From the IMG/VR virus record IMGVR_UViG_3300046005_000547, positions 170,736 to 234,735 of that record: a stretch of DNA of 64,000 bases; one strand, 5' to 3'. The translations under genes and the position numbers were made by a program. The notes under the pieces are model-generated. The model searched no databases and was not told where the DNA came from. It saw only the letters and a program-made list of their open reading frames with translations. This document shows positions 1 through 64,000 of this stretch, in pieces; within the stretch, counting starts at the first letter, position 1; the number at the start of each line of letters is the position of its first letter.

Positions 1-2
1 CG

Positions 3-1916
3 GCTGGTGTTGTTAGGTTTAAAATTTATCTTGGTAGTACGCGAATAATTGGCGCATCGCAAGCTAATGCAGGTGTACCGAACCTTGCTATCGCACGTCA
101 TATCAATGGACAGTCGCAGAATTTGTGGTTGAACGGTGTAAAAGATACCTCAGGTGGTGCATTTACAGGCAATAGTGTTGGTTTTGGGTATTACGGATTT
201 AATCATAGTAGCGGTACAGGCGCGTCTATTCTTAACGCTGTTTGGAATCGCGCATTAACTGATACTGAAATCAAATCGTTATCTGAAAATCCTTGGCAAA
301 TTTTCGTGCCTGAACGTCGTATTGTTGCGTTTGATGCGGCTGTTGTTAGTGGGGTGATTGATTTACCTATTTTTGGTGTAGAAATAGATTCTAATGTTGA
401 ATCCCCAATTATTTCAACATTAGAATCCCCAATTAATTCTGTATTGAGCGTATGTTCTGCAGAAAATGTAATACATTCATCTTTTAATGATTTATCCAAT
501 ACTCAATCGATTTCATTTATTGGTATTCCAAATGTAATTGGTTCATTTAATTTATCTTCGATTGGTTTGACCGGTGGTGTAGGGAATGTATCTGTTTCCG
601 TAAATGAATCGTCTTCGATAGAATTATCAGGGATCTCATCAGGATTCGGAGATGGATTCGTTACAAAATTGATAAATGTGTCGTTGAATGGATTATCTTC
701 TAATGTTGGAATTGGTGATATTTTTAAAAATGTACAGAAATCTATCACCAATATACAATCTAATGGATTATTAAATTCATTTAATGTATTAAATGATGGT
801 TTCGTAATAGGTTCATCAGCGAATGTATATATTGGATTAACATCAAGTCTAATAAATAAACAAATTTCTGATGTAAATTCTATTTCTGATGTAAATGATT
901 TGTTGAATACAAGAAGTAATTTATTGAATGGGATATCGTTAAATTCGAGTTCTGGAACCATGAGTAACGGATCGCTGAAAATTATTCAATCTTTATATTC
1001 AAACGTTTCATTAGGTAATATCGCAAACGATACAAATAAAATTATTGTTGGTAATAATTCAACACACAACGTTGGAATTTTACAAATTTTAGCAGCCAAT
1101 GATATATCTTCAACAATTTCCTCTGTAATGGGATTATTGAATTTAGGATTATTGCCGTCATCTAGTTCTTCTGTTGTATCATTGACAAATAATGCATCTA
1201 TTTTAAATTTTGGAATTATTAATAAATCTATATCAAGAAACGTATTATCAAATAATGTAAATGTTTATTCTGGTAATCTAGATAAATCGTTTAACAAAAT
1301 TGTTAATGGAATTTTGATTAGTTCTAATGTAAATGGATTATCTTCTAAATTCGAAAAACAAATTATACAAAACGTATCTTCTGTTTTAATCAATGGATTA
1401 AATGTTTCTTCAAATTTTGATATATCTTCGAATTTGATTACAAATAATCTATCATTTTTAGGTAAGAATGTAACTAAAATTATTCAACAAAATTCTATAA
1501 ACGGATATGTTAATACGATGTATCCAGAATTGTTGGGATATTTTCAAGAATTAGTTGGTATATCCTCATCATTATATCAAGGAAATTTCAATAAAAATAC
1601 CTCAAAAATGATTGATTCAATTTCTGGGTATTCTGAATTAGGGTTTATTGATGTGAATCTATTGTTTGGTTTGACGTCAGACAATATAAATGTATCGTTG
1701 AATGATTTAGATGATTTGTTTCGAGATAATGTTTTGTTACCAATTCTATTGAATTCTGAAATAGATGGAATGTATACGTCTAAACAATTTTTGAAAATCT
1801 TGGCAACCGTCATTTATTTCAATTCCATAAAAGATAGTAAATTGAATTTCAACACAATAACAGATATTAATAGATTAAATTTTAATACCATAATAGACAA
1901 AAAGGGGAAATTTTAA
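3..1916 (+). CDS. Virion/tail structural protein, 5'-truncated: end of a LamG/concanavalin-A-like domain followed by a long N/S/I-rich repetitive region
   Basis: Frame is open from nt 3 (AGVVRFKIYLG...), upstream of the listed start. AVWNRALTDTEIKSLSENPWQIF is a typical LamG-domain C-terminus. Followed by a BppU-like gene with TAATG overlap. Confidence 0.6.
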   Translation, partial: AGVVRFKIYLGSTRIIGASQANAGVPNLAIARHINGQSQNLWLNGVKDTSGGAFTGNSVGFGYYGFNHSSGTGASILNAVWNRALTDTEIKSLSENPWQIFVPERRIVAFDAAVVSGVIDLPIFGVEIDSNVESPIISTLESPINSVLSVCSAENVIHSSFNDLSNTQSISFIGIPNVIGSFNLSSIGLTGGVGNVSVSVNESSSIELSGISSGFGDGFVTKLINVSLNGLSSNVGIGDIFKNVQKSITNIQSNGLLNSFNVLNDGFVIGSSANVYIGLTSSLINKQISDVNSISDVNDLLNTRSNLLNGISLNSSSGTMSNGSLKIIQSLYSNVSLGNIANDTNKIIVGNNSTHNVGILQILAANDISSTISSVMGLLNLGLLPSSSSSVVSLTNNASILNFGIINKSISRNVLSNNVNVYSGNLDKSFNKIVNGILISSNVNGLSSKFEKQIIQNVSSVLINGLNVSSNFDISSNLITNNLSFLGKNVTKIIQQNSINGYVNTMYPELLGYFQELVGISSSLYQGNFNKNTSKMIDSISGYSELGFIDVNLLFGLTSDNINVSLNDLDDLFRDNVLLPILLNSEIDGMYTSKQFLKILATVIYFNSIKDSKLNFNTITDINRLNFNTIIDKKGKF

Positions 1917-2224
1917 TGGCAAACTTTGTCGAAGGAGATACAGAATCCGCGTTACGCGTCACTTGTATGGACAATAATAATTCTTCCATAATAAACCTTA
2001 ATGGAACTTCTGTTAAGATACGTTGGAAGAATAAATCGAATGTTATTAAATTGAAAGAAATGACGATAATTGATGCACCTAAGGGTGTCGTTCAATATCA
2101 ATTTGATGTTGGTGAATTAGAACCACCAGAAATGTATTTTGATATTATAATAACAAATCTTTCTTCTGGAAGAACCGTCACATGCGAAAATGTAGTGAAG
2201 ATTATTGTAAGACATCATATTTGA
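1916..2224 (+). CDS. BppU N-terminal-like (baseplate upper protein) domain protein
   Basis: GDT..LRVTCMD...INLNGTSVKIRW...DAPKGVVQYQF..GEL pattern matches BppU/DUF2479-type beta sandwich. Confidence 0.6.
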   Translation: MANFVEGDTESALRVTCMDNNNSSIINLNGTSVKIRWKNKSNVIKLKEMTIIDAPKGVVQYQFDVGELEPPEMYFDIIITNLSSGRTVTCENVVKIIVRHHI

Positions 2225-2228
2225 ATCC

Positions 2229-2273
2229 AATAAAGAATCCCGTAAGACTAATCATCTTATGGGATTCTTTATT
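2229..2273. terminator. Bidirectional intrinsic terminator between convergent genes
   Basis: AATAAAGAATCCCGTAAGA-loop-TCTTATGGGATTCTTTATT. Confidence 0.85.
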
Positions 2274-2730
2274 TCAAACTTTTCAACAATTTTGGATATT
2301 CAACATTCCAATTGTTTAAGAAAACATGTTGAGCTTGTTTTAATGTAATCTTACCAGAACATAACAATTTATGTACAGCATGTTCGATTACATCTTTTTG
2401 TTTGGCATTATCTAATGATTCGGGCCATAAATTATGTGGATCTGTTGGATGACCGGAAACGCTTAACGGAATCCTATGGTCTTCTTGATAATGTTTAGGA
2501 TTTGTATCTGAATATCCATACTCATGAATCTGTTGGATTTTCAATTTATTGGTATAATTTGATGATGGTCTAATCTTAGTGGTAAATCCTGGAACACAAA
2601 CTGTCTGATTCAAATTTTCCTGCGATACGTTTGTATTTAACGATCCTGGAGTTAATTCTCTGTTTGGTTCAACAGTATCCGCTGATACATTAGTTGTAAT
2701 TAAAAGGAATAACATAAACAGTAATTTCAT
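2269..2730 (-). CDS. Secreted HNH-family nuclease-like protein
   Basis: Signal peptide MKLLFMLFLLITTNVSA; YQEDHRIPLSVSGHPTDPHNLWPE His-Me finger motif. Confidence 0.6.
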   Translation of the reverse strand: MKLLFMLFLLITTNVSADTVEPNRELTPGSLNTNVSQENLNQTVCVPGFTTKIRPSSNYTNKLKIQQIHEYGYSDTNPKHYQEDHRIPLSVSGHPTDPHNLWPESLDNAKQKDVIEHAVHKLLCSGKITLKQAQHVFLNNWNVEYPKLLKSLK

Positions 2731-3146
2731 AATTTCACGTGTAATTGATGGACTCTACATTGTATCTGGCGATTCAAGTATTCATCAGATTCCAACACTC
2801 TACGATCCATTTGTTCCCTTGCTTCCAAATAAGACATAGTCCCTAGATTACCACATAAATGTAATATCTCTCTGATGTAATTATCTTCACCTAATTGTTC
2901 TATTTCCAATTTCAAATCATCAGAACTTGAAAAGTAAGTCTTCCAATCAGATTCAGATTTCTTCTTCACTCGTTTCTTCTTTTTGGTTCCATTTTTCAAT
3001 GTAACAGTTTTCATTGAAGAAGTGAATGAATAGAATTGTTTCTTACCAACGTATTTTCTGTTGTTAGATTTATTTGTGATAAGATATACAAATCCTATTT
3101 TACCTTCTGGTATATCTGTTAATTCGATTCCTTGATACAACCACAT
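2727..3146 (-). CDS. GIY-YIG-like endonuclease conserved in T4-like phages
   Basis: GFVYLITNKSNNRKYVGKK ... SDWKTYFSSS ... YLEAREQ. Confidence 0.75.
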   Translation of the reverse strand: MWLYQGIELTDIPEGKIGFVYLITNKSNNRKYVGKKQFYSFTSSMKTVTLKNGTKKKKRVKKKSESDWKTYFSSSDDLKLEIEQLGEDNYIREILHLCGNLGTMSYLEAREQMDRRVLESDEYLNRQIQCRVHQLHVKL

Positions 3147-3199
3147 ATTTGATTCTCCATAGTATGATATTATTACATATGAAGAATTTAATGATGGGT

Positions 3200-3862
3200 T
3201 TATTTGTGTGCAATTAAAACAAATCTTCTACCTTTACTGTTTGGTAACCAAATCTTATCGTCAGCCAAATTCTTTGTATCATAATTGATTACTTTACCAG
3301 AATCATCCTTTATGAAATCATGTTCTATTGTATCATAAACAAATACATTTAATGAAGGAACTATTGATAACTTCTTCCATAATCTTTTACCGCCTTCATA
3401 TTGAACGTTATCGGAAACAATAACGTATCCATCATCCATCAATGCTTGGTATATAGAAGAAGCTAATCCAAGTCCTTCTAAGTTGGGAACTGTTGCTACA
3501 ATTGATATTTGTAATTGTTTCTTATGTTCCAATTCCGCTGGTAAATTATCAATCAAAGGGTGTTTAAAATGAACTAGACACGCAACATAATATATTTTAG
3601 CTCCGTCTTCTTGCCGTATAGTTGGTATATAAACGCCAGCCATCCCTTTTGTTTTTGTCAATAAAATTGTATAATCACCAATAACACTCGAATTTTTTAC
3701 AGTTTTAATCAAATCAAATCTTCTTTGAACTGTTTCATCTGTTATATATCTACCAGCATCACCTTCGGCCGATATTGTAATCCAAGCAGACTGGTCTTTC
3801 GTTTCTGGTCTATGTTCAGGCATTTCTAATATCATCTTTCTAATTTCTGCAAATGTTTTCAT
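3200..3862 (-). CDS. GNAT-fold protein with capsid-targeting-like N-terminus
   Basis: N-term MKTFAEIRKMILE; VATVPNLEGLGLASSIY...SDNVQYEGGKRLW resembles GNAT motif A; late-promoter-like TTAAATA upstream. Confidence 0.5.
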   Translation of the reverse strand: MKTFAEIRKMILEMPEHRPETKDQSAWITISAEGDAGRYITDETVQRRFDLIKTVKNSSVIGDYTILLTKTKGMAGVYIPTIRQEDGAKIYYVACLVHFKHPLIDNLPAELEHKKQLQISIVATVPNLEGLGLASSIYQALMDDGYVIVSDNVQYEGGKRLWKKLSIVPSLNVFVYDTIEHDFIKDDSGKVINYDTKNLADDKIWLPNSKGRRFVLIAHK

Positions 3863-3905
3863 GTTATATTTCCCCTTTAAATTTTATTATAGATTTATTT
3901 AATCC

Positions 3906-3945
3906 AAAAAGAAACCCGTTAGAGCATTCAATCTCTAACGGGTTT
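3906..3945 (-). terminator. Intrinsic terminator
   Basis: AAACCCGTTAGAG/CTCTAACGGGTTT stem with A-tract on + strand (U-tract on -); near-identical to the one at 17031-17069. Confidence 0.8.
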
Positions 3946-3956
3946 GGTATCACAAT

Positions 3957-4109
3957 CTATTCTTCATCTTCTTCAATATCATCCAATAACGGCGTTCCGC
4001 AAATTGGACAACTTCTAATGTCATTTTCCGAAAAATCCTTTGATTTAATTGTAATAGATCCTTGCGCATCACAATGGTCGCAAGCGAAGTTCTTTTTTAC
4101 TGATGCCAT
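3957..4109 (-). CDS. 50-aa zinc-ribbon protein (not in ORF track)
   Basis: Translated by hand: MASVKKNFACDHCDAQGSITIKSKDFSENDIRSCPICGTPLLDDIEEDEE; CxxC...CPxCG. Confidence 0.7.
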   Translation of the reverse strand: MASVKKNFACDHCDAQGSITIKSKDFSENDIRSCPICGTPLLDDIEEDEE

Positions 4110-4248
4110 TTTAATTCCTTTTAATGTGTTATTGTATATTCATTTAATTGTATTTAATATGAAATTATTCATGTCATTAGATAATTCTTCTATCTTTTTG
4201 AATAATAAATTTTTATTTTTAATTTCAAAATCCCAGATTACCAATACA

Positions 4249-5217
4249 TTATAACCAGACATCACCCCAAGAACCAGTTAATGCACCTTTTGAATAATCC
4301 GTAATTGTAGTTTCAAAGAAATTTCCATGAATTGGCGCATTAATCATTTCGTCAATCCAATTCAATGGGTTTTTCTTAATTTTATAAATTCCTTTCAATC
4401 CCATGGAAATCAATCTTCTATCGCAAAGGTATCTAATGTATTGTTTAATATCACCTGCGGATAAATTTTCCATGTCACCCATACTGAACGACAAATCAAT
4501 GAATTTGTCTTCTAGTTCAACCATTTTTTCTGCGATAGAATATAATTCGGATTTTAATTTATCGTTCCAGATATGTCTATTTTCTTCGATATGAGTTCTA
4601 AACAGTTTAATCATACCTTCGCAATGCATTGATTCATCAACTAAACTCCAAGAAACTAATTGACCCATACCTTTCAATTTACCATGTCTAGGAAAATTTA
4701 ATAACATAGCAAATGATGAGAATAATTGTAATCCTTCTGTGAATGCGCTGAATACTGCAATTTGCTGAGCAATAGTGGTGTTATCCATATGAGTGAATCT
4801 ATCAACATAATCATGTTTTTCTTTCATCTCAGAATATTCATTAAATTCGTTGTATATTCTTTCTGGCATCCCAAGAGTTTCAATTAAATGCGAATATGCA
4901 GCAATATGAATTGATTCTCTTGCAGCAAATCCTAATAACATCATTCTTATTTCTGGTTGAGGGAATGTTGGTAAATAATTTTTAACATATCCTCCAGCAA
5001 CATCGATATCACCTTGAGTGAAGAATCTAAACAAATTTGTTAAAAAATGTTTGCTGGATTCATCTAATTTCGACCAATCTTTAATATCGTCTTGCATAGA
5101 CACTTCAGTGAACATCCAATGACTTTGTTCATGAGTCAACCAATAATCATACGCCCATCCATATCTATGCGGTTTGTAATATGGTCTTTCGTCAGTTAAT
5201 TTTAAATTTTTACTCAT
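4249..5217 (-). CDS. nrdB: Ribonucleotide reductase class Ia beta subunit
   Basis: FFTQGDIDV, RESIHIAAY, EGLQLFSSF, DESMH di-iron motifs; start set at MSKNLK. Confidence 0.97.
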   Translation of the reverse strand: MSKNLKLTDERPYYKPHRYGWAYDYWLTHEQSHWMFTEVSMQDDIKDWSKLDESSKHFLTNLFRFFTQGDIDVAGGYVKNYLPTFPQPEIRMMLLGFAARESIHIAAYSHLIETLGMPERIYNEFNEYSEMKEKHDYVDRFTHMDNTTIAQQIAVFSAFTEGLQLFSSFAMLLNFPRHGKLKGMGQLVSWSLVDESMHCEGMIKLFRTHIEENRHIWNDKLKSELYSIAEKMVELEDKFIDLSFSMGDMENLSAGDIKQYIRYLCDRRLISMGLKGIYKIKKNPLNWIDEMINAPIHGNFFETTITDYSKGALTGSWGDVWL

Positions 5218-5224
5218 TTTATAG

Positions 5225-7021
5225 TTACCCTTCACAAGCCAAACAAGAATTTCCCTCGGCAACAGACATCATATTCATTTCTTCAATAATATGTCGTTGA
5301 ATTTGTTGTGACACTTTATCAGCCTTTCCGACTTTATTAGATCTCAAATAATACAAACTTTTTAATCCGCGTTTCCACGCACTAAAATGGACGGCATGTA
5401 AGTATTTTATATGTGCATCTGGTCTGAAAAATACATTTATAGATTGTCCTTGGTCAATAATAGCTGCTCTATCCGCAGCTAAATCGATAATCCATCTTTG
5501 GTCAATCTCCATAGACGTTTTAAACACATCCTTTTCATCTTGAGATAAAATATCTAAATGTTGAACAGATCCTTCATTTGCAATAACGCTTTTCCAAATA
5601 TCGTCTAATTTTGATTCTGTTAATGATTTATTAGATAATAATTTTTCTAATTGTTTGTTTTTGTAAATTGAAAATCCTGAAAGTGTATCTTGTCTATATG
5701 CATTTGCTCTAAATGGTTCAACACTTGGTGATGTATTTCCGACCAAAATAGACGTAGATGCATTAGGTGCGATTGCCTGCATATGAGCAAATCTTTTACC
5801 ATAACCAATTCCATCTGGACATTCCCCTCGTTCTAATGCCAATTCAGAATTACACTTATCTAAATGAACTTTGATACTTTTAAAGATACGCAAATTTGTA
5901 CTTTTTGCTAATGCGCATTCGAATGGTATATTTTTTTGTTGAAAATAATCGTGTAATCCTAATACACCTATACCAATAGAACGTTCATTCTTTGCGGATT
6001 CAACTGCTCTACGTAATTCTGGCGGAGCATTTTCGATAAAATGGGTTAAAACATTATCCAACATTTCGGCAACATCTCTATGAAATTGATAATCATCTTT
6101 CCATTCATCATAATAATTTAAGTTTAATGACGATAAACAACAAACCGCAGTTCTATCTTCAGAAGTTGCGAGTTCTACCTCTACGCAGAGATTCGAGCCA
6201 TTGATTTTTAAGCCTTTTTTTCTTTGAAATTCTGGTAATGCTCTATTTGCCGTATCAATAAAATGCAAATATGGTTCACCGCGTTGAACTCTAGTTTCAA
6301 TCAATAATTGCCAAACTTCTTTTGCCGAAACAGTTTGTGTTATTTCTTTGGTTGCTGGATCTATTAAATTCCAAGAATCGTCAAAATCTGGTTCAATCAT
6401 ACATTTTTCAATGATTTGCATAAAATCATCTGTTATATTTACACCATGATTCAAATTTGGACATCGGATATTTGGATCTCCAGTCGCCTTTCTCATTTCA
6501 ATAAATGGTATAATTTCAGGATGAGAAATATCCAAGAATGCCGCGTAACTACCTCTTCGAGTAGAACCTTGTTTATACGCTAAAGAAGACGCATCATATG
6601 TTTTTAAATGCGGGATGATTCCAGTTGATTTATCGCCAGCAGAACGAATATCCATATGGATACCAACACCCCCACCTAACATGGATAATGTATTGACTTC
6701 AGATAATGTATCAATAAGGCCCTTTGATGTATCTGGTAAGTAAGACAAAAAACAAGAAATTGGTAATCCTTTTTTATTTCTACCGAATGATAAAATCGGA
6801 GTCGAATAACTCAACCAATGCTTAGATGCATAATCATATAATCTTTGTGAATGTTCTTTATTAGTACCAAACGCATTAGAAACATATGCATATCTTTGCT
6901 GAGGTGATGATTCATCAGACATCATGTACGATTCCTTAAATCGTTTATGTCCTAATTCATCTATCAAATTGTCTCGCGAATAATCAACATTTATTCCTAA
7001 ATACAATTCCGTTATACTCAT
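5225..7021 (-). CDS. nrdA: Ribonucleotide reductase class Ia alpha subunit (short form without ATP-cone)
   Basis: PISCF, SNLCVEV catalytic motif, IAPNASTS, SLYYLR, C-terminal CLACEG. Confidence 0.97.
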   Translation of the reverse strand: MSITELYLGINVDYSRDNLIDELGHKRFKESYMMSDESSPQQRYAYVSNAFGTNKEHSQRLYDYASKHWLSYSTPILSFGRNKKGLPISCFLSYLPDTSKGLIDTLSEVNTLSMLGGGVGIHMDIRSAGDKSTGIIPHLKTYDASSLAYKQGSTRRGSYAAFLDISHPEIIPFIEMRKATGDPNIRCPNLNHGVNITDDFMQIIEKCMIEPDFDDSWNLIDPATKEITQTVSAKEVWQLLIETRVQRGEPYLHFIDTANRALPEFQRKKGLKINGSNLCVEVELATSEDRTAVCCLSSLNLNYYDEWKDDYQFHRDVAEMLDNVLTHFIENAPPELRRAVESAKNERSIGIGVLGLHDYFQQKNIPFECALAKSTNLRIFKSIKVHLDKCNSELALERGECPDGIGYGKRFAHMQAIAPNASTSILVGNTSPSVEPFRANAYRQDTLSGFSIYKNKQLEKLLSNKSLTESKLDDIWKSVIANEGSVQHLDILSQDEKDVFKTSMEIDQRWIIDLAADRAAIIDQGQSINVFFRPDAHIKYLHAVHFSAWKRGLKSLYYLRSNKVGKADKVSQQIQRHIIEEMNMMSVAEGNSCLACEG

Positions 7022-7030
7022 ATAATTTCC

Positions 7031-7240
7031 TTATGGTTTTTCTTTCAAGATAAAAACACCATCTGCCGCGCAGGTCATATATTCATTCATGATATAATCT
7101 TCACAATTGAATACAGTTGCCAAAGATGGAACAATTTTACATATTTCTTGAAATGATGGTTTATGATTGAATTCTGTAATGATTTCAGTTTTAAAATCAT
7201 TACCAGATTCGTTATAGATTTTATGTAATTGATACGTCAT
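7031..7240 (-). CDS. Hypothetical protein
   Basis: Tightly packed ORF with RBS in operon. Confidence 0.6.
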   Translation of the reverse strand: MTYQLHKIYNESGNDFKTEIITEFNHKPSFQEICKIVPSLATVFNCEDYIMNEYMTCAADGVFILKEKP

Positions 7241-7248
7241 GATATAAT

Positions 7249-7830
7249 TTAGTTGAAAAGATTTGGAGCAACTTCTGTCATTTGACGTTCAATTTCCTGC
7301 GCAACTAATCTGATTTCATATTGAGCTTCTTTTGTGTTGCGCAATTTAATGAAATCCAACCATGCTTGGAAATTACCAACAACATTTAATGAGGTCGGCG
7401 AGAAATTCGGAAGCACCATTCTAGCGTCTTCTTTCTTTGCACCTAATGATAATAATTTATCATATTGTTCATAAGAATGTTCTAATGATTCTTTTAATAC
7501 AATAGATGCTTCTTCAGATGTTTCAAAAAATGGCGGAACTTCTAATTCCAAGAGTTCGGATACATCTGATTTGGTGTAACGTTGACTCTTTTGAAGGAAG
7601 TCAAGATGTTTGGAACGAACCATTTGATGAGAACAGACTCTTGAGATGTCAGAGATTCTGAAGACAGCATGAGCAAAACGTAATACCGCAAGATGACCTT
7701 TTGATGAACAATGTTTGGCACGTTTTACATTTTTATCAGGATCTGATATATCGGCACCATAACATTCTCCTGCTACAATACCTAAGAATTCTTCTGCGTT
7801 TGGTGTAACAAATAACAATTCAACTTTCAT
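7249..7830 (-). CDS. thyX: Flavin-dependent thymidylate synthase
   Basis: GHLAVLRFAHAVF, ISRVCSHQMVRSKHLDFLQKSQRY, KEDARMVLP, FIKLR..KEAQYEIR. Confidence 0.92.
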   Translation of the reverse strand: MKVELLFVTPNAEEFLGIVAGECYGADISDPDKNVKRAKHCSSKGHLAVLRFAHAVFRISDISRVCSHQMVRSKHLDFLQKSQRYTKSDVSELLELEVPPFFETSEEASIVLKESLEHSYEQYDKLLSLGAKKEDARMVLPNFSPTSLNVVGNFQAWLDFIKLRNTKEAQYEIRLVAQEIERQMTEVAPNLFN

Positions 7831-7837
7831 ATTTCCC

Positions 7838-8389
7838 TTATTTTATTTCTTTAATTTTAGTCTTCTCTACGAATCCATAAAATTGTAAATCGATTAGTTT
7901 ATCAGTTTCTTTACCAGTACAAATACATTCACCATTCATAAAACAAACTTTTTTGTTTTTAATGGATTCATTATATTTCGCTTGGAATAAGAATTTCATT
8001 GGTATGTATATCGTTCCTCTTTTGGAATTATACGGATATTTCAATACATAATTTTTCAACCATTCAGACCACCATGGTATTTTAATTTCATATAATGTTT
8101 CAATACCTTGTTTGATGTATTTACCAGTACATTCAAATTCACCATTAAGATGTTGATGGTATCCCCCTGTTATACTTACTCGAGTTCCAATTCTACAATC
8201 CATTGTTTTATTATATTTGATTGGAATTAATTCATTATTCCATACAAATCGTTTTTCATAATCAATTTGATATTTTCTGAAAAATAGAAATTTTGATATG
8301 AATTTATTTGTTTTCTCCGTTTGTACCACTATATTCCTGAACGGATCCGTTTTGAATAGGTAATTCATTTTGAACCTTATTTGTATCAA
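7838..8389 (-). CDS. Hypothetical protein
   Basis: Long ORF in operon, no recognisable motif. Confidence 0.6.
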   Translation of the reverse strand: MIQIRFKMNYLFKTDPFRNIVVQTEKTNKFISKFLFFRKYQIDYEKRFVWNNELIPIKYNKTMDCRIGTRVSITGGYHQHLNGEFECTGKYIKQGIETLYEIKIPWWSEWLKNYVLKYPYNSKRGTIYIPMKFLFQAKYNESIKNKKVCFMNGECICTGKETDKLIDLQFYGFVEKTKIKEIK

Positions 8390-8488
8390 TTAAAGCGTTG
8401 ATGATGTGTAATTCATTTTCATCATATTTCAATTTCATTAGATCTTTCAATTCTTTATCAACATCAAATTTACAAGGTTTATCTTCTT

Positions 8489-9502
8489 TCAACATTTCCT
8501 CCAAGTGATATATTTCATGAGAGCGGATGCTCCGACGAATGTATTATTATCTATAATACTTTTTGCGTCTATACCATTCAAATACATATCATTGATGTCT
8601 TTTTGTTTTATCTTGGAATCCCAAATACAAACCGAATATCCAAATTTGATACTGTTTTCGAGTAATCTCATTATTTCAATTGCTCTGGGTTCATTATCAT
8701 AAACCAAGACAACATTGTCTTTATGTTCCTTAATGAACACATTACTGTTAAATGACGAACCAGAAACAGCTATACAATTATCTATAAACAATGAATCAAT
8801 TGGACCTTCAACAACGTATATCTTCTTAGAAGTATCAATTCTTTCTAAACCATATACAGGATAATCCGTATCCATCAATTTGATATTAGAATATCTCATG
8901 AAGTTGTTATCAATTGCTCTACCCGTTAATTGGAATATATATCCTTCTGGATTGAAATATGGAATAACAATTCTAGGTGAATCAATTACAGAATCAAACT
9001 TTTCTGGGATGATCGAATTGATTAACTTTTTGTATTCTGTTGTATAATACAATAGTTTCCATTTATCCTCTGGTATATTTCTTCTTGAGAGAAATTCAAT
9101 TGCTTCTTTAGATTCAGATGCTGGAATCAATTGAGATAGAATTTTGTTATTGTAAATTGATGATTCAGAAAATGATGGTTTTGAATCAGGAAGTTCAATT
9201 GTTTTGTTTGCTCTATGTTTATTGATTCCTTGTTTGTATCGTTCGACAACATAATCTGAATATAACAAAGAATTGACTTCTTTTAGGAATGTACCAAACG
9301 ATACAGAATACTGGCAATTGAAACATCTATAGAACATATCATTTTTAACGGTATAGATGAATCCTCTGGCTTTTCTGGTATTCTTTTTTGAATCCCCACA
9401 AATTGGACAACTCATCTTCCATGTTTCTTCATTTATCTTTCTGAAGTTGCGCATGGAAGATGAGAACAAATGGATGTATTTCTTATCGATGTATAATGAC
9501 AT
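8489..9502 (-). CDS. 61: T4 gp61-like DNA primase
   Basis: CPICGDS...ARG...FYRCFNC zinc-binding domain; YVVEGPIDSLF TOPRIM motif; DNEPR; KDINDM. Confidence 0.96.
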   Translation of the reverse strand: MSLYIDKKYIHLFSSSMRNFRKINEETWKMSCPICGDSKKNTRKARGFIYTVKNDMFYRCFNCQYSVSFGTFLKEVNSLLYSDYVVERYKQGINKHRANKTIELPDSKPSFSESSIYNNKILSQLIPASESKEAIEFLSRRNIPEDKWKLLYYTTEYKKLINSIIPEKFDSVIDSPRIVIPYFNPEGYIFQLTGRAIDNNFMRYSNIKLMDTDYPVYGLERIDTSKKIYVVEGPIDSLFIDNCIAVSGSSFNSNVFIKEHKDNVVLVYDNEPRAIEIMRLLENSIKFGYSVCIWDSKIKQKDINDMYLNGIDAKSIIDNNTFVGASALMKYITWRKC

Positions 9503-9824
9503 ACTTTACCATTTCTTTTGATTCTTGTTGTTATATTGTTTAGGAGGATGCGTCTGTTTTCCTGTCTTTGGAATTTCAATGTATCGTACATTAGCATCCA
9601 CTCCATTACATGTTAATATAAACATTTCATCTTTTTGGATACCACCTAACATAATTCCTTCCAATTCATTTATCATAATAATTTCATTCCAATTAAACCA
9701 CTATACATAATCAAACAAATTCCAATGTAAAACAATTTGAACACTTCATGTAGTTTTAATCTACCAGAAAATAACATATCCATACAAAAATAAACCCCGA
9801 TTAGATTTAATAAAATCAATAAAT

Positions 9825-10154
9825 TCATAATTCACCTTTAATGTAAGAAATGATTGAATCGAACGGTATATCTTCAACAGAATTGTATCTTGTATATCCA
9901 ATATCGTTATATTCAATCCATATTAAAATGTCATCATTATTAACATTTATTTCAATGTAACAAGTCTCAGATTCATTATCCAATTCTATCTTAACTGATT
10001 TAAAATCTTCGGAAATATCCACGGTTTTGATATTCTGTTTTATATCATCTAATTCATATAGAATCCTTTTTGAATTAGAAATTATAACAAATGATGGATT
10101 ATCCAATGAATCTAAATTATCTATTTCCTCTAAAAAAGAATCAATGTGAGACAT
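9825..10154 (-). CDS. Hypothetical acidic protein
   Basis: ORF coupled to upstream ORF. Confidence 0.6.
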   Translation of the reverse strand: MSHIDSFLEEIDNLDSLDNPSFVIISNSKRILYELDDIKQNIKTVDISEDFKSVKIELDNESETCYIEINVNNDDILIWIEYNDIGYTRYNSVEDIPFDSIISYIKGEL

Positions 10155-10372
10155 TATTCTAATCCATCAGAATTCAAATTGTAAATTTGGTCAATAAACA
10201 TTTGGAAATTCGATTCATTTAATTCATTACTTCTAATGCCTTTATAATAAACAGAAGATCCTTTTGAATGTAGAACCTCAATTTTGTTTTCATGAACGTC
10301 GAAATATGTAACATTGTCTACAATCAAAACTCGAACTACATTGTTGTTAAATTCAATCTTAATGGCTCTCAT
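10154..10372 (-). CDS. Hypothetical protein
   Basis: ORF with AGGAG RBS directly downstream of promoter 10397-10424. Confidence 0.65.
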   Translation of the reverse strand: MRAIKIEFNNNVVRVLIVDNVTYFDVHENKIEVLHSKGSSVYYKGIRSNELNESNFQMFIDQIYNLNSDGLE

Positions 10373-10396
10373 ATTTTCTCCTAGTTGAAAAACTAT

Positions 10397-10424
10397 ATTA
10401 TAATCTATTATATCAGAAACGAAA
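10397..10424 (-). promoter_or_regulatory. Early-type promoter
   Basis: TTTCGT-N16-TATAAT on minus strand. Confidence 0.6.
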
Positions 10425-10433
10425 GAATAAAGA

Positions 10434-10538
10434 TATAATACATCTTATTTGTTGAATACACAACGAAAACAATACATCCTGTATGATATATTGTTCTAAT
10501 CATTAACATTGTTTAAACGACAAATAAGATGTATTATA
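10434..10538. repeat. Dispersed ~105 bp inverted-repeat element, copy H1 (divergent)
   Basis: Perfect 19-bp arms TATAATACATCTTATTTGT (10434-10452) / ACAAATAAGATGTATTATA (10520-10538) with ATCCTGTA core. Confidence 0.85.
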
Positions 10539-10555
10539 ACTGATATTTTATCCAA

Positions 10556-10585
10556 AAGAAATCCCATCATTTTATTGATGGGATT
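10556..10585 (-). terminator. Intrinsic terminator
   Basis: AATCCCATCA/TGATGGGATT stem, A-tract on + strand. Confidence 0.8.
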
Positions 10586-10588
10586 ATC

Positions 10589-11035
10589 TTAAGGTTTTGA
10601 CGCAAATACATTAAAATGTTCAATATAATAACCGATTGCGCCAGCTATACCAACAATAAACCATTTCCATTGTTCAATCTTAGAAATACGTTCTTCTAAT
10701 TCTTCAATTTTATCTACAGTGTCTTCCAATTTATCTTTGTGAGCTTCAGCAAATTTTGAACCAAATTCAGCAACGCTTTTATTGATTTGTTTATCAGATT
10801 CATCCACTTTAGAAGATACGGCTTTAACATCTTGAACTAGAGATTTATGTTGTTCTTCAAATTTAATAATTTTTTCTTCATGTACAGCAACCATTTTATT
10901 CATGGTGATTGTATTTTCAGCAACCTTTTCAACAACTTTTTCTAATCTGTCGATTGTTCTTTGTTGGGATGCCAATTCAATATCGGCGACGTGGTCGGAT
11001 GCTCTTCTTTTAACAATCTGCTCTTCCATATGCAT
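10589..11035 (-). CDS. Coiled-coil protein with C-terminal TM helix (XhlA/holin-like architecture)
   Basis: Heptad-rich body; RISKIEQWKWFIVGIAGAIGYYI. Confidence 0.45.
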   Translation of the reverse strand: MHMEEQIVKRRASDHVADIELASQQRTIDRLEKVVEKVAENTITMNKMVAVHEEKIIKFEEQHKSLVQDVKAVSSKVDESDKQINKSVAEFGSKFAEAHKDKLEDTVDKIEELEERISKIEQWKWFIVGIAGAIGYYIEHFNVFASKP

Positions 11036-11420
11036 TTTCCGTTAAAGTTAAAAAATCAATCACTTGAATTTCTTCTTGTAATCGTTTATTTGATGAGACA
11101 ATATCTAAAAATTGTTCAGAAATTATATTCTCATCCATGTTGTTCTTGTATGATTCTTTGATTAAGAACATAGCAGCAGCTAAATTTTTAATTCTAGTGT
11201 CACCTCCAGGCAACATATTCATCATACGTTTTAAATTAAAAACTAATCTTTTTAGATAATTGACTGAATCTTTCTCTTCAGATGTTTTTAATGTATTGTA
11301 TTTTTTCAACACTTTACCATTCTCATCAATGATGCCTAATTTAAAAGCATCAGTTTGATTAAATGGTGTGGTCAATAATGACAATATACGTAAAGCAATA
11401 AGATTATCGATAATTTTCAT
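11010..11420 (-). CDS. Conserved T4-like phage hypothetical protein
   Basis: ALRILSLLTTPFNQTDAFKLGIIDENGKVLK motif seen in T4-like/jumbo phage late-region genes. Confidence 0.65.
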   Translation of the reverse strand: MKIIDNLIALRILSLLTTPFNQTDAFKLGIIDENGKVLKKYNTLKTSEEKDSVNYLKRLVFNLKRMMNMLPGGDTRIKNLAAAMFLIKESYKNNMDENIISEQFLDIVSSNKRLQEEIQVIDFLTLTENAYGRADC

Positions 11421-11761
11421 TACATTCCTCTTAACATGTTAAATGTTTTTTCATCATATTCCATTCCTTCATCTATATCATAATTAAGAAACATTACAAC
11501 AGAAGCAATTACACCCCAATGTTTCTTATCTATTTTATTGTAGAGGAATTCTGTTGTATTAACACCAAAAACATTATATAGAATTATGATATGATTGACT
11601 ATCAATTTAATACAAGATTCTTCATTGTTTGTATATCTGACAAGCAATTTCCTCAATAAATTAAATCTTGCATAATCATATTTGAATTCAAAGATATTAT
11701 TACATTGAAGATTATTATAAGAATTTTTTGCTTTATCGAAGAAATCATTGTCGTCATTCAT
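11420..11761 (-). CDS. Conserved T4-like phage hypothetical protein
   Basis: EFKYDYARFNLLRKLLVRY...LIVNHIIILYNVFG. Confidence 0.65.
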   Translation of the reverse strand: MNDDNDFFDKAKNSYNNLQCNNIFEFKYDYARFNLLRKLLVRYTNNEESCIKLIVNHIIILYNVFGVNTTEFLYNKIDKKHWGVIASVVMFLNYDIDEGMEYDEKTFNMLRGM

Positions 11762-11763
11762 TT

Positions 11764-12633
11764 TTACACCACAGTCAACGTTGCAGCTGTTGTTAATTTA
11801 GGTGTAGCATTTGTTGCCGTCACATTACACGTATACTTTTTACCATTCAAACCAGTTGTATTTGAAATGGTCAATGTCGCGGTCGTTGTGCCGGTATAAA
11901 CACCCACGTTTGTTAAATCAACGCCATCGACTTTCCATTGGTAACTTAATGTACCACCACCAGCCGAAATTGTAGCAGTCGTCGCAAATGTTGTTCCAGC
12001 AGGAGCAGTAATTGTTCTATTTGTTGGAGCAGACGCTGAAATTACAAATGGATCTTTCATTCGCAATTCGCCAAATTTAGTAGTCACAGTATCAGCATTA
12101 GCTGCAGTTACAATACAACGATATTTCTTACCAATCAAACCAGTCGTAGAAGAAATAGATAACGTATTTGTCGTCGCTCCTAAATAAACACCAGTATTGG
12201 ATACGTTGGCGAATGTTTTATTCGAAGCAGAAACTTGCCATTGGTAACTTAATGCACCACCACCAACCGAAATAGTCGCTGTTGTTGAAACGGTTGCTGC
12301 AGTTCCTTCGAAGATTACACTTGATGCTGGATCTGTAGCTGAAATTACATAAGTTTGAGTCGCAGTTAAATTGGCATCCACTGCTCTGGTGACACCAATT
12401 GAATATCCAGAATTCGATGCTGGATTTAACAATTCAGCTTTATGTCGAGTTGTTCCAGCGGAATCTTTATACGTAAAGTATTTCCAATATCCTGAACATG
12501 TAATCCCTTTCAATTTAGTGTCTGGATCGTCAGCTTCCGCTTGAGATACAAAAATTACATTTCTTCTATCATCTTCCGATAGAAATGACGGTAAATTGGT
12601 TTCCGTATCTGTTCCAAATTTCCATGTACCCAT
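11764..12633 (-). CDS. Hoc-like virion decoration protein with two Ig-like domains
   Basis: Duplicated LSYQW...GVY.G.TT.TL.IS.TTGL.GKKY.C.VTA; TATAAATA late promoter upstream. Confidence 0.75.
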   Translation of the reverse strand: MGTWKFGTDTETNLPSFLSEDDRRNVIFVSQAEADDPDTKLKGITCSGYWKYFTYKDSAGTTRHKAELLNPASNSGYSIGVTRAVDANLTATQTYVISATDPASSVIFEGTAATVSTTATISVGGGALSYQWQVSASNKTFANVSNTGVYLGATTNTLSISSTTGLIGKKYRCIVTAANADTVTTKFGELRMKDPFVISASAPTNRTITAPAGTTFATTATISAGGGTLSYQWKVDGVDLTNVGVYTGTTTATLTISNTTGLNGKKYTCNVTATNATPKLTTAATLTVV

Positions 12634-12671
12634 TTTGTTTGTTCCTTATAAAAATAATAGTGGTATGGAAT

Positions 12672-12679
12672 TATTTATA
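12672..12679 (-). promoter_or_regulatory. T4-type late promoter
   Basis: Exact TATAAATA about 40 nt upstream of Ig-domain gene. Confidence 0.75.
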
Positions 12680-12688
12680 TGGATGTAT

Positions 12689-13621
12689 CTAACGATGCGC
12701 AGATAATCTCGCAGATTCAATTTTCTTGATTTTTGGTAACAATTTATTTGCCAATTTTGTGATAGTTGCTCGTTTCTTCTGAACCATCTTTTCCAATCTT
12801 TCTTTTTCAGGAATCGATAATGTATTCAGAGGTTTCTTAGCCATTTTTGTTTTAAACGCAATAATGGCAGCATGTCTTGCTCTGGAAGCAATTTTAGCTG
12901 GAGATGATTTTGTATGTAATGCCAATTTCATTTTAGCGGTTCGTTTCGATTGAGATTGATGAAATTTAACAGCCATTTTCAATCGAGCCATTCTACTTAA
13001 CATTTCATCAAGACGTTCCACAGATTCATTAGTTGGTACATAAGGATCTACAATACCTGGATGAATATACCCCATATGATTATCTTCATCATCAACAATA
13101 TGTAATTCATCGTCGTCATATACATCCATACCAATTAAATCTTCTAAATCTCCGATACTGTCGTAAATATCATCAACAACATCATCGTTAATTCCAATTA
13201 AATTCCCGAAAATATCTTCTGTTGTTGTATCGTCTTCTAAATCATATTCTAATTCTTCAACTTTACCGTCATTGTCGATATCTCCATCAATCTTACCATC
13301 TTTATTCTTATCTTGTAAATGATCTGGAATATCATCATCATTGAAATCTGTATAAGATTTTCTTGGTACATTATATAATGAATCCATTGTACCACTAGAT
13401 GTGGCTTCATTTACTCGTTTTCTTAATTCTTTGAATGTTTGCATTGGTTTAACCGATTCTGATACTGTTGAAATAATGACATTCGATGCCGTCTTTTTAA
13501 GAGCATCGGGGATTGTCTTGTCGTCTTTTAATCTTACCATCATTTTCTTCTTAAAATCTTTATCTTTTGGATTTAAGTCAAATGTATCGGCAAGCATCTG
13601 TAATAATTGTTCGTCTTTCAT
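12689..13621 (-). CDS. Putative head-associated protein: acidic middle, basic helical C-terminal domain, internal protease-site motifs
   Basis: ESVKPMQTFKELRKRVNE/A; DKNKDGKIDGDIDNDGK; basic C-terminal region; CATAAATA upstream (13647-13654). Confidence 0.55.
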   Translation of the reverse strand: MKDEQLLQMLADTFDLNPKDKDFKKKMMVRLKDDKTIPDALKKTASNVIISTVSESVKPMQTFKELRKRVNEATSSGTMDSLYNVPRKSYTDFNDDDIPDHLQDKNKDGKIDGDIDNDGKVEELEYDLEDDTTTEDIFGNLIGINDDVVDDIYDSIGDLEDLIGMDVYDDDELHIVDDEDNHMGYIHPGIVDPYVPTNESVERLDEMLSRMARLKMAVKFHQSQSKRTAKMKLALHTKSSPAKIASRARHAAIIAFKTKMAKKPLNTLSIPEKERLEKMVQKKRATITKLANKLLPKIKKIESARLSAHR

Positions 13622-13645
13622 GAGATTCCTCTATTCAATATGTTA

Positions 13646-14191
13646 TTATTTATGTATTAAACATTCCCATATTTCAAGAGCTTCCCTATAATGACATTCA
13701 TGGGGTAACATTTTATAGAAAGAATTGTAATCATTATTTTCAACATATTCTCTCATTTTAGAACTGGAATAGGATGACGGTCCAATACCAAATCTTTCAC
13801 CTCTTGATACAATTTCAACAGATTTGAATTCAAAATAATCTCTTGTATTTAAAAACAAATCGAATCGAGTTTTATATTCATCAAATCTATCTTCACCGCA
13901 TACCACTATTACTTTTTCATATTGATTTTGATGTGCGTAATGTAATAGATTGATTGGTTGTTTTACTTTTTTATCATAATCAATCTTAACAAGTCCGTCT
14001 GTCCATTTGTTCATCAACAACGATTTAATCTCATATGGTAAAGGATTTTTGTTATTGTCTTCTGTGTGAGATAAGAACATAGCAGAATCAGCATTGTATT
14101 TCTTAGCCAACTCCTTGATTTTAGAAATCAATAAGAAATGTCCTTTATGTGGTGGATTGCATCTGGCAAATGAACAGACTAATGTTTTCAT
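13646..14191 (-). CDS. Cytidylyltransferase-like (HIGH-class) nucleotidyltransferase
   Basis: FARCNPPHKGH ... NPLPYE.K ... VVCGEDR ... SSSKMRE. Confidence 0.85.
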   Translation of the reverse strand: MKTLVCSFARCNPPHKGHFLLISKIKELAKKYNADSAMFLSHTEDNNKNPLPYEIKSLLMNKWTDGLVKIDYDKKVKQPINLLHYAHQNQYEKVIVVCGEDRFDEYKTRFDLFLNTRDYFEFKSVEIVSRGERFGIGPSSYSSSKMREYVENNDYNSFYKMLPHECHYREALEIWECLIHK

Positions 14192-15039
14192 TGTTTCATC
14201 AACTCCTTAAATTCTAATGTTGTAACTTTATACCATGTATCGTTAATCTTAAACATAATACCTTCAAACATTTCTCCCATTAAATTGGTTCCGACAACCT
14301 GAGATAAAATATATTCAGAAAACAAATCTTTACGTTCTTGTAATACATGTTTGATTGATTCTTTTTGAACCTTATCTATTTTCTTTCTTGATGTTAAAAT
14401 TTGTTCAACATTTGGTATGTCCAATACTTTGAACACCCATTCTAATTCTTTCAGAATATTGACATTTTTGAATGAGATGAACGGATTAATGAATTTGTAA
14501 TTATTATTTGATTCCATTAACAAACCATCAATTATTTGTTTTGATTCAGGATGTTCTTCATTATACACTGAATCTAAGACAGTGTGTGGGAATAATGTAG
14601 CAACTTGCCCCAATAATGGACAAGGATATGCGATATGTACAAATTTGATTGTATTCATTCGCATTGGAGTCAATCCATTTTTGTACATTAGAACTTCCAT
14701 ACAAACTTCTGTATCACAAGGAATACACAAAAATCCATTCAAATATGAATCAGCCAAATCTCTATACATTTCTGCTCGTTTGATTTGTAAAGGATCTGTA
14801 ATTCCTTTCAATTCGATATAATCAATGAATTCTTGACCTCTGTAAATTTCACCAGAATTGCTTGTTTTAACATAAAGTTTTCCTGATAATTCTTTACCAA
14901 TTCTGAATCCAAATCCATCAATTTTTAACATGACTGGAATATCAGAAAGGATGTCCCCTTTTTGTTTAATTGTTTTTAACATATTGATGAATTCAATATC
15001 TTTCATCTTATGTACATGTTGAACAGATTTTCTAGTCAT
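14188..15039 (-). CDS. ATP-dependent ligase/capping-fold nucleotidyltransferase-like protein
   Basis: Motif I-like MLKIDG; motif IV/V-like FEGIMFK...WYKV at C-terminus. Confidence 0.5.
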   Translation of the reverse strand: MTRKSVQHVHKMKDIEFINMLKTIKQKGDILSDIPVMLKIDGFGFRIGKELSGKLYVKTSNSGEIYRGQEFIDYIELKGITDPLQIKRAEMYRDLADSYLNGFLCIPCDTEVCMEVLMYKNGLTPMRMNTIKFVHIAYPCPLLGQVATLFPHTVLDSVYNEEHPESKQIIDGLLMESNNNYKFINPFISFKNVNILKELEWVFKVLDIPNVEQILTSRKKIDKVQKESIKHVLQERKDLFSEYILSQVVGTNLMGEMFEGIMFKINDTWYKVTTLEFKELMKQ

Positions 15040-16096
15040 TGTTTAATCCTCTTGAATAATAATCAGATATTATCTTACTATAATTTACATCTAAATCAAT
15101 ATCTAATTTTTCGCATATAAACATCAATCCTGTAACTTTTTCATCATAATCTTTAACAGGATTATCTCTTACAATCATCTGAGAGTTGACACTAAACATC
15201 CTACCAACATAATCATCTACAATCGATTTAATATGTTCTGGTAGGAATCGTTGAATCAATCTAATACATCCATTGAATGATTTTATTTCATTCTTATACA
15301 TCAATGATTTTACTCCAAACAATATCTCAAGGATACTATCCAAATCTGTATGGAATATCGATTCATCAGATGTCAGTTCATTAAATACAGGAATTCCATT
15401 ATCAAACAATTCAGTTGGTATGTATCGCCAACGTAATCCTCGTTGAACAGAAAATGCTAATTGACTTTTTTCAACAATTTTTGGTTTCTTTGTTTTTCCT
15501 GTTAACAATACAATTCGTTCTTTTGTCCTTGAAGCGGCAATAGATTGTAACATGTATTTGTGATGGAATCCTTTAATGTCTTGAATTATATCATCCCATG
15601 AACTAGAATGTGAAAATTTACTCCATTCAGTGGGTTCTCCGTTTTCAAATTCAACCAGTTCAAAATCAATCTGAATGTTGAGATTAAATTGATTGAAATG
15701 CCATAATGTGATGTATTGACCAGCAGATGTCTTATATCCAATTAGTTTCCATTTTTCAAAATCAACATATCCAGTCAGACTATCAAGCATTCTTCTGATT
15801 GAATCTTTCGTGTTAATATCAACCATCAAATCAATATCACCAACTGTATCCTTTTTCAATACAAATTGATATGTTGGTATATCATCTACGTTGAATAGAT
15901 GATATGATGAACCAGAAAGGAATTGTTTGGAATTGAATAATGAATCATTCCAAATTTGTCGTTTATTGAACGTATTATGTAATTGATTCAATGTTGATAA
16001 CAATTCATCAACTTCTTGGACTAGGGTATCTCTGTCAACATGTAATAAATCAATCCTGTCTGCTTTGATACCATCAATTATAACATTTCCACCCAT
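15032..16096 (-). CDS. Pol-beta-superfamily nucleotidyltransferase (MGGN-start jumbo phage family)
   Basis: LSGSS ... VGDIDLMVD ... IQIDFE; IKGFHHKYMLQS. Confidence 0.7.
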   Translation of the reverse strand: MGGNVIIDGIKADRIDLLHVDRDTLVQEVDELLSTLNQLHNTFNKRQIWNDSLFNSKQFLSGSSYHLFNVDDIPTYQFVLKKDTVGDIDLMVDINTKDSIRRMLDSLTGYVDFEKWKLIGYKTSAGQYITLWHFNQFNLNIQIDFELVEFENGEPTEWSKFSHSSSWDDIIQDIKGFHHKYMLQSIAASRTKERIVLLTGKTKKPKIVEKSQLAFSVQRGLRWRYIPTELFDNGIPVFNELTSDESIFHTDLDSILEILFGVKSLMYKNEIKSFNGCIRLIQRFLPEHIKSIVDDYVGRMFSVNSQMIVRDNPVKDYDEKVTGLMFICEKLDIDLDVNYSKIISDYYSRGLNND

Positions 16097-16296
16097 TAGA
16101 TTTTACCTTTACGTTCTTCAAATGCATATGACTGTATTTTATCCACTAAATCTGGTCTACGTTTTTTATAGAATACATCGGTACAACGTTCATCAATCGC
16201 AGAGTAAATTTGTTTTATCACATTAAAAGGATCTTCTCCTTTACGGATATGATTTTTTAATATGATGTTCAATAACCATTTTTCTAATCTATTCAT
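16096..16296 (-). CDS. Hypothetical protein
   Basis: Coupled ORF. Confidence 0.55.
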   Translation of the reverse strand: MNRLEKWLLNIILKNHIRKGEDPFNVIKQIYSAIDERCTDVFYKKRRPDLVDKIQSYAFEERKGKI

Positions 16297-16537
16297 TTTT
16301 AAATACCTGATGGAAGAAACGTTCGTCGGATAATTTGAAACCTAATTCAACGCAATTCAAATATACATCTATATCAGAATCAATGATATTGTCATTGGTG
16401 TTGACATATTTCATGATTGATTTATACACTGATGTTGAACTTCTGCTACCAGAATAAAATCCAGTTAACATCTGTTTGAATTGCTTGGAGTTGATATATT
16501 CAGAAATTGATAACATTTGAGTTCCTTTAAGATTCAT
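16289..16537 (-). CDS. Hypothetical protein
   Basis: Overlapping ORF in operon. Confidence 0.55.
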   Translation of the reverse strand: MNLKGTQMLSISEYINSKQFKQMLTGFYSGSRSSTSVYKSIMKYVNTNDNIIDSDIDVYLNCVELGFKLSDERFFHQVFKNE

Positions 16538-16952
16538 GACGTAAAGAGTTTTTCTTTACTTTACCAGTTGATGTTAATGAGACATTCCATAAAATACCAG
16601 TATCAGAATTGATATGGAACCAGACATATTTCTGAGTTTGGTCAACAATTTTGATTTCATCTGATTCCAGTAAATCCGCTTCTTTTTTGATTTGTGTTGT
16701 TAAATCAGAAACGGTATTTTCTACATATAAAATTTTAATCAAAGCTGTTTGGATGTGATTGTCATCAAGGTATTCATAAAACGTATCAGACAATGTATAA
16801 TTTTCTAATTTATTGATGTGATGGAAGATTCTCCATGCTTGTTGGACTCTTGATTGGTCAGAAACCAAAGACAATGGTAATTTGAACTCTGAGATACCAT
16901 GCATTTCAATAGCAGTTTTCAACATTGTTTGATGTTCAGATGTCATTTTCAT
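16527..16952 (-). CDS. Hypothetical protein
   Basis: GGAGG RBS, follows promoter 16988-17015. Confidence 0.7.
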   Translation of the reverse strand: MKMTSEHQTMLKTAIEMHGISEFKLPLSLVSDQSRVQQAWRIFHHINKLENYTLSDTFYEYLDDNHIQTALIKILYVENTVSDLTTQIKKEADLLESDEIKIVDQTQKYVWFHINSDTGILWNVSLTSTGKVKKNSLRHES

Positions 16953-16987
16953 TTTTAATTCCTCCGATATAATTCAACATGAAATCT

Positions 16988-17015
16988 ATTATAATGTTTT
17001 TTAGATTCATCGAAA
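16988..17015 (-). promoter_or_regulatory. Early-type promoter
   Basis: TTTCGA-N16-TATAAT. Confidence 0.75.
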
Positions 17016-17030
17016 GACTTTTCTTTATCT

Positions 17031-17069
17031 AAAAAGAAACCCGATAGAGATTTTCGCTCTATCGGGTTT
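17031..17069 (-). terminator. Intrinsic terminator
   Basis: AAACCCGATAGAG/CTCTATCGGGTTT. Confidence 0.8.
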
Positions 17070-17073
17070 GGTG

Positions 17074-18540
17074 TCATGAAATTTTGTAGAACACAGAACT
17101 AAAATGATTTTGTTTCTTAGAGGATAAACATAACATCTTTAATGTTTCTCTCATGTTAGTTTGTTCTAAACAATATAAGAAATGTAATAACACAAGACAT
17201 CTTTTAATTGTATATTGATTATCAGGTTCTTCAGTTTCCAACGTTTGAATGTCAATGAATACAAATTTATCGTTCTTTACATAATCAACAAATCCTGAAT
17301 ACTTTGAATCAATCGAATCCAATGTTTTCAATACATTAGATTCAGGAACTAATTGATAATCAACGTAATCCTTGAATTCAGGAATAATGAAATCAGTCAA
17401 TTTGTTAATCAATGCCTTAGAACTGCTACCGTCCCAATTAGATTTGTTGAAATCGGCAGAACCTTGACAATATACATTCAGGTCGTTACTCTTACCTCTT
17501 GGTGCCAATCTGAACATGTATTCGTAATCTTTACCAAATTCTTCCATGATACAATACATATTGATGTAAGATAACATATCATTGAATTTGAAAATCTTTA
17601 ATGGTCTATCATACCATAAATTATCAACATAATTGTAATCAACTTCGACTTTCTCTACCTTAGCAAATTCATTCAATGTTGATTCAGAAACTAATCCTGT
17701 TGTTGGAGCAATGACTTTCTTCAGGGAGAAACCAATCAATTGTCTTGTGTCAAACAGATGTTTAATGGTATCATTCAGGTCATATACATCTGCTCGTCCT
17801 GTTTCAATTCTGTATAGAACTTCCGAGAGGGTATCAATGACATTTTGTTTATGATGTTTGTTGATTGCCCATACATCAGATGGATTCCAATTATCTTTCG
17901 AGTCTGGTAGATATTTGGATTGAGTCATTGTAGTCAGAATTGGTAATTTATTCTTATCGGAATCTCTATAGAATTCATAAGAATGAATATCAATCACTCT
18001 ACTGACAGCATTATATGTTTCTTTGAATGATAAGAACCATGTGTCGTCAAATTCAAACCCGATTGTCTTATTGATTTGAGATTTGGTAGGATATTCAGGA
18101 AATGAGTTTAAAATGTAAGTGATAGCTTCTTCATGTTGATATGAACTTGGTCTATTATTTACAGTTTCATTACCATCTTCATCAACCACTCTTTTGAATC
18201 CACCTCCAGATTTATAGAATGTAAATGATACTCCACCGGTATGGAATTTAATGGCATTCTTGTCTTCTGAGATATGTTCAATACCAATATGCGAGATAGC
18301 ATCATACATTCGTTTGATGGATTGAAAATCATCTACAATGGAGAAATGGATGTTGTTTGTGATTTTATTATCGATTATCTTTAGATGCAATTTAGATGCA
18401 TAAGGTTGTAATGCATTCAACAATGTATTTATATGAGAATTGTTTTGAAATTGTTGACGTATTACTTCGAACGCAGATTTACCTAATCTATAATGGGTTG
18501 CTTCCTGTATTGTGTTGTTATACTGTTTAAAAGATAGCAT
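17074..18540 (-). CDS. PD-(D/E)xK restriction-like endonuclease with capsid-targeting-like N-terminus
   Basis: MLSFKQYNNTIQE/A; QHEEAI ... DNWNPSDVWAI ... LIGFSLKK (D...SLK variant active site). Confidence 0.55.
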   Translation of the reverse strand: MLSFKQYNNTIQEATHYRLGKSAFEVIRQQFQNNSHINTLLNALQPYASKLHLKIIDNKITNNIHFSIVDDFQSIKRMYDAISHIGIEHISEDKNAIKFHTGGVSFTFYKSGGGFKRVVDEDGNETVNNRPSSYQHEEAITYILNSFPEYPTKSQINKTIGFEFDDTWFLSFKETYNAVSRVIDIHSYEFYRDSDKNKLPILTTMTQSKYLPDSKDNWNPSDVWAINKHHKQNVIDTLSEVLYRIETGRADVYDLNDTIKHLFDTRQLIGFSLKKVIAPTTGLVSESTLNEFAKVEKVEVDYNYVDNLWYDRPLKIFKFNDMLSYINMYCIMEEFGKDYEYMFRLAPRGKSNDLNVYCQGSADFNKSNWDGSSSKALINKLTDFIIPEFKDYVDYQLVPESNVLKTLDSIDSKYSGFVDYVKNDKFVFIDIQTLETEEPDNQYTIKRCLVLLHFLYCLEQTNMRETLKMLCLSSKKQNHFSSVFYKIS

Positions 18541-18633
18541 TTATATTCCTTGGAAAAACAATATCATTGATAAAGATTTCCTATTTGGTTAAATTGAAAA
18601 AGCGAAAAACCTCGTCAGGAATTTCGCTTTGTA

Positions 18634-19230
18634 TTACATTGTAATTTGTTTATTCCTTAAAATCAATCTGATATGAGATAAGTCTTTATCATAAGACCAT
18701 ACTCGAGTATCGAATTCCCAATCGTTAGACCCATGATATAATGTAACATCAGTTTCAACGATTTTGTTTTCTTTCAAATCGATAATGTCGACGCAAACAT
18801 CTTCCATTCTGGATAATTTAGTCCATAATTTTCTGGCACCAAAGAATTGTTCCTCGTCGCCTAAGATAATCATATCATTATTCTTAACAAAATGTGTATA
18901 CATTCCAGCAGCGATTCTAGTACCTTGACATTTCGTAACAACCCTTACTCCGTCGACATTATATACGTTGTTGTAATGTAAAATCGAACCTCTGTAATCT
19001 AATTCAATTATACCATACGTTCTAAATTCAGTAATTTGTCTTCTTGTACAAAATTTACCAAGACGATACATTATGTTAGATTTTGATTCTAACTTACGAA
19101 TTTCATATTTCCATCCCTGTACATTTATTTCTTCAGGAATAGGATATTTGTCCTCTATAATTTGAAGAGAAACATTTTGAAAATCAATATCATCAATCCA
19201 GTCACCAACTCTAGCAATCGACATTTCCAA
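18634..19230 (-). CDS. GNAT-fold protein (paralog of 3200-3862 and 42203-42814)
   Basis: VRVVTKCQGTRIAAGMY...ILGDEEQFFGARKLWTKL. Confidence 0.5.
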   Translation of the reverse strand: MEMSIARVGDWIDDIDFQNVSLQIIEDKYPIPEEINVQGWKYEIRKLESKSNIMYRLGKFCTRRQITEFRTYGIIELDYRGSILHYNNVYNVDGVRVVTKCQGTRIAAGMYTHFVKNNDMIILGDEEQFFGARKLWTKLSRMEDVCVDIIDLKENKIVETDVTLYHGSNDWEFDTRVWSYDKDLSHIRLILRNKQITM

Positions 19231-19236
19231 CCTTAT

Positions 19237-19395
19237 TTAATTGTTTCTAAGAACTCCGAAAATAATGAATTCATATTTGGTGATAATTTCCTCATTTGAT
19301 AAATCAATGTTTGATTCAATTTCTTCCTGTAAAATATTGAACAATCCAAGTAGGATAGAAATTTGAGGATTGTTAAAAATAGTTGGATTTAACAT
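19237..19395 (-). CDS. 52-aa hypothetical protein (not in ORF track)
   Basis: Hand translation MLNPTIFNNPQISILLGLFNILQEEIES...LRNN*, packed between kinase and GNAT gene. Confidence 0.5.
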   Translation of the reverse strand: MLNPTIFNNPQISILLGLFNILQEEIESNIDLSNEEIITKYEFIIFGVLRNN

Positions 19396-19396
19396 A

Positions 19397-19942
19397 TTAT
19401 TTTTCCGAAAGAATTGAATTGATAAAATCTAAGATTTTAGATTGTTCTTCTTTTGTCTCATTTTTGAATTCTGTGATATATTCAGCTAATGAAAAATTGT
19501 TTTGGATATTTGAGATTTTCGTTTCTCTACCGTTCAAGAATTGGTCAGATTGATTAGATCCTCTATCCGCATATCGTTGTTTCAACAAATCTTGTTTACA
19601 TTTTAAGACAACGATATGAAATTCAATATCAGGTTGTTCTGACATCAATTCATATAGATTCATATTTGTTAATCTATCACCTTCCATCAAAATGTTTGAT
19701 TCTGTGACCTTGAACCATTTAACAAATTCTGGTTGAACAGCCAGACTCAACTTATCTGTTCCAGGAAACGTCTCACCTTCATCATATTTCCCTAAGATAT
19801 ACAAATCTAAATCTTTAGAGTATTCAGAATCCACTAATTTGGCAGGTTGTGTTCTTTCCCAAGTGGACGATTTCATGAATTCTCTGAACAGAGTAGATTT
19901 ACCAGTTCCTGGAACCCCACATACAGCAATAACTTTTCTCAT
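19397..19942 (-). CDS. P-loop kinase, 5-hydroxymethyluracil-DNA-kinase-like
   Basis: [17 protein letters not shown] Walker A; ILGKY...FPGTDKLS..VQP; LMEGDRL; TAATG overlap with upstream aGPT-Pplase gene. Confidence 0.75.
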   Translation of the reverse strand: MRKVIAVCGVPGTGKSTLFREFMKSSTWERTQPAKLVDSEYSKDLDLYILGKYDEGETFPGTDKLSLAVQPEFVKWFKVTESNILMEGDRLTNMNLYELMSEQPDIEFHIVVLKCKQDLLKQRYADRGSNQSDQFLNGRETKISNIQNNFSLAEYITEFKNETKEEQSKILDFINSILSEK

Positions 19943-20859
19943 TATATTTTCTCGCAATCTAATTCTGTTATATTCATGTCAATCAATTTTAATCTATTAC
20001 TCAATAGATTATCAACTGAACCTTTCAATTTCTCTGCTATCAGAGAATCATTATTATACTCTAATGCAGCTCTTAATTTAAGAACTTTATCACCTTTGTT
20101 TAATGTCCCTTTAAATGTCTTCCTATAATCGCAAAAGAATGTCTCAATTTCAGTGACGCCAATACATCTATTTGGATTATGAGGACATTTATATTCTTTG
20201 AAGAATTCCAATTCCGATAAGAACAATTCATCTAACAGAGGATCTTGTCTAATCTGTTCCGATGAACGTTTGGAGATAGACGATCCTGTTCTAACCAATT
20301 CAAATCCCGATAATGAACCCTTTGGTATAGTCTTCTTGAAATCATCCGACCAGACTGGTTTGTAATTCATGTCAAATATAGATTCAACCATATCAGCAAC
20401 TTTGAACGCAAAGTATTCACCAAACGTAGGAATCATCTTAGCGGATTCAAGTGATGTCTTCCAATCAACAGTATGTTCTAATACATTATCAATCCATTGT
20501 TCAGGAGTTTTAATCCTCATTTTATCTATCTGAGTGTTATAACTTCTTGATTTAACATTTGTTTCTCTTGAAGCTACATCAATTCTGTCTTTACCAACTT
20601 TTGCTTCCTTGAACAACATTCTCACATAATCATAGTATTCATCGTCTGGTATAGAACATAATTTAATGGAATGTTTTAAATCATATACCATTAGATTAGA
20701 GAAGATTAACCGTTTCTTCTCAGTGTCCGATAATTCAGAATTTCTAATCATTGTATAGATGGGATCCACTTCACCCAGAGCAATATGTTGAAATGAAAAC
20801 TTCCTGAATTCATCTAATAATATATAGACATCATCAAATAGATTATTCATTGGATTCAC
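19942..20859 (-). CDS. aGPT-Pplase / amino-acid:DNA transferase (HhH glycosylase-like fold)
   Basis: GEVDPIY; [12 protein letters not shown]; [11 protein letters not shown]; adjacent to kinase. Confidence 0.7.
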
Positions 20860-21313
20860 TAATCATCTGGTAATATCCTTTATTTGCCAGAGAATCCGCC
20901 TTCTCGTTTCCTGGATGACCAACATGTCCTTTAATCCATACAAATTCAATATCATGTAAATTCATTGCTTCATCTAATCTCCTCCATAGATCCTCATTTT
21001 TAACGGGTTGTTTAGAAGCAGTCTTCCAACCATTTTGTTTCCAACCTTTCATCCAAGATGATGCTCCATCTAATACATATTTAGAATCACAACATAATTT
21101 AACGGGACATGGTCGTTTTAACAATTCTAACGCATTGATAACAGCCATTAATTCCATTCTGTTATTGGTTGTATTACGTTCTCCACCACAGATTTCCTTC
21201 TCAACACCCTTGAATGAAAGGATAGCTCCCCATCCACCATTTGAATTATCTTTACCGTTGGATTTACAAGCTCCATCCGCATAGATTATCACTTGTTCAG
21301 TCATAATTATCAC
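20843..21313 (-). CDS. rnhA: Ribonuclease HI
   Basis: [43 protein letters not shown]. Confidence 0.97.
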
Positions 21314-21506
21314 TTAATGTATATAATTCAGAAATTGTATTCGATTCATGATTCCATAGTTCTGTTCTAATGATTTCATGAATGGAAATAGGTTCAACAT
21401 TTTCATCAGAATGAATCATCCAATCAGCATCGTTGATTGCGTCAATAATGTTCTCGTGAAATGATGATTCAATTTTACTACCAGTTGCATATTGTAATTC
21501 AAACAT
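21297..21506 (-). CDS. Hypothetical protein
   Basis: Packed ORF. Confidence 0.55.
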
Positions 21507-21512
21507 ATTTTG

Positions 21513-22022
21513 TTATAATCCTAATTGGTCTAATCTTTCTCTGACAAAATGAACCGATACCCAAAAGTAATCGGCAAGATCTGTCGCAGAATATCCTTCT
21601 ATAATTTTATTTTTAACTTCATCTTCCGGCATCAAAAAATGATACGCAAATTCATCTGCTTCATTTAATTCGTCGAAGATGTATTTTTGATACGATCCAT
21701 ATTCAATTTCAGGAACATCCGTATGAATTAGATATTCACCAATACATCTGGCAACTAATTCCCGTAAGATAAGGATCGATTTGGCGTAATCATTTACAAT
21801 GAAAATTGGGTTTGAATTTGGACCAATTGAAACCAACGTCTGTAATTCATACCCAAATTCTCCATTATGAAAACATTGTAGATTACCAATTTTATTGGCA
21901 ATTTTGATTACATCAACTGGAAACAGATGTTTTGTATTCAATTCAATACGTTTTATATCAGCATATTCAGCTAATGCTGGATTCAATTCTTTAATTGTAT
22001 TATGCCCTCTAGGTGATTTCAT
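21513..22022 (-). CDS. ImmA/IrrE-family metallopeptidase-like protein with degenerate HExxH
   Basis: IFIVND...RELVARCIGEYLIH (vs R.F..AHELGH..LH); EADEFAYHFLMP..V...LADYFWVS...VRERL. Confidence 0.6.
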   Translation of the reverse strand: MKSPRGHNTIKELNPALAEYADIKRIELNTKHLFPVDVIKIANKIGNLQCFHNGEFGYELQTLVSIGPNSNPIFIVNDYAKSILILRELVARCIGEYLIHTDVPEIEYGSYQKYIFDELNEADEFAYHFLMPEDEVKNKIIEGYSATDLADYFWVSVHFVRERLDQLGL

Positions 22023-22023
22023 A

Positions 22024-22500
22024 TTATAATCCCATTGATTTAGCTGTTGACACAAATTTCATTAGATTACCAAATGATTCTTTACAGAATTCTTGAAATT
22101 TCATTCTCGTTTCTGGTTTGATTTTATTTGAACGTAATGCTCTGATAGCAACACCGGCGGATCTAGTGTCAACTCGTCTTGATGTCCCGTCTTTGAAGAA
22201 CACTTTATGATTTTTATTGGTACAATTTCTTAATTGAGAGATGATGTTATCGAATACAAGTTCATTACCACAAATCATTTCAACTTCTTCGTCTACGTTT
22301 TTTGTTACAGGAGGAACTTTATAATAATCTTTGGCAATTTTATTTTCACTCATCCATGTTTTAACGGATGCTGGAATTTCAGATAACCCCAATAGAGAAG
22401 ATACATGTTCAAAAACTTCTTCATGTAATCCATGGTCAAATTTAGAATCAGATTTGTAGTAAAATGTAGTGACGATTGATAAGAATGTATTTTTGTCCAT
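22024..22500 (-). CDS. Hypothetical protein, paralog family with 24985-25485 and 26667-27335
   Basis: Shared W..EN....YY..P and F.DGTS..VD...KPE.R...SF.NL blocks. Confidence 0.7.
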   Translation of the reverse strand: MDKNTFLSIVTTFYYKSDSKFDHGLHEEVFEHVSSLLGLSEIPASVKTWMSENKIAKDYYKVPPVTKNVDEEVEMICGNELVFDNIISQLRNCTNKNHKVFFKDGTSRRVDTRSAGVAIRALRSNKIKPETRMKFQEFCKESFGNLMKFVSTAKSMGL

Positions 22501-22509
22501 GGTAATCTC

Positions 22510-22800
22510 CTAAATTGTAAAAGTAAGTTCTAAATCAGATGAAATTGAATCGGATACAATAATGTCTTTGTATTCATGTAATCTATTTTGTATATGAATC
22601 AAAAATTGTAATACAACTTTGTTATCATATATTGATAGATATCCTTGTTTTATCGAAAACACTTCGTATTTGCCAATTTTGTTTGTATTAACCAAATATG
22701 AGATTGATACCAATACGTCATCTTGTATTTGGAATAATAAATCTCTAATTCCAGATGAGTGTTCAACATTAGTGATTAATTTGGCAACGTTCTTTGTCAT
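22510..22800 (-). CDS. Hypothetical protein
   Basis: GGAGG RBS. Confidence 0.6.
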   Translation of the reverse strand: MTKNVAKLITNVEHSSGIRDLLFQIQDDVLVSISYLVNTNKIGKYEVFSIKQGYLSIYDNKVVLQFLIHIQNRLHEYKDIIVSDSISSDLELTFTI

Positions 22801-23128
22801 TGTTTTCCTCCAAGTTAAATTGTATCAATACATCATATTCGCCTTGTAATTCCAAATCAGAATCTAAGTTTAATGATATTTTATATCGTCCAAAGTTTTT
22901 CATTAGATGTTTGATGAATGAAAAGATTATCATATTATGTTTGTAATCTAAAATCAAATCTTTTCTGGATGCTTTATAATTATGGATGAATCCAGTTACA
23001 CCATCAATGGTCATTTCTAATTGTAATTCATCAGAACCGTTCTCATCCCAAAAATCAAAAAGAATGTTTCTATGTTCTTCATTGAACCCAGATTCATAAT
23101 TGAAATTAATACCAGAAAAATTACTCAT
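22769..23128 (-). CDS. Hypothetical protein
   Basis: Overlapping ORF in operon. Confidence 0.6.
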   Translation of the reverse strand: MSNFSGINFNYESGFNEEHRNILFDFWDENGSDELQLEMTIDGVTGFIHNYKASRKDLILDYKHNMIIFSFIKHLMKNFGRYKISLNLDSDLELQGEYDVLIQFNLEENNDKERCQINH

Positions 23129-23357
23129 GTATCATTCCTCGTTTTTTAGCTATCTCCGTCGCTTTGTCGATTGCATGTTCAAAATCATTTGTTGCGTATA
23201 ACATTTCACTAAGCGATGGTGAAGATACATCTTGTATACCAATTTTATACTTAGAATAAATTGTTTTCAAAATGACAACCTTAATACCATTCTTTACATC
23301 AGATTCATATTTCTCTGAGAATCTATTTGTAATTGGTTCAATCTTATGTAATTTCAT
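23121..23357 (-). CDS. Hypothetical protein
   Basis: AGGAGG RBS downstream of promoter 23383-23410. Confidence 0.7.
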   Translation of the reverse strand: MKLHKIEPITNRFSEKYESDVKNGIKVVILKTIYSKYKIGIQDVSSPSLSEMLYATNDFEHAIDKATEIAKKRGMIHE

Positions 23358-23382
23358 AATTCCTCCTATTAAAGTAAGTTCT

Positions 23383-23410
23383 ATTATACTACTTTAAACG
23401 ATCTTCGAAA
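23383..23410 (-). promoter_or_regulatory. Early-type promoter
   Basis: TTTCGA-N16-TATAAT. Confidence 0.75.
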
Positions 23411-23446
23411 CTTTAAATAATAACATATTAAATAAGGAGAGAAACA

Positions 23447-24172
23447 ATGAAAGCATTATCTATTGGTATCAACAAATACAACGTAGCACCTCTGAGAGGT
23501 TGTATAACAGATTCTAATGATTTAACAACAGAATTGATTGAAAGGGGATTTGATGTATCGAGGTTGTTAGACGAACAAGCAACCAAATCAAACATTATTG
23601 AAAAGATGCATCAATTATTGTCTGAATCCAAAACAAAATTCATTTTACATTATTCTGGACACGGTTCACAGATCCCATGTTCAAATGGTTCGGAAGAAGA
23701 TGGATTGACTGAAATCCTATGTCCATTCGATTTAATCAATTCAGACGGTTCATGGACATCCAATTATATCACAGATGATGAAATACAACAATTGTTCTCA
23801 GAGTTTCCTGATATTCATATAGAAGTTATTCTTGATTGTTGCCATTCAGGAACCGCAACTAGAGATATTAAACCAACATCCATTACTCCTAGATTCATAC
23901 AATCTCCTGTTATAAATTCATCTAAGAATATTCCATTCGGAGTATCTAATGATAATGTAATCTGTTGGAGCGGATGCACCGATAATCAGACGGCAGCTGA
24001 CTCGTTCATCGACGGGAAATACAGGGGAGCATTTACCACAGCATTTTTGACTGCTTCTGGTAACAGAGAAATAATGTTTAAGAATATTACGGATTACATG
24101 ATTAAGAATGGATATGAACAACGACCAGTCTTAACTTGTACAGATAAACAAAGGACAGAATCAATGTTCTAA
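23447..24172 (+). CDS. Metacaspase / caspase-family (C14) peptidase
   Basis: ALSIGINKY..LRGCITD; HYSGHGSQ (His); ILDCCHSGT (Cys); GAFT; AGGAG RBS and TTAAATA upstream. Confidence 0.93.
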   Translation: MKALSIGINKYNVAPLRGCITDSNDLTTELIERGFDVSRLLDEQATKSNIIEKMHQLLSESKTKFILHYSGHGSQIPCSNGSEEDGLTEILCPFDLINSDGSWTSNYITDDEIQQLFSEFPDIHIEVILDCCHSGTATRDIKPTSITPRFIQSPVINSSKNIPFGVSNDNVICWSGCTDNQTAADSFIDGKYRGAFTTAFLTASGNREIMFKNITDYMIKNGYEQRPVLTCTDKQRTESMF

Positions 24173-24210
24173 AGAAATGGGATAGAATGTAAAGTTCTAT
24201 CCCATTTTTA
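24172..24210. terminator. Intrinsic terminator
   Basis: AAATGGGATAGAA/TTCTATCCCATTT followed by TTTT. Confidence 0.8.
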
Positions 24211-24301
24211 TTAATGAATCATTGCTATCGAGCCGATTATGTAAATCAATATAGATGTTACAACCCAGCAAGATACAAACAATACTCCATTTATAATTCT
24301 C

Positions 24302-24988
24302 TTAATCATATTTGAATTCCTTTATATTATTTGCGTTCATCAACAATTCTTCTATTTCATGTATGTCTGGAAACTTATTGTCTACATTCAGAATAGGATA
24401 CATCGTCAATTCATTATTTTCATACATTGAATTACATTTAGTTCTTAATTGGAGTTCCTTACTTTGTAATTCATCTTTACTCAATTTCTGATAACGTCCA
24501 ATATCATTTAATTCTGGTAATCTACCCTCCAATAGACATTCAGCAACGTAAAGACATCTTGAAATATGAAATGATTTTCGATTCTTTTTATCTTTACTTG
24601 TATTCAATAATTTCAAATCAAATTTAGCTCTACCGACGAATCCTTTTATAATTTTGTACGTTCTACATGTTAATAATTTATCCGAATTCGTTATGTCTGT
24701 GAATAACACCAATTCAGCAAAAATGTTAGATTCACCAGATAATAAATTTTTGTAAAACGTAGATTCAGTTGTCAACATCCATTGAGTGTTATTTTCGATG
24801 TCATCAAATTGAAAACAATGGATGTTTGGATAAATTCTATCTGAATTGAAAATATCGTCGAGTATTAAAACAATATCCTTGTCCGATTGTTCTGTATTGG
24901 TTTTATGTAAATGGGATCCAAACGTATATCTAGAAATTGTATATTGTTTCAATATATCAAATTGTTCTTTTGTAATTTTTATGTTCAT
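24302..24988 (-). CDS. Pol-beta-family nucleotidyltransferase (RlaP/YcgL-like)
   Basis: FGSHLHKTNTEQSDKDIV (GS...SDxD). Confidence 0.7.
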   Translation of the reverse strand: MNIKITKEQFDILKQYTISRYTFGSHLHKTNTEQSDKDIVLILDDIFNSDRIYPNIHCFQFDDIENNTQWMLTTESTFYKNLLSGESNIFAELVLFTDITNSDKLLTCRTYKIIKGFVGRAKFDLKLLNTSKDKKNRKSFHISRCLYVAECLLEGRLPELNDIGRYQKLSKDELQSKELQLRTKCNSMYENNELTMYPILNVDNKFPDIHEIEELLMNANNIKEFKYD

Positions 24989-25485
24989 TTTTCTCCTTTC
25001 ATCATTTCTCTGTTTAATTCAACCACTTTCAATAGATTGTTATAATTTTCGGAGACGTAATTCTGTAATTCAAACCTATTTTCTGGTTTGATGTATTCAT
25101 CCGTTAAGATTGAATATAATTCTTTTAATGTACGTTTGTCGATCTTCTTGGAGGTTCCATCTGTAAATTTGATTTCATTATTATATCGAATTGCTTTATT
25201 ACATTGGATGATAATAGGTTCTAATGGTTTTGGTTGTTTCTTCAGATTAAGGTATTGTTGAACAAAAATATCAACATCTTCTTCGATCTTGGGGATTTCA
25301 TAGAATCCTTTTGAACGAGTATTTTCTTTCATCCATTGTTTGATTCCTTTGGGTGATGGGATGTTAAGATATTCATTTGTTTCTTGGAAGAAATACTCTG
25401 GGATACCGCCTGAATTCTGCGTATCTGATAAGAAGTAAATTGATGAGATTAGAGATAGGTATTGATTAAGTGATAATTCTTTCAT
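24985..25485 (-). CDS. Hypothetical protein, paralog family
   Basis: WMKEN...FYEIP; FTDGTSKKID; KPENR; YNNLL. Confidence 0.7.
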   Translation of the reverse strand: MKELSLNQYLSLISSIYFLSDTQNSGGIPEYFFQETNEYLNIPSPKGIKQWMKENTRSKGFYEIPKIEEDVDIFVQQYLNLKKQPKPLEPIIIQCNKAIRYNNEIKFTDGTSKKIDKRTLKELYSILTDEYIKPENRFELQNYVSENYNNLLKVVELNREMMKGEK

Positions 25486-25499
25486 TATTGTATTTGTTT

Positions 25500-26200
25500 A
25501 ATTGTTAGTATAATGTATTAGATATAATCGAAAAAGAGTCTTGAAGTAATATAGAAAATAATAAAAGAATATTAAAATGAAACAATAGAACTAACTCAAA
25601 CCGTCGACATAGTCTAGTATACTGGGTTTTTATCGATTTCGAAAGGAGTAATTAGACGTTGATTATTACACATTCGATAACCTTGGTCTCTTTCGATACG
25701 TGATTATAATTGTTTCGATGTTAATGTTTAATTTAACAGTCTATATTGTTGTTTTAAGATGTATTAAATGTATCCTGTAGAGTTGATTGACATAATAAGG
25801 AAAGATTCCATTAGAGCGGATTATTGGACAAATAATGGATGTTAATGATTCAACATAGAATTGATATATTGTAAATTTCAAACAATAAAAATCCCGACAG
25901 AATTGTTCATTCTTATCGGGATCTGAGACTCAGAGATTTTATGTTGAATTATTGTATAGAATATATTCGATAAAGACATTAATATACTCTATAAAGAATC
26001 TAATAGTAATATAAAAGAATATAGAAAAACAATAGATACACTAACTGAAACGTCGACATAGTCTAGTATACTGTATTTTTTATCATTTCGAAAGGAGTAA
26101 TTAGACTCTGTAATAATCATATTTATTCGATATCCAGTCAATCTTAAGACGTATTCGATGTTCCTTTCGATACATGATATAATCAGTTTCGATGAATAAC
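25500..26200. repeat. Tandem cassette array A: two GTCGACATAGTCTA-anchored units, period 449 bp
   Basis: Anchors at 25603 and 26052; minus-strand promoters TTTCGA-N17-TATACT at 25616-25644 and 26065-26093; hairpin element 25738-25841; terminator 25884-25923. Confidence 0.9.
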
Positions 26201-26488
26201 TTCGATAGATTCAATCTTAACATTATTTGATTTACGTCTATCCAACATATATTCATTGACATTTAATCTAACGAAATTCTCCGATCCTGATACAATCTTA
26301 AATTTACAGATAATATCATATCGACCATCAACCAAGTTTGAATTGTTAAAATTACCGTCAGTTACTCGTTTTAATATGAAGTCAATGTTTGGACTGAACC
26401 ATTTGAATCTCTTGGTAAAATCCAATCTATCTTTTGAATTTTCATATTCCTTCAAACACATCGCTCTGTACATTATCATATCCATCAT
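26183..26488 (-). CDS. Hypothetical protein sitting inside the repeat scaffold
   Basis: RBS+ATG supplied by left end of hairpin element H3; 3' end overlaps TTCGA boxes. Confidence 0.7.
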   Translation of the reverse strand: MMDMIMYRAMCLKEYENSKDRLDFTKRFKWFSPNIDFILKRVTDGNFNNSNLVDGRYDIICKFKIVSGSENFVRLNVNEYMLDRRKSNNVKIESIEVIHRN

Positions 26489-26491
26489 TTA

Positions 26492-26587
26492 ATCCATCTT
26501 ATTTGTCGTTTAAACAACGTTTCCATTATATCCTGTAGAGTTGATTGACAATATCAATAATCGTCAACTATGGACAAATAATGTCCA
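26492..26587. repeat. Inverted-repeat element copy H3
   Basis: Core TCCTGTAGAGTTGATTGACA at 26531-26550; arms TCCATCTTATTTGTC / GACAAATAATGTCCA. Confidence 0.85.
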
Positions 26588-26619
26588 TAATACAATAGGA
26601 ATAATAAACCTTTACGCAT

Positions 26620-26656
26620 AAAAAAATCCTAATCAACTTTTCAGCCGATTAGGATC
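26620..26656 (-). terminator. Intrinsic terminator
   Basis: ATCCTAATC/GATTAGGAT stem with A7 tract on + strand. Confidence 0.75.
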
Positions 26657-26666
26657 GTATTAACAA

Positions 26667-27335
26667 TTATTTGTTTTGTTCAATAAGTTCCAACAAATTA
26701 TTGTAAGATTGACCACTATATGTTTGGAATGTCAATCTATGTTCAGTTTTGTAATCTTCAGAAGTCAATAAATCAACACCAGCTTGAGCAATTTCTCTTG
26801 GAACAATCAATGATTCGCCATTTTCAAACACGGTTTTAATAGTTGATTCCGAATCAATAGATTTATACAACTGGATTAAAATGTTTGAGAATTTTTGTTC
26901 TTCTTCGTCTTCCTCAACAATTTCGGTATCAATGATTTCTTCTTCAATATCGTCATCACCTTCTCTGTTGGTTTCATCAACCAAATCTTTCAAAATTTGA
27001 ATACCTTTTTGAAATTGAACTTGTTTAACATCAACAGTTTTTACGTCAGTTGGTTTTTTAACGGTGGTTCTTAATCTAGAACCATTAATAATGTCAGTCA
27101 AATCAACAACGATTTCAGGCAATTTGTACATTCCAACATCAGCACGATTATCTTTGAACCATTGATTTGCGCATTTAGGTGGTGAAGTTCTCCCCAACAA
27201 ATAGTTTGTTTCAAGAACCATTGGTTTAGTGATGAAAGGAACTTCTTTAGTTGAATTGTCCCAAACATAACGCAAGATTGAAGTGTATAATTCAACTGTG
27301 TTTCTTCTTTCAGTTTTGTTTTCAACGTTTGACAT
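26667..27335 (-). CDS. Hypothetical protein, paralog family (with acidic linker)
   Basis: QWFKDN...MYKLP; FENGES; YNNLL. Confidence 0.7.
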   Translation of the reverse strand: MSNVENKTERRNTVELYTSILRYVWDNSTKEVPFITKPMVLETNYLLGRTSPPKCANQWFKDNRADVGMYKLPEIVVDLTDIINGSRLRTTVKKPTDVKTVDVKQVQFQKGIQILKDLVDETNREGDDDIEEEIIDTEIVEEDEEEQKFSNILIQLYKSIDSESTIKTVFENGESLIVPREIAQAGVDLLTSEDYKTEHRLTFQTYSGQSYNNLLELIEQNK

Positions 27336-27364
27336 GATAATCCGCCTTATAATATAGTTTGTTT

Positions 27365-27424
27365 AAAGTTCATTGGATTCTTCCAACTTGAACTCTATTA
27401 TAGTGGTTATCTTAATCATCGAAA
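27365..27424 (-). promoter_or_regulatory. Early promoter plus 5' stem-loop leader (PeSL-like)
   Basis: TTTCGA-N16-TATAAT at 27397-27424; 27365-27402 identical to 55430-55467. Confidence 0.8.
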
Positions 27425-27431
27425 GAGATTT

Positions 27432-28637
27432 CTATAACTCGTACAAAGAAATATTTTTATCTTCGTTACCCGTAAATTTTAACATATTTCTAGGATTATA
27501 TTTTGTTTCGAATTCTATTCTTTCTTTTTCGTCAAACCATTCATTATAATGGGAAACGCACAATTTTCCTCCAATTGATTTTTCTAAATTAAACCCCATT
27601 ATTTCTCTGGAGTTTGGTTCGTCTTTGTAATAAGTGTGGGTGTCAAAATTCAATCCTTTATCATATAATGCACTAGAATATTCTTTTTTTGTTTTTGCGA
27701 ATTCTTTCGCAAATTTACCTTTCGTATTCATAGCGATTACGAAAGGTTTAAAATTTATTTCACCTTCCCAAGAATAATATAATTTATCGTATAATTCTGC
27801 GATTTTATTGGTATTTACGTACAATTGGTAGAATAAAGGATTATGTTTTATCGTTTTTCTTAATTGACATAAACAAGTTTCTAAATTATAAATATCGATA
27901 TGGATTATAGAATTATCGTTACAATAATGATATATTTCTTTAACCTTTTCTTCGAAAAATAATAATCTATTTATGTCCGTATTTTTTGTTTTTTTAATTA
28001 TTTGCCATTCTTCTTTATTTAAAACCCAACAAAGAGCATTCCATTGCGACCAACTATTTTGGTTTTCCAACTGTAATTCCGGTATATCTATATCATAATC
28101 GAAAAACTCATACATCATTTGTTTCGTTAACCAAACCCCCATTCTACCGTATCCATGTAAACTTTGTAATTCTTCGGTTAAATTATTGAAATTAGTTATA
28201 GGATTTCCAGTTTTGGTTAATTTTTCAAAATGTTCGATTATGTCAATGTTTTCGTATCGTTCTTTTAAATCTTTAAATAATCCGACAAAATTCCTATAAC
28301 ATTTCAAAGTATCAGTCGCGTAGAAACATCTTTTCGAATTATTTTCAACGAATTCGTTTATTTCTTCTACAGAAGTTTCTAAAAAATTAGGAAACTTCTG
28401 TAGAATTATCATTGGCCAATGACTCCGATAAGATTGACCAAAAATTAAGCAATAAAAAAGTTTTTGTTTATCTGTTAAATTCATTTCGGAAGCGATAACT
28501 TTACCATGGTGCCAATGATCTATATCTCCTTCTAACATTAAAACGTTTGTATACCTTCTAAACAATTCCATTCTATTTTCAGGTAATCTCCAATCTTTAT
28601 AATTCGATTCTTCTAATTCATAATCAAATAAACTCAT
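27432..28637 (-). CDS. Second aGPT-Pplase / amino-acid:DNA transferase
   Basis: DWRLPENRMELF; EGDIDH; LHGYGRMGVWL; NLETCLCQLRK; immediately downstream of a TET/JBP gene. Confidence 0.7.
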   Translation of the reverse strand: MSLFDYELEESNYKDWRLPENRMELFRRYTNVLMLEGDIDHWHHGKVIASEMNLTDKQKLFYCLIFGQSYRSHWPMIILQKFPNFLETSVEEINEFVENNSKRCFYATDTLKCYRNFVGLFKDLKERYENIDIIEHFEKLTKTGNPITNFNNLTEELQSLHGYGRMGVWLTKQMMYEFFDYDIDIPELQLENQNSWSQWNALCWVLNKEEWQIIKKTKNTDINRLLFFEEKVKEIYHYCNDNSIIHIDIYNLETCLCQLRKTIKHNPLFYQLYVNTNKIAELYDKLYYSWEGEINFKPFVIAMNTKGKFAKEFAKTKKEYSSALYDKGLNFDTHTYYKDEPNSREIMGFNLEKSIGGKLCVSHYNEWFDEKERIEFETKYNPRNMLKFTGNEDKNISLYEL

Positions 28638-28767
28638 TATTTTTTTCCTTTATCTTATTTGGTTTAATCTTCATTTAGAAATCTATTTAATAATATATTT
28701 GCGTTCGCTGTTATATCTCCAGTAAAACGAAAAATGGAGAAACCCGTTAAGGTCTCTCCAATCTTAT

Positions 28768-30138
28768 TTAAAAGAATTCATCCAATGATGTAGATTCAAA
28801 TTCATCTTTAAGGTCTTGATGATATTCATCAATCCATTGTTGCCCTTTCTCATGTTCTAATAAGAAATCGTACCATTCTTTCGATGTCCACATTTTTTGG
28901 AAAACGCCGTTCCAAAGTGGGCGCCATAATGGATGCGTCTCATCTTTACGTCTGGTGTCAACAAACAAACGTCTATAATCTTCATATTCCTTTGAACCCA
29001 GACCCAACATGTCTTCTCTGAAATAAGCAATAACAGAAATACGTTCACCACCTTCTTCGGTTTGAATGAATTCAGTGTTTCCATGTAAAATTTCATGATT
29101 ATTGATTAAACATAAATCTCTTGGTCTAATGTTAACTGCAATTCTATATGCAGGAAACACTAGATAACAACCTTCATAATTCTCATTTTTAGATAACACC
29201 AATAGATTTGAGAACCCTGATGTCAAATCACCGGCATCAAAATGATAATGCGTACGAAACGATTTATTTACAGTCACTGTTGTAAATACGGTTTCGGGAA
29301 TCAAAAATGCTGGATCCATTTTGTCGGCAGCTGCTCTCTGGTTACCCCATCTCCAAGGTAATAATTCCTTGAATCCTCCATTCAAACGTTTGAAAAATGG
29401 AAATGATAATTTGAATTTATCAAAATGATGGTCGGTGTATCCGGTTGCTCTACCATAAGGGATTCGTGGGTATCTTGAATACCATCCAGCAATACCAGAA
29501 TATGCTGGAGCAGCATAAACTGTATTAGACACCCAATTTTTCATTACAAATAATGCTCGTTCTTTGGCATCTTCTTGGTCCATGGATTCTAATTCTGAAA
29601 CCAATTCATCAAATTTAAAATTGTCTGGAGTTTTATTAGTCAACCATACAGAAGTTCTTAAACCGTTGTTAGATGAATTATCTTGTTGTTTGAGTTGTTC
29701 TAATGGATCCGAACCGTCTAATGTACTTGTTCTATCAATAAAGTATTCTAAAATATCATGTTGACGTTTAGTGAATCGTTCGCGTCGTTCATTATCTGTT
29801 ATTTCTTCTAACATACCAGCAGCAAGTCCGCGATTGTTAGATAATACAGCAGCATCTCTTAATCCGCCGTACGCTCCATCGTGTTCTTCAATAGTGAAAA
29901 ATCCTTTACGATATTTAAATGCGATACGCCGTTCATCAGAACCTTTATCGCATGAATTACATTCAGATACACAAGTTGCTTTGGTTGATAAATCGCATAA
30001 TGGTTCCATGTATACATCAACGTCTTCGTCGATATCTCCCCCAGGTCCAATTAAAATATCATAATGAGATCTATCTGCACCATGACCCAATAGGTGGTCT
30101 ACGTTATGTTTTTCTTTTGCTACAATAATTCTTGCCAT
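28768..30138 (-). CDS. TET/JBP-family 2OG-Fe(II) dioxygenase, paralog A
   Basis: PETVFTTVTVNKSFRTHYHFDAGD (HxD); ILHGNT; ERISVIAYFRE; YPRIPYGRAT. Confidence 0.9.
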   Translation of the reverse strand: MARIIVAKEKHNVDHLLGHGADRSHYDILIGPGGDIDEDVDVYMEPLCDLSTKATCVSECNSCDKGSDERRIAFKYRKGFFTIEEHDGAYGGLRDAAVLSNNRGLAAGMLEEITDNERRERFTKRQHDILEYFIDRTSTLDGSDPLEQLKQQDNSSNNGLRTSVWLTNKTPDNFKFDELVSELESMDQEDAKERALFVMKNWVSNTVYAAPAYSGIAGWYSRYPRIPYGRATGYTDHHFDKFKLSFPFFKRLNGGFKELLPWRWGNQRAAADKMDPAFLIPETVFTTVTVNKSFRTHYHFDAGDLTSGFSNLLVLSKNENYEGCYLVFPAYRIAVNIRPRDLCLINNHEILHGNTEFIQTEEGGERISVIAYFREDMLGLGSKEYEDYRRLFVDTRRKDETHPLWRPLWNGVFQKMWTSKEWYDFLLEHEKGQQWIDEYHQDLKDEFESTSLDEFF

Positions 30139-30318
30139 ATGTTTGCCCTTTTGTTTAAAATTACATTATACTCTATAATGTTTAAAATAGAAATCTTCTT
30201 AATACATTACATATAATACACAAATCTAATGGAGTTCAGAATAATATCTGAACTCCATGTTTATCACCAACTAATTGTCCATGTATAATTTACAGTGGAA
30301 TGTCATTTTCGATATTCA

Positions 30319-31047
30319 TTATTGTTTCCGTTTAATCAAAGTTTGTTTCCAATCAATTTCACCAGACTGGATAGCGTCATACAATTTATCGTCTAAAGAT
30401 ATTGATTCGTATGAATTATCATTGATACCTTCACCCCACATTTCTGTTTCATCTCTGTCTTCCATAATAGGTTTAAATCTGTAGAACATTCCCTCTGGTA
30501 TTAAATTGATACCAACCAAATCAATAGAAAAATACTGCATATCTTCGGAACAATTCTTATTCCATACGTTACCAGTAATGAAATCATTGTATGTGATGAC
30601 ATCTTTATTTACATTAGTTCTGAAAATAATAGTTGAATAATTATATAATTCGTTCCCAATATCAAAGAATGTTTTAATATACTCGTATTGACCGTTTCTA
30701 CCATTATCCCAATATCTTTCTTTGCGCGTTGGTGCCGTTTCAAATTCAAACAATTCGCCGTCTTCATCCATGGCAGCACAAACTGCCCAATCGTTTTTGA
30801 ATTCATAATTTAACAATCCAGGATAAATTGGTTTATCGATTGTTCCGTTGTAATGATTTACAAAATCTCTAATATCAGTATCAGAATATCCATTATCATT
30901 CAAACAATTATGAATTTCTTCAAATAATTCAATACGTTCTAATTCTTCTTTAATCAAATTTACAGGAACATTAACTTGTTGATTGGTTGATGTATCTTTC
31001 ATGTTTAAAATGTAATCCGATTGTTTGGTTGTGTTAATAATAATCAT
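30319..31047 (-). CDS. Hypothetical protein
   Basis: Long ORF with AGGAG RBS. Confidence 0.7.
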   Translation of the reverse strand: MIIINTTKQSDYILNMKDTSTNQQVNVPVNLIKEELERIELFEEIHNCLNDNGYSDTDIRDFVNHYNGTIDKPIYPGLLNYEFKNDWAVCAAMDEDGELFEFETAPTRKERYWDNGRNGQYEYIKTFFDIGNELYNYSTIIFRTNVNKDVITYNDFITGNVWNKNCSEDMQYFSIDLVGINLIPEGMFYRFKPIMEDRDETEMWGEGINDNSYESISLDDKLYDAIQSGEIDWKQTLIKRKQ

Positions 31048-31059
31048 TTGGTTCTCCTG

Positions 31060-31596
31060 TTATTTTGTTGGGTCTAAATTCATTGATGCTTTACTTCTTT
31101 TGATGGCTTGTTCTCTGGTTGGATACGCTAATCCATTTTCAATATAAAACAATGATGAATGTTCATACTTCAACGTCGTATAAAAATTAGGATTCATGTT
31201 TGCTATATAGAAAATAGACCCTTCTCTAAATCCATCTCTTTGACCGTCTTCAACAAACCAACCATTTACGTTTATTTTTGGTAATTCTTTAATTCTTCTG
31301 TATTTTACTGTTCCTGATCGATGGTCATGAAAATCGGGGTGTTCTGTACAATTAACGTATCCAAATTGTGTTAATTTTTGCCATTTTTCATATGGTGTTG
31401 AATTATGTTTCCAATCTTCTGAATATGCATCAATCATAATGTTAATATCTCTACAATCGGAGAATTCCGTTACAATACAATTATCTCGATACATTCTATT
31501 ACATTTCCCGCATTTAAATTCATTTTGGTATCTAGAATCAACGCCCTTTTTAGATATAATACCATAACAATCTTCACAATGTAATTCATCTTGCAT
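31060..31596 (-). CDS. Hypothetical protein; N-terminal Cys pairs, C-terminal domain shared with 41065-41556
   Basis: CEDC..CGKC; INVNGWFVEDG...GLAYPTREQAIKRSKASMNLDP. Confidence 0.7.
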   Translation of the reverse strand: MQDELHCEDCYGIISKKGVDSRYQNEFKCGKCNRMYRDNCIVTEFSDCRDINIMIDAYSEDWKHNSTPYEKWQKLTQFGYVNCTEHPDFHDHRSGTVKYRRIKELPKINVNGWFVEDGQRDGFREGSIFYIANMNPNFYTTLKYEHSSLFYIENGLAYPTREQAIKRSKASMNLDPTK

Positions 31597-31626
31597 TTCT
31601 TATACTCTTAAAATTAACATATTTCT

Positions 31627-31654
31627 ATTATACTTTATAAAACGAAATAAGAAA
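31627..31654 (-). promoter_or_regulatory. Early-type promoter
   Basis: TTTCTT-N16-TATAAT. Confidence 0.55.
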
Positions 31655-31659
31655 GAATC

Positions 31660-32577
31660 TTATGTAATAAAAGTATGGTTTGTTGATTTAATATGTCTAG
31701 TTACATGGGATAGACTGTTTGTTTTAAATGAACAATCTTTACAATAATGCATTACATCAGGCGTTCTATTTGGATTTCTATCAGGATTTTGTTTACAATT
31801 ATCATTATGATATTTTGTTATAATCGTTTTATTTTCAGATTCAAATCCACAAACATTACAAAAATGTTTCTTTACGTTTCTATCTGGATTCTGTTTACAA
31901 TTATCTCCATGGTATCTAACATAATTACCTTTATTAGAATACACAAATTCTTCAGAACAATGAATACAAACAAATTTCGGTTCAATCGTGTCTAAGAATG
32001 ATTTGGTTTCCAACATTTTCTTGTTCATTCTATCTCGTTCTTCAGATGACATATTAACATGCCATTCTGTAACAAGTTCAGATCTTAAATCTTTTATGTA
32101 ACTTTGACTGATTCTAATTTTCTCACTAATTGCATTTTGTTCTTCTTGCGTTCGTTTGGAAATAGTGTCAGCAATTTGATTCTTAATCCTTAATTTTTCT
32201 TCTTCTGATTTGGATTTTAAATTTTTAGAATGTTCTATATTTTTGAAAATAGACAATTCAGAATATTGTCTACTTGTGATTCCTTTTTGGTATACTCTAC
32301 ACAATTTATGTAAAGTAGGAAACGATTTCTTTAATATCCAATGGGCAACATAATGTTGACGTTTTGTTAAAATTATTCTATTCCAAGGAAATAATGTAAA
32401 ACATTCAAATTCAGGAAACATATCACTACCTCTAGGTAAAATATGATGTTTGTCTGTATGTTTCATCTTAGGGTGATTCTTTCCTTGTAAAGATGTAATA
32501 AATTTTATGTATCTATTCAGATAATGTATATTGTGCGGTTTGGTGTGTAAATGTTCTATAAATGTATTGTTGTTCAT
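31660..32577 (-). CDS. HNH homing endonuclease with C-terminal zinc-finger repeats
   Basis: KHHILPRG...NRIILTKRQHYVAHWIL; two CxxC...YH.DNCKQNPDRN repeats. Confidence 0.85.
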   Translation of the reverse strand: MNNNTFIEHLHTKPHNIHYLNRYIKFITSLQGKNHPKMKHTDKHHILPRGSDMFPEFECFTLFPWNRIILTKRQHYVAHWILKKSFPTLHKLCRVYQKGITSRQYSELSIFKNIEHSKNLKSKSEEEKLRIKNQIADTISKRTQEEQNAISEKIRISQSYIKDLRSELVTEWHVNMSSEERDRMNKKMLETKSFLDTIEPKFVCIHCSEEFVYSNKGNYVRYHGDNCKQNPDRNVKKHFCNVCGFESENKTIITKYHNDNCKQNPDRNPNRTPDVMHYCKDCSFKTNSLSHVTRHIKSTNHTFIT

Positions 32578-32633
32578 GTTTAGTAATAATTGAAAAATGG
32601 AGATAGAATTGACCTATCTCCATGTGTATATTA

Positions 32634-33995
32634 TTATCCCATTAGATCTTCTAATGAAACTGATTCGAATTTGTCTTTTAAATCTTGATGATATTCATCT
32701 AACCATTGTTGTCCTTTATCGTGAATCAATAAGAAATCATACCATTCTTTTGAGTCAAACATATGAGGATAAACCCCATTAAAGAATTCATGCCATTTTG
32801 GATTTGTTTTATCATGTTTAGAATTTTCAACAAATTGTTTTCTATGGTCTTCATATTCTTTAGAACCACATTCTAACAATCCATGTCTAAAATATGAGAT
32901 GACGCTTACTCTATGTGCATCTGGTTCATTTTTGATAATTTTTGTATTACCATGCATGATTTTACTATTATCGACAATTAACAAATCTCCTGGTCTTACA
33001 TTAACAGCAATTCTATATTCAGGGAATACTAGATACCCACCAGAGTAATTATCATTGTTAGATAATACCAACAAATTAGAAATAGCATCCTGTAAATTGG
33101 CTGCATCGAAGTGGCAACCCGTAACCCACGTGTTATTTACAGTTAGAGTGGTGAACACTGTTTCGGGAATCAAAAATGCTGGATCGATTTTATCTGTGGC
33201 ATCTTTTTGTAATTGCCATCTTCTTGGCATTAAATCTCTGAATCCTCGATTTAATGACTGGATAAATGGGTAACATTTTTTAAATTTATCAAAATGATGG
33301 TCTGTATAAGCAGTAGCTCTACCATAAGGTTGACGAGGATATCTACTCCACCACCCACAAACTCCACTCATGGCAGGAACCGCCATTGACGTTCCAGATA
33401 CATGTTTCTTATGGATTCGGATAGCTTCTGCTTGAGCATCTTCTCTACTCATCTTTGATAATGAATCCACCCATGATTCAAAATCAAACATTTCCTCACC
33501 ATACAGAACCCAGACGACACCCTTTGTTACAGTGGTATCATCTTTACGTTTCCGTAATTCAGATAATGTATCGTCATCATATAATGAATCTAACGGATTC
33601 ATGAAGTAATCAAAGATTGAACGTTGGTAATCAGATACATAATTACGTTTGGCATCTTTGTTGTTCGATTTATCGCGTTCTGTATATTTACCAGCAGCAG
33701 TTCCTCTATTGTTTGAAATAGTGGCAGCATCTTTCAATCCTTCTAATGCCATGTCTTGTTCTTCTTTTGTGAAGAAGTTCTTACGAAACTTGAACGCAAC
33801 TCTGAATTCATCAATACCTTTATCGCATGAATGACATTCAGATACACAATCAAGTTTTGTTGATAGGTCACAGACTGGTGGAGTATAAACGTCCGCATCT
33901 GATTCAATTAAAACATCATAAAATGAATCATCAATGAATGTTCCCAGTAAATGTTCACAATCAAGTTTTTCTTTTGCTACAATAATTTGAACCAT
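32634..33995 (-). CDS. TET/JBP-family 2OG-Fe(II) dioxygenase, paralog B
   Basis: PETVFTTLTVNNTWVTGCHFDAAN; IMHGNT; HRVSVISYFRH. Confidence 0.9.
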   Translation of the reverse strand: MVQIIVAKEKLDCEHLLGTFIDDSFYDVLIESDADVYTPPVCDLSTKLDCVSECHSCDKGIDEFRVAFKFRKNFFTKEEQDMALEGLKDAATISNNRGTAAGKYTERDKSNNKDAKRNYVSDYQRSIFDYFMNPLDSLYDDDTLSELRKRKDDTTVTKGVVWVLYGEEMFDFESWVDSLSKMSREDAQAEAIRIHKKHVSGTSMAVPAMSGVCGWWSRYPRQPYGRATAYTDHHFDKFKKCYPFIQSLNRGFRDLMPRRWQLQKDATDKIDPAFLIPETVFTTLTVNNTWVTGCHFDAANLQDAISNLLVLSNNDNYSGGYLVFPEYRIAVNVRPGDLLIVDNSKIMHGNTKIIKNEPDAHRVSVISYFRHGLLECGSKEYEDHRKQFVENSKHDKTNPKWHEFFNGVYPHMFDSKEWYDFLLIHDKGQQWLDEYHQDLKDKFESVSLEDLMG

Positions 33996-34022
33996 ATTTG
34001 TTATCCTGCTCTTGGAGTATTG

Positions 34023-34400
34023 TTAAAGAATTTTGAATTTAGACATTTGAATGTTTCTTAGTTGTTGAACATTTTGATTTACAACTACATCAACTGTTGA
34101 ATATCTATCGGAAGTAGAAACTAATTGTTCTGTTTCGGATAATTTAGAATTCATTGAATATAATAATTCAGTTTCTTCATATTTGTTCCAAATCTTGGAT
34201 ACAACATTTTCATTTAATGTTGCTTCAATACAATAACCAGTTACATTACATCTGAATCTTAAATTTGGATCCGTAATAGATTTGTTGAAGTATCCACAAT
34301 TTTTACATTGTTCTTTAATGGATAAATGTTCAACGTATCTCATACAGGTTGGAGCCACTGAATTAGTGGCTGTGATAATTTTATATCTAAATGATTTCAT
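34023..34400 (-). CDS. Hypothetical Cys-containing protein
   Basis: Coupled to helicase stop; CKNC...CNVTGYC. Confidence 0.6.
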   Translation of the reverse strand: MKSFRYKIITATNSVAPTCMRYVEHLSIKEQCKNCGYFNKSITDPNLRFRCNVTGYCIEATLNENVVSKIWNKYEETELLYSMNSKLSETEQLVSTSDRYSTVDVVVNQNVQQLRNIQMSKFKIL

Positions 34401-35800
34401 TAGAATACAAAGTCCGATGTTGATACTTGTTTTGTTTTAGTTAAAGATGGCATTGGATTATCCTTAAATGGAGTGTAATCTGTTGAACCCTTGCCAGAGA
34501 TATTTGCTTGAGCAGAATCTTCTAAATCAAACAATCGCATTTTAGAACGGTCAATACCAACAGTGAATCTTCTATGATTATCCAAAGAATTGTAACGATT
34601 CTTCAATTGTTTAATCATTAGTTGTTGCATACCTTCTAGTTCTTCAGTTGAAATGAGACCTAAGAATAAATCACAAGTTGCTGGTAACCCAAACGATTCA
34701 CTGGTATTGGTTAAATCCATATCCGTTGAATTTGCGGCGTCCCTCGTACTCTGAGTAGCTGAGATAATAGGAACTTCATATTCAACAGCCAATCCTCTGA
34801 ATTCCTCGGCAATTGATTTGACATAAGAATATGAATTAACACTGTTACCGAATTTTAATTTCTGAGAAGCGCAGATGTTAAGATAATCGATGATAATCAT
34901 ATCTGGTTTGAAATTCTTTTTTAATTTCAATTCTTCAAGTAACGCTCTGAAATGACCAACATGAGCAGAACTGGTTGGGTATTCTTTAATAATCAATTTA
35001 CCAATAGATTTATCCATTAATCGTTTGATTCTGGTTTCGAACAAGGATTTATCCATTGTTTCTAATTCAGCAATGTTGACATTCAATAGATTAGCGTCGA
35101 TACGTTCGGCAATCTTTTCTTCTGACATCTCAGCTGTAATATACAGGACGTTCTTACCTTGCGCAATAGTTGAAGCAGCAATATGACACATAACAAGAGA
35201 TTTACCAACGCCTGTGGATGCCAATAATACATTTAACGTCTTCTTACTTAGACCACCCTTTGTAATGTTATTCAATAATTCAATATCAAATGGAATCTTA
35301 TCTTCTTTTAGATGATACAAATCAAAACGAGATTCCCAATCATCAATATATGAATGTCCAATATTGGTATCAAACGATACAGCCAATGCGTCCGATAAAA
35401 TGCTTGGTAATGCGTCTTTTGTTACATTCTGAACTTTACCATCAATCACCTTAATAGAATGCATAATGGCATTATATAAAGCTCTGTCTTGACAATACCG
35501 TTCGGTTTCCTGGATTAACCATTCAATGTTGATATTCTTATCAGAATATGAATTGACTAGATTTTCAATATCCTTTAATTCATCTTCCTTAACGTCCGTT
35601 CTGTTAGAGGATTCAATTTGTATAATTTGTTTTGTTGGTAGAGTATTGTATTTGGAAAAATACGTATCTATTTGTTGTAGGATAATCTGTTCAGAACGTT
35701 CTTGGAAATAATCTAATTTTAAAAATGGCAAGACCTTCCGACAATACTCATCTGAATGGATTAAGTTTTCTAGGATTACATTTTCTATTCTATCGCTCAT
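34400..35800 (-). CDS. 41: T4 gp41-like replicative helicase
   Basis: LASTGVGKS Walker A; YITAEMSEEKIAERID; IIIDYLN; ISATQ; KQLKNRY. Confidence 0.97.
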   Translation of the reverse strand: MSDRIENVILENLIHSDEYCRKVLPFLKLDYFQERSEQIILQQIDTYFSKYNTLPTKQIIQIESSNRTDVKEDELKDIENLVNSYSDKNINIEWLIQETERYCQDRALYNAIMHSIKVIDGKVQNVTKDALPSILSDALAVSFDTNIGHSYIDDWESRFDLYHLKEDKIPFDIELLNNITKGGLSKKTLNVLLASTGVGKSLVMCHIAASTIAQGKNVLYITAEMSEEKIAERIDANLLNVNIAELETMDKSLFETRIKRLMDKSIGKLIIKEYPTSSAHVGHFRALLEELKLKKNFKPDMIIIDYLNICASQKLKFGNSVNSYSYVKSIAEEFRGLAVEYEVPIISATQSTRDAANSTDMDLTNTSESFGLPATCDLFLGLISTEELEGMQQLMIKQLKNRYNSLDNHRRFTVGIDRSKMRLFDLEDSAQANISGKGSTDYTPFKDNPMPSLTKTKQVSTSDFVF

Positions 35801-35801
35801 C

Positions 35802-36065
35802 TTACTCCTTTGTTAACACTCTTTCTTCCACTTGTTTAATTCCATCTATGATTGACATACATGGTAAATTAAATTTATGTTTCTCGGAGAAATCTATGAT
35901 GGCAAGACTAATCCAACCATCAGGATCCAAACCATATTCAATCCAATATCCGTTTGGTTCTATATAAACAAATATAGTTCTATTGGATACATAACATGTT
36001 TTCACATTATTATATACCCAACGCAAACTATATTCAAAATCTTCCCACTTACTAATTTTAAACAT
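35802..36065 (-). CDS. Hypothetical protein
   Basis: Packed ORF. Confidence 0.6.
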   Translation of the reverse strand: MFKISKWEDFEYSLRWVYNNVKTCYVSNRTIFVYIEPNGYWIEYGLDPDGWISLAIIDFSEKHKFNLPCMSIIDGIKQVEERVLTKE

Positions 36066-36624
36066 ACAATGCTAGATTATCCAATTTTGGTTTAAATTTC
36101 ATCAATCTAAATGAATACACAAGAATCTTCAACATATTTGAGTAATCTTCTGATTTACCAACAAATTTATGTTCAATATACAATTTGAAATTATCATGAG
36201 GAAAACATTCTACGGTGGCATGTTTAGAATCACCTAATCCAAATAATGAACGTTCACTTGGAAATTTGAATTCAACTATTAATCCGTTTTCCTTTGAATG
36301 TTCTGTTGACATCCACTTGGCGTGAAAATTCATTGACATAAATCCAGTCAAATCTGATATAATTTTACCACTGTTTCGTTGTAAAGATTGTAACAATAAT
36401 TCTTCCAATTCATTTAAAGTGTTCACCAAAATAAATGATGTATCGTCATTGAAATAACATTCAAATCCATTTATATTTCCCTTGACAGTTAATATCTGAA
36501 ATTGATTTTTGAATGTGAATAATTCCCCATCTTGTGAAATATCAAACCATTTTGAGATGTTTGTCTTATCGAAAATTTGAATTGGTAATGACATTATAGA
36601 TCCTCTTGTGATAAATTGTTCCAT
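36058..36624 (-). CDS. Hypothetical protein
   Basis: Packed ORF. Confidence 0.6.
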   Translation of the reverse strand: MEQFITRGSIMSLPIQIFDKTNISKWFDISQDGELFTFKNQFQILTVKGNINGFECYFNDDTSFILVNTLNELEELLLQSLQRNSGKIISDLTGFMSMNFHAKWMSTEHSKENGLIVEFKFPSERSLFGLGDSKHATVECFPHDNFKLYIEHKFVGKSEDYSNMLKILVYSFRLMKFKPKLDNLALYV

Positions 36625-37016
36625 TCTATGATGGTTTCGTTAAGTTTTTCTCTGATGTCCAATAATCTATCAACACCAACTTCAATTCCTGAGAATTCTT
36701 TACAAAAATCAATAAATCCTTCTTTTACATCAACTTTTTCATAAGAAGCAATTCCATTGAAATAGACAGTTGAATCGTTGTTGAAACCAATTGAAATTCC
36801 ATCAACATAAAGTTTAATCATACCAGATGGAGTGACATGGATCCAAGGATTTCCTTTGTAAGAAAGGGTTCTACCAACATTCATTGAATAAGACATAATG
36901 AAGTTTGAGACTTTGATTGAATTGTATCCCCCGAAGAAGAACTTTTTGAGAATTCCTTTACGGAACATTGAAGTTTCTGAAACGATTAAAGATTGAATTT
37001 CAGTATTGTTTGACAT
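36594..37016 (-). CDS. Hypothetical protein
   Basis: GAGG RBS after promoter 37057-37084. Confidence 0.7.
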   Translation of the reverse strand: MSNNTEIQSLIVSETSMFRKGILKKFFFGGYNSIKVSNFIMSYSMNVGRTLSYKGNPWIHVTPSGMIKLYVDGISIGFNNDSTVYFNGIASYEKVDVKEGFIDFCKEFSGIEVGVDRLLDIREKLNETIIEWNNLSQEDL

Positions 37017-37056
37017 TTGTAGATCCTCAAGTAAAGTATAAAAGTAATTACGTTCT

Positions 37057-37084
37057 ATTATACTTTACATTTAGAGATTCGAAA
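37057..37084 (-). promoter_or_regulatory. Early-type promoter
   Basis: TTTCGA-N16-TATAAT. Confidence 0.75.
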
Positions 37085-37096
37085 GAACTTTTTAGA

Positions 37097-37381
37097 TTAT
37101 TCTAAAATAGCTAACACATCATCTTCTCGGAGAATCAATAATGTTTCCCCATCAATCTTTGCTTCGATTCCAGCATTTCTACCAAATAACACTTTATCAT
37201 CAATGGAAATCGACATTGGTCTTAATGAACCATTTTCCAATGATTTACCAGAACCAACTGAAACAACAATCCCTTGACAAGGTTTCTCTGTTCCTGCGGT
37301 AGTTAAGATAAGACCACCAGCAGATGTCGTTTCTGCTTCAGTTCGTTTTACAACAATTTTATCATACAATGGTTTAATCAT
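37097..37381 (-). CDS. groES: Co-chaperonin GroES (bacterial type)
   Basis: IKPLYDKIVV...TSAGGLIL...EKP..GIVVSVGSG...LILREDDVLAILE. Confidence 0.95.
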   Translation of the reverse strand: MIKPLYDKIVVKRTEAETTSAGGLILTTAGTEKPCQGIVVSVGSGKSLENGSLRPMSISIDDKVLFGRNAGIEAKIDGETLLILREDDVLAILE

Positions 37382-37390
37382 TTTAATTCC

Positions 37391-38098
37391 TTATTTGGTT
37401 ACAACAGCGAAGGTGTTTTCTGACACTTGATAGTTTGAAATGAATTTCAATTTTAATTGTTTTTCAACAAATGTTTGTAATGTATAATTTTCTGGATATG
37501 GAAACTTCTTACGTAAAAGGCCGTTACCGCTTACGATTCCAATGTCACCAAATTCCTTTGAAATTGTATAGATTTTATGATATGATGGTGTCATAAAATC
37601 TACAATATCATCAACTGTATTACATTCTTGTTGCATTGATAAATCATGTTCATCTTTGATTGAATGATTTGTGACAAAATACATTGAATTTGTATTTTCA
37701 TTTACTCTAACATGACCAACAAGTTTCCCGTCTTTCCATAATTCAATGTATGTATCTAAAATTACATCATCAAATTGTCGTTTAATTTCTGTATTAAATT
37801 TAATGGCGAAATTCTTTTGGAAATTAGAGTTTGCATAAACATCCAATAATAATTGATTCTTATCAACAGTCTTCTTTAAATTAGAATGAGTTGCCAACAT
37901 TGTAATGAATTCAGGAATATCGTCTTTATCCACAATAATTGTATCCGAATCGTCTAATCCAAAGATTTTGACTGTTCCATCATTTTCGTAACTATCTGTT
38001 ACATAATAAACGTTTTCATTGGAACATTCTTGTTTTAATGACGTAGATATATACCCGTCTTCTTTTTCTTGTTCAATATACATTTTATTTTCCTTCAA
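37391..38098 (-). CDS. Hypothetical protein
   Basis: Long ORF in operon. Confidence 0.65.
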   Translation of the reverse strand: MKENKMYIEQEKEDGYISTSLKQECSNENVYYVTDSYENDGTVKIFGLDDSDTIIVDKDDIPEFITMLATHSNLKKTVDKNQLLLDVYANSNFQKNFAIKFNTEIKRQFDDVILDTYIELWKDGKLVGHVRVNENTNSMYFVTNHSIKDEHDLSMQQECNTVDDIVDFMTPSYHKIYTISKEFGDIGIVSGNGLLRKKFPYPENYTLQTFVEKQLKLKFISNYQVSENTFAVVTK

Positions 38099-38187
38099 TA
38101 GTGATTATGTTAAAATTTCTACATCTAAATGTTGATTCGGATAACCAACAAATACATTATAATTGATTATCCGTTAAAAGTAAAATC

Positions 38188-38667
38188 TTATCTATCGTTA
38201 TTTAAAATCGAATCATTACAATTCCCTTTAATTGAACCATTCACTGTTGAACATTTACCACCAATAGAACCTCCGACTTTAACGTTTCCATTGGTCGTTT
38301 TTACGTTACCAGCGACATTCTTTTCAATCTTAACGGATCCATTCGTGGTTTCGACTTCACCAACATCTCCAGTAACAAATACGTTTTCGCATACGTCTAC
38401 TTGTAATGATTCGATATTACCATTAATTGTGATGTTAATTGTTTTCTCATCATCAGAATTCACCAATTTGTCATTAACATACACTTTATTGTTTACAACT
38501 CGAACGTTTCTACCACCAGCATATTGTTTATCGTTTACAATAATACTACCAGCAACGTTATCTGTATCTTTTGAATTCCAAAATGCCATTTTATTTCTCC
38601 ATCTTCTTGAAAATGGTATCACAAATCTTAGGAACTTGTTCTCCTGCCTTACCTTCAAAGAATTCAA
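38188..38667 (-). CDS. Beta-helix repeat protein (DUF4097/adhesin-like)
   Basis: Repeats GDVGEVETTNGSV / GNVKTTNGNV / GKCSTVNGSI. Confidence 0.6.
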   Translation of the reverse strand: MNSLKVRQENKFLRFVIPFSRRWRNKMAFWNSKDTDNVAGSIIVNDKQYAGGRNVRVVNNKVYVNDKLVNSDDEKTINITINGNIESLQVDVCENVFVTGDVGEVETTNGSVKIEKNVAGNVKTTNGNVKVGGSIGGKCSTVNGSIKGNCNDSILNNDR

Positions 38668-39280
38668 ATTCAGCCCACATTGTTGATGGTTTAACTAAAT
38701 CCACCAATAAAATTTTACAGTCTGAACCGACGGCATCCAATAATGACGCAGCAGGATAAACTGATAACGACGTTCCAACCACAACCATGTAATCATAATG
38801 TTCTTCTTTAATCATTGCATATGCAGTTTCAAACATCGGAACATCTTCATAGAAGAATACAATATGTGGTCTTAATTGATTACCTTGTTCAGATAATGTT
38901 CCCACAAACATATCATCAGTCCAATCATATGTAAATCCTGTTACGGTATCTCTTGCTTTAAGTAATTCGCCATGTAGATGGATAACTTTGCTGGAACCTG
39001 CTCGTTCATGTAAATTATCAACATTGGTTGTGATGACTGTTACATCATGATATTGTTCCAATTCCTTGATAGCAATATGTGCTGCATTAGGTTCAACAGT
39101 CTGAACTTCTTTGCGTCTCATGTTATAAAATTCATGAACCAATTCAGGAGTTTCGGCTAATGCCTTTGGTGTACAAACATCTTCAATGTTGTAGTTGTTC
39201 CATAATCCATCTGAATTTCTAAATGTACTCAGACCAGATTCAGCTGATATACCAGCACCCGTTAAAAATAATATCTTCAT
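38591..39280 (-). CDS. Sir2/CobB NAD-dependent deacylase
   Basis: TGAGISAESGLSTFR, TNVDNLHERAGS, HLHGEL, LRPHIVFF, VGTSLSVYPAA. Confidence 0.93.
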   Translation of the reverse strand: MKILFLTGAGISAESGLSTFRNSDGLWNNYNIEDVCTPKALAETPELVHEFYNMRRKEVQTVEPNAAHIAIKELEQYHDVTVITTNVDNLHERAGSSKVIHLHGELLKARDTVTGFTYDWTDDMFVGTLSEQGNQLRPHIVFFYEDVPMFETAYAMIKEEHYDYMVVVGTSLSVYPAASLLDAVGSDCKILLVDLVKPSTMWAEFEFFEGKAGEQVPKICDTIFKKMEK

Positions 39281-39591
39281 AATAATTTCTCAATAAATTT
39301 ACCAAAAATGAATCCTTGATAGAAAGGATGAACTTCATTATAATGAATCTTATTTGTCCCACCCCATTCATCAAAGAATTCAACATATGGTATTTTTCCT
39401 TGTAAAATAGTGACTCTACAAGTTTTCCAACCACCAAAACAATACTCAATATCATAAATCCCATCTTGAATATCTTTCAACAAAATACCATCATTAAGTT
39501 CATCATATGTAATGTTTGGTAAATCATATGTGTCTTCTAATTGGGTTATCTGACGATACGATAATTGATTTTCATTATCTGATTTTAACAT
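39277..39591 (-). CDS. Hypothetical protein
   Basis: Coupled ORF. Confidence 0.55.
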   Translation of the reverse strand: MLKSDNENQLSYRQITQLEDTYDLPNITYDELNDGILLKDIQDGIYDIEYCFGGWKTCRVTILQGKIPYVEFFDEWGGTNKIHYNEVHPFYQGFIFGKFIEKLL

Positions 39592-39641
39592 TTTTCAATC
39601 CTCTATAAAGCGGAACATCCATTATAGATGTTCCGTCCAAA

Positions 39642-39899
39642 TTATTTGTATTGATGTTTTCGTTTAGATTGAGTCTTCCAACATTTATCTGAATGACGAT
39701 GTATATCATCCCATGAACTTGGTAATCTATTTGCTCTATTACGACCAGATACATGTAATCCAGTTTCAATTACATCAGGATCGATAAAACTCATCTTACG
39801 TTCTTGTGTTGTTCTAATGGTTCTGTAACCAACGTGCATAATTTTCTCCAATTGAATAAATTCAGTGGAACCCATTATTTCTGTTATGTAAAATTTCAA
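39642..39899 (-). CDS. Conserved phage hypothetical protein
   Basis: LPSSWDD...KCWK...HQYK C-terminal motif common in myoviruses. Confidence 0.6.
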   Translation of the reverse strand: MKFYITEIMGSTEFIQLEKIMHVGYRTIRTTQERKMSFIDPDVIETGLHVSGRNRANRLPSSWDDIHRHSDKCWKTQSKRKHQYK

Positions 39900-40053
39900 T
39901 CATTTTTCATCTTCCAGTAATTGTTCTACAACAGATTGTTTCCAACTCTGGTCGCCGACATTAAACAATTTCAATTGGTTGATTAACAATAATGAACCAG
40001 CTAATTGTATCTTCTCAATCGTTTGTTCATCATAAACTTGTGGTTCCGTTAAA

Positions 40054-40638
40054 TCAATCATATATTGTTCCTTTCAAATTATCGATAAACTGTTCATGTA
40101 ATGCTTCTAATGTATACACAAAATTGTGTTCTGTACCAATATGATTTAATGTAATACAATCATACAATGTTCCTTGGAAATCCATCTTCTGAACAGAAAC
40201 TTTCTTATACTCAATTCCAGTTTCTTTATGTGTATAATAATTAGCCAATTCCAATGGTCGTTTATATCTACATAAAACCACATCGCCAAGAGATTCACCT
40301 GTAGGTGATCTAGTTTGACCTTTCAATACATAAGACGCAACACCTTTATGCATAACAGTCCAATCTGGTTCCAACAATTTGAATACATTGATTTCCTGAG
40401 ATTCAATAAAACCTCTAATCAATTTTTCATAATCAAACACTTTATCTGTTGAACATATTTTTGCCAACTCTTTAATTTGACCATCAATTAATCCAACAGC
40501 TTGTTTTTTAACTAATGGTTTCTTATCATCAAACCATACATTAAGATAATTCTTGTAATCATTTGTACTATACAAATCTCGTTTATGTCTAACCAAGAAT
40601 TCCGATAAATCATCAATAAATTGTGGTTCCATTTTCAT
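40054..40638 (-). CDS. Hypothetical protein
   Basis: GGAG RBS; promoter TTTCTT-N16-TATAAT at 40662-40689. Confidence 0.7.
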   Translation of the reverse strand: MKMEPQFIDDLSEFLVRHKRDLYSTNDYKNYLNVWFDDKKPLVKKQAVGLIDGQIKELAKICSTDKVFDYEKLIRGFIESQEINVFKLLEPDWTVMHKGVASYVLKGQTRSPTGESLGDVVLCRYKRPLELANYYTHKETGIEYKKVSVQKMDFQGTLYDCITLNHIGTEHNFVYTLEALHEQFIDNLKGTIYD

Positions 40639-40697
40639 CTCCTCTCTGTTAATATATTTCTATTATATTCATTTAGTCCAAATAAGAAAGAACTATT

Positions 40698-41072
40698 TTA
40701 ATCGAATTGTTTATATTCAAAATGAAATTTAGTCTGACTTTCGTTCATCAATTTAACAATACGTCTACCATCAGCATGAAATTCATCAGAACAATTCTTA
40801 TGTTCCTCTAAATCCGTATGTCCTTCCCAATACGCATGCCAATAATATAAAGCAATCATCAATCCTTCTGGTACGTATTGTTCAACATCACATTCACTAA
40901 TCATCAATCCTGTTTCATGTTCCCATAACCCACTAGAACAATAATCAGGAAATACATCAATACGTTTCTTATTCATCTTGCCCAATATATCAACCATCTT
41001 GTGATATGATTCCTTCTTGTCTTTCTGTAAATCAACAATCTCGTCTTCGGTCAACATTCTAAATTCAATCAT
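40698..41072 (-). CDS. Hypothetical protein
   Basis: PDY..SGLW motif, packed ORF. Confidence 0.65.
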   Translation of the reverse strand: MIEFRMLTEDEIVDLQKDKKESYHKMVDILGKMNKKRIDVFPDYCSSGLWEHETGLMISECDVEQYVPEGLMIALYYWHAYWEGHTDLEEHKNCSDEFHADGRRIVKLMNESQTKFHFEYKQFD

Positions 41073-41556
41073 TAGGATCTATCCCCATCATTGATTTAGC
41101 TCGATTTCTAGCGGAATCTCTATCTTTATACACCATACCAGACTTTACCAATGCATTTTGAATTTCTGAATATGTATCGTATCTATTCACAAAATTTGTA
41201 TGATTGATTGAACCAAAATCAGGATAATAAAAGGAATCTCCAGGTTTCAACAATCTATTACCATCTTCTACTTCAAATCCATTGATGGTAATCATCTTCT
41301 TTACTCGTTCTGGTCTTTTTAATATACAAATCGAAGTAGATTTACCATAGGTTGTATCGAATTTCGATTTATGTATCATTCTGAATTCAACAGTCGCACA
41401 ATCATCTGGTTGTTTATCCCAATCAACAAATTGTTCGAAAAACGCATTAGGATTTTCTTTGTGAAACTCATCTATCGCTTCAATCAATTCATCCTTGTAT
41501 TCATTGTCTAACCCAATTGTTTCTAAAATACATTCGGCTAATTTAACATTACTCAT
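41065..41556 (-). CDS. Hypothetical protein; C-terminal domain shared with 31060-31596
   Basis: ITINGFEVEDG...GMVYKDRDSARNRAKSMMGIDP; promoter TTTGGA-N16-TATAAT at 41584-41611. Confidence 0.7.
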   Translation of the reverse strand: MSNVKLAECILETIGLDNEYKDELIEAIDEFHKENPNAFFEQFVDWDKQPDDCATVEFRMIHKSKFDTTYGKSTSICILKRPERVKKMITINGFEVEDGNRLLKPGDSFYYPDFGSINHTNFVNRYDTYSEIQNALVKSGMVYKDRDSARNRAKSMMGIDPND

Positions 41557-41655
41557 TTTGTTCTCCTTTGTTAAGATGGTTCTATTATACTATACTTTTT
41601 CAATATCCAAAGAAAAACCTAGCTGATATTTCTACCAACTAGGTTCTCTGATTAT

Positions 41656-42138
41656 CTATTCAATCCAAAATGACAATTTCATAATAGAATTAAATCTATA
41701 CATTTTAGAATCTTCAACTTTTATTTTCGCGCCGCAACCAATGTATATTTCATCTCCGTTTATAAATGAATTGTAAATTACATCAACCAAATTGTAATCT
41801 ATTTTCTCTCCATTTTTACAGACATCAAAATATACATTTATATGATTTGAAATTGATTCATTAGAAATCTTATATAAATCCTTACTAGAAAATGTATGAG
41901 GATTTATATACAATAAAAATTCAACAAATTTATTTTTAGAATCAACACAAAATCCAATACATTTAGATTCAATGTTACCATCAACATTTTTAAATTCTAA
42001 TGGTTTCAATTCAGAATCATCCATTTTTACAAACATAGAACGTTCGTCAATTATATAATTTTGATTTTCGATTGTATCCAATAAATTATACAAATTATCG
42101 TTACGTTCTGAATATGATTTTGTATATTTTACCAACAT
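41656..42138 (-). CDS. Hypothetical protein
   Basis: Single gene between repeated terminators. Confidence 0.65.
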   Translation of the reverse strand: MLVKYTKSYSERNDNLYNLLDTIENQNYIIDERSMFVKMDDSELKPLEFKNVDGNIESKCIGFCVDSKNKFVEFLLYINPHTFSSKDLYKISNESISNHINVYFDVCKNGEKIDYNLVDVIYNSFINGDEIYIGCGAKIKVEDSKMYRFNSIMKLSFWIE

Positions 42139-42202
42139 CAGAATTCCTATAGTAATTAAAAAAAGAAATCCTAGTTGATATTTCTACCAACTAGGTTCAA
42201 CA

Positions 42203-42814
42203 TTACAACAATTTATCTGTAATCAACATACGTTTCATCTTATGTCTATCAGTTTTACCCCAAATATCTTTATTTTTCTTTTTGAACATTTCCCATTCGT
42301 GTAAATTATCAATCTTCTCCAATTCTTTGGTTAAAAAATCAAAATAATATACGTTCAATCCTTTATTAAACGCCTTACCGATACAACGTTCCCAAAATCG
42401 TTTACCATCAAATGTTTGAATAGAATCCGTTAAAATTGTATGGTGTCGTTTCAATAAAATTTCAAAAAACATTTTAGCCGCAACACCTTCGATATAATTG
42501 TAAACTGGATTTATCCAAACTCCAGATTGCCAAACGAAATCTCCAAGTTCTATACAACTACCCAATTTATATGTCATATCGTATGTAATCAATTCTTCTT
42601 CAATATCTAATACAAAGAAATTATCTCTCCATTCGTACATATTTGAATTTGCCGATAAATTAAACGCCAATTTCTTTCTTTGTTCTTTATACAATTCCAG
42701 ATAATTTTCTCTATTTTTATCTGCATCTATTAATTCTTCTGGATCCCAACTTTTCATAATCTTTGGCATTTCCATCAACATTTTATTGTATTCTCCAAAT
42801 CTCAACATCTTCAT
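42203..42814 (-). CDS. GNAT-fold protein with capsid-targeting-like N-terminus
   Basis: MLRFGEYNKMLME/M; GVAAKMFF...ILTDSIQTFDGKRFW. Confidence 0.5.
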   Translation of the reverse strand: MKMLRFGEYNKMLMEMPKIMKSWDPEELIDADKNRENYLELYKEQRKKLAFNLSANSNMYEWRDNFFVLDIEEELITYDMTYKLGSCIELGDFVWQSGVWINPVYNYIEGVAAKMFFEILLKRHHTILTDSIQTFDGKRFWERCIGKAFNKGLNVYYFDFLTKELEKIDNLHEWEMFKKKNKDIWGKTDRHKMKRMLITDKLL

Positions 42815-42975
42815 TCCCGATAAATTAAATTTGTATTCATTATAGATTATATCTATTGTTTTCCAAAGAAAAACCTAGCTGATATTTCCACCAACTAGGT
42901 TCTCTCATCACTTTTTAAACAAATTCAAAATTGTATCTATCATGACGTATCCAATCAATACTAATGACATCCAAA

Positions 42976-43485
42976 TCATACGTATTCCAATACGTTACAT
43001 TTCAATCCGTTCTCCAATATATCACATAAGATTACCTCGATATATCTCTCAAACTTCTTAACATCAAACACCGAATCAGCTGGTCTGTAATGCACGTTGT
43101 ACTTATAATTGATTACTCTATCATCGTCATCTGAATACACTGGTGGTAACTCGATATCCTCGAATGAGATAATCCATCCAACGTATTCTTCCTTCAATTC
43201 AATCGCTGTAATCTTATCTCCCAAATCGTTAATGTAACTAATTACTTCATATTTGTTTGATTTTAAAGGAATATCCCTAATTACTACAGGCGTTGCTTCC
43301 AACTCCAATACATTATCGTATTGGTCTACAACTTGAATGTCTGTATAACCAATTGATGAGAGATAAGAGATAACTGACTGGTATCTCTGGTCATCGTCAA
43401 TTCCATCCGGCAATTCTCTGATGTTCGATTCTTGGTCTTCGATGATAATTGAATCTTCTAAGTATCTTACTGTAAATTTAATCAT
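42976..43485 (-). CDS. Hypothetical acidic protein
   Basis: Coupled to UvsX stop. Confidence 0.6.
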   Translation of the reverse strand: MIKFTVRYLEDSIIIEDQESNIRELPDGIDDDQRYQSVISYLSSIGYTDIQVVDQYDNVLELEATPVVIRDIPLKSNKYEVISYINDLGDKITAIELKEEYVGWIISFEDIELPPVYSDDDDRVINYKYNVHYRPADSVFDVKKFERYIEVILCDILENGLKCNVLEYV

Positions 43486-44566
43486 CTAAGTCATCCATTT
43501 CCAAGGTATCTAATTCTGCTGTAATATCCGCATCAGTCACTAAATCGCCCGATAATTTGAATTCTTCTTCAATCTTACGTTGGAATATAGGACAATTCAA
43601 TAATGGATCCCAAAATTCAGCAGTATCGGTAGCAGCTCTTCTTAACTTTTGAGGTTCAATTTCACCAGTAGCTAAATCAACTCTTGAGAACCAACCATTA
43701 CTCGGTTTAACAACAGCACCAATATCGATAGCAATATCTAATAAACCAGAGTATTTTTGAATACCACCATCATATTTTACAACAAATGGTAATTTAGATT
43801 TTTCTTTAACATTTCTTGATTTATGAATGTTGATTGTGAATTTCCATCCATCCAATTCACCATCACTAGATTTTTCTTGAGATTTAGTGATAACAAAAAT
43901 TTGATTGGAGGAATACGTCACGGCAGTACCTCCTGGAATTACAACTTTTTGATAGAGCTCGAGTGTAAGATAAACATGGTTGATAAGGAAACATGGTAAA
44001 TTCTTTTTACTTAATTGTATTGTAGCCAATCTCAATAATGACCTTAAACTTTTTGCACGCGTCATATCTACAGTTGATTTTTCATCACTTGTATCATCAA
44101 CTTCTTTTTTTGAACTAATTTGACCAATTGAATCAACCAAAAAGAATACATGGTCACCCCTTTCAATTGAATCTAATTTCTTCATGAAATCGAATTTTAA
44201 TTGTTCAATATGTTCCACTGGAATATGGATTACTCTAGTTGGATCTATTTTAAAACTTTTAATGTAATCAGGAGTGATTCCAAATTCAGTATCATATATA
44301 ATTCCAATGGCGTCATCATATTTGTCCAAATACGCTTTCATACAATATAGAGCCAGAGCCGTCTTAAAAGTTTTGCTATCTCCAGCTGCCGTTGTAATTC
44401 CAGGTGGCACACCACCGTCTAATTTACCATGGAATGCAATATTCAGAATTGGTAAATCTGTCACTGCCAACGGTTTTACTCCAAACATATCAGAATCGGC
44501 TAAAATAGAAGCTCCTGTTGTTGACCCAGTTTTTAACAATTTGTCCAATAATTTATTTTTGCTCAT
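43478..44566 (-). CDS. uvsX: RecA-like recombinase UvsX
   Basis: AGDSKTFKT Walker A; YDTEFG; VDSIG; DMTRAK; INHVY; GGTAVTYSS. Confidence 0.95.
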   Translation of the reverse strand: MSKNKLLDKLLKTGSTTGASILADSDMFGVKPLAVTDLPILNIAFHGKLDGGVPPGITTAAGDSKTFKTALALYCMKAYLDKYDDAIGIIYDTEFGITPDYIKSFKIDPTRVIHIPVEHIEQLKFDFMKKLDSIERGDHVFFLVDSIGQISSKKEVDDTSDEKSTVDMTRAKSLRSLLRLATIQLSKKNLPCFLINHVYLTLELYQKVVIPGGTAVTYSSNQIFVITKSQEKSSDGELDGWKFTINIHKSRNVKEKSKLPFVVKYDGGIQKYSGLLDIAIDIGAVVKPSNGWFSRVDLATGEIEPQKLRRAATDTAEFWDPLLNCPIFQRKIEEEFKLSGDLVTDADITAELDTLEMDDLDD

Positions 44567-44569
44567 GTT

Positions 44570-45958
44570 TTATTCCTTGAATTGTGATGAAGATTTTGAC
44601 TCACAGATCTTCTGTAACTGTTCGAAATCAAAATTATTTTTAAAATCATTCCAACTTTTAGATTCATATGGATTGAAATTATCATTAATAATTTTTTTAA
44701 CTATATTAGCAATTGCATTATCTTCTAACCAGTTGTATGATGGAGATAACAATTCTTTAATTTTTAATGTAGTTTGTTTTTGTGTTGAATTGTATTTGGA
44801 TATTCTATTATACATATCAAAAATTTCATCAGCCTTACTATATGTTAAAATGAAATTTGGTCTTTCTGTTATAGTGGATTGATTTTCCCAAGGTCTCCAT
44901 TTTTCTTTGTTATAATTTGGATGTTGTTTACATTTTTCATTATGGGATTTTGTTATATTACCTTTGGTAGTTTTTGTATGGCAATATATACATTCTATCA
45001 ATTCATTGTGTTTTCTATTCGGATTATTATCGCAAAATAATTCATGAGATAATATCTTCTTAGATGTGTGATCGCAAAATTGACATTTGACTAATGGTTT
45101 GGCATTAAGAGTCTTACTTATCTTAGGTCCTCTAGCCTTTGCTACACCAGGAATTTGAGAAGGATTAGAAACTCCATATTTTATCTGTAATGTTTTATTT
45201 CTAGAAACTGCGATCTTTGCTCCAACACCAGGAATTTGTGATGGAGATGACATTTCCGTTCCATATTTAACTAATAATGCATCCAGAAATCCAATTCTAC
45301 TTTTATCAACGAATTCTTGGATACGCATTACATTATCTACACCATATTTCTTTCTATTACCTTCTAATGCTGCAACTTTACATTTTTCAACAACTTCTGG
45401 TATATGCATAGCGGAAGTGACTCCATGTTTCTCATGATACGCTTCCAATTCTCTTCTGGCTTCTACCATGAATCCTTCACCTTTTGCTAATACGGTGGCA
45501 ACCATATTAGCAGTTCTTCTTACATATATTTCATCCAAAACTTCTTGTGGTGCATTTTTGACCCATAATGGTAAATTACCTTGATTCCCTTCATATCCTA
45601 ATTCAGGAATCAAATTAGCAAAATCTTTATTATTTACAACATCAAACAAATCGCTGTAAAATTTACACATTTCGGCAAATTCTTGTAAATCGTCACTTGA
45701 AAATAAAAGTTTTGTTAAAATTCTAGAAGGATGTTTCTTTAACAACGATTTCCATAATTTACCAGAACCTTTATATTTTACAAATTCTTTAGTTTTTGTT
45801 ATACAAAGATAATTGAATCCTAATTCCCAATGTTGTTTTAACATCAATTTGTATTTCTTTACATCATGTGTCGAATAATCCGTTTGAGGAATTTTATCTT
45901 CCGCGCATAGTTGTTTTGCGATTATTGAATTTTGACGCATTCTTTCCATTAATTCCAT
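44570..45958 (-). CDS. Seg-like GIY-YIG homing endonuclease with helical repeats and zinc ribbons
   Basis: YKLMLKQH...YLCIT...YKGSGKLWKSLLKKH; KYGVDN/KYGVSNPSQIP repeats; CQFC, CIYC. Confidence 0.7.
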   Translation of the reverse strand: MELMERMRQNSIIAKQLCAEDKIPQTDYSTHDVKKYKLMLKQHWELGFNYLCITKTKEFVKYKGSGKLWKSLLKKHPSRILTKLLFSSDDLQEFAEMCKFYSDLFDVVNNKDFANLIPELGYEGNQGNLPLWVKNAPQEVLDEIYVRRTANMVATVLAKGEGFMVEARRELEAYHEKHGVTSAMHIPEVVEKCKVAALEGNRKKYGVDNVMRIQEFVDKSRIGFLDALLVKYGTEMSSPSQIPGVGAKIAVSRNKTLQIKYGVSNPSQIPGVAKARGPKISKTLNAKPLVKCQFCDHTSKKILSHELFCDNNPNRKHNELIECIYCHTKTTKGNITKSHNEKCKQHPNYNKEKWRPWENQSTITERPNFILTYSKADEIFDMYNRISKYNSTQKQTTLKIKELLSPSYNWLEDNAIANIVKKIINDNFNPYESKSWNDFKNNFDFEQLQKICESKSSSQFKE

Positions 45959-46100
45959 TGTTTGTCCTTTCGATTTATTTTATACATTTTGATTGAAAGA
46001 TAGACGTATTTTAACTATCTAGAAAAACATTTACATTCAGTAAATTTATTTCCTTAAATTATTATACTACTAAACTTATCGAAAGGCAAGAGATACCTAG

Positions 46101-46430
46101 ATGCATATAACAAGTAAGCCGATAAACGATTTATATAATCATTATAAGAATTCAGCAGCGTCCCGATCTATCCCATTTACATTAACCAAATTGGATTTCC
46201 ACGAATTGTCCTTTCCATTGACATGCCCTATTTTGGGTATGCCGTTGAGATTTAATACAGGAAGAACGATGTCAGATGATTCTTATTCATTGGACAGGAT
46301 AGATTCAAGTTTGGGATATACAAAGGAGAATTGTATAGTGATATCAAATAGAGCAAATATCTTGAAGAGAGATGCTACATTGGATGAACTTCAGAAATTG
46401 TGTAAATTTTATACAGAGTTGTTGAATTAG
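46101..46430 (+). CDS. His-Me finger (HNH/EndoVII-like) endonuclease
   Basis: CPILG...SLDRIDSSLGYTKENCIVISNRANILK. Confidence 0.8.
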   Translation: MHITSKPINDLYNHYKNSAASRSIPFTLTKLDFHELSFPLTCPILGMPLRFNTGRTMSDDSYSLDRIDSSLGYTKENCIVISNRANILKRDATLDELQKLCKFYTELLN

Positions 46431-47221
46431 GTTTTAAAGATGGTTAATCCAAAGATTGTGGAAGTTGAATCTTCATCGTCTAATATGGATTTTAGGTCAA
46501 CAACATCTTTGATTAAGGAATTCAGGGTGGTACCAGAAGCGATAAGGTCATCTAGGACTAATACAGTGGAGTTCCTTAGTTTGCCAATTTTGGGATCGTC
46601 TTTTAATTTGTAGAAGTTTTGGAGGAATTTGGTGTCGCGTTTATTGAAGTCTTTCATTTGGAAAGAGTCTTTATCATTTGCTCGTTTTAGACCATATTCT
46701 AGCGACCTGATGATGCTGGGAGAAATCTTAGGATGATTTTTGTCTATTTCAATTTTAGAGATTTCATTTTTGACATATAATTTTGGGACAAACGAGATAT
46801 GCGGATTCCTTGATTTCAATTCAACAATTAGGTCATCTAGGATGGAGGATGTTGAATCAGGAGTGATGATTACATCTACCAGCTGATGGTCATTAGATTT
46901 GGTTAAGATTTTGTACGAGATATAGATTGCGGTTCTCCTGATGAAATTTGTATAATCATCAGGAGATAGATTTTGTTGTTTCTTTAATTGTTTGATTACA
47001 GAAGTGACATCCACATATTCATCTTTTGTGGTCTTGTAGATAGAATAAATTGGAACGCCATTTACATTGGAACCTTTTGATACATACGGGTCGAACGATT
47101 TAGTCTTACCAAATTTAGTGGATATGCCTTGTTTGTCGGAGTAGTTGAATTGTAGACCAGAGTCAGTTTGTTTGATTGCTTCTAGCAATTCATTGTATTC
47201 TTTAAAAGATAGCATTCTCAT
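46427..47221 (-). CDS. Type I phosphoribosyltransferase-fold (ComF-like) protein with capsid-targeting-like N-terminus
   Basis: MLSFKEYNELLE/A; VLVLDDLIASGTTL PRPP-binding loop; IITPDST. Confidence 0.75.
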   Translation of the reverse strand: MRMLSFKEYNELLEAIKQTDSGLQFNYSDKQGISTKFGKTKSFDPYVSKGSNVNGVPIYSIYKTTKDEYVDVTSVIKQLKKQQNLSPDDYTNFIRRTAIYISYKILTKSNDHQLVDVIITPDSTSSILDDLIVELKSRNPHISFVPKLYVKNEISKIEIDKNHPKISPSIIRSLEYGLKRANDKDSFQMKDFNKRDTKFLQNFYKLKDDPKIGKLRNSTVLVLDDLIASGTTLNSLIKDVVDLKSILDDEDSTSTIFGLTIFKT

Positions 47222-47549
47222 TCCATATGAATAGTTGTTTGTTTTGTTTTTTAGCATGGTCTATTGAATTCTTTGTACCTTTAGATACGCCGTCCCAGAT
47301 GGCAATGACGCAATCTGAATCATCAATGATTTGTTTATTTCTGACAAATCCAGCACCTCTGCCATATTTCTTCCAATCTGGTTTATAGATTGTGGTGGGA
47401 ATGTTATGTTCATTGGCATATTGTTCTGCCATGGAATCAATACCATTTGCCCCACCAGAAACAATATGAGATATTTCATATTGTTTTAATATATTTACAA
47501 CATATTCATAATCTGTGATGTTTCTTGAACCAACAACTGCGAATTTCAT
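47202..47549 (-). CDS. SLOG-superfamily (YspA/DUF2493-like) protein
   Basis: AVVGSRN, IVSGGANGIDSMA, AGFVRNKQI, AIWDGVSKGT. Confidence 0.88.
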   Translation of the reverse strand: MKFAVVGSRNITDYEYVVNILKQYEISHIVSGGANGIDSMAEQYANEHNIPTTIYKPDWKKYGRGAGFVRNKQIIDDSDCVIAIWDGVSKGTKNSIDHAKKQNKQLFIWNENAIF

Positions 47550-47602
47550 GTCACCTCCAATAAAAATATAATTTTACTCTATTGACTGAATCTTAGAAAG
47601 GA

Positions 47603-47857
47603 TTATCTATCTGTACAACGTTCAAGACAATTCATTTTCATATTGTAACGTCTATCTTTGCATACAGAATATCTAACGGCCCCAAAATGTATTTTGAAAT
47701 ACATGTTAGAGGTTTTCTCTCTGAAAGTATAAAATCTTGAATGGTTGAATTTGGATTCAAATCTATCAAACCATTTATAACGTCTTCTTTTGTTGAGTTG
47801 TTTGTATTTTAATTCCCATAGAATATCAAACGAGTTCATGAGTAATCCATATCCCAA
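47603..47857 (-). CDS. Hypothetical protein
   Basis: Packed ORF. Confidence 0.5.
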   Translation of the reverse strand: MGYGLLMNSFDILWELKYKQLNKRRRYKWFDRFESKFNHSRFYTFREKTSNMYFKIHFGAVRYSVCKDRRYNMKMNCLERCTDR

Positions 47858-48177
47858 ATTTTCAAGACCAACGATTGTACAATTTCTGGATTGTACCTAC
47901 CATTTGTATGTTTCATGAATAACATAGTCAAATCTTTAACAAATGTTGTTCTGTTATTGTAATCTATTGATTCTATGTTTTTATTCAATAATTGGTATAG
48001 TAGTGTTCGGATACGTTGAGTATCATTACCATCTAATCGACGTAGTCCTTTGTCATCAATTATTTGGTCAACAGATTTGTCGGTATTGAATACATCCGAT
48101 AGAATTACTTTGGCAATTTTGAATGTAACGACATCATTTTGTATTGCATCTAGTAAGTCTTTGATTTTAGTTTCCAT
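47836..48177 (-). CDS. Stand-alone GatB/YqeY C-terminal-like domain
   Basis: KIAKVILSDVFNTDKSVDQIIDDKGL...LFMKHTNGRYNPEIVQSLV aligns by eye to GatB tail (K.AK.V...M......P..IVE.KGL...VMK.T.GKA.P..V). Confidence 0.6.
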   Translation of the reverse strand: METKIKDLLDAIQNDVVTFKIAKVILSDVFNTDKSVDQIIDDKGLRRLDGNDTQRIRTLLYQLLNKNIESIDYNNRTTFVKDLTMLFMKHTNGRYNPEIVQSLVLKIWDMDYS

Positions 48178-50963
48178 GCCAAATTACCTGTGCCGTACAT
48201 TTTTGTTGTTTCTTATGTTTATCGAGATACACTGCTGTTCTTACAATTCCAGTATGACCAAATCCATCATCAAATGGTTCTTCAATGTATTCAATTAATT
48301 GACAAGGAGGTTTGGTGTATATAGGATAAAATGGTACAATTTTGTTAGACATAATATATGATTGTCCCAAATGAATTGAATACCGTTATATTAGAAACAG
48401 TGTATCCTTGAGAACGATAATGATTTCTAATATTAGATACATTTTCTATAATCATTTTGGTATCCGTATTTTCATCAACTGGTATTGATATAGGAAACGT
48501 ATTGGTTCGTTCCTTTAATATGATTTGTATTAACATTTTAAATTCCAAAAAGAAACCGATATGCAATTAACATATCGGTTTGAATTATTGATAAAGATTA
48601 TACCATGAGACGAATTGTTCTTTTGAAATCAACCCAAAACTAACTAAATCATATACCGTATCTTCAAAACATCCTCTGAGATTAACATTGAATTCGATTT
48701 GATTGTATTTGTATAGAATGTCGATGTTCTTTGCTTGGAATAAATCAACCAGAGATTCAATTAATTTCAATTCAATATCAGGGTCATGACAATACCCAAA
48801 TACAAATTTACGTTCTTTGTAGAAGAACCATTGGTCATTATGGTCTTGTTTCATTGTTAATTGACATTCGACTTCCATTATATCTTTAACAATATGAATT
48901 TCTGTGTCTTCTTTAATTGTAAATTTCATACCATCAGAAGTGATAACAACGTAATATCTATCATCCAATGTTGCATAGAACCAAAGATAATCCGTCTTCC
49001 ATTCATCTAATCTGAATACATAACCGTCTTGCGGATATAATGTACCTTCATCAGGACATTCTCTGTATAAATCTTTATTTTGCAGTAGTTCGTTTATCTT
49101 CATGTTTTAATTGGTAATTAATAATCAATGATGTTATAATGACAACAATCAACATTAAGAATAACGGTTTATAGATTAAAGAAACAGCCAATAATGTAAC
49201 AATTATCCCAATTAGAAATTTCATCATAATTTATTTTTCGTATTTGTATGTTGTAAGATATCCAGCGTAAAATATAACGACTACGTTGAAAATTAAAAAT
49301 GCTATGTTATAGATATAGTCCAACATTATAGTCTAATCCTAAGTCTTCGATAAATTGAGTGAATGTTTGATTGTTTAAGAAAACTGCTTGGACATGTTTG
49401 TTCTTGCGATTGACTCTGTTGGTATAGAATTTATATTGTTTATTGTTGATGAATTCCAACAATATCACAATAGTGTTTTCGCAACCAGTAGCCATGTAAA
49501 TGTTGATAATCGGAACCTTAGATAAATCAAATGAAAAGTATTGACCACAAGAATCTGATACATCAACTCGTTTTATTTTACAACAAGTTGATTCCCCTTC
49601 ATATGGAACACATTCATTTGTATGTTCATCATTAGAATTCTCGTTACCATTATTTCGATTATCATTTCTTGTTACAATTAAATCTGTCATACTATCTCCC
49701 CAAACGGTCAATGAAAACATTTCTCATTGTATGATATTATTTATTAAAATGGATTCGTTTTACACCTTGAATTTCTTTTTGTATTCTTCCGTACAATTTC
49801 TGATGAATAATTGTTTGGTCGCTTCATTGAAATTGTCGTATCTTGAACCATATTCATCAATGTACATTTTAATGTATTCATCTAATGTCATAGTTTGTCC
49901 TCATTATACATAACTAGACAAGCGATAACAATCATCAATATTCCAGTTAAAATAAGACCTAATGTTTTAAACAACCAAGAAATCATTCCCAGAAAAATAA
50001 TAAAAAATCCTAATACAATAATCTGTTCCATATTATGATCCAATAATTTTGTTATACTCTACAATCCATTCAACAGGAATTTCTTTACCAGTTTCAATTC
50101 TATTGTTGATTGACTCTTTTAGGATAATCTTGAGAAGACCAATATCTTTTGTATCAGATTTAACACGTTCAATTTCTTCAATTAAATCATATTGATGAGG
50201 TCGTTCTTCTCCTTCCAACCATGAACCATTTTTATTCCAATAATCACCTTGTCCATTTGTAAATCTATCGCCTTGATTATTGGTTCCAATTATTTTCACA
50301 ATTGAATCATTTCTTCTACGATACTTCTTACCAACTTCTAATCTAAGATCCCATTTTACAAAAAAATTTGACGGACATTCAAACGTTTTTTCTAATGCAT
50401 CTTGTATTGTTAAATGCGAACAGATACATCCATCTTTATTGTAAACAGAATATGATACAACACCATTATAATTATTTTGGATGATAGAATATGGCGTTTT
50501 ATAATCGTCATTGCGTTGATGAATCCATCCCATTCTAATCATTGTTTAAAACCTCTGTTACATCAGTCATAGTAATTGTTTCTGGGTTATACCAAACTTT
50601 GATTGAATCAACCACTCGATATTTTTCACCATCATTCCATACATCAACAAATTCTTCAATCAATTCTAATATACAATAATCATCAATTTCATTATTCTGA
50701 GACGCAGCATTTTTAATGTATTCTGGTAAAGATTTAAACCAATCAATAACAGATTGTTCGATATCACAAATTTCTCGATTACCAAACGTATTATCGAAAC
50801 TGTTCGATTTGTATCCAGAATTAAACTTTTTGTATATTTCATTCAAGAATAATACTTCCGACCATTCTAATCCAGTGTGAGTTTCTGTTTTGTAATTATC
50901 TCCATCATTTTCCCAAGTGGTAAGTTCAACATAATAACCAGATTCAATAATTTTATCGCTCAT
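48167..50963 (-). other. Block of small hypothetical phage ORFs (48167-48370, 48345-48566, 48585-49103, 49307-49720, 50033-50542, 50535-50963)
   Basis: Co-oriented, tightly packed ORFs with no recognisable motifs. Confidence 0.6.
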
Positions 50964-50964
50964 A

Positions 50965-51888
50965 TCAATCGTCCTCTTTGAATTTTCTAATAAGATTTAA
51001 TTCTAACGCATTTTTGAATTTAATACAATAGTCTTCATTATAATTTTCTTTAATCAAATCATAATTTCTCCAACACCATTCTCTGAACCAACCAGACGTA
51101 ATACTCGTACAGACTTTAACAAGAGCAATATCAAATGTCTTCTTTGGATCCGTCTTAAATTCATTTGGTATCAACCCGCGTTCCAATGATAATACATAAC
51201 ATTCTTCTAACGCGCAATGTAATCGTTGTTGTTCAGTTAATGTATTCCATTTATCCAATGAACATTTAACTTGTTGACCTTCTTCGATAATCATCTTATA
51301 CGCAGGTTGTTCTCCAATTTTGACCGATTCATGAATGTCATCGTGTTGATAAAAATTGTAAGTTTCATCCTTGAAGAACATATTCTTATCTACATTCAAT
51401 ACCGGATGTTTGTAATTATACGTTTCTTTTTCTCTACGTTCAAAGAATTCCTTGTCTTCAATAACGGCACCAGCAGCTTCCATTAACTTAATGTCATTCA
51501 TTGTCTTATGGAAATGCGGCGAATTCTTGAGGTAACGATGACTCATCTTTAATTCATATAGTAGATCCAAATCTGCGATAGTGTTGATAATAATTTCTCT
51601 ATCCGGTTGGTCGACAATTGTATTTTTGTATCGATTAAGAATCATTTCCGCTGTTGAACCTTGCCAAGCAATTTCAATTTCAACAATTTTATCGTCATAT
51701 TTTACAATTTGTTTCTTACCATTATTGGTGGGGTAACATGCACGAATTGTTTTATGTTGTTTCAACAATCCAATGTATTTACAATAAGTATCCCATTTCA
51801 TAATCTTATCCGAATCTCTTGGTTCTCTACCAATATCAAGATGTTGCGATAAAGCGTAACTTCCTATATGAACTATTTGATGGATCAT
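50965..51888 (-). CDS. Putative minimal-nucleotidyltransferase-domain protein conserved in large myoviruses
   Basis: HIGSYAL...REPRDSD (GS...DxD); LKMSHRY; YQHDDIHESV. Confidence 0.55.
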   Translation of the reverse strand: MIHQIVHIGSYALSQHLDIGREPRDSDKIMKWDTYCKYIGLLKQHKTIRACYPTNNGKKQIVKYDDKIVEIEIAWQGSTAEMILNRYKNTIVDQPDREIIINTIADLDLLYELKMSHRYLKNSPHFHKTMNDIKLMEAAGAVIEDKEFFERREKETYNYKHPVLNVDKNMFFKDETYNFYQHDDIHESVKIGEQPAYKMIIEEGQQVKCSLDKWNTLTEQQRLHCALEECYVLSLERGLIPNEFKTDPKKTFDIALVKVCTSITSGWFREWCWRNYDLIKENYNEDYCIKFKNALELNLIRKFKEDD

Positions 51889-51913
51889 AGTGACCTCTAT
51901 GTTATTGTTTTAA

Positions 51914-53650
51914 TTAACAACTTTGCGAGCTTGGATTCCAACCTTGATTGTCAGACGAAATCCAATCGTCATCTGATGCAGCCCAGCTTGGTTTATACCC
52001 AGTGCCATAAAATGTCCCATTCATACCATATTCGAGATCCCAATCAAATTCTAAACCAAATTCATTGGCAATTGCTTCAGCTTTATTGATATTGGTATAA
52101 GCACCATCAAGTAATTCTGCGATCTGTTGGTTTGCTTCTTTGATTTGTTCTTCTGTAAATTTGCTCATGTTAAATTCCTAATTGAGATTCAATGATTACT
52201 TCTAATTCTGTTCTTGTCATCTTTGTGATTACATAATTTCTATCATGTAACCAATCAGCCAATGTCTTCAGTCTGTTCTTTTCCAATGTTCCTTTGTAGA
52301 ATATAGTTGATGAGATTCCTTGTTCATCAATAAGTTTTGTGGAACCGTAAGATAATTCTAATTTAAATTTTTTCATTGTACACCAAATACTGTTTGTAAT
52401 CGTTCAACAATTCCAACATCAATAATCATTGCCTGCGCAAATAATACAATCATTATAACCAAAGATTTGATTCCGTATGAGGTAACAATCATCAGATTCC
52501 TTCACTATATCGTCTTTAGATAGACCAGTATGTTTCATCAGATAACTTCTGAATCTAGCGAAGTTATCGCTGAATGGAATTACAGTTCTGTTATCAATTT
52601 TAATGTTCAGTTTCATTTGACTTCCTGATACATTATTGTAAATGTTGTAGAATTTAATCCATCATCTAAATGATGAGAGAATCCAATAACTTTGTATCCA
52701 TTTTCAATCATGTATTCCACTTGTCGTTCGCAAATTTCATAACTGGAATACGTTTCGATTTTAATGTTCATATCAATACCATTCTTTATCAAATTGTCTT
52801 AATTCGCCGAATTTACCACCTTCAATTAAATTGATACTTTGATAAAATAACCAAGTTCCACCAAATATCAACACCATTTTAAAGATACAATCTAATAATG
52901 GAAATCCCCCAATATACCCTAAGATGAACGATAATGCCACCAAGATAATCCATCCAACTGTTTTACTTTTCATTTGTTAATATTCCTTTCAATTCCGATA
53001 GATGTTTAACAATTCCATCAATAATTTCATTAATTGATTCCGAATTGTTCGTTAAAATTTCAACATTTTGTTTTGTTCTATCGAAGAATTGGGAATAATA
53101 ACGATTATGGTCTAAAATTCTTCTATCAAATTGTTGAATTTCGCAAATAAGATTTTCAATATCGCGTTGTATATTATTCATATTTGAATTGTCCTGTTCT
53201 CATAAAATGTTCAGTTAATTTTAAAGCTAATTGATGTTCTTTAGAAATCCTTTTAAATGAAGCTAAGATTCTCCAATACGGTCTTGACTTATCTTCGGTC
53301 TCAATCAGATTGATTTTGGCATATTCTGTTAACACGATTTTGTTCTTATCAGCAAATTCCAATATCTGTTCATGAGATGGTTTGAAATGTAATTTCATCA
53401 TTAAATGGGATTCGCTGATAACTACATTTTCATCTTTGATTTGTCTGTCGTCATTTATGTCGTCAATAGCAACTTGAATGTAATCAATACGTCGTTGTAT
53501 ATAGTCATCATCGATTTCTTGAGATTCATCTAACGAATTTTGTAGAATGTATTTGGTTGTACTCAATATACCCATTAACAATTCTTCATTGGTCATCTTA
53601 GTTGATTGTCTGATTGTCATTAGATACACTCCAGTAAGATATCCAAACAA
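51914..53650 (-). other. Block of small hypothetical phage ORFs (51914-52168, 52170-52376, 52419-52616, 52773-52973, 52963-53181, 53174-53650)
   Basis: Co-oriented packed ORFs; one is hydrophobic (52773-52973). Confidence 0.6.
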
Positions 53651-54117
53651 ATAGTTGATTGTGTCTTATTCATATTTCGATTCTGTCTTAGATATTGAAT
53701 AATCTGAATTGTTGATTTCTTATAATTATCAGATGGACAATCCATTACATTCGATAATCTATCAACTAATTTAATGGTAAGTCCGTAAGATGACATCGAA
53801 ACTAATTTCAACATCAGGTAATTAGTCTTACCAATAATTTTAATTTGTTCATCGTCGGAAGTCATCTCATCAACTAGGTTGGCAATCAGATCCCCAAATC
53901 TCGTTCTGATTTCATCGTTAGATACTTCACAGTCTTCTTGTACGTCATGTAATAGACAAACAGAAACCAATGATTCGATGTTCTTAGATGTTTTATATTT
54001 GCGTAACAATTCTGCTACATGAATAGGATGAGTGATATATTCTTTACCAGTCTTTCTTCTGAATTGACCTTGATGTTGTTCTGTGGCAAATTTTAACGCA
54101 TCGTCGATAATGTTCAT
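53620..54117 (-). CDS. HD-domain small alarmone hydrolase (SpoT/Mesh1-like)
   Basis: ALKFATEQHQGQFR...YITHPIHVA; LLHDVQED; IKLVDRLSN. Confidence 0.88.
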   Translation of the reverse strand: MNIIDDALKFATEQHQGQFRRKTGKEYITHPIHVAELLRKYKTSKNIESLVSVCLLHDVQEDCEVSNDEIRTRFGDLIANLVDEMTSDDEQIKIIGKTNYLMLKLVSMSSYGLTIKLVDRLSNVMDCPSDNYKKSTIQIIQYLRQNRNMNKTQSTICLDILLECI

Positions 54118-54123
54118 TTAACA

Positions 54124-54223
54124 CCATTATTTGTTGTTTTAAGATGGATTAGATTTATCATGTAGAGTTGATTGACATATTATGGAAACGTTCCACTAGA
54201 GTGGATTATTGGACAAATAATGG
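54124..54223. repeat. Inverted-repeat element copy H4
   Basis: Arms CCATTATTTGT (54124-54134) / ACAAATAATGG (54213-54223); core TCATGTAGAGTTGATTGACA. Confidence 0.9.
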
Positions 54224-54247
54224 AGGAATTATATGCCAATCAACGAA

Positions 54248-55396
54248 TCATTTTTGTACAAAAACGAATGTACAATTACCAGAATCAATCATACAAGTTT
54301 TTAATTTGTTTTTTAATTCTAATGGTGACATCTGGTCGATGTATTGGAACGTCATTTCAATGTCATGGGTTTGTTCAAGTTTATATTGAGAATGAACTTG
54401 AAATCCACTGATACAACTGACAATCAATAATCCACCAGCAATGTTAATGAACATTTTATCTTTGTCATGTTTTTGTAGATAATACAAACTATAACAAAGG
54501 ATAACGATAATTGCGTAATTTGCTTGTAATAGATACGACCACATTTCATCCACCTAAGATTAAACTTGATACATAGACTTGTTGTATCTTATTTGTAGAT
54601 AAGAAATGTACAAGTATATTAACGTGATGATTGTTACCCGTCAAGAACGGTTCGGATATGATTTTACATCTGGCTCTTTCTGGGTGAAATGTAGCAAGTT
54701 GTCCCAATAAAGAACTGTTAATTGAAACGTTCATTTAATACTCATCCTGATTAGACCAGTATTCATAAGACATTTCCAAAAGGACATCTTCAAGGTTAGA
54801 TAATGTTTCTGGTAAAAATTCATCCCAATGTATATTGGCAACAATTTCTCCATCATTACCATACCAATACATTCTTTCGATAAATTCTCCTGTTATAACA
54901 ACCGTTGTATTAACACCGTTGAACACCACTTCATATTTACCTTCTGGTAAAGGTGGAACATCATTGTCTGAATCATGTCCATTAAAGAACCAGTTATCGT
55001 AATCGCTTGACATTGTATTATCCTCTATTGAAATAAGTTGAAAGAAGTTTCTTTATCAACAAAGACTGAAAGATGTTTAACATTTTCATATAATGCCATC
55101 ATTTCTTCACCCTCCCCTTTGTAATTGCATAATTCACAAATCAATAATTCTGGATTGTATTCAACTCCGAATTCTTCTTTGAAACGGATTGTTGGTTCAA
55201 TGTAACAGAATTTACGTTCATTGTCAGACAAATCGTTCCATTCTTCCATCAACATTTCCATGTATTCAGACGCTTGGTAAGGTTTTGAACGGAACATGTT
55301 TCTGTACATTTTGTTTGCTTGTTCAAATGTTCTTGGATCTTTCAAACCAGCTTCAAGAGCTTCAGCTAATTCAGTTTTGAAATTTGGATTTGACAT
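54248..55396 (-). other. Small hypothetical ORFs (54248-54553, 54546-54734, 54735-55013, 55025-55396)
   Basis: Packed ORFs downstream of promoter 55462-55489. Confidence 0.6.
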
Positions 55397-55429
55397 AATA
55401 ACCACCTTATATAGAGTTCGTTTAATTTA

Positions 55430-55489
55430 AAAGTTCATTGGATTCTTCCAACTTGAACTCTATTATAATGATTTTTATTTACATCGAAA
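55430..55489 (-). promoter_or_regulatory. Early promoter plus stem-loop leader identical to 27365-27402
   Basis: TTTCGA-N16-TATAAT at 55462-55489; 38-bp identity. Confidence 0.8.
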
Positions 55490-56136
55490 GAACTTTCTAA
55501 AGATTTAATATAAAAATTAATGTCGTGTGAATTTTTAATAAATTTACCAGTCAATCTATCTTTGATTATGTCCATTATATTACAGTCTTGAACGATATTC
55601 CCTTTGGAATTTATATACATTAAAATCCCATGATGTCTATAAGGATAAATCGGAGTCATGGGAGCATAATCATACGCAGCAGCAAATCTATAATGTGTTG
55701 ATTTAACGTTATCCACAAATTCTTTATTACCAATTCTAGGGGATCCAAAAGAATATATGACACAATCATCTCTGTCGATTAAATGTGAAAAGATAACTGC
55801 GATTGCACCACCCAATGAATGTCCAGTCAAATATAATTTTTTATTTTTGTCTAATCTATCACCCAATGATTCCAATAACAATTCAGAATATCTCAAGAAT
55901 CCACTTTGAATCCCTTTTTTCAATGTAAATGATATATCAGCAATCCAATCTTCTGGTTCGTCAGTGCCTCTGAATACAATTATTTGTTCAGTTTCTGATT
56001 CCAATAAGAATGCTTGCGCAAAACAATTTGAAAATAATTCAACAGAATACCCTTGTACAGTTATTGAATCGTTGTATGATTGTTTAGATAGATTAGCGAA
56101 GAATAATGCTTCATATAGAATCATAAATCTGTCCAT
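55435..56136 (-). CDS. Class 3 lipase (alpha/beta hydrolase)
   Basis: IVFRGTD, LTGHSLGGAIA nucleophile elbow, SFGSPRIGN, HDI..Y. Confidence 0.9.
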   Translation of the reverse strand: MDRFMILYEALFFANLSKQSYNDSITVQGYSVELFSNCFAQAFLLESETEQIIVFRGTDEPEDWIADISFTLKKGIQSGFLRYSELLLESLGDRLDKNKKLYLTGHSLGGAIAVIFSHLIDRDDCVIYSFGSPRIGNKEFVDNVKSTHYRFAAAYDYAPMTPIYPYRHHGILMYINSKGNIVQDCNIMDIIKDRLTGKFIKNSHDINFYIKSLESSFDVNKNHYNRVQVGRIQ

Positions 56137-57787
56137 TCTCTATCAATAAAATAAGACCAAGCATACAACCAAAGTAAAATATACAATGGAAATGCATATT
56201 TGATGTTGAACCAGTCCAATTTTAAGTGTTCCAAATAAAAGAAAGGAAATACACCACATGTAATTGGACTGAATATAATAATGAGATACCATAAATTCTT
56301 TTTCATTTAATATCTCATGGAGTCATATAATGTATCTGTTGAATCTGAAATTGTATATACGGATCCTTGACCGTCGTATCTTCTGAAGAGCAACCCTCGA
56401 TATTCATAACAATATGACATGAACATAGAATCTTCATCCGTTGATTCTACTCCAAATTCGGCGGCGGTTTCAAATAATGCATTATTAAAGAATCTACATC
56501 TACCATTATTCGATTTGTCGATAATCTTATGTAAAACAATTTTAAAGTCTGCGTCAGATAATCCATTTAGATAAACGCCAAATTGTTCTTCGCGTTCTTC
56601 TTGTCGTCTCAACATTTTAAAATGTTTATCTAAAGATGCTTCTCCTTCAGGAGTGTTCATCCAATCTATCATTGATTGTATTGGGTGTTTATTATTCGAC
56701 ATGTAATACTCTCTTCAAAAACGATTCAAGGTGTTCAACCATTTCTTTATGGACATCCATTATGTTATCGATATATTCAGAATTTGTAAATGGTTCTAAT
56801 TTATCGATGTAATGACTGTACATTGAACTTACTAATGCAGAAATCGGTAACACAATTATTGATACCAATGCAATCATTAACGCAACAACTTGAATCGACC
56901 AATATATAAACGTTCTGTATAAGATTTGTCTCATTTATCCTCCAATTTATGGAAAATTTCAATATCAACTTCTGATTCCCAATCCAAGTATTCTTTTAAC
57001 ACAGATAATCCATTATCGTCGCATAAATCAATTTTGTTGAAACTCCAAGGTCCGTCATGTTCTTTTACATGTTGAATCCTGAACGATCTATAATTTTGTT
57101 TAAAGATAATACAGACATCAGAACGAACCGAGCTTAAAAAGATATTGTAATCTATTGTGTTTATTGAAGAATCCTTTCCTCGAAAATGTAAATACTTTTT
57201 GATTTCTTTCAATAACATATTATTCTCTATATTTGTTTGTGAACAAAGCATCATATAATAATTTTGTATATCCAATAACAGCGATACACCCGACAATCAT
57301 AAACAACGCATTCCAAATCATAACCACTCCTCAATAATGTTTAACAATTCGTCGATAGTCTCAAATTTACCATTATCTACATCGATTATAACATAATCTC
57401 CATCCCCTTTAAGACAACAAATCACTTCGCCTATTTGTTTACCGATATCTACAACCATTTTAATTGTGGTGTCTGTATTAGTTAATTCAAACACTCTACC
57501 AACCGTCGAAGGATAATTTCTAATCAGGAACTTTGTTCTCAATAATTCATTGAATTGGATCTGATTATGTAATGATTCTTTCTTCATGACGATCACCCTT
57601 CACATTTAACTGAATACCCAAGGATTGAATCTTGGTTCATTTGTTCCAACAATTTGACTTGTTCTTGTTTTCCTCTGATGCATTCAGAACGAGAAGGATA
57701 CCCAATTTTGTATTCATGATTCACCAATTCAGTTTGTCCACCAGTGATTATTGATGCAGAGAGAAAGGAAACGATTAAGATTGACAT
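56121..57787 (-). other. Small hypothetical ORFs (56121-56306, 56307-56702, 56692-56934, 56931-57296, 57318-57596, 57593-57787), several membrane-associated
   Basis: Packed ORFs downstream of promoter TTTCGA-N16-TATAAT at 57844-57871. Confidence 0.6.
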
Positions 57788-57899
57788 TGTTATTACCTCA
57801 TAAAATTGTAAATGAAATTCAGGATTAAACCAACTTGAAATCTATTATAATGATTTTAATATACATCGAAAGGAATTTTCCAGTTGAAATGTATATAAA

Positions 57900-59560
57900 A
57901 TAAAGTCGAGGAAGACACTAAAAGAAAACCTAAAAACAATAGATACACTAACTCAAACCGTCGACATAGTCTAGTATATCCGAGTTTTATCGATTTCGAA
58001 AGGAGTATTCTTATCATGTAATAATCATATTCGATGCTTACGGTTATCCTTCGATGTCCTTAATGCTCTTTCGATATGTTGAATTTACAGTTTCGATGTA
58101 ATCATTAAATCCTTTCCAATTATTTGTTGTTTAAGATGGATTCATTATATCCTGTAGAGTTGATTGACATTTAACATAAAGATTCCATTAGAGTGGATTA
58201 TTGGACAAACAATAGATACATTAGGGTTGTTTTGGAATGACAATTCTGTATATTGAATCCAATAAAAATCCCAACAGAATGTTTAGTTCATATTGGGATT
58301 CTGGATGACAGAGATTTTATGTTGAATAATTGATATAATAAAGTCTATAAAATGTCTTGTGATGATATAATAAAGTCTATAAAGAGTCTTGAAGTAATAT
58401 AAAAGAATACTAAAACGAGTAAAGAACATTAATAGAACTAACTCAAACCGTCGACATAGTCTAGTATACTGGGTTTTTTATTATTTCGAAAGGAGTATAA
58501 GACGATGATTATTACACATTCGATACATTATTTCATCTTAAGATTCCGTTTCGATGTTTAATATGTTCTTTCGATATGTTGAATTTACAACTTCGATGTT
58601 CTTGTTTATTATAGACATCCATATTGTTGTTTTATGATGGATTCAATATATCCTGTAGAGTTGATTGACATATAATGGAAACGATCCATTAGAGCCCATT
58701 AACGAGCAAATAATGGATATATTAAGAATGATTCGGAACAAACATATTGTAAATTTCAAACAATAAAAATCCCACTCAGAATAAATCTGGCGGGATCTGA
58801 ATGACGGAGATTTTATGTTGAATATAGATGATTATATTATGTCGTTGTAGTAATATAATAATGTCTATAAAGAATCTAATAGTAATATAGAAGAACACTT
58901 AATGAAAGTAAAGGCAATAACTGAAACGTCGACATAGTCTACTATAATTGAATTTCGTCGAAAAGTCAAGAGAAATCTTTAGCTTGTAATAATCATATTC
59001 GATGCCTTAGATTATCGAACAATACCTTTAATGCTCTTTCGATACATGGTATCTATTGTTTCGATGTTAACATAAAATCCTGTCCAGTTATTTGCTGATT
59101 TAAGATGGAGAGATTTTATGACATAGAGTTGATTGACATAATATACAAAGATTCCATTAAGATGGAATATTGGACAAATAATGGATGTTATATGATTGGA
59201 TTGAAATCATATTATGTAAATTTTAAACAATAAAAATCCCAACAGAATGATTAGTTCACGTTGGGATGAATTATAAAGTCGATAAAGAATCTTGAAGTAA
59301 TATAGAAAACAATAAAAGAATATAGAAATGTTATTAAAGGTAATAACTGAAACGTCGACATAGTCTACTATACCCGAGTTTCTGACATTTCGAAAGGAGT
59401 TTAAGACGTTGATTATATCAAGCTCGACGTTTCGTGTATTCTTAAGACTCTTTCGATACATTGAATTTACATCTTCGATGTTAACATTTAATCCTACATG
59501 GAAATTTGCTGATTTAAGGACGATTCATTATATCCTGTAGAGTTTCCTGTCATACATAAT
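57900..59560. repeat. Tandem cassette array B: four units, no credible genes
   Basis: GTCGACATAGTCTA anchors at 57960, 58450, 58928, 59354 (periods 490, 478, 426); hairpin cores at 58150, 58651, 59119, 59533; terminators at about 58261-58300, 58762-58797, 59229-59267. Confidence 0.95.
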
Positions 59561-59629
59561 AAAAACATGTTAAATTGTATTATTGAACAAACAAATAAAT
59601 AAATAAATAAAATAACAAAAGGATAATCC

Positions 59630-62431
59630 ATGAAAACCTTCACTGACATACGCAAACAAATCAACGAGAACAGTCTTTATACTTCTCAACAAGAGAAAGA
59701 CGACTTCCTGAAAGATAAAAAGAAAATTGTAACTGCATTCTTATACTCTTTCATCGGTAATCTATCTCTTTACAATAAAGACTCTGCCAAAGCAAAACAT
59801 TATTTCTTATCGGATAAGAAATTACAGATTGTCAACATCAATGACGATAACAATGATGCGTCTTTAATTCTGAAAATCATGCATGATGAACATGGATTCA
59901 AGAATACAAACACTGCCAATGAGATGACTAAATTATTGGCAAAATTGAAAGTCTCGGATGTATCATCATTCGATGATGCAATTATCAGAGCATGGTTGTC
60001 GGATCTATCTCCTGCGTTCCATTCCGCTATCCCAACGGATTTGAAAAAGACTGTCGATGATTACATGAATAGTGTCACCAGTTTCGATAGATTGAGTTAC
60101 AAATTGTATAAACATAAGACTGCTTATGGTGACGGAGAGTATCTTGATTTGGCAAAGAAAGTTGGTCGAATCGAAAGACATACACATAAACCGAAAGTCG
60201 TAGTGACTCCAACTGCATCTGCCGTTCCACCTACATTAGCAAATCCTCAGATATTTGTTCCTACCGTTAATACATCGACTGCTGTTGTTACAACTCCACC
60301 GGATGTTATAGATGAACCTATTCAAATTGTTGAGAAAGAACCAGAAGTTAAACAATTCAATCAAGAATTGTATGACAAATTTAAAGTTAAAAATTTATTG
60401 AGTGATGATGAATGGGATGAATTGATTGAGGATAAAGAAGTTTTCGTTAAAATAATGATTGAATCTCCGAAACGATTATATACAACCCAATACCATAAAA
60501 TTAGAAAAGTTATGTTCAAAGAATTATCGGAAGAACAACTCATGGAAATGAAGAAAGTCTCCTGGAATTTAGATGTATTTAAATATGATATCAAAGATTC
60601 AATCATGATTCTGAAAGATAGAAATATGGATTTCGTTAAGATTTTTGGACCTTTACGAGTTGCGCAATATATGTGCGACAAAGATATTTCCGCGGGTAAA
60701 GAAATCATTGATTTTTATACTGAACAAAAGATCTTAATTTCAACTGATAATGGTAATCGTATTGTAAAGGATTTTCCAGAAATCTTAGTGGATGCAGTTA
60801 AATTGACAATCAAAGACATGGGAGTCGATTATGGTAGCTCGATGGCTGTTCATTTAAATCAACAACAAATTGATGAAATTTATGATGTTAATGATAGATT
60901 ACTTGTATTACGAAATGTTGTATTGACTGGTAGATTGATAAAGGATCCAGTTGATTTATTGAAGAAATTCAATTACAATGAAGTTTTAATCAAAGCTGGT
61001 TTAGAAAATACAAGTGTGCCTCATTTCACGCCGTATCTAAATTCAATGAATAAATTGTTCATGGAAGATATGGATAAATGGTATCCATGGGAACGAAAAT
61101 ATAGTTACATTAAACAATTATTCACCAAACCAAATGTAATTGATTATTTCAATGATAAATTTAAAAGAGCATTTACGGATGATGGTGTATTTGAATACTT
61201 CGACGACAAAGAACGATTAGATGGTATTTCATCATCATTGTTTGATTTGTTAGTATCCAATTATAAAACCAAACCGGAACTTGTTGATTCTATCTTCAAT
61301 GATTTTGGTGATAAGATTAAAACAAGAGTCAAAAAGAATTTCAACTCGACATTCAGAGTGATGCATGATTTAAAAGATAGCGCATTACCAATCAAAGAAG
61401 AACTAGATGCCAAATCTATTCAAGCTATCTTGGAATTCAATGACATCGACCTTAGTGTAATTTCTGGCACCAAAATGAAATTCTCTAAGAACAAATCGTT
61501 AAGTCAAACAATCAATGATTTTGTTAAAGATGAATCTGTTACCACTATTGAACCATTGAAAATTGTTGATTTGAAAACATCTGATGCAGATAACAAGAAG
61601 TTATCTCAGAAGATTGTTGATGAAACGCATTCTGGTGGTAAACATGGGGACATCTATCCATTAGTCTTACGTCAATTTGAAGTTCATCTACCAGATGATA
61701 AATTCCAAGAGTTCAAAAAATTGATGATTCAGAATAATTCACATAAAGAGATTGTTCCTGCTTTCCATGGCACTGGTTCTATTGCAGCTAATATGATTCT
61801 TAGATATGGATTTAAAGTGTTACCAGAACAAAGTAATTCTGCTATTGGTATACAAGGTAGAATGTTAGGTGATGGTATTTACTTTGGTACCAATATCGAC
61901 AAAGTATTACAATATGTTGGTAATAAAGGAATGACCAGAAGACTTGGTACAACTGGATATGTATTTGAAATGGAGAACGAACTTGGGGTAAAAGGTAATG
62001 ATTACAAAGAAGCTGGGTTGGGTAATGATAAAATTGCTTCGCCAGAATGGGTTGTATTTGATGCCAACAGACAATTAAAAATTATTAAGGCGTATGAAGT
62101 GAAATTGGTAGATAAATCAGAATTAGATAAATCATTAAATGAATCAGTCAAACCAAGAATGATGTCATTCAAAGAATATGTTGATATCAAGAAGAACAAT
62201 TATACATCATACAATTTCTATGACAGAAATGTAATTACGCCTGATGGCAAAGTAATCAAATCGACTGATGTAACAGACACTACATTTAAGAAAGGTATTA
62301 GAGTTGAAATCAGAGGAAGAATTACATCAGTGATTATTCCAACGAAACAATTAGAATTCAATGATGTATTGAGTTGTTATGATTTACAGGATAAACAATT
62401 AGACAAGTATCTTCGTCTATTGAATAAATAA
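59630..62431 (+). CDS. Large PARP-like (H-Y-E) ADP-ribosyltransferase, probable injected head protein (functional analogue of T4 Alt)
   Basis: N-term MKTFTDIRKQINE; catalytic motifs AFHGT, GRMLGDGIYF, SPEWVVF; (TAAA)n late-promoter-like tract and AAGGA RBS upstream. Confidence 0.8.
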   Translation: MKTFTDIRKQINENSLYTSQQEKDDFLKDKKKIVTAFLYSFIGNLSLYNKDSAKAKHYFLSDKKLQIVNINDDNNDASLILKIMHDEHGFKNTNTANEMTKLLAKLKVSDVSSFDDAIIRAWLSDLSPAFHSAIPTDLKKTVDDYMNSVTSFDRLSYKLYKHKTAYGDGEYLDLAKKVGRIERHTHKPKVVVTPTASAVPPTLANPQIFVPTVNTSTAVVTTPPDVIDEPIQIVEKEPEVKQFNQELYDKFKVKNLLSDDEWDELIEDKEVFVKIMIESPKRLYTTQYHKIRKVMFKELSEEQLMEMKKVSWNLDVFKYDIKDSIMILKDRNMDFVKIFGPLRVAQYMCDKDISAGKEIIDFYTEQKILISTDNGNRIVKDFPEILVDAVKLTIKDMGVDYGSSMAVHLNQQQIDEIYDVNDRLLVLRNVVLTGRLIKDPVDLLKKFNYNEVLIKAGLENTSVPHFTPYLNSMNKLFMEDMDKWYPWERKYSYIKQLFTKPNVIDYFNDKFKRAFTDDGVFEYFDDKERLDGISSSLFDLLVSNYKTKPELVDSIFNDFGDKIKTRVKKNFNSTFRVMHDLKDSALPIKEELDAKSIQAILEFNDIDLSVISGTKMKFSKNKSLSQTINDFVKDESVTTIEPLKIVDLKTSDADNKKLSQKIVDETHSGGKHGDIYPLVLRQFEVHLPDDKFQEFKKLMIQNNSHKEIVPAFHGTGSIAANMILRYGFKVLPEQSNSAIGIQGRMLGDGIYFGTNIDKVLQYVGNKGMTRRLGTTGYVFEMENELGVKGNDYKEAGLGNDKIASPEWVVFDANRQLKIIKAYEVKLVDKSELDKSLNESVKPRMMSFKEYVDIKKNNYTSYNFYDRNVITPDGKVIKSTDVTDTTFKKGIRVEIRGRITSVIIPTKQLEFNDVLSCYDLQDKQLDKYLRLLNK

Positions 62432-62470
62432 TGAAAGAATCCCAGACATGTTAAAGTGTCTGGGATTTTT
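62432..62470. terminator. Intrinsic terminator
   Basis: AATCCCAGACA/TGTCTGGGATT followed by TTT. Confidence 0.85.
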
Positions 62471-62471
62471 A

Positions 62472-62645
62472 ATGGAAATTTGTTGTTTTAAGATGGAATA
62501 ATAACATCCTGTAGAGTTTATTGACATATAATGGAAACGAACAACTAGAGTCCATTAACGAACAAATAATGGATGTTTTAATATTGATTTGTGGTCAGAA
62601 TATTGTATCCAATAAAAATCCCAGTCAACTTCGGTCTTCTGGGAT
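62472..62645. repeat. Partial cassette: inverted-repeat element H9 plus the array-type terminator
   Basis: Core TCCTGTAGAGTTTATTGACA at 62507-62526; AATAAAAATCCCAG..CTTCGG..CTGGGAT at about 62611-62645. Confidence 0.85.
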
Positions 62646-62652
62646 AATATAT

Positions 62653-62955
62653 TTAGATAGATGCGATGGAACCTTTGATGATACCAATACCATGTTTTTC
62701 TAAAAATTCGGAAGGTAAATCTTGTACATGGACGATAATACCTTCTTCTCTATGGTTGAATGCACCTTTACCAGAATTTGGACTATCGACAATTTTAGCA
62801 TCAGTGATAAACAATTTAATGTAATCAGTGCCTTTGGCTGACATTTTGATTTTGAAATTTACAGGGCGACCGTCTGCGTCAACGTAAATTTGTTCACCGC
62901 TTGATGATTTAGCTTCTTCCATAACCATCGCTTGGAATTCTTTAAATGTACTCAT
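62653..62955 (-). CDS. Putative internal head protein (T4 IP-like)
   Basis: MSTFKEFQAMVME/E N-terminus; own early promoter TTTCGA-N16-TATAAT at 62987-63014. Confidence 0.55.
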   Translation of the reverse strand: MSTFKEFQAMVMEEAKSSSGEQIYVDADGRPVNFKIKMSAKGTDYIKLFITDAKIVDSPNSGKGAFNHREEGIIVHVQDLPSEFLEKHGIGIIKGSIASI

Positions 62956-63028
62956 GTTTGTTCCTTTTAATTTTAAATTAGAATCAATTATAATGATTTC
63001 GCATTATATCGAAAGACTTTAATTATAT

Positions 63029-63223
63029 TTAGTCTTTCCAATCAATCCTTAGATTGTTCTTTGTAAAGAACTTCACAACGGATGAACTAATTACATTTCT
63101 GAAACATTGATGTAATTTAAAATTAGGTATCTTAACGCCGATATTACGAGTTATCCATTCAGATACATCTTTCTCAACGTAATTAATCAATTCTCTAATC
63201 TCATGGTCTTTTAAACCATTCAT
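63029..63223 (-). CDS. Hypothetical protein
   Basis: ATGA overlap with upstream gene. Confidence 0.6.
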   Translation of the reverse strand: MNGLKDHEIRELINYVEKDVSEWITRNIGVKIPNFKLHQCFRNVISSSVVKFFTKNNLRIDWKD

Positions 63224-63690
63224 GATTCTTTAATCGGTTCAATACTGAATGAATCGAATGTCAATTTATTTCCTTGTAATTGTTTAGTTAATTCTTCGAT
63301 CTTCTGAATATCTTCATCACTTGGTTTATACTTAATCGATAAATGTGGGATGTATTCAGGATAAGAATGTTTGTATCCTAGATTACTCAATACATTATGT
63401 TGAGCAATCAAATCAGGAGATTCTAATGTCAATGTAACGGCACCCCATGTAGAACCTTTCTCACCAAGTAATTTACATCCAGCGATAATACCAACAAATT
63501 TATCATGTAATGATTCAACTTTGTATGCGGGATTAGATACATCATACATTAATGTTACATGTAAATCCTCGATGATGTCTTCAATTCCATTATCATTGAA
63601 GAAACCTCTGATACGTTTGGAATCCTCTTCCGATAATTTAACAGATACGTATCCACCATTATATTGTTTCCATTGTTCAAATGTTAACAT
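63220..63690 (-). CDS. 2H phosphoesterase, T4 gp57B/Acb1-like anti-CBASS nuclease
   Basis: GYVSVKLS; DLHVTLMY (HxT); YKHSYPEYIPHLSIKY (HxS). Confidence 0.8.
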   Translation of the reverse strand: MLTFEQWKQYNGGYVSVKLSEEDSKRIRGFFNDNGIEDIIEDLHVTLMYDVSNPAYKVESLHDKFVGIIAGCKLLGEKGSTWGAVTLTLESPDLIAQHNVLSNLGYKHSYPEYIPHLSIKYKPSDEDIQKIEELTKQLQGNKLTFDSFSIEPIKES

Positions 63691-63999
63691 TTATTTTCCT
63701 TTTAAAATGTATGAATTATTGACCAAATAAAAATTTACAAATCCTTTACTCGTTTTTTCATCAACGAATGTGAACCCCAATGAAGAATCTCTTGAAATCT
63801 TTTTAGATAATACTCTATACATAGAAACTCTGTTTGATTCTGATGTATCTGCACTAAATTGTAATTCAACAATTTCATTATGTGAATGGAAATCCTTTAT
63901 ATTAGATAATACAGTTGAAAATTTTAATGTTGCATTTCCTTTATTAGATTCATCTTGTAGATAATTATCAGAACCTTTAATTTTGAAATCAACTTCATA
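63691..63999 (-). CDS. 3' part of a hypothetical protein (start beyond window)
   Basis: Hand translation YEVDFKIKG...KFSTVLSNIKDF...LQFSAD...RVSMYRVL...ILKGK*, stop abuts the 57B-like start. Confidence 0.65.
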   Translation of the reverse strand, partial: YEVDFKIKGSDNYLQDESNKGNATLKFSTVLSNIKDFHSHNEIVELQFSADTSESNRVSMYRVLSKKISRDSSLGFTFVDEKTSKGFVNFYLVNNSYILKGK

Positions 64000-64000
64000 A

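Follow-up and report, generated by a model that had tools for sequence, protein, structure and literature searches.

The window analysed here is a stretch of 64,000 nucleotides, to which all positions refer; it is the final 64 kb of the 234.7-kb contig of a T4-like phage, whose UvsX is 50-52% identical to that of Straboviridae. A gene for a 933-aa protein with a weak PARP-type ADP-ribosyltransferase (ART) match is found at 59630..62431 on the plus strand, and the region next to it, at 57900-59560, is occupied by a gene-less tandem repeat. The ART gene is preceded by its own conserved late-promoter-like AAATAAATA, and can do without the repeat unit closest to it. In transcription sense, which is that of the minus strand, this unit (U4, 59228..59560, minus) is the first of the array and is truncated upstream: its B3 block is degenerate (TAGAGTTTCCTG, 59538-59549), and it has neither a B4 block nor an upstream terminator. 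The next two units are complete; U3 (58761..59227, minus) has a sigma-70-consensus variant as its promoter, and U2 (58260..58760, minus) runs through terminator, B4, B3, boxes, promoter and AU-rich body. The last one, U1 (57900..58259, minus), lacks a terminator of its own and runs on into an ordinary promoter of the phage's class I (57844-57871) and the gene starting at 57787. The initial annotation had announced four units sharing a set of conserved blocks; four units there are, the fourth (59273-59560) breaking off past a degenerate TAGAGTTGATTG block, and the blocks are real, with GAGATTTTATGTTGAAT (58311..58327 and 58807-58823, no strand assigned, just upstream of the terminator in transcription sense) confined to two of the four units. 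Two more units form a second array at 25500..26660 on the minus strand (array A), one of them empty and the other occupied by a gene for a 101-aa protein; a partial, gene-less unit consisting of terminator, B4, B3 and leader (62432..62652, minus) faces the 3' end of the ART gene.

The repeat is far above chance. A repeat search of the window returned families of three or four copies, 426-501 nt apart; the 20-mer CGTCGACATAGTCTASTATA has six exact copies with none expected, all on the plus strand (25602, 26051, 57959, 58449, 58927, and 59353), and ATATCCTGTAGAGTTGATTGACA likewise has six matches in the window with none expected. We aligned 18 units and found invariant blocks separated by diverged segments, in agreement with the earlier proposal that specific motifs are under selection and that this is no recent duplication. 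Indeed, mean pairwise identity of the units is 0.60-0.68 inside one genome and 0.53-0.55 across genomes; units of one array are just 60-63% identical, their nearest kin are found in other arrays of the same genome, and the units are mosaics. They are also non-coding, as had been noted: complete units have at least four stops in every frame, and the longest ORFs of the array region match no Pfam or PHROG family. Finally, the units are not CRISPR or TIGR arrays, their period being 426-490 nt and their conserved blocks mutually unlike; the tandem-repeat scan of the window returned no short repeats of CRISPR type (25-40 nt) with unique spacers, and no cas match was found among the approximately 25 window ORFs scanned (24985-27335, 53620-62955, and the largest ORFs).

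What did not survive is the orientation. The units had been read on the plus strand; their promoter and terminator, as well as the genes inserted here and there, belong to the minus strand. Reverse-complemented, TTTCGAAAGGAGT is thus a -35 box and the 20-mer CGTCGACATAGTCTASTATA a -10 element with the transcript start; on the minus strand, the two together match a promoter class of this phage, TTTCGA-N16/17-TATAnT-AGA. The pattern TTTCGA-N15-17-TAnA[AC]T has 13 matches in the window, all 13 on the minus strand. Eight of them lie outside the arrays (63014, 57871, 55489, 37084, 27424, 25533, 23410, and 17015), mostly in intergenic gaps upstream of genes, the one at 55489 being inside a crudely called ORF; a 16-nt spacing and TATAAT are each seen in seven of these eight, and a following AGA in six. 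Four further matches are the array element, and the minus-strand pattern likewise holds across both genomes that we compared, that of this phage and that of a relative. The predicted transcription sense of the units is that of the neighbouring early and middle genes. One has to keep in mind that all unit promoters and terminators are predictions, and that a generic sigma-70 and terminator scan is uninformative in such AT-rich DNA (16 found versus 16 expected).

The predicted class I-type promoter of U1 (57959..58006, minus) is made of a -35 TTTCGA at 58001-57996, a 17-nt spacer, and a -10 TATACT at 57978-57973, followed by the conserved start AGACTATGTCGACGG; further copies are found at 58449-58496 in U2 and 59353-59400 in U4, both on the minus strand. 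In U3 (58927..58975, minus), TTGACT (58969-58964) stands 17 nt from TATAGT (58946-58941), and AGACTATGTCGACG follows; such variants, TTGACT-17-TATAGT or TATACT, are seen in roughly one unit of each large array. The ordinary class I promoter at 57844..57871 (minus; TTTCGAT, 16 nt, TATAAT, AGATTTCAAGTTGG) is outside any unit and is predicted to serve the downstream gene cluster. The opposite orientation would give each unit a promoter, a ribosome-binding-like AAGGAG, and a short peptide gene; AAGGAG does stand 7-9 nt before an NTG in most units, and a weak plus-strand CTGAAA-16-TATAAT match overlaps the 20-mer. We nevertheless hold it to be extremely unlikely: TAA immediately follows the NTG in 9 of 18 units and all frames are closed, the phage promoter pattern never occurs on the plus strand, the U-run of the terminator sits on the other strand, and four units swap AAGGAG for a sequence that makes a minus-strand TTGACT exactly 17 nt from the -10. 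Closed frames, minus-strand promoters, and the U-run thus largely refute it.

Upstream of the promoter, the phased TTCGAT boxes repeat the -35 box of class I, CTTTCGAT, in inverted form. They lie at 58030, 58050, 58070, and 58092 in U1 (58030..58097, no strand assigned), and the equivalent boxes lie at 58519-58597, 58998-59065, and 59452-59479 in the other units. Across 41 units of two genomes, TCGA boxes occur at about -26, -61, -81, -101/-96, and -122; there are three or four boxes per unit with a spacing of 20-22 bp, or roughly two turns of the helix. The distance from B3 to the promoter falls into classes near 161, 172, 182, 193, and 204, about one helical turn apart. The units also carry AATCAACTCTA repeats besides the TTTCGAT boxes. 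An inverted repeat between B2 and the main box was considered as an RNA stem and rejected, the box being unchanged where B2 is replaced.

Further upstream, the block ATATCCTGTAGAGTTGATTG is a putative second promoter module, which also stands before real genes. In U1, this B3/B4 module (58147..58233, minus) comprises CAATCAACTCTA, CAGGA, and TATAAT, a class II promoter-like arrangement in which B3 has no recognisable -35 hexamer, together with two more degenerate copies of the 11-mer at a spacing of 33-34 bp and a TCCATTA...TAATGGA dyad; its counterparts in other units are at 58648-58735 and 59116-59200 on the minus strand. An isolated B4, B3, and leader (54118..54247, minus) is found directly upstream of the HD-domain phosphohydrolase gene at 53620-54117, and the module likewise stands directly upstream of the 101-aa gene (26488), there just past a terminator.

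Each unit has a hairpin some 110 nt upstream of its B3 promoter block; followed by AATAAAAATCCC, its U-run, it forms a covarying intrinsic terminator of the minus strand, with a U-run on that strand only. The copy at 58260..58300 (minus) has its hairpin at 58267-58300 and a U-run that reads TTTTTATTG on the minus strand, and others are located at 58761-58796 and 59228-59267 (minus). The helix is paired in 95.6% of cells with 13 compensatory cells, a level reached by 0 of 500 shuffles. Promoter, conserved 5' 23 nt, internal motifs, and terminator are in register in 20 copies, and the body after the promoter has 23% GC versus 31% for the window. Such an order, with its covarying terminator, would suit a multigene family of small RNAs of 140-200 nt, each made by one unit from the TATA(C/G)T promoter; as internal units have no gene to serve, their sole product would be the RNA or else transcription as such. 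We regard this as unlikely. A 5' seed AGACUAUGUCGACGUUUCAGUUA, followed by an AU-rich body and a U-tailed terminator, would be a layout typical of Hfq-type regulators, or would fit a titrator of a host factor. RNAalifold, run on the promoter-to-terminator RNA and on the terminator-to-B3 segment, returned just the terminator and an invariant 6-bp dyad, so no conserved structure was found beyond the terminator; neither Rfam, searched at its gathering threshold and at E<=1, nor a scan for tRNAs returned a match. In the rest of the window, the seed finds no complementary stretch of at least 10 nt, and the conserved 5' 23-mer has fewer target matches there than shuffled seeds do. Moreover, conservation past the -10 can be a promoter feature at the DNA level, as in ordinary class I promoters.

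The arrays may also be places where gene content changes. The 101-aa gene of array A (26183-26488, minus, phrog_22386) sits between the B3 promoter block and the boxes, a slot that is occupied by a gene in just one of the approximately 45 units examined; both ends of the occupied unit's ORF persist in the empty ones, the vestigial ATG included. The earlier suggestion of vacant gene-capture slots comes close to the explanation that we favour; nearly all the slots are empty. HNH endonuclease genes lie inside arrays of both genomes, where they may have inserted independently. Synteny with the relative stops at array A, and a sister strain lacks a two-gene segment of 576 nt (62651-63226) that abuts the terminator of the partial unit. 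Between sister strains, the ART gene differs and the array differs by a single base; array turnover is therefore not rapid, which counts against the explanation that we favour.

The retained ends of the 101-aa ORF and the identity of only 60-63% between units of an array could also be what is left of a duplicated gene and its control region, now decaying as junk. This neutral reading is already disfavoured, and we rate it as highly improbable: cores of 12-20 nt are invariant in more than 40 copies from two genomes while their flanks are at near-random identity, internal distances are fixed, and the arrays keep their synteny in a relative with 71% identity in the ART protein. Blocks that stay invariant in gene-less copies, between spacers about 55-65% identical, suggest that each copy is selected for something besides driving a gene, an argument against the explanation that we favour.

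Our best explanation, to which we give roughly an even chance, is that the units are composite terminator-promoter cassettes akin to the PeSLs of T4-like phages, here enlarged, in tandem and gene-less, serving as portable modules for gene gain, loss, and rearrangement. Read in this way, each unit is a self-contained transcription unit that begins with the intrinsic terminator, followed by a dyad and iterated 11-mer element and by CAATCAACTCTA-N5-TAnnAT as a second class of promoter, with its conserved leader and vestigial start codon. Three or four inverted -35 boxes (TTTCGAT) come next at their fixed spacing of about two turns, presumably bound by proteins, and then a predicted promoter of the phage's own class, with a -35 TTTCGA (or TTGACT) and a -10 TATA(C/G)T. 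From there, a conserved 23-nt transcript start and 80-130 nt of AU-rich body lead into the next terminator, and the units would be transcribed into short non-coding RNAs. As homologous regulatory modules that can be moved around, the arrays would be sites where genes enter and leave and where segments are rearranged.

The six units of the window are a small part of the family, which counts at least 24 units in about seven arrays in this genome; about 4% of the genome of this lineage is given to a gene-less repeat of 430-490 bp. A survey of units in relatives had been proposed, and the relative with the 71% identical ART protein indeed has a similar set of arrays, including a syntenic four-unit array upstream of its own ART gene. 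The link drawn between array and ART gene holds to the extent that the ART-adjacent array is conserved in this relative, and is weakened by the six other arrays located elsewhere. Outside this lineage, comparison with 50,697 phage records revealed no DNA similarity to the array, near or distant; a metagenome scan with an 18-mer core gave single chance matches only, and none of the metagenome stretches inspected had more than one core copy or a unit-like set of the other blocks. A scan of viral contigs with the gapped B3...B4 pattern found no lineage outside the same four metagenomes (3300046004, -05, -08, and -11), and in Aeromonas phage PX29, the nearest cultured relative, the ART locus is densely coding with no array.

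Both genomes have seven array regions, 20-36 kb apart with one gap of 48-50 kb, a spacing more even than random (p ~0.0001-0.01 depending on the statistic and topology) in a test for which arrays were located via exact cores only, so that overlooked ones could shift it, and in which the two genomes, being syntenic, are not independent. Such evenness is not foreseen by a pure gene-shuffling role and counts against the composite-cassette explanation. It would rather suit DNA regions comparable to the homologous regions (hrs) of baculoviruses or to the origins of T4, with a promoter, phased iteron-like boxes, and an AT-rich stretch for unwinding; they would be clustered binding sites for a phage transcription or replication factor, acting as enhancers and/or transcription-activated origins; a phage factor would sit on the TTTCGA boxes, and short transcripts would be fired through the AT-rich stretch. 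Boxes at fixed positions 20-22 bp apart, length classes of about one helical turn, the AT-rich body, and blocks conserved in every copy though no gene follows all point the same way, and baculovirus hrs, too, are several scattered arrays, each of 3-8 units, that work as enhancers and origins (PMC4535591). We still consider this rather unlikely: an origin has no evident use for a terminator in every unit, the origins of T4 are single promoter-plus-DUE elements and not arrays, and the exact-core search and the synteny of the two genomes weaken the spacing statistic. By analogy, one could go further and see in the arrays the phage counterpart of baculovirus hrs, dividing a genome of 235 kb into organised domains some 30 kb in size and providing junctions for module exchange, an idea that we hold to be just as unlikely. 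Another possibility is that the arrays act as a sponge for host RNA polymerase or sigma factor, for a phage activator, or for a host defence protein recognising the boxes, as each genome offers about 50 promoter-like sites and about 100 TTTCGA boxes that have no genes behind them. This is very unlikely in our view, as neither the terminators and the second promoter module nor the even spacing and the fixed order inside the unit would be explained, and no candidate for the binding protein emerged.

T4-like phages are the best-studied large phages; to our knowledge, how genes are gained and lost in their hyperplastic regions and where replication starts in their larger members are poorly known. 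Here, a strictly organised repeat combines the promoter types of the phage, phased boxes, and terminators, and recurs at even distances and where segments are rearranged. As empty expression cassettes, the units would be a ready-made natural landing pad for new genes and extend the PeSL idea considerably; should they instead act on the level of DNA, no hr-like enhancer/origin system would have been described in a phage before them. The promoter classes of an uncultured phage were, moreover, predicted from its sequence alone.

Among known systems, T4 oriF/oriG and oriE consist of a middle-type promoter with an AT-rich stretch behind it, and iterons are described for oriE; these are single elements with no terminator and no repeated family. 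The units resemble them in the promoter followed by an AT-rich stretch and differ in being repeated and in having a terminator. Cyanophage S-CREM1 has many ncRNA genes, predicted via an Rfam search, and the available part of its description mentions no repeat arrays. Baculovirus hrs can form, for example, seven arrays of 3-8 units, each with an imperfect palindrome, that act as enhancers and origins (PMC4535591). The likeness is an analogy of layout only, dispersed arrays in a large dsDNA virus genome (here seven, with phased repeated boxes beside an AT-rich stretch), whereas hrs belong to eukaryotic viruses, have units of 64-72 bp, and contain no promoter or terminator inside the unit.

Another parallel is offered by the Campylobacter group II phages CP21, CP220, and CPt10, whose T4-related genomes are split into modules by the repeat regions RR1-RR4 (PMC4546147). 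In the available portion of that report, these are long non-coding repeat regions, some of them enclosing genes, with varying unit numbers and with modules rearranged at the repeats, in genomes where homing endonucleases are common. In contrast to our units, theirs measure 72-86 bp, share a 13-nt core, and number up to 18 in an arm, the arms often being inverted; they are described there without promoter or terminator anatomy; moreover, our units have no DNA similarity to any phage record.

The closest match remains the PeSLs and PmSLs, composite cassettes in which T4-like phages combine terminator and promoter (Arbiol et al. 2010, PMC2839356; Comeau et al. 2014, PMC4122927). PeSLs have a length of roughly 100 nt, are found beside genes, and finish with a Shine-Dalgarno sequence plus the start codon of the gene downstream; their copies can recombine into mini-circles. 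Our units are four to five times longer (426-501 nt) and nearly all gene-less; each contains a dyad, two modules resembling promoters, and a phased set of inverted -35 boxes, and they stand head-to-tail in evenly spaced arrays of 2-5 with no genes between. What they share with PeSLs and PmSLs, besides a T4-like phage as host genome, is a stem-loop terminator upstream of its own promoter in many copies per genome, together with small ORFs, indels between close relatives, and rearrangements. PeSLs and PmSLs come in early-type versions (sigma-70-like, with a -35, N17, and a -10) and middle-type ones (with a Mot box); TTGACT-17-TATAGT in U3 and in one unit per large array and the phage-specific TTTCGA-17-TATACT in the others may be their counterparts here. 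Lastly, the ordinary intergenic regions of this phage also carry simple composites of a terminator and a class I promoter.

The tandem repeat at 57900-59560 (array B) is real and consists of four head-to-tail copies (U1-U4), the number given in the initial annotation, although the fourth is truncated and not of full length. The invariant 20-mers of the four units are spaced 490, 478, and 426 nt apart; this 20-mer, CGTCGACATAGTCTASTATA, has six copies in the window, all on the + strand with 0 expected by chance, four of them in array B and two at 25602 and 26051 in the second array of the window (array A, 25500-26660), and ATATCCTGTAGAGTTGATTGACA also occurs six times against 0 expected. Tandem Repeats Finder overlooks array B because its copies are just ~60-75% alike. 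Each reading frame of each complete unit holds at least four stops, and the longest ORFs within the array matched no Pfam or PHROG family, so that the description of the array as gene-free stands. A reading in which the units code for peptides on the plus strand, the strand of the 20-mer copies, is thus barely conceivable.

The window is identical to the final 64 kb of IMGVR_UViG_3300046005_000547 (234,735 bp), has 31% GC, and carries nearly all of its genes on the minus strand. It encodes a ribonucleotide reductase, a DnaB-like helicase, a UvsX recombinase, two TET/JBP dioxygenases, and an amino-acid:DNA transferase; for UvsX, identity with the proteins of Sinorhizobium phiM12-like phages and Aeromonas T4-like phages is 50-52%, and this kinship, together with the gene content, makes the phage a distant T4-like phage. 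The transferase (27432-28637) and the two dioxygenase paralogues (28768-30138 and 32634-33995) form a DNA hypermodification cluster at 27432-33995. Across the whole window, GATC, AGCT, GTAC, CTAG, TGCA, and CCGG stand at ~40-55% of mononucleotide expectation, and TCGA is over-represented (234 vs 180), with 43 copies in the two arrays. No DNA similarity to cultured phages was found. The sister strain 3300046004_000591 is identical across most shared stretches, and in the relative 3300046008_000242 (249 kb), the flanking DNA is 66-82% identical and the ADP-ribosyltransferase-like (ART) protein 71% identical.

At least 24 units, marked by the core TCGACATAGTCTA, lie in seven array regions of the 234.7-kb genome, with 2-5 units per array and centres at ~42.8, 73.2, 105.0, 141.0, 162.6, 196.8, and 229.5 kb, the last two being the arrays of the window. 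A survey of unit number in relatives had been proposed at the outset, and the family is indeed present in the 249-kb relative, again in seven regions (~10.8, 40-44, 77.0, 96.7, 137.8, 176.4, and 210.3 kb), including a four-unit array that immediately precedes its ART orthologue; neither metagenome contigs nor viral contigs, when scanned, showed the repeat family beyond this small clade. Gaps between arrays measure 20-36 kb, plus a single gap of 48-50 kb, a spacing more even than random (p 0.0001-0.01, depending on the statistic and on circular or linear treatment of the contig), where the two genomes, being related, are not independent tests. For the 234.7-kb genome alone, p is 0.0001-0.004, and the relative's pattern is similar; as arrays were located via exact cores, some were possibly missed, which affects this test. 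Dispersed arrays functioning as enhancers and origins are known as baculovirus hrs (PMC4535591), and their likeness to the phage arrays is restricted to layout; an hr-like enhancer or origin role is in our view unlikely.

The promoter-terminator-hairpin anatomy first proposed is correct in kind and wrong in strand, as both the predicted promoter and the predicted terminator read on the minus strand. The hairpin beside AATAAAAATCCC has a T-run on the minus strand only; over 20 copies, 95.6% of cells are paired and 13 cells are changed on both sides, a pairing value reached by 0 of 500 shuffles. It is predicted to be an intrinsic terminator for the minus strand, and is built like those after this phage's ordinary genes. 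Each array examined has at least one adjoining gene cluster on the strand opposite to that of the initial annotation, the exception being one array of the relative with both neighbours on the latter strand. Given this orientation, the window's ordinary intergenic regions were examined on the minus strand.

The recurrent putative promoter found there (class I) reads (T/C)C-TTTCGA(T/A), 16 nt, TATAAT, AGA(T/G)TTCAAGTTGG; it often lies just after a terminator and is often followed by a covarying 5' stem-loop. Searched as a pattern across the window, TTTCGA-N15-17-TAnA[AC]T matches 13 times on the minus strand and 0 times on the plus strand. Of these, eight lie outside the arrays and conform to class I, most of them intergenic and upstream of genes; class I promoters on the minus strand include 57871-57844, serving the gene that starts at 57787, the non-array match 25533-25507, and the matches at 17015-16988, 27424-27397, 37084-37057, 55489-55462, and 63014-62987. 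Four matches are the array element, and the remaining one is offset, within U3. Within this element, the initially described TTTCGAAAGGAGT, taken as its reverse complement, gives the -35 box TTTCGA; 17 nt on, the 20-mer, likewise reverse-complemented, gives the -10 box TATACT and then AGACTATGTCGACGG. In U3 and about one unit per large array, another sequence stands in place of the TTTCGAAAGGAG block and brings minus-strand TTGACT to exactly 17 nt from TATAGT/TATACT, which amounts to a near-consensus sigma-70 promoter. The TTTCGA and TTGACT versions are each present in both genomes, as is the overall picture of array element and class I matches. Because its -35 box is not TTGACA, the phage-specific TTTCGA class may be middle-type and activator-dependent.

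Downstream of the promoter, 23 conserved nt lead into a body of 80-130 nt (23% GC), after which a short conserved block precedes the terminator. Such a segment could encode a small-RNA family; RNAalifold, applied from promoter to terminator, returned no supported structure beyond the terminator, no complementary target for the conserved 5' end was found in the rest of the window, and in the array region, a tRNA scan gave none and an Rfam search no match even at E<=1. We consider this reading of the sequence distinctly unlikely.

The units carry a second module. The reverse complement of the initially described ATATCCTGTAGAGTTGATTG is CAATCAACTCTA, after which come, 5 nt further on, a TAnnAT element and then a conserved leader. 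Outside the arrays, the CAATCAACTCTA block and its upstream dyad element (B4; TCCATTA ... TAATGGA) immediately precede the HD-domain gene at 54117; in array A, they precede the 101-aa gene at 26488, which follows closely on a terminator and lacks any other promoter. Because no -35 hexamer is recognisable, we can only infer that CAATCAACTCTA (block B3), with its TAnnAT element and leader, makes up a class II promoter module. In the relative, an isolated CAATCAACTCTA block is followed ~355 nt downstream by a gp55-like late sigma factor gene (L002:8632-9057, minus strand). Two further degenerate copies of the 11-mer TAGAGTnGATT lie within the dyad element, 33-34 bp apart. B4 (e.g., 58180-58215 and 58681-58716) has two forms, with a central ...TGGATTATTGGAC... 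or ...CCATTAACGAGC...; both occur in both phage genomes, so the dimorphism is old. The leader ATG of U1 starts a six-codon ORF that lines up, at its first base and its last, with the two ends of array A's 101-aa ORF in the equivalent slot.

In the phased TTCGAT motifs, the class I -35 box CTTTCGAT recurs in opposite orientation, with no plus-strand -10 element at the right distance. Relative to the promoter anchor, their TCGA cores lie at ~-26, -61, -81, -101 (or -96), and -122 (41 units, two genomes), and B3-to-promoter distances in units of the two genomes fall into classes of ~161, 172, 182-184, 193, and 204 nt. Spacing that is so constant, and in phase with the helix, suggests constraint at the level of DNA-protein interaction. 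Repeated boxes of this kind might also make the arrays a sponge for RNA polymerase or a defence protein, a role we hold to be very improbable. An RNA stem between box and TTTCGAAAGGAG block was disfavoured, as the box does not covary with the block. On the minus strand, a unit would thus open with the terminator, followed by the dyad with its 11-mer repeats, the class II promoter, and a leader that retains a vestigial ATG; then come the slot, the inverted -35 boxes (three or four of them), the promoter of class I or sigma-70 type, the conserved start, and the AU-rich body, which leads into the next terminator. The final unit of each array is without terminator and adjoins the ordinary promoter of the following gene cluster.

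Units share a mean identity of 0.60-0.68 inside one genome and of 0.53-0.55 across genomes, and the blocks are invariant. Selection therefore acts on the blocks in each copy of these old, diverged units, which upholds the initial proposal of motif selection rather than recent duplication; neutral decay of repeats, which would account for the divergence and not for the invariant blocks, is extremely improbable. In each of the three segments of all 18 complete units, the closest relative lies in the same genome, usually in another array, and changes from segment to segment, a pattern that points to exchange among arrays, not local duplication. HNH homing-endonuclease genes (HNH_3, phrog_99) lie within arrays of both phage genomes (L006:617-1258 (+), copies in L012/L014, and L154:8085-8756 (-)); one array-embedded HNH gene comes with a class I promoter and a terminator of its own. 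This phage and the 249-kb relative are collinear on the left side of array A; collinearity ends at the array (25500-26700 vs L015), gene content on its upstream side being unrelated, and the relative orientation of array A and the array B/ART region is opposite in the two contigs. Only one of the two sister strains has a 576-nt segment (62651-63226) with two small minus-strand genes (62653-62955 and 63029-63223) and a class I promoter; the terminator of the partial unit 62432-62652 marks the exact indel junction.

The ART gene (59630-62431, + strand) lies between array B and this partial unit. Its region is 94.5% identical between sister strains (59500-62700 vs L007), with mismatches clustered at 60300-60600, whereas elsewhere identity is 100% over tens of kb and array B differs by one base; the gene is a local hot spot of divergence or recombination. 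A conserved AAATAAATA motif, similar to the T4 late promoter TATAAATA, precedes its start codon by 25-35 nt in all three genomes (59589-59620 in the window; ~4950-4985 in L142), so the gene would be independent of unit 4. No array was found at the ART locus of Aeromonas phage PX29.

We give about an even chance to the reading, drawn from sequence comparison, that the units are enlarged, gene-less, tandem PeSL-like transcription cassettes, which would be maintained as functional regulatory DNA, with the arrays serving as putative junctions of genome plasticity. Campylobacter group II phages have repeat units of 72-86 bp in four regions between rearranged modules (PMC4546147), an analogue in layout only. 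The PeSL/PmSL composite terminator-promoter cassettes of T4-like phages, which flank ORFans in hyperplastic regions and recombine mutually (PMC2839356, PMC4122927), are the closest described elements, and PeSL-like simple composites are present between ordinary genes of this phage. The array units share with them the terminator-then-promoter logic and the association with indels. They differ in two defining respects, being neither compact nor followed by a gene, and have in addition phased boxes, a second promoter module, and a tandem arrangement in evenly spaced arrays.

Follow-up and report, generated by a model that had tools for sequence, protein, structure and literature searches.

In phage T4, the prohead protease gp21 cleaves after L/I-X-E, and the ADP-ribosyltransferase (ART) Alt loses a 7-residue N-terminal propeptide and is processed at its C-terminus too (PMC9026906). 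[quoted passage not shown] MuF-fused and polyvalent head-packaged phage ARTs follow the same general idea of an ART that is carried in the head and acts on entry (PMC9503650). Phage PARP-type ARTs are among the commonest viral ARTs (PMC9503650), and for the Aeromonas phage Aeh1 a PARP-like pART was described in 2005 (PMC1266365) and 2006 (PMC1524935). The Aeh1 protein is still listed as being of 'unknown function' (PMC10789625), and surveys have listed phage PARP-type ARTs over two decades with no proposal of how they are delivered or act.

Here we analyze a PARP-type ART gene in a 64,000-nucleotide stretch of the virus record IMGVR_UViG_3300046005_000547 (the window). The gene occupies 59630..62431 on the + strand and is an unbroken 933-aa ORF with an ATG start, stop codon included, in agreement with the initial annotation of this DNA. 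A megablast search with the gene found no match among 50,697 phage records, so the phage has no close sequenced relative in that set. The protein matches PHROG 18612 (E=1.7e-122) and belongs to the same family as the Aeh1 protein (Aeh1ORF131c / Aeh1p141, 1211 aa), with about 33% identity from the N-terminal domain to the C-terminus. Further relatives are found in PX29, phiAS5, Stenotrophomonas Menderavirus, Xanthomonas BUDD/X1, Pseudomonas pf16 and Ralstonia RSP15, and every carrier identified is a T4-like phage or a related large myovirus (also PMC9025141; PMC5587285). Domain order, the H-Y-E triad, a leader ending in L-x-E and a post-catalytic L-x-E are common to the window protein and its Aeh1-type relatives. 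No full-length members are shorter than the window protein and its three nearest metagenomic relatives, which have 933-947 aa compared with a typical 1100-1500 aa. The protein is not a newly recognized kind, given the 2005-2006 reports on the Aeh1 member and the several GenBank relatives already annotated as ART or PARP-domain proteins.

The PARP-type catalytic domain lies at 61550..62137 (+, residues about 641-836), as delimited by PF00644, the triad, and the PARP1 profile and Foldseek matches. Its three motifs are FHGT at residues 712-715 (H713, nt 61766-61768), GIYF at 749-752 (Y751, nt 61880-61882) and PEWVVF at 805-810 (E806, nt 62045-62047), all within the range of about 61760-62060 in which they had first been noticed. 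The triad is kept almost without exception in homologs, with H713 in 104 of 105 and both Y751 and E806 in 105/105. PF00644 matches the 933-aa protein at E=4e-5 with 23.6 bits, just below the curated cutoff of 26.7, and is matched by 22/24 relatives at E<=1e-3 (best E=8e-10). A profile built from the catalytic part alone finds PARP1 at E=9e-7, with PARP2 and the tankyrases next, and its H and Y align at the level of single residues; no residue-level alignment to a solved PARP extends as far as E806, which in the predicted structure starts a strand after a loop. The family profile was needed for this, as a single-sequence PDB search gave only weak tankyrase matches (E about 0.5). Structure prediction, which had been proposed earlier as a check, gives a catalytic domain with pLDDT mostly >90 and a fold that Foldseek matches to PARP1/2 catalytic fragments (E=4e-9, probability 1.0). 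Fold matches in BFVD include a pf16 'PARP catalytic domain-containing protein' and iridovirus 100L. The eukaryotic PARP1, PARP2 and tankyrase domains, which are the best solved matches in both sequence and fold, thus have the ART fold and H-Y-E in common with the window protein at about 15% identity.

Around the triad, the NAD-pocket residues H672, G673, R725, R744 and S804 are also invariant-like in the 105 homologs, which share only about 25% identity. Near invariance of triad and pocket at such divergence argues for selection on catalysis. With its invariant H-Y-E triad and PARP1-like predicted fold, the catalytic machinery looks complete; our literature search found no report of NAD-dependent ADP-ribose transfer for any family member. 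Two kinds of match were set aside. PP507 and DP622, the top two of the full-length profile search, are gappy and cover only the helical low-complexity middle, and are non-specific. PHROG 23333, labeled 'polymerase' (E=1.6e-5), spans only residues 695-766 of the catalytic core and was read as a PARP-named family, not a nucleic-acid polymerase.

T4 Alt, in contrast, belongs to the R-S-E class (PF03496) and has no detectable homology to the window protein. PF03496, the R-S-E exoenzyme-type ART family, matches neither the window protein nor any of 24 relatives, whereas Aeh1 Alt matches it at E=1e-14, and neither BLASTP nor hhalign finds anything between the window-family PARP-like protein and Aeh1 Alt. 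By these sequence comparisons the catalytic domain is PARP-class and unrelated to Alt, and the original assignment to the H-Y-E rather than the Alt/Mod R-S-E class stands. The words 'rather than Alt' are misleading if read as replacement. Aeh1 has alt as well as the PARP-like gene; the PARP-type protein thus comes on top of Alt, and its target is probably other than Alt's.

The remainder of the protein is made up of several regions. An all-helical, conserved N-terminal domain (residues 14-180, 59669..60169, +) is predicted by AlphaFold with pLDDT >90; its fold search gave no significant PDB match (best E=0.44), and a 2005 remark on coat-protein similarity was not reproduced. It is followed by a Pro/Thr/Val-rich linker, by composition of the translation, that is predicted to be disordered (residues 185-240, 60182..60349, +; pLDDT 33-36), and by a middle region of predicted helical secondary structure (residues 245-640, 60362..61549, +). 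The last part of this middle region may be the counterpart of the PARP-like regulatory helical domain. Against 350-residue HD+ART fragments of PARP1, Foldseek aligns about 390-400 columns, more than the ART fold alone, at TM about 0.40 and rmsd about 15 A; the hint comes from alignment length alone, as sequence profiles match the ART part only and give no sequence-level support for such a domain. Behind the catalytic domain lies a small, conserved, beta-rich C-terminal domain (residues 847-933, 62168..62428, +; predicted with pLDDT about 88-95), in which F863 is invariant in a 24-sequence alignment. PF00644 is the sole Pfam family found in the 24 members, with no MuF/portal-associated, nucleic-acid-binding or eukaryotic PARP accessory domain, and NCBIfam gave no matches. 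With a MuF/portal-associated domain in 0/24 members, delivery in this family would use a T4-type propeptide instead.

The protein begins with a putative leader or propeptide, MKTFTDIRKQINE (residues 1-13, 59630..59668, +), which was recognized from a conserved column and from its recurrence and ends in I-N-E, a gp21-type L/I-x-E site. The site is kept as [L/I/V/M]-x-E in 95/105 homologs while the leader in front of it varies from 3 to 33 residues. A second conserved gp21-type site, L-N-E at residues 836-838 (62135..62143, +), sits in a hinge behind the catalytic domain and is present in 83 of the 105 homologs. It reads LNE|S at 836-839, with MMSFKEY following at 844-850, and residues 840-845, right after LNE, are the one stretch of its C-terminal third that the model predicts with low confidence. 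The number of such motifs is not unusual in itself (11 [L/I]-x-E observed versus 8.5 +/- 2.6 in shuffled sequences). The protein holds 14 [L/I/V]-x-E motifs, and only those at 11-13 and 836-838 are conserved at domain boundaries; a third conserved one, VFE at 778-780 (64/105 homologs), lies inside a core strand. N-S/T-L-Y, just after the N-terminal site, is conserved too, so folding, and not cleavage, might be what keeps that site conserved. In most homologs the post-catalytic site is followed within a few residues by another L-x-E, which the window protein lacks.

Residues 839-850 form an internal leader-like element, SVKPRMMSFKEY (62144..62179, +), which resembles both the N-terminal leader and a cassette within another protein of the window, and its F847 is kept in 100/105 homologs. 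The CTS-like leader, Pro/Thr/Val linker, helical middle, LNE/S and second CTS-like motif listed in the initial annotation are therefore each present.

The leader recurs on other proteins of the same phage. A 220-aa protein encoded at 3200..3862 (-) starts with the near-identical leader MKTFAEIRKMILE, with 9/13 identities. A 310-aa protein encoded at 12689..13621 (-), next to an Ig-domain (Hoc-like) gene, carries it internally with 7/13 identities, as a cassette ...VSE-SVKP-MQTFKELRKRVNE-ATSS at residues 53-72; the post-catalytic element SVKPRMMSFKEY matches the ...SESVKP-MQTFKE... of this cassette at 9 of 15 positions. Among 1321 candidate starts used as background, no other exceeds 5/13. The bodies of the leader-sharing proteins are unrelated to one another, and in unrelated phages the 220-aa protein has homologs that align to its body (residues 44-219) but have no leader, which makes the leader portable. 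The likeness to T4 IPI, IPII and IPIII is one of layout, with 13 residues here versus 10 in the T4 capsid targeting sequence and with one copy internal. The 220-aa protein is, by its leader, a candidate co-packaged internal protein, and more generally the shared leader marks out candidates for the internal head proteins of this uncultured phage. In Aeh1, the leaders of the phage's own Alt and gp22 are similar to the post-catalytic element of the PARP-like protein. Judged from the alignments, chance does not account for the triad and exactly two boundary motifs being conserved family-wide, nor for the leader turning up on further proteins. ORF 123..1916 (+) was considered as a second packaged enzyme and rejected; it has no family matches and probably runs past the left end of the window.

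The gene also has the marks of its own transcription unit. Three overlapping copies of AATAAATA, the T4-type late-promoter consensus (taken from PMC1524935) with A at the first position, lie at 59594..59609 (+), 21-36 nt upstream of the ATG. WATAAATA is depleted in the window (10 occurrences versus 33.6 +/- 6.3 expected), and 3 of the 10 are those just upstream of this gene. An RBS-like AAAAGGA is read from the sequence at 59617..59623 (+), 6 nt before the ATG. Directly 3′ of the stop codon is a terminator-like, GC-rich hairpin with A and T runs on either side (62438..62467), which could act in both directions. A sigma-70 promoter scan was uninformative (32 sites versus 33.6 expected). The gene runs opposite to its early-type neighbors, like Aeh1 alt, while the homolog in Aeromonas phages and in the metagenomic relative L004 is co-oriented with runs of small early-type genes. 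A late-promoter motif is also found at -34 in L003, a 71%-identical relative; no exact late motif lies upstream of the homolog in L004 or L005. In Aeh1 and PX29, CTAAATA, which is the Aeh1 late consensus (PMC1524935), lies about 35-40 nt upstream of the homolog, directly after a terminator. The motif is thus T4-type at the window gene and Aeh1-type at the Aeh1 homolog.

Most probably, though with considerable reservation, we take the family member to be an injected PARP-type enzyme that is made late, packaged into the head via its leader, trimmed by gp21 and active on a host macromolecule. The promoter motif of gp55 type, the RBS and the terminator hairpin would form a self-contained late transcription unit, with late timing suggested by these motifs. 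The 13-residue leader would direct the protein to the prohead core, like the T4 capsid-targeting propeptide, and a T4-type prohead protease (a gp21 homolog; gp21 and the head genes lie outside the window) would cut after I-N-E13. A second cut would probably fall after L-N-E838, in a flexible hinge, much as T4 Alt is trimmed at both ends, and the mature product would consist of the N-terminal domain, linker, helical region and PARP domain. After ejection with the DNA, it would attach ADP-ribose from host NAD+ to a macromolecule of the host right at the onset of infection. Its working logic would resemble that of T4 Alt and the Alt-like Aeh1p260, as a late gene set against early neighbors with a short L/I-x-E propeptide. 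The second gp21-type site towards the C-terminus and the NAD-dependent modification after injection would also parallel T4 Alt, for which packaging and cleavage have been shown experimentally; for the window protein we infer both from sequence. The boundary gp21-type sites, the shared leader and the late-promoter motifs give indirect support to the earlier description of the protein as virion-type and injected. A bolder version, which we regard as rather unlikely, is that a PARP1-like enzyme, possibly one that builds poly(ADP-ribose), is split by the protease into an effector running from the N-terminal to the PARP domain and a C-terminal beta-domain with its own targeting element, both of which would be injected to act on a target unlike Alt's.

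The same catalytic evidence would serve equally for a PARP-type enzyme that is made late but stays in the cytoplasm of the producing cell, acting there on host or phage proteins or defense factors, or against superinfection, with the conserved motifs being structural or regulatory. An ADP-ribosylglycohydrolase gene lies immediately upstream of the PARP-like homolog in Aeromonas phages, Aeh1 and PX29 included, and would suit an intracellular writer/eraser pair. A cluster of the NAD-related genes NADAR, NAMPT and Prs near the homolog in L003 also speaks for this reading. The window gene has no adjacent glycohydrolase gene, and among five metagenomic relatives no conserved gene neighborhood was found beyond close relatives, the glycohydrolase adjacency being confined to the Aeromonas phages. 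A further point in favor of a cytoplasmic enzyme is that we found no virion proteomics of carrier phages (pf16, Ps15, vB_OspM_OC, X1, Aeromonas phages) in the searchable literature. We nevertheless consider this unlikely, as it leaves unexplained why one 13-residue leader occurs on unrelated proteins, why two boundary [L/I]-x-E motifs are kept while leader length and sequence vary, and why the post-catalytic element tracks the leaders of each phage's own head proteins.

A packaged enzyme might still have a substrate other than a host protein, either NAD+ itself or the ends or bases of a nucleic acid, DNA or RNA. PARP1 and PARP2, the closest solved relatives, modify DNA ends besides proteins. 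In L003 the NADAR gene (DarT1-type) lies about 2.3 kb downstream of the homolog, the window phage hypermodifies its own DNA, and viral HY-[EDQ] ARTs may have nucleic-acid targets (PMC9503650). The family, however, has no detected nucleic-acid-binding domain, the NADAR adjacency occurs in one lineage only, and the sequence lacks features that tell target classes apart, which makes such a substrate quite improbable in our estimate. The size of the protein and its long helical regions, together with Otto et al. as cited support, could also suit a structural or scaffolding role in the head, with a PARP fold that is retained but enzymatically irrelevant. Effective invariance of H-Y-E and the NAD-pocket residues across the 105 homologs and the lack of a coat-protein match in fold searches make that role very hard to credit.

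Previous reports had already identified PARP-like phage proteins; what is new here is four indirect, sequence-derived lines suggesting packaging, namely the boundary sites, the recurring leader, the late motif and the late motifs placed alike in two Aeromonas phages, so that the packaging evidence includes late-promoter motifs across three phages. The sequence evidence turns an 'unknown function' into a specific hypothesis, that of a capsid cargo resembling Alt but with another catalytic domain. Since Aeh1 has both proteins, T4-like phages would, if this is true, inject two unrelated classes of NAD-using enzymes, which would bear on the takeover of host machinery and on the arms race over NAD and ADP-ribose between phages and bacterial defenses. 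Should the enzyme in fact be split as outlined above, it would be the first capsid-delivered PARP-class writer, and the internal leader cassette would amount to modular packing of several cargoes from one gene.

The window phage also carries Tet/JBP and amino-acid:DNA transferase genes, in keeping with the hypermodification of its DNA. Repeats flank the ART gene on both sides, as first noted. Upstream is a gene-free tandem array with units of about 470-500 bp (about 57932-59560, +), and downstream is a 153-nt partial copy of the same unit (62478..62630, +; family D1) with 61% identity to the reference copy; Rfam gave no match on or around the repeats. The suggested link of the enzyme to TTTCGA promoters found no support; TTTCGA/TTCGAT elements occur elsewhere in the window too and the motif is only modestly enriched. 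The repeats are thus neighbors of the gene, with no support for a functional tie to the ART, and the gene's own late-type promoter motif sits between the last repeat and the start codon.

The ORF at 59630..62431 (+) of the window is intact, starts with ATG and encodes a product of 933 aa (hereafter ART), whereas the adjoining genes are nearly all on the - strand. The elements listed in the initial annotation are all found where it had placed them, namely the triad motifs FHGT (residues 712-715), GIYF (749-752) and PEWVVF (805-810), a 13-residue N-terminal leader (MKTFTDIRKQINE), a Pro/Thr/Val-rich stretch predicted to be disordered (185-240), a long helical middle region in the predicted structure, and LNE/S (836-839) followed by MMSFKEY. 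A hairpin (62438-62467) lies 3′ of the stop codon. The window has a G+C content of ~30%, and its genes for UvsX, a gp41-type helicase, NrdA, NrdB, two Tet/JBP-type dioxygenases and two amino-acid:DNA transferase (ADDT) homologs point to a T4-like phage. The dioxygenases and transferases (27432-28637, 28768-30138, 32634-33995 and 19942-20859, all -) imply hypermodified bases in its DNA. A protein identical to ART is encoded on a contig of 234,735 bp. Megablast of the ART gene found no close DNA-level relative among 50,697 phage records.

The proposed H-Y-E (PARP) catalytic class is borne out by several lines of evidence. ART itself matches Pfam PF00644 (PARP) at E=4e-5, its 23.6 bits being just below the curated cutoff of 26.7, and 22 of 24 relatives match the same family (best E=8e-10); no other Pfam domain was found in any of the relatives scanned. 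An exhaustive homolog search gave 318 clusters at 50% identity, the majority being proteins of 1000-1500 aa with a C-terminal PARP domain. Across 105 aligned homologs sharing ~25% identity, Y751 and E806 are invariant and 104 retain H713; H672, S804 and R725 (104/105) are also kept, and position 744 is R in 98 and K in 7. A profile restricted to the catalytic region matches PARP1 (E=9e-7), PARP2 (1e-4) and tankyrases (2e-4), with the family H and Y aligning onto those of PARP1. The AlphaFold model is confident across residues 640-836, and Foldseek matches it to PARP1/PARP2 catalytic fragments (E=4e-9) and, among viral models, to the phiAS5 and pf16 relatives and iridovirus 100L. E806 lies outside all residue-level alignments to solved PARPs and is the putative counterpart of the PARP catalytic glutamate because it is invariant, opens a strand after a loop and belongs to a domain whose whole fold matches. 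The length of the Foldseek alignments is the sole hint of a PARP-like regulatory helical domain. The N-terminal domain (residues 14-180) has a confident predicted fold (pLDDT 90, pTM 0.87), with no significant fold match to a solved structure (best E=0.44).

The catalytic class is also, as proposed, other than that of Alt, the injected R-S-E ADP-ribosyltransferase of T4. Aeh1 Alt matches PF03496 whereas ART falls in PF00644, and neither BLASTP nor hhalign gave any match between the two families. As the Aeh1 genome carries alt alongside the PARP-like gene, Alt and the PARP-type enzyme probably act on different targets. Like the ART gene in the window, Aeh1 alt runs opposite to its neighbors.

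This kind of protein is not new, as the Aeh1 family has been on record since 2005, when two viral PARP-like pARTs were described, the Aeh1 member among them, associated with a large region whose nature was unknown (PMC1266365). A 2006 comparison of T4-like genomes lists it as Aeh1ORF131c, adjoining the ADP-ribosylglycohydrolase ORF132c (PMC1524935), and a 2023 review still gives its function as unknown and terms it a putative functional PARP-like protein (PMC10789625). Several GenBank relatives carry an ART or PARP catalytic-domain annotation. A 2022 survey of viral NAD/ADP-ribose systems names PART (PARP) as one of the most frequent ART families in viruses and proposes head packaging for phage ARTs generally, from MuF fusions and gene context, with no statement specific to the Aeh1-type family (PMC9503650). 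New here is indirect evidence for head packaging and processing, drawn from protease sites, a shared leader, co-variation and late motifs in the sequences.

The T4 head protease gp21 cleaves after L/I-X-E. T4 Alt sheds a propeptide of 7 residues from its N-terminus, and mass spectrometry shows C-terminal processing as well (PMC9026906). ART contains 14 [L/I/V]-x-E motifs, a count not above chance; three of these, and no others, are conserved across the family. Residues 11-13 (kept in 95/105 homologs) end the leader, whose length up to this site varies from 3 to 33 residues across homologs. Residues 836-838 (83/105) lie just ahead of residues 840-845, the one stretch of the C-terminal third that is modelled with low confidence; this stretch separates the catalytic domain from a confident small beta-domain. 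The third, VFE at 778-780 (64/105), is within a strand of the ART core. In Aeh1, the post-catalytic segment of the PARP-like protein (TLEE-SKTMKFGEMLTE-AK) is similar to the propeptides at the N-termini of that phage's own Alt (MSIKEMLMTE-A) and scaffold protein gp22 (MSIKDQLLSE-A).

Two other ORFs in the window share the leader. Among 1321 candidate starts compared with the ART leader over 13 residues, ORF 3200..3862 (-) begins MKTFAEIRKMILE (9/13 identities) and ORF 12689..13621 (-) contains MQTFKELRKRVNE (7/13), with none of the rest above 5/13; the bodies of both products are unrelated to ART. The former encodes a 220-aa protein whose leader is almost the same as that of ART, with a terminator ahead of it as well as a good ribosome-binding site. 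Hypothetical proteins homologous to its body occur in P1-like phages (SJ46, RCS47), Ralstonia RsoM2USA and Campylobacter T4-like phages; they align with it from residue 44 on and do not have the leader, which therefore behaves as a portable module, as does the T4 capsid targeting sequence. The 220-aa protein is a candidate internal head protein. In ORF 12689..13621, which has an upstream ATG with a good ribosome-binding site, the leader-like element is internal and preceded by V-S-E and S-V-K-P, the same arrangement as L-N-E-S-V-K-P-R-M-M-S-F-K-E in ART, and the product may be another head-protease substrate. This ORF lies upstream of an Ig-domain (Hoc-like) gene (11764-12633, -). The Aeh1 gene inh, annotated as a head-protease inhibitor, has the T4 synonym hoc.1.

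The T4 late consensus is TATAAATA, with A at the first position frequent in relatives, and CTAAATA is the Aeh1-type form (PMC1524935). WATAAATA is strongly depleted in the window (10 sites observed against 33.6 +/- 6.3 expected; all 100 shuffles held at least 10), in keeping with selection against stray late promoters. The ART start codon has three overlapping copies 21-36 nt upstream of it, with an AAAAGGA ribosome-binding site in between, and a perfect TATAAATA (12672-12679) lies ~39 nt upstream of the Hoc-like gene start at 12633. In L003, a metagenomic locus whose homolog is 71% identical to ART, the late motif is retained at -34 despite diverged surroundings. In Aeh1 and PX29, a terminator hairpin is followed by CTAAATA ~35-40 nt before the homolog's ATG. 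Together with the protease sites, leader and co-variation, these motifs make it plausible that ART is injected.

The ART gene is flanked on both sides by repeat elements, as first described: tandem units of ~470-500 bp at 57932-59560 (+) and a partial copy of 153 nt at 62478-62630 (+). The units are gene-free and always in + orientation, and hold an invariant 15-mer (CGTCGACATAGTCTA, 6 copies), a 20-mer (CCTGTAGAGTTGATTGACAT, 6 copies at <=1 mismatch), a hairpin oriented to act as a terminator for the - strand, and paired TTTCGAT sites 20-22 nt apart. They have no Rfam match; they could be iterons, small-RNA genes or a small mobile element. No evidence was found for the suggested link between ART and the TTTCGA promoters. 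Further units occur at ~25600-26550 and near 54159 (+), TTTCGAT is only modestly enriched in the window (38 sites against 26.5 expected) owing to the paired sites inside the units, and ART has its own promoter-like motif between the last upstream repeat and the start codon.

The gene neighborhood of ART is not conserved across the family. In Aeh1 (16277-20968 of its locus) and PX29 (4878-9504), an ADP-ribosylglycohydrolase (PF03747, E=1.7e-32) is directly upstream of the PARP-like gene, with the terminator hairpin and CTAAATA between them, possibly as a writer/eraser pair whose members differ in the time of expression. In the window, an Acb1-type anti-CBASS phosphodiesterase (63220-63690, -; PF23474, E=1.5e-15) is two genes downstream of ART. 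Acb1 has the same relative position in L003, where a PIF1 helicase, a DarT1-type NADAR, two TerD, NAMPT and PRPP synthetase (13586-22150) also lie downstream and look like an NAD/ADP-ribose conflict island; the window phage probably carries such an island just beyond position 64000. The remaining relatives have the gene beside baseplate genes or amid early-type genes. At the other end of the window, a large ORF (123-1916, +) matches no family; its mechanically assigned TTG start is probably spurious, the true one likely lying to the left of the window. The accessory genes for a SIR2-family protein (38591-39280, -; E=2.6e-40), a caspase-like C14 peptidase (23447-24172, +; E=1.2e-26) and a class-3 lipase (55435-56136, -; E=7e-18) are unusual in a T4-like phage.
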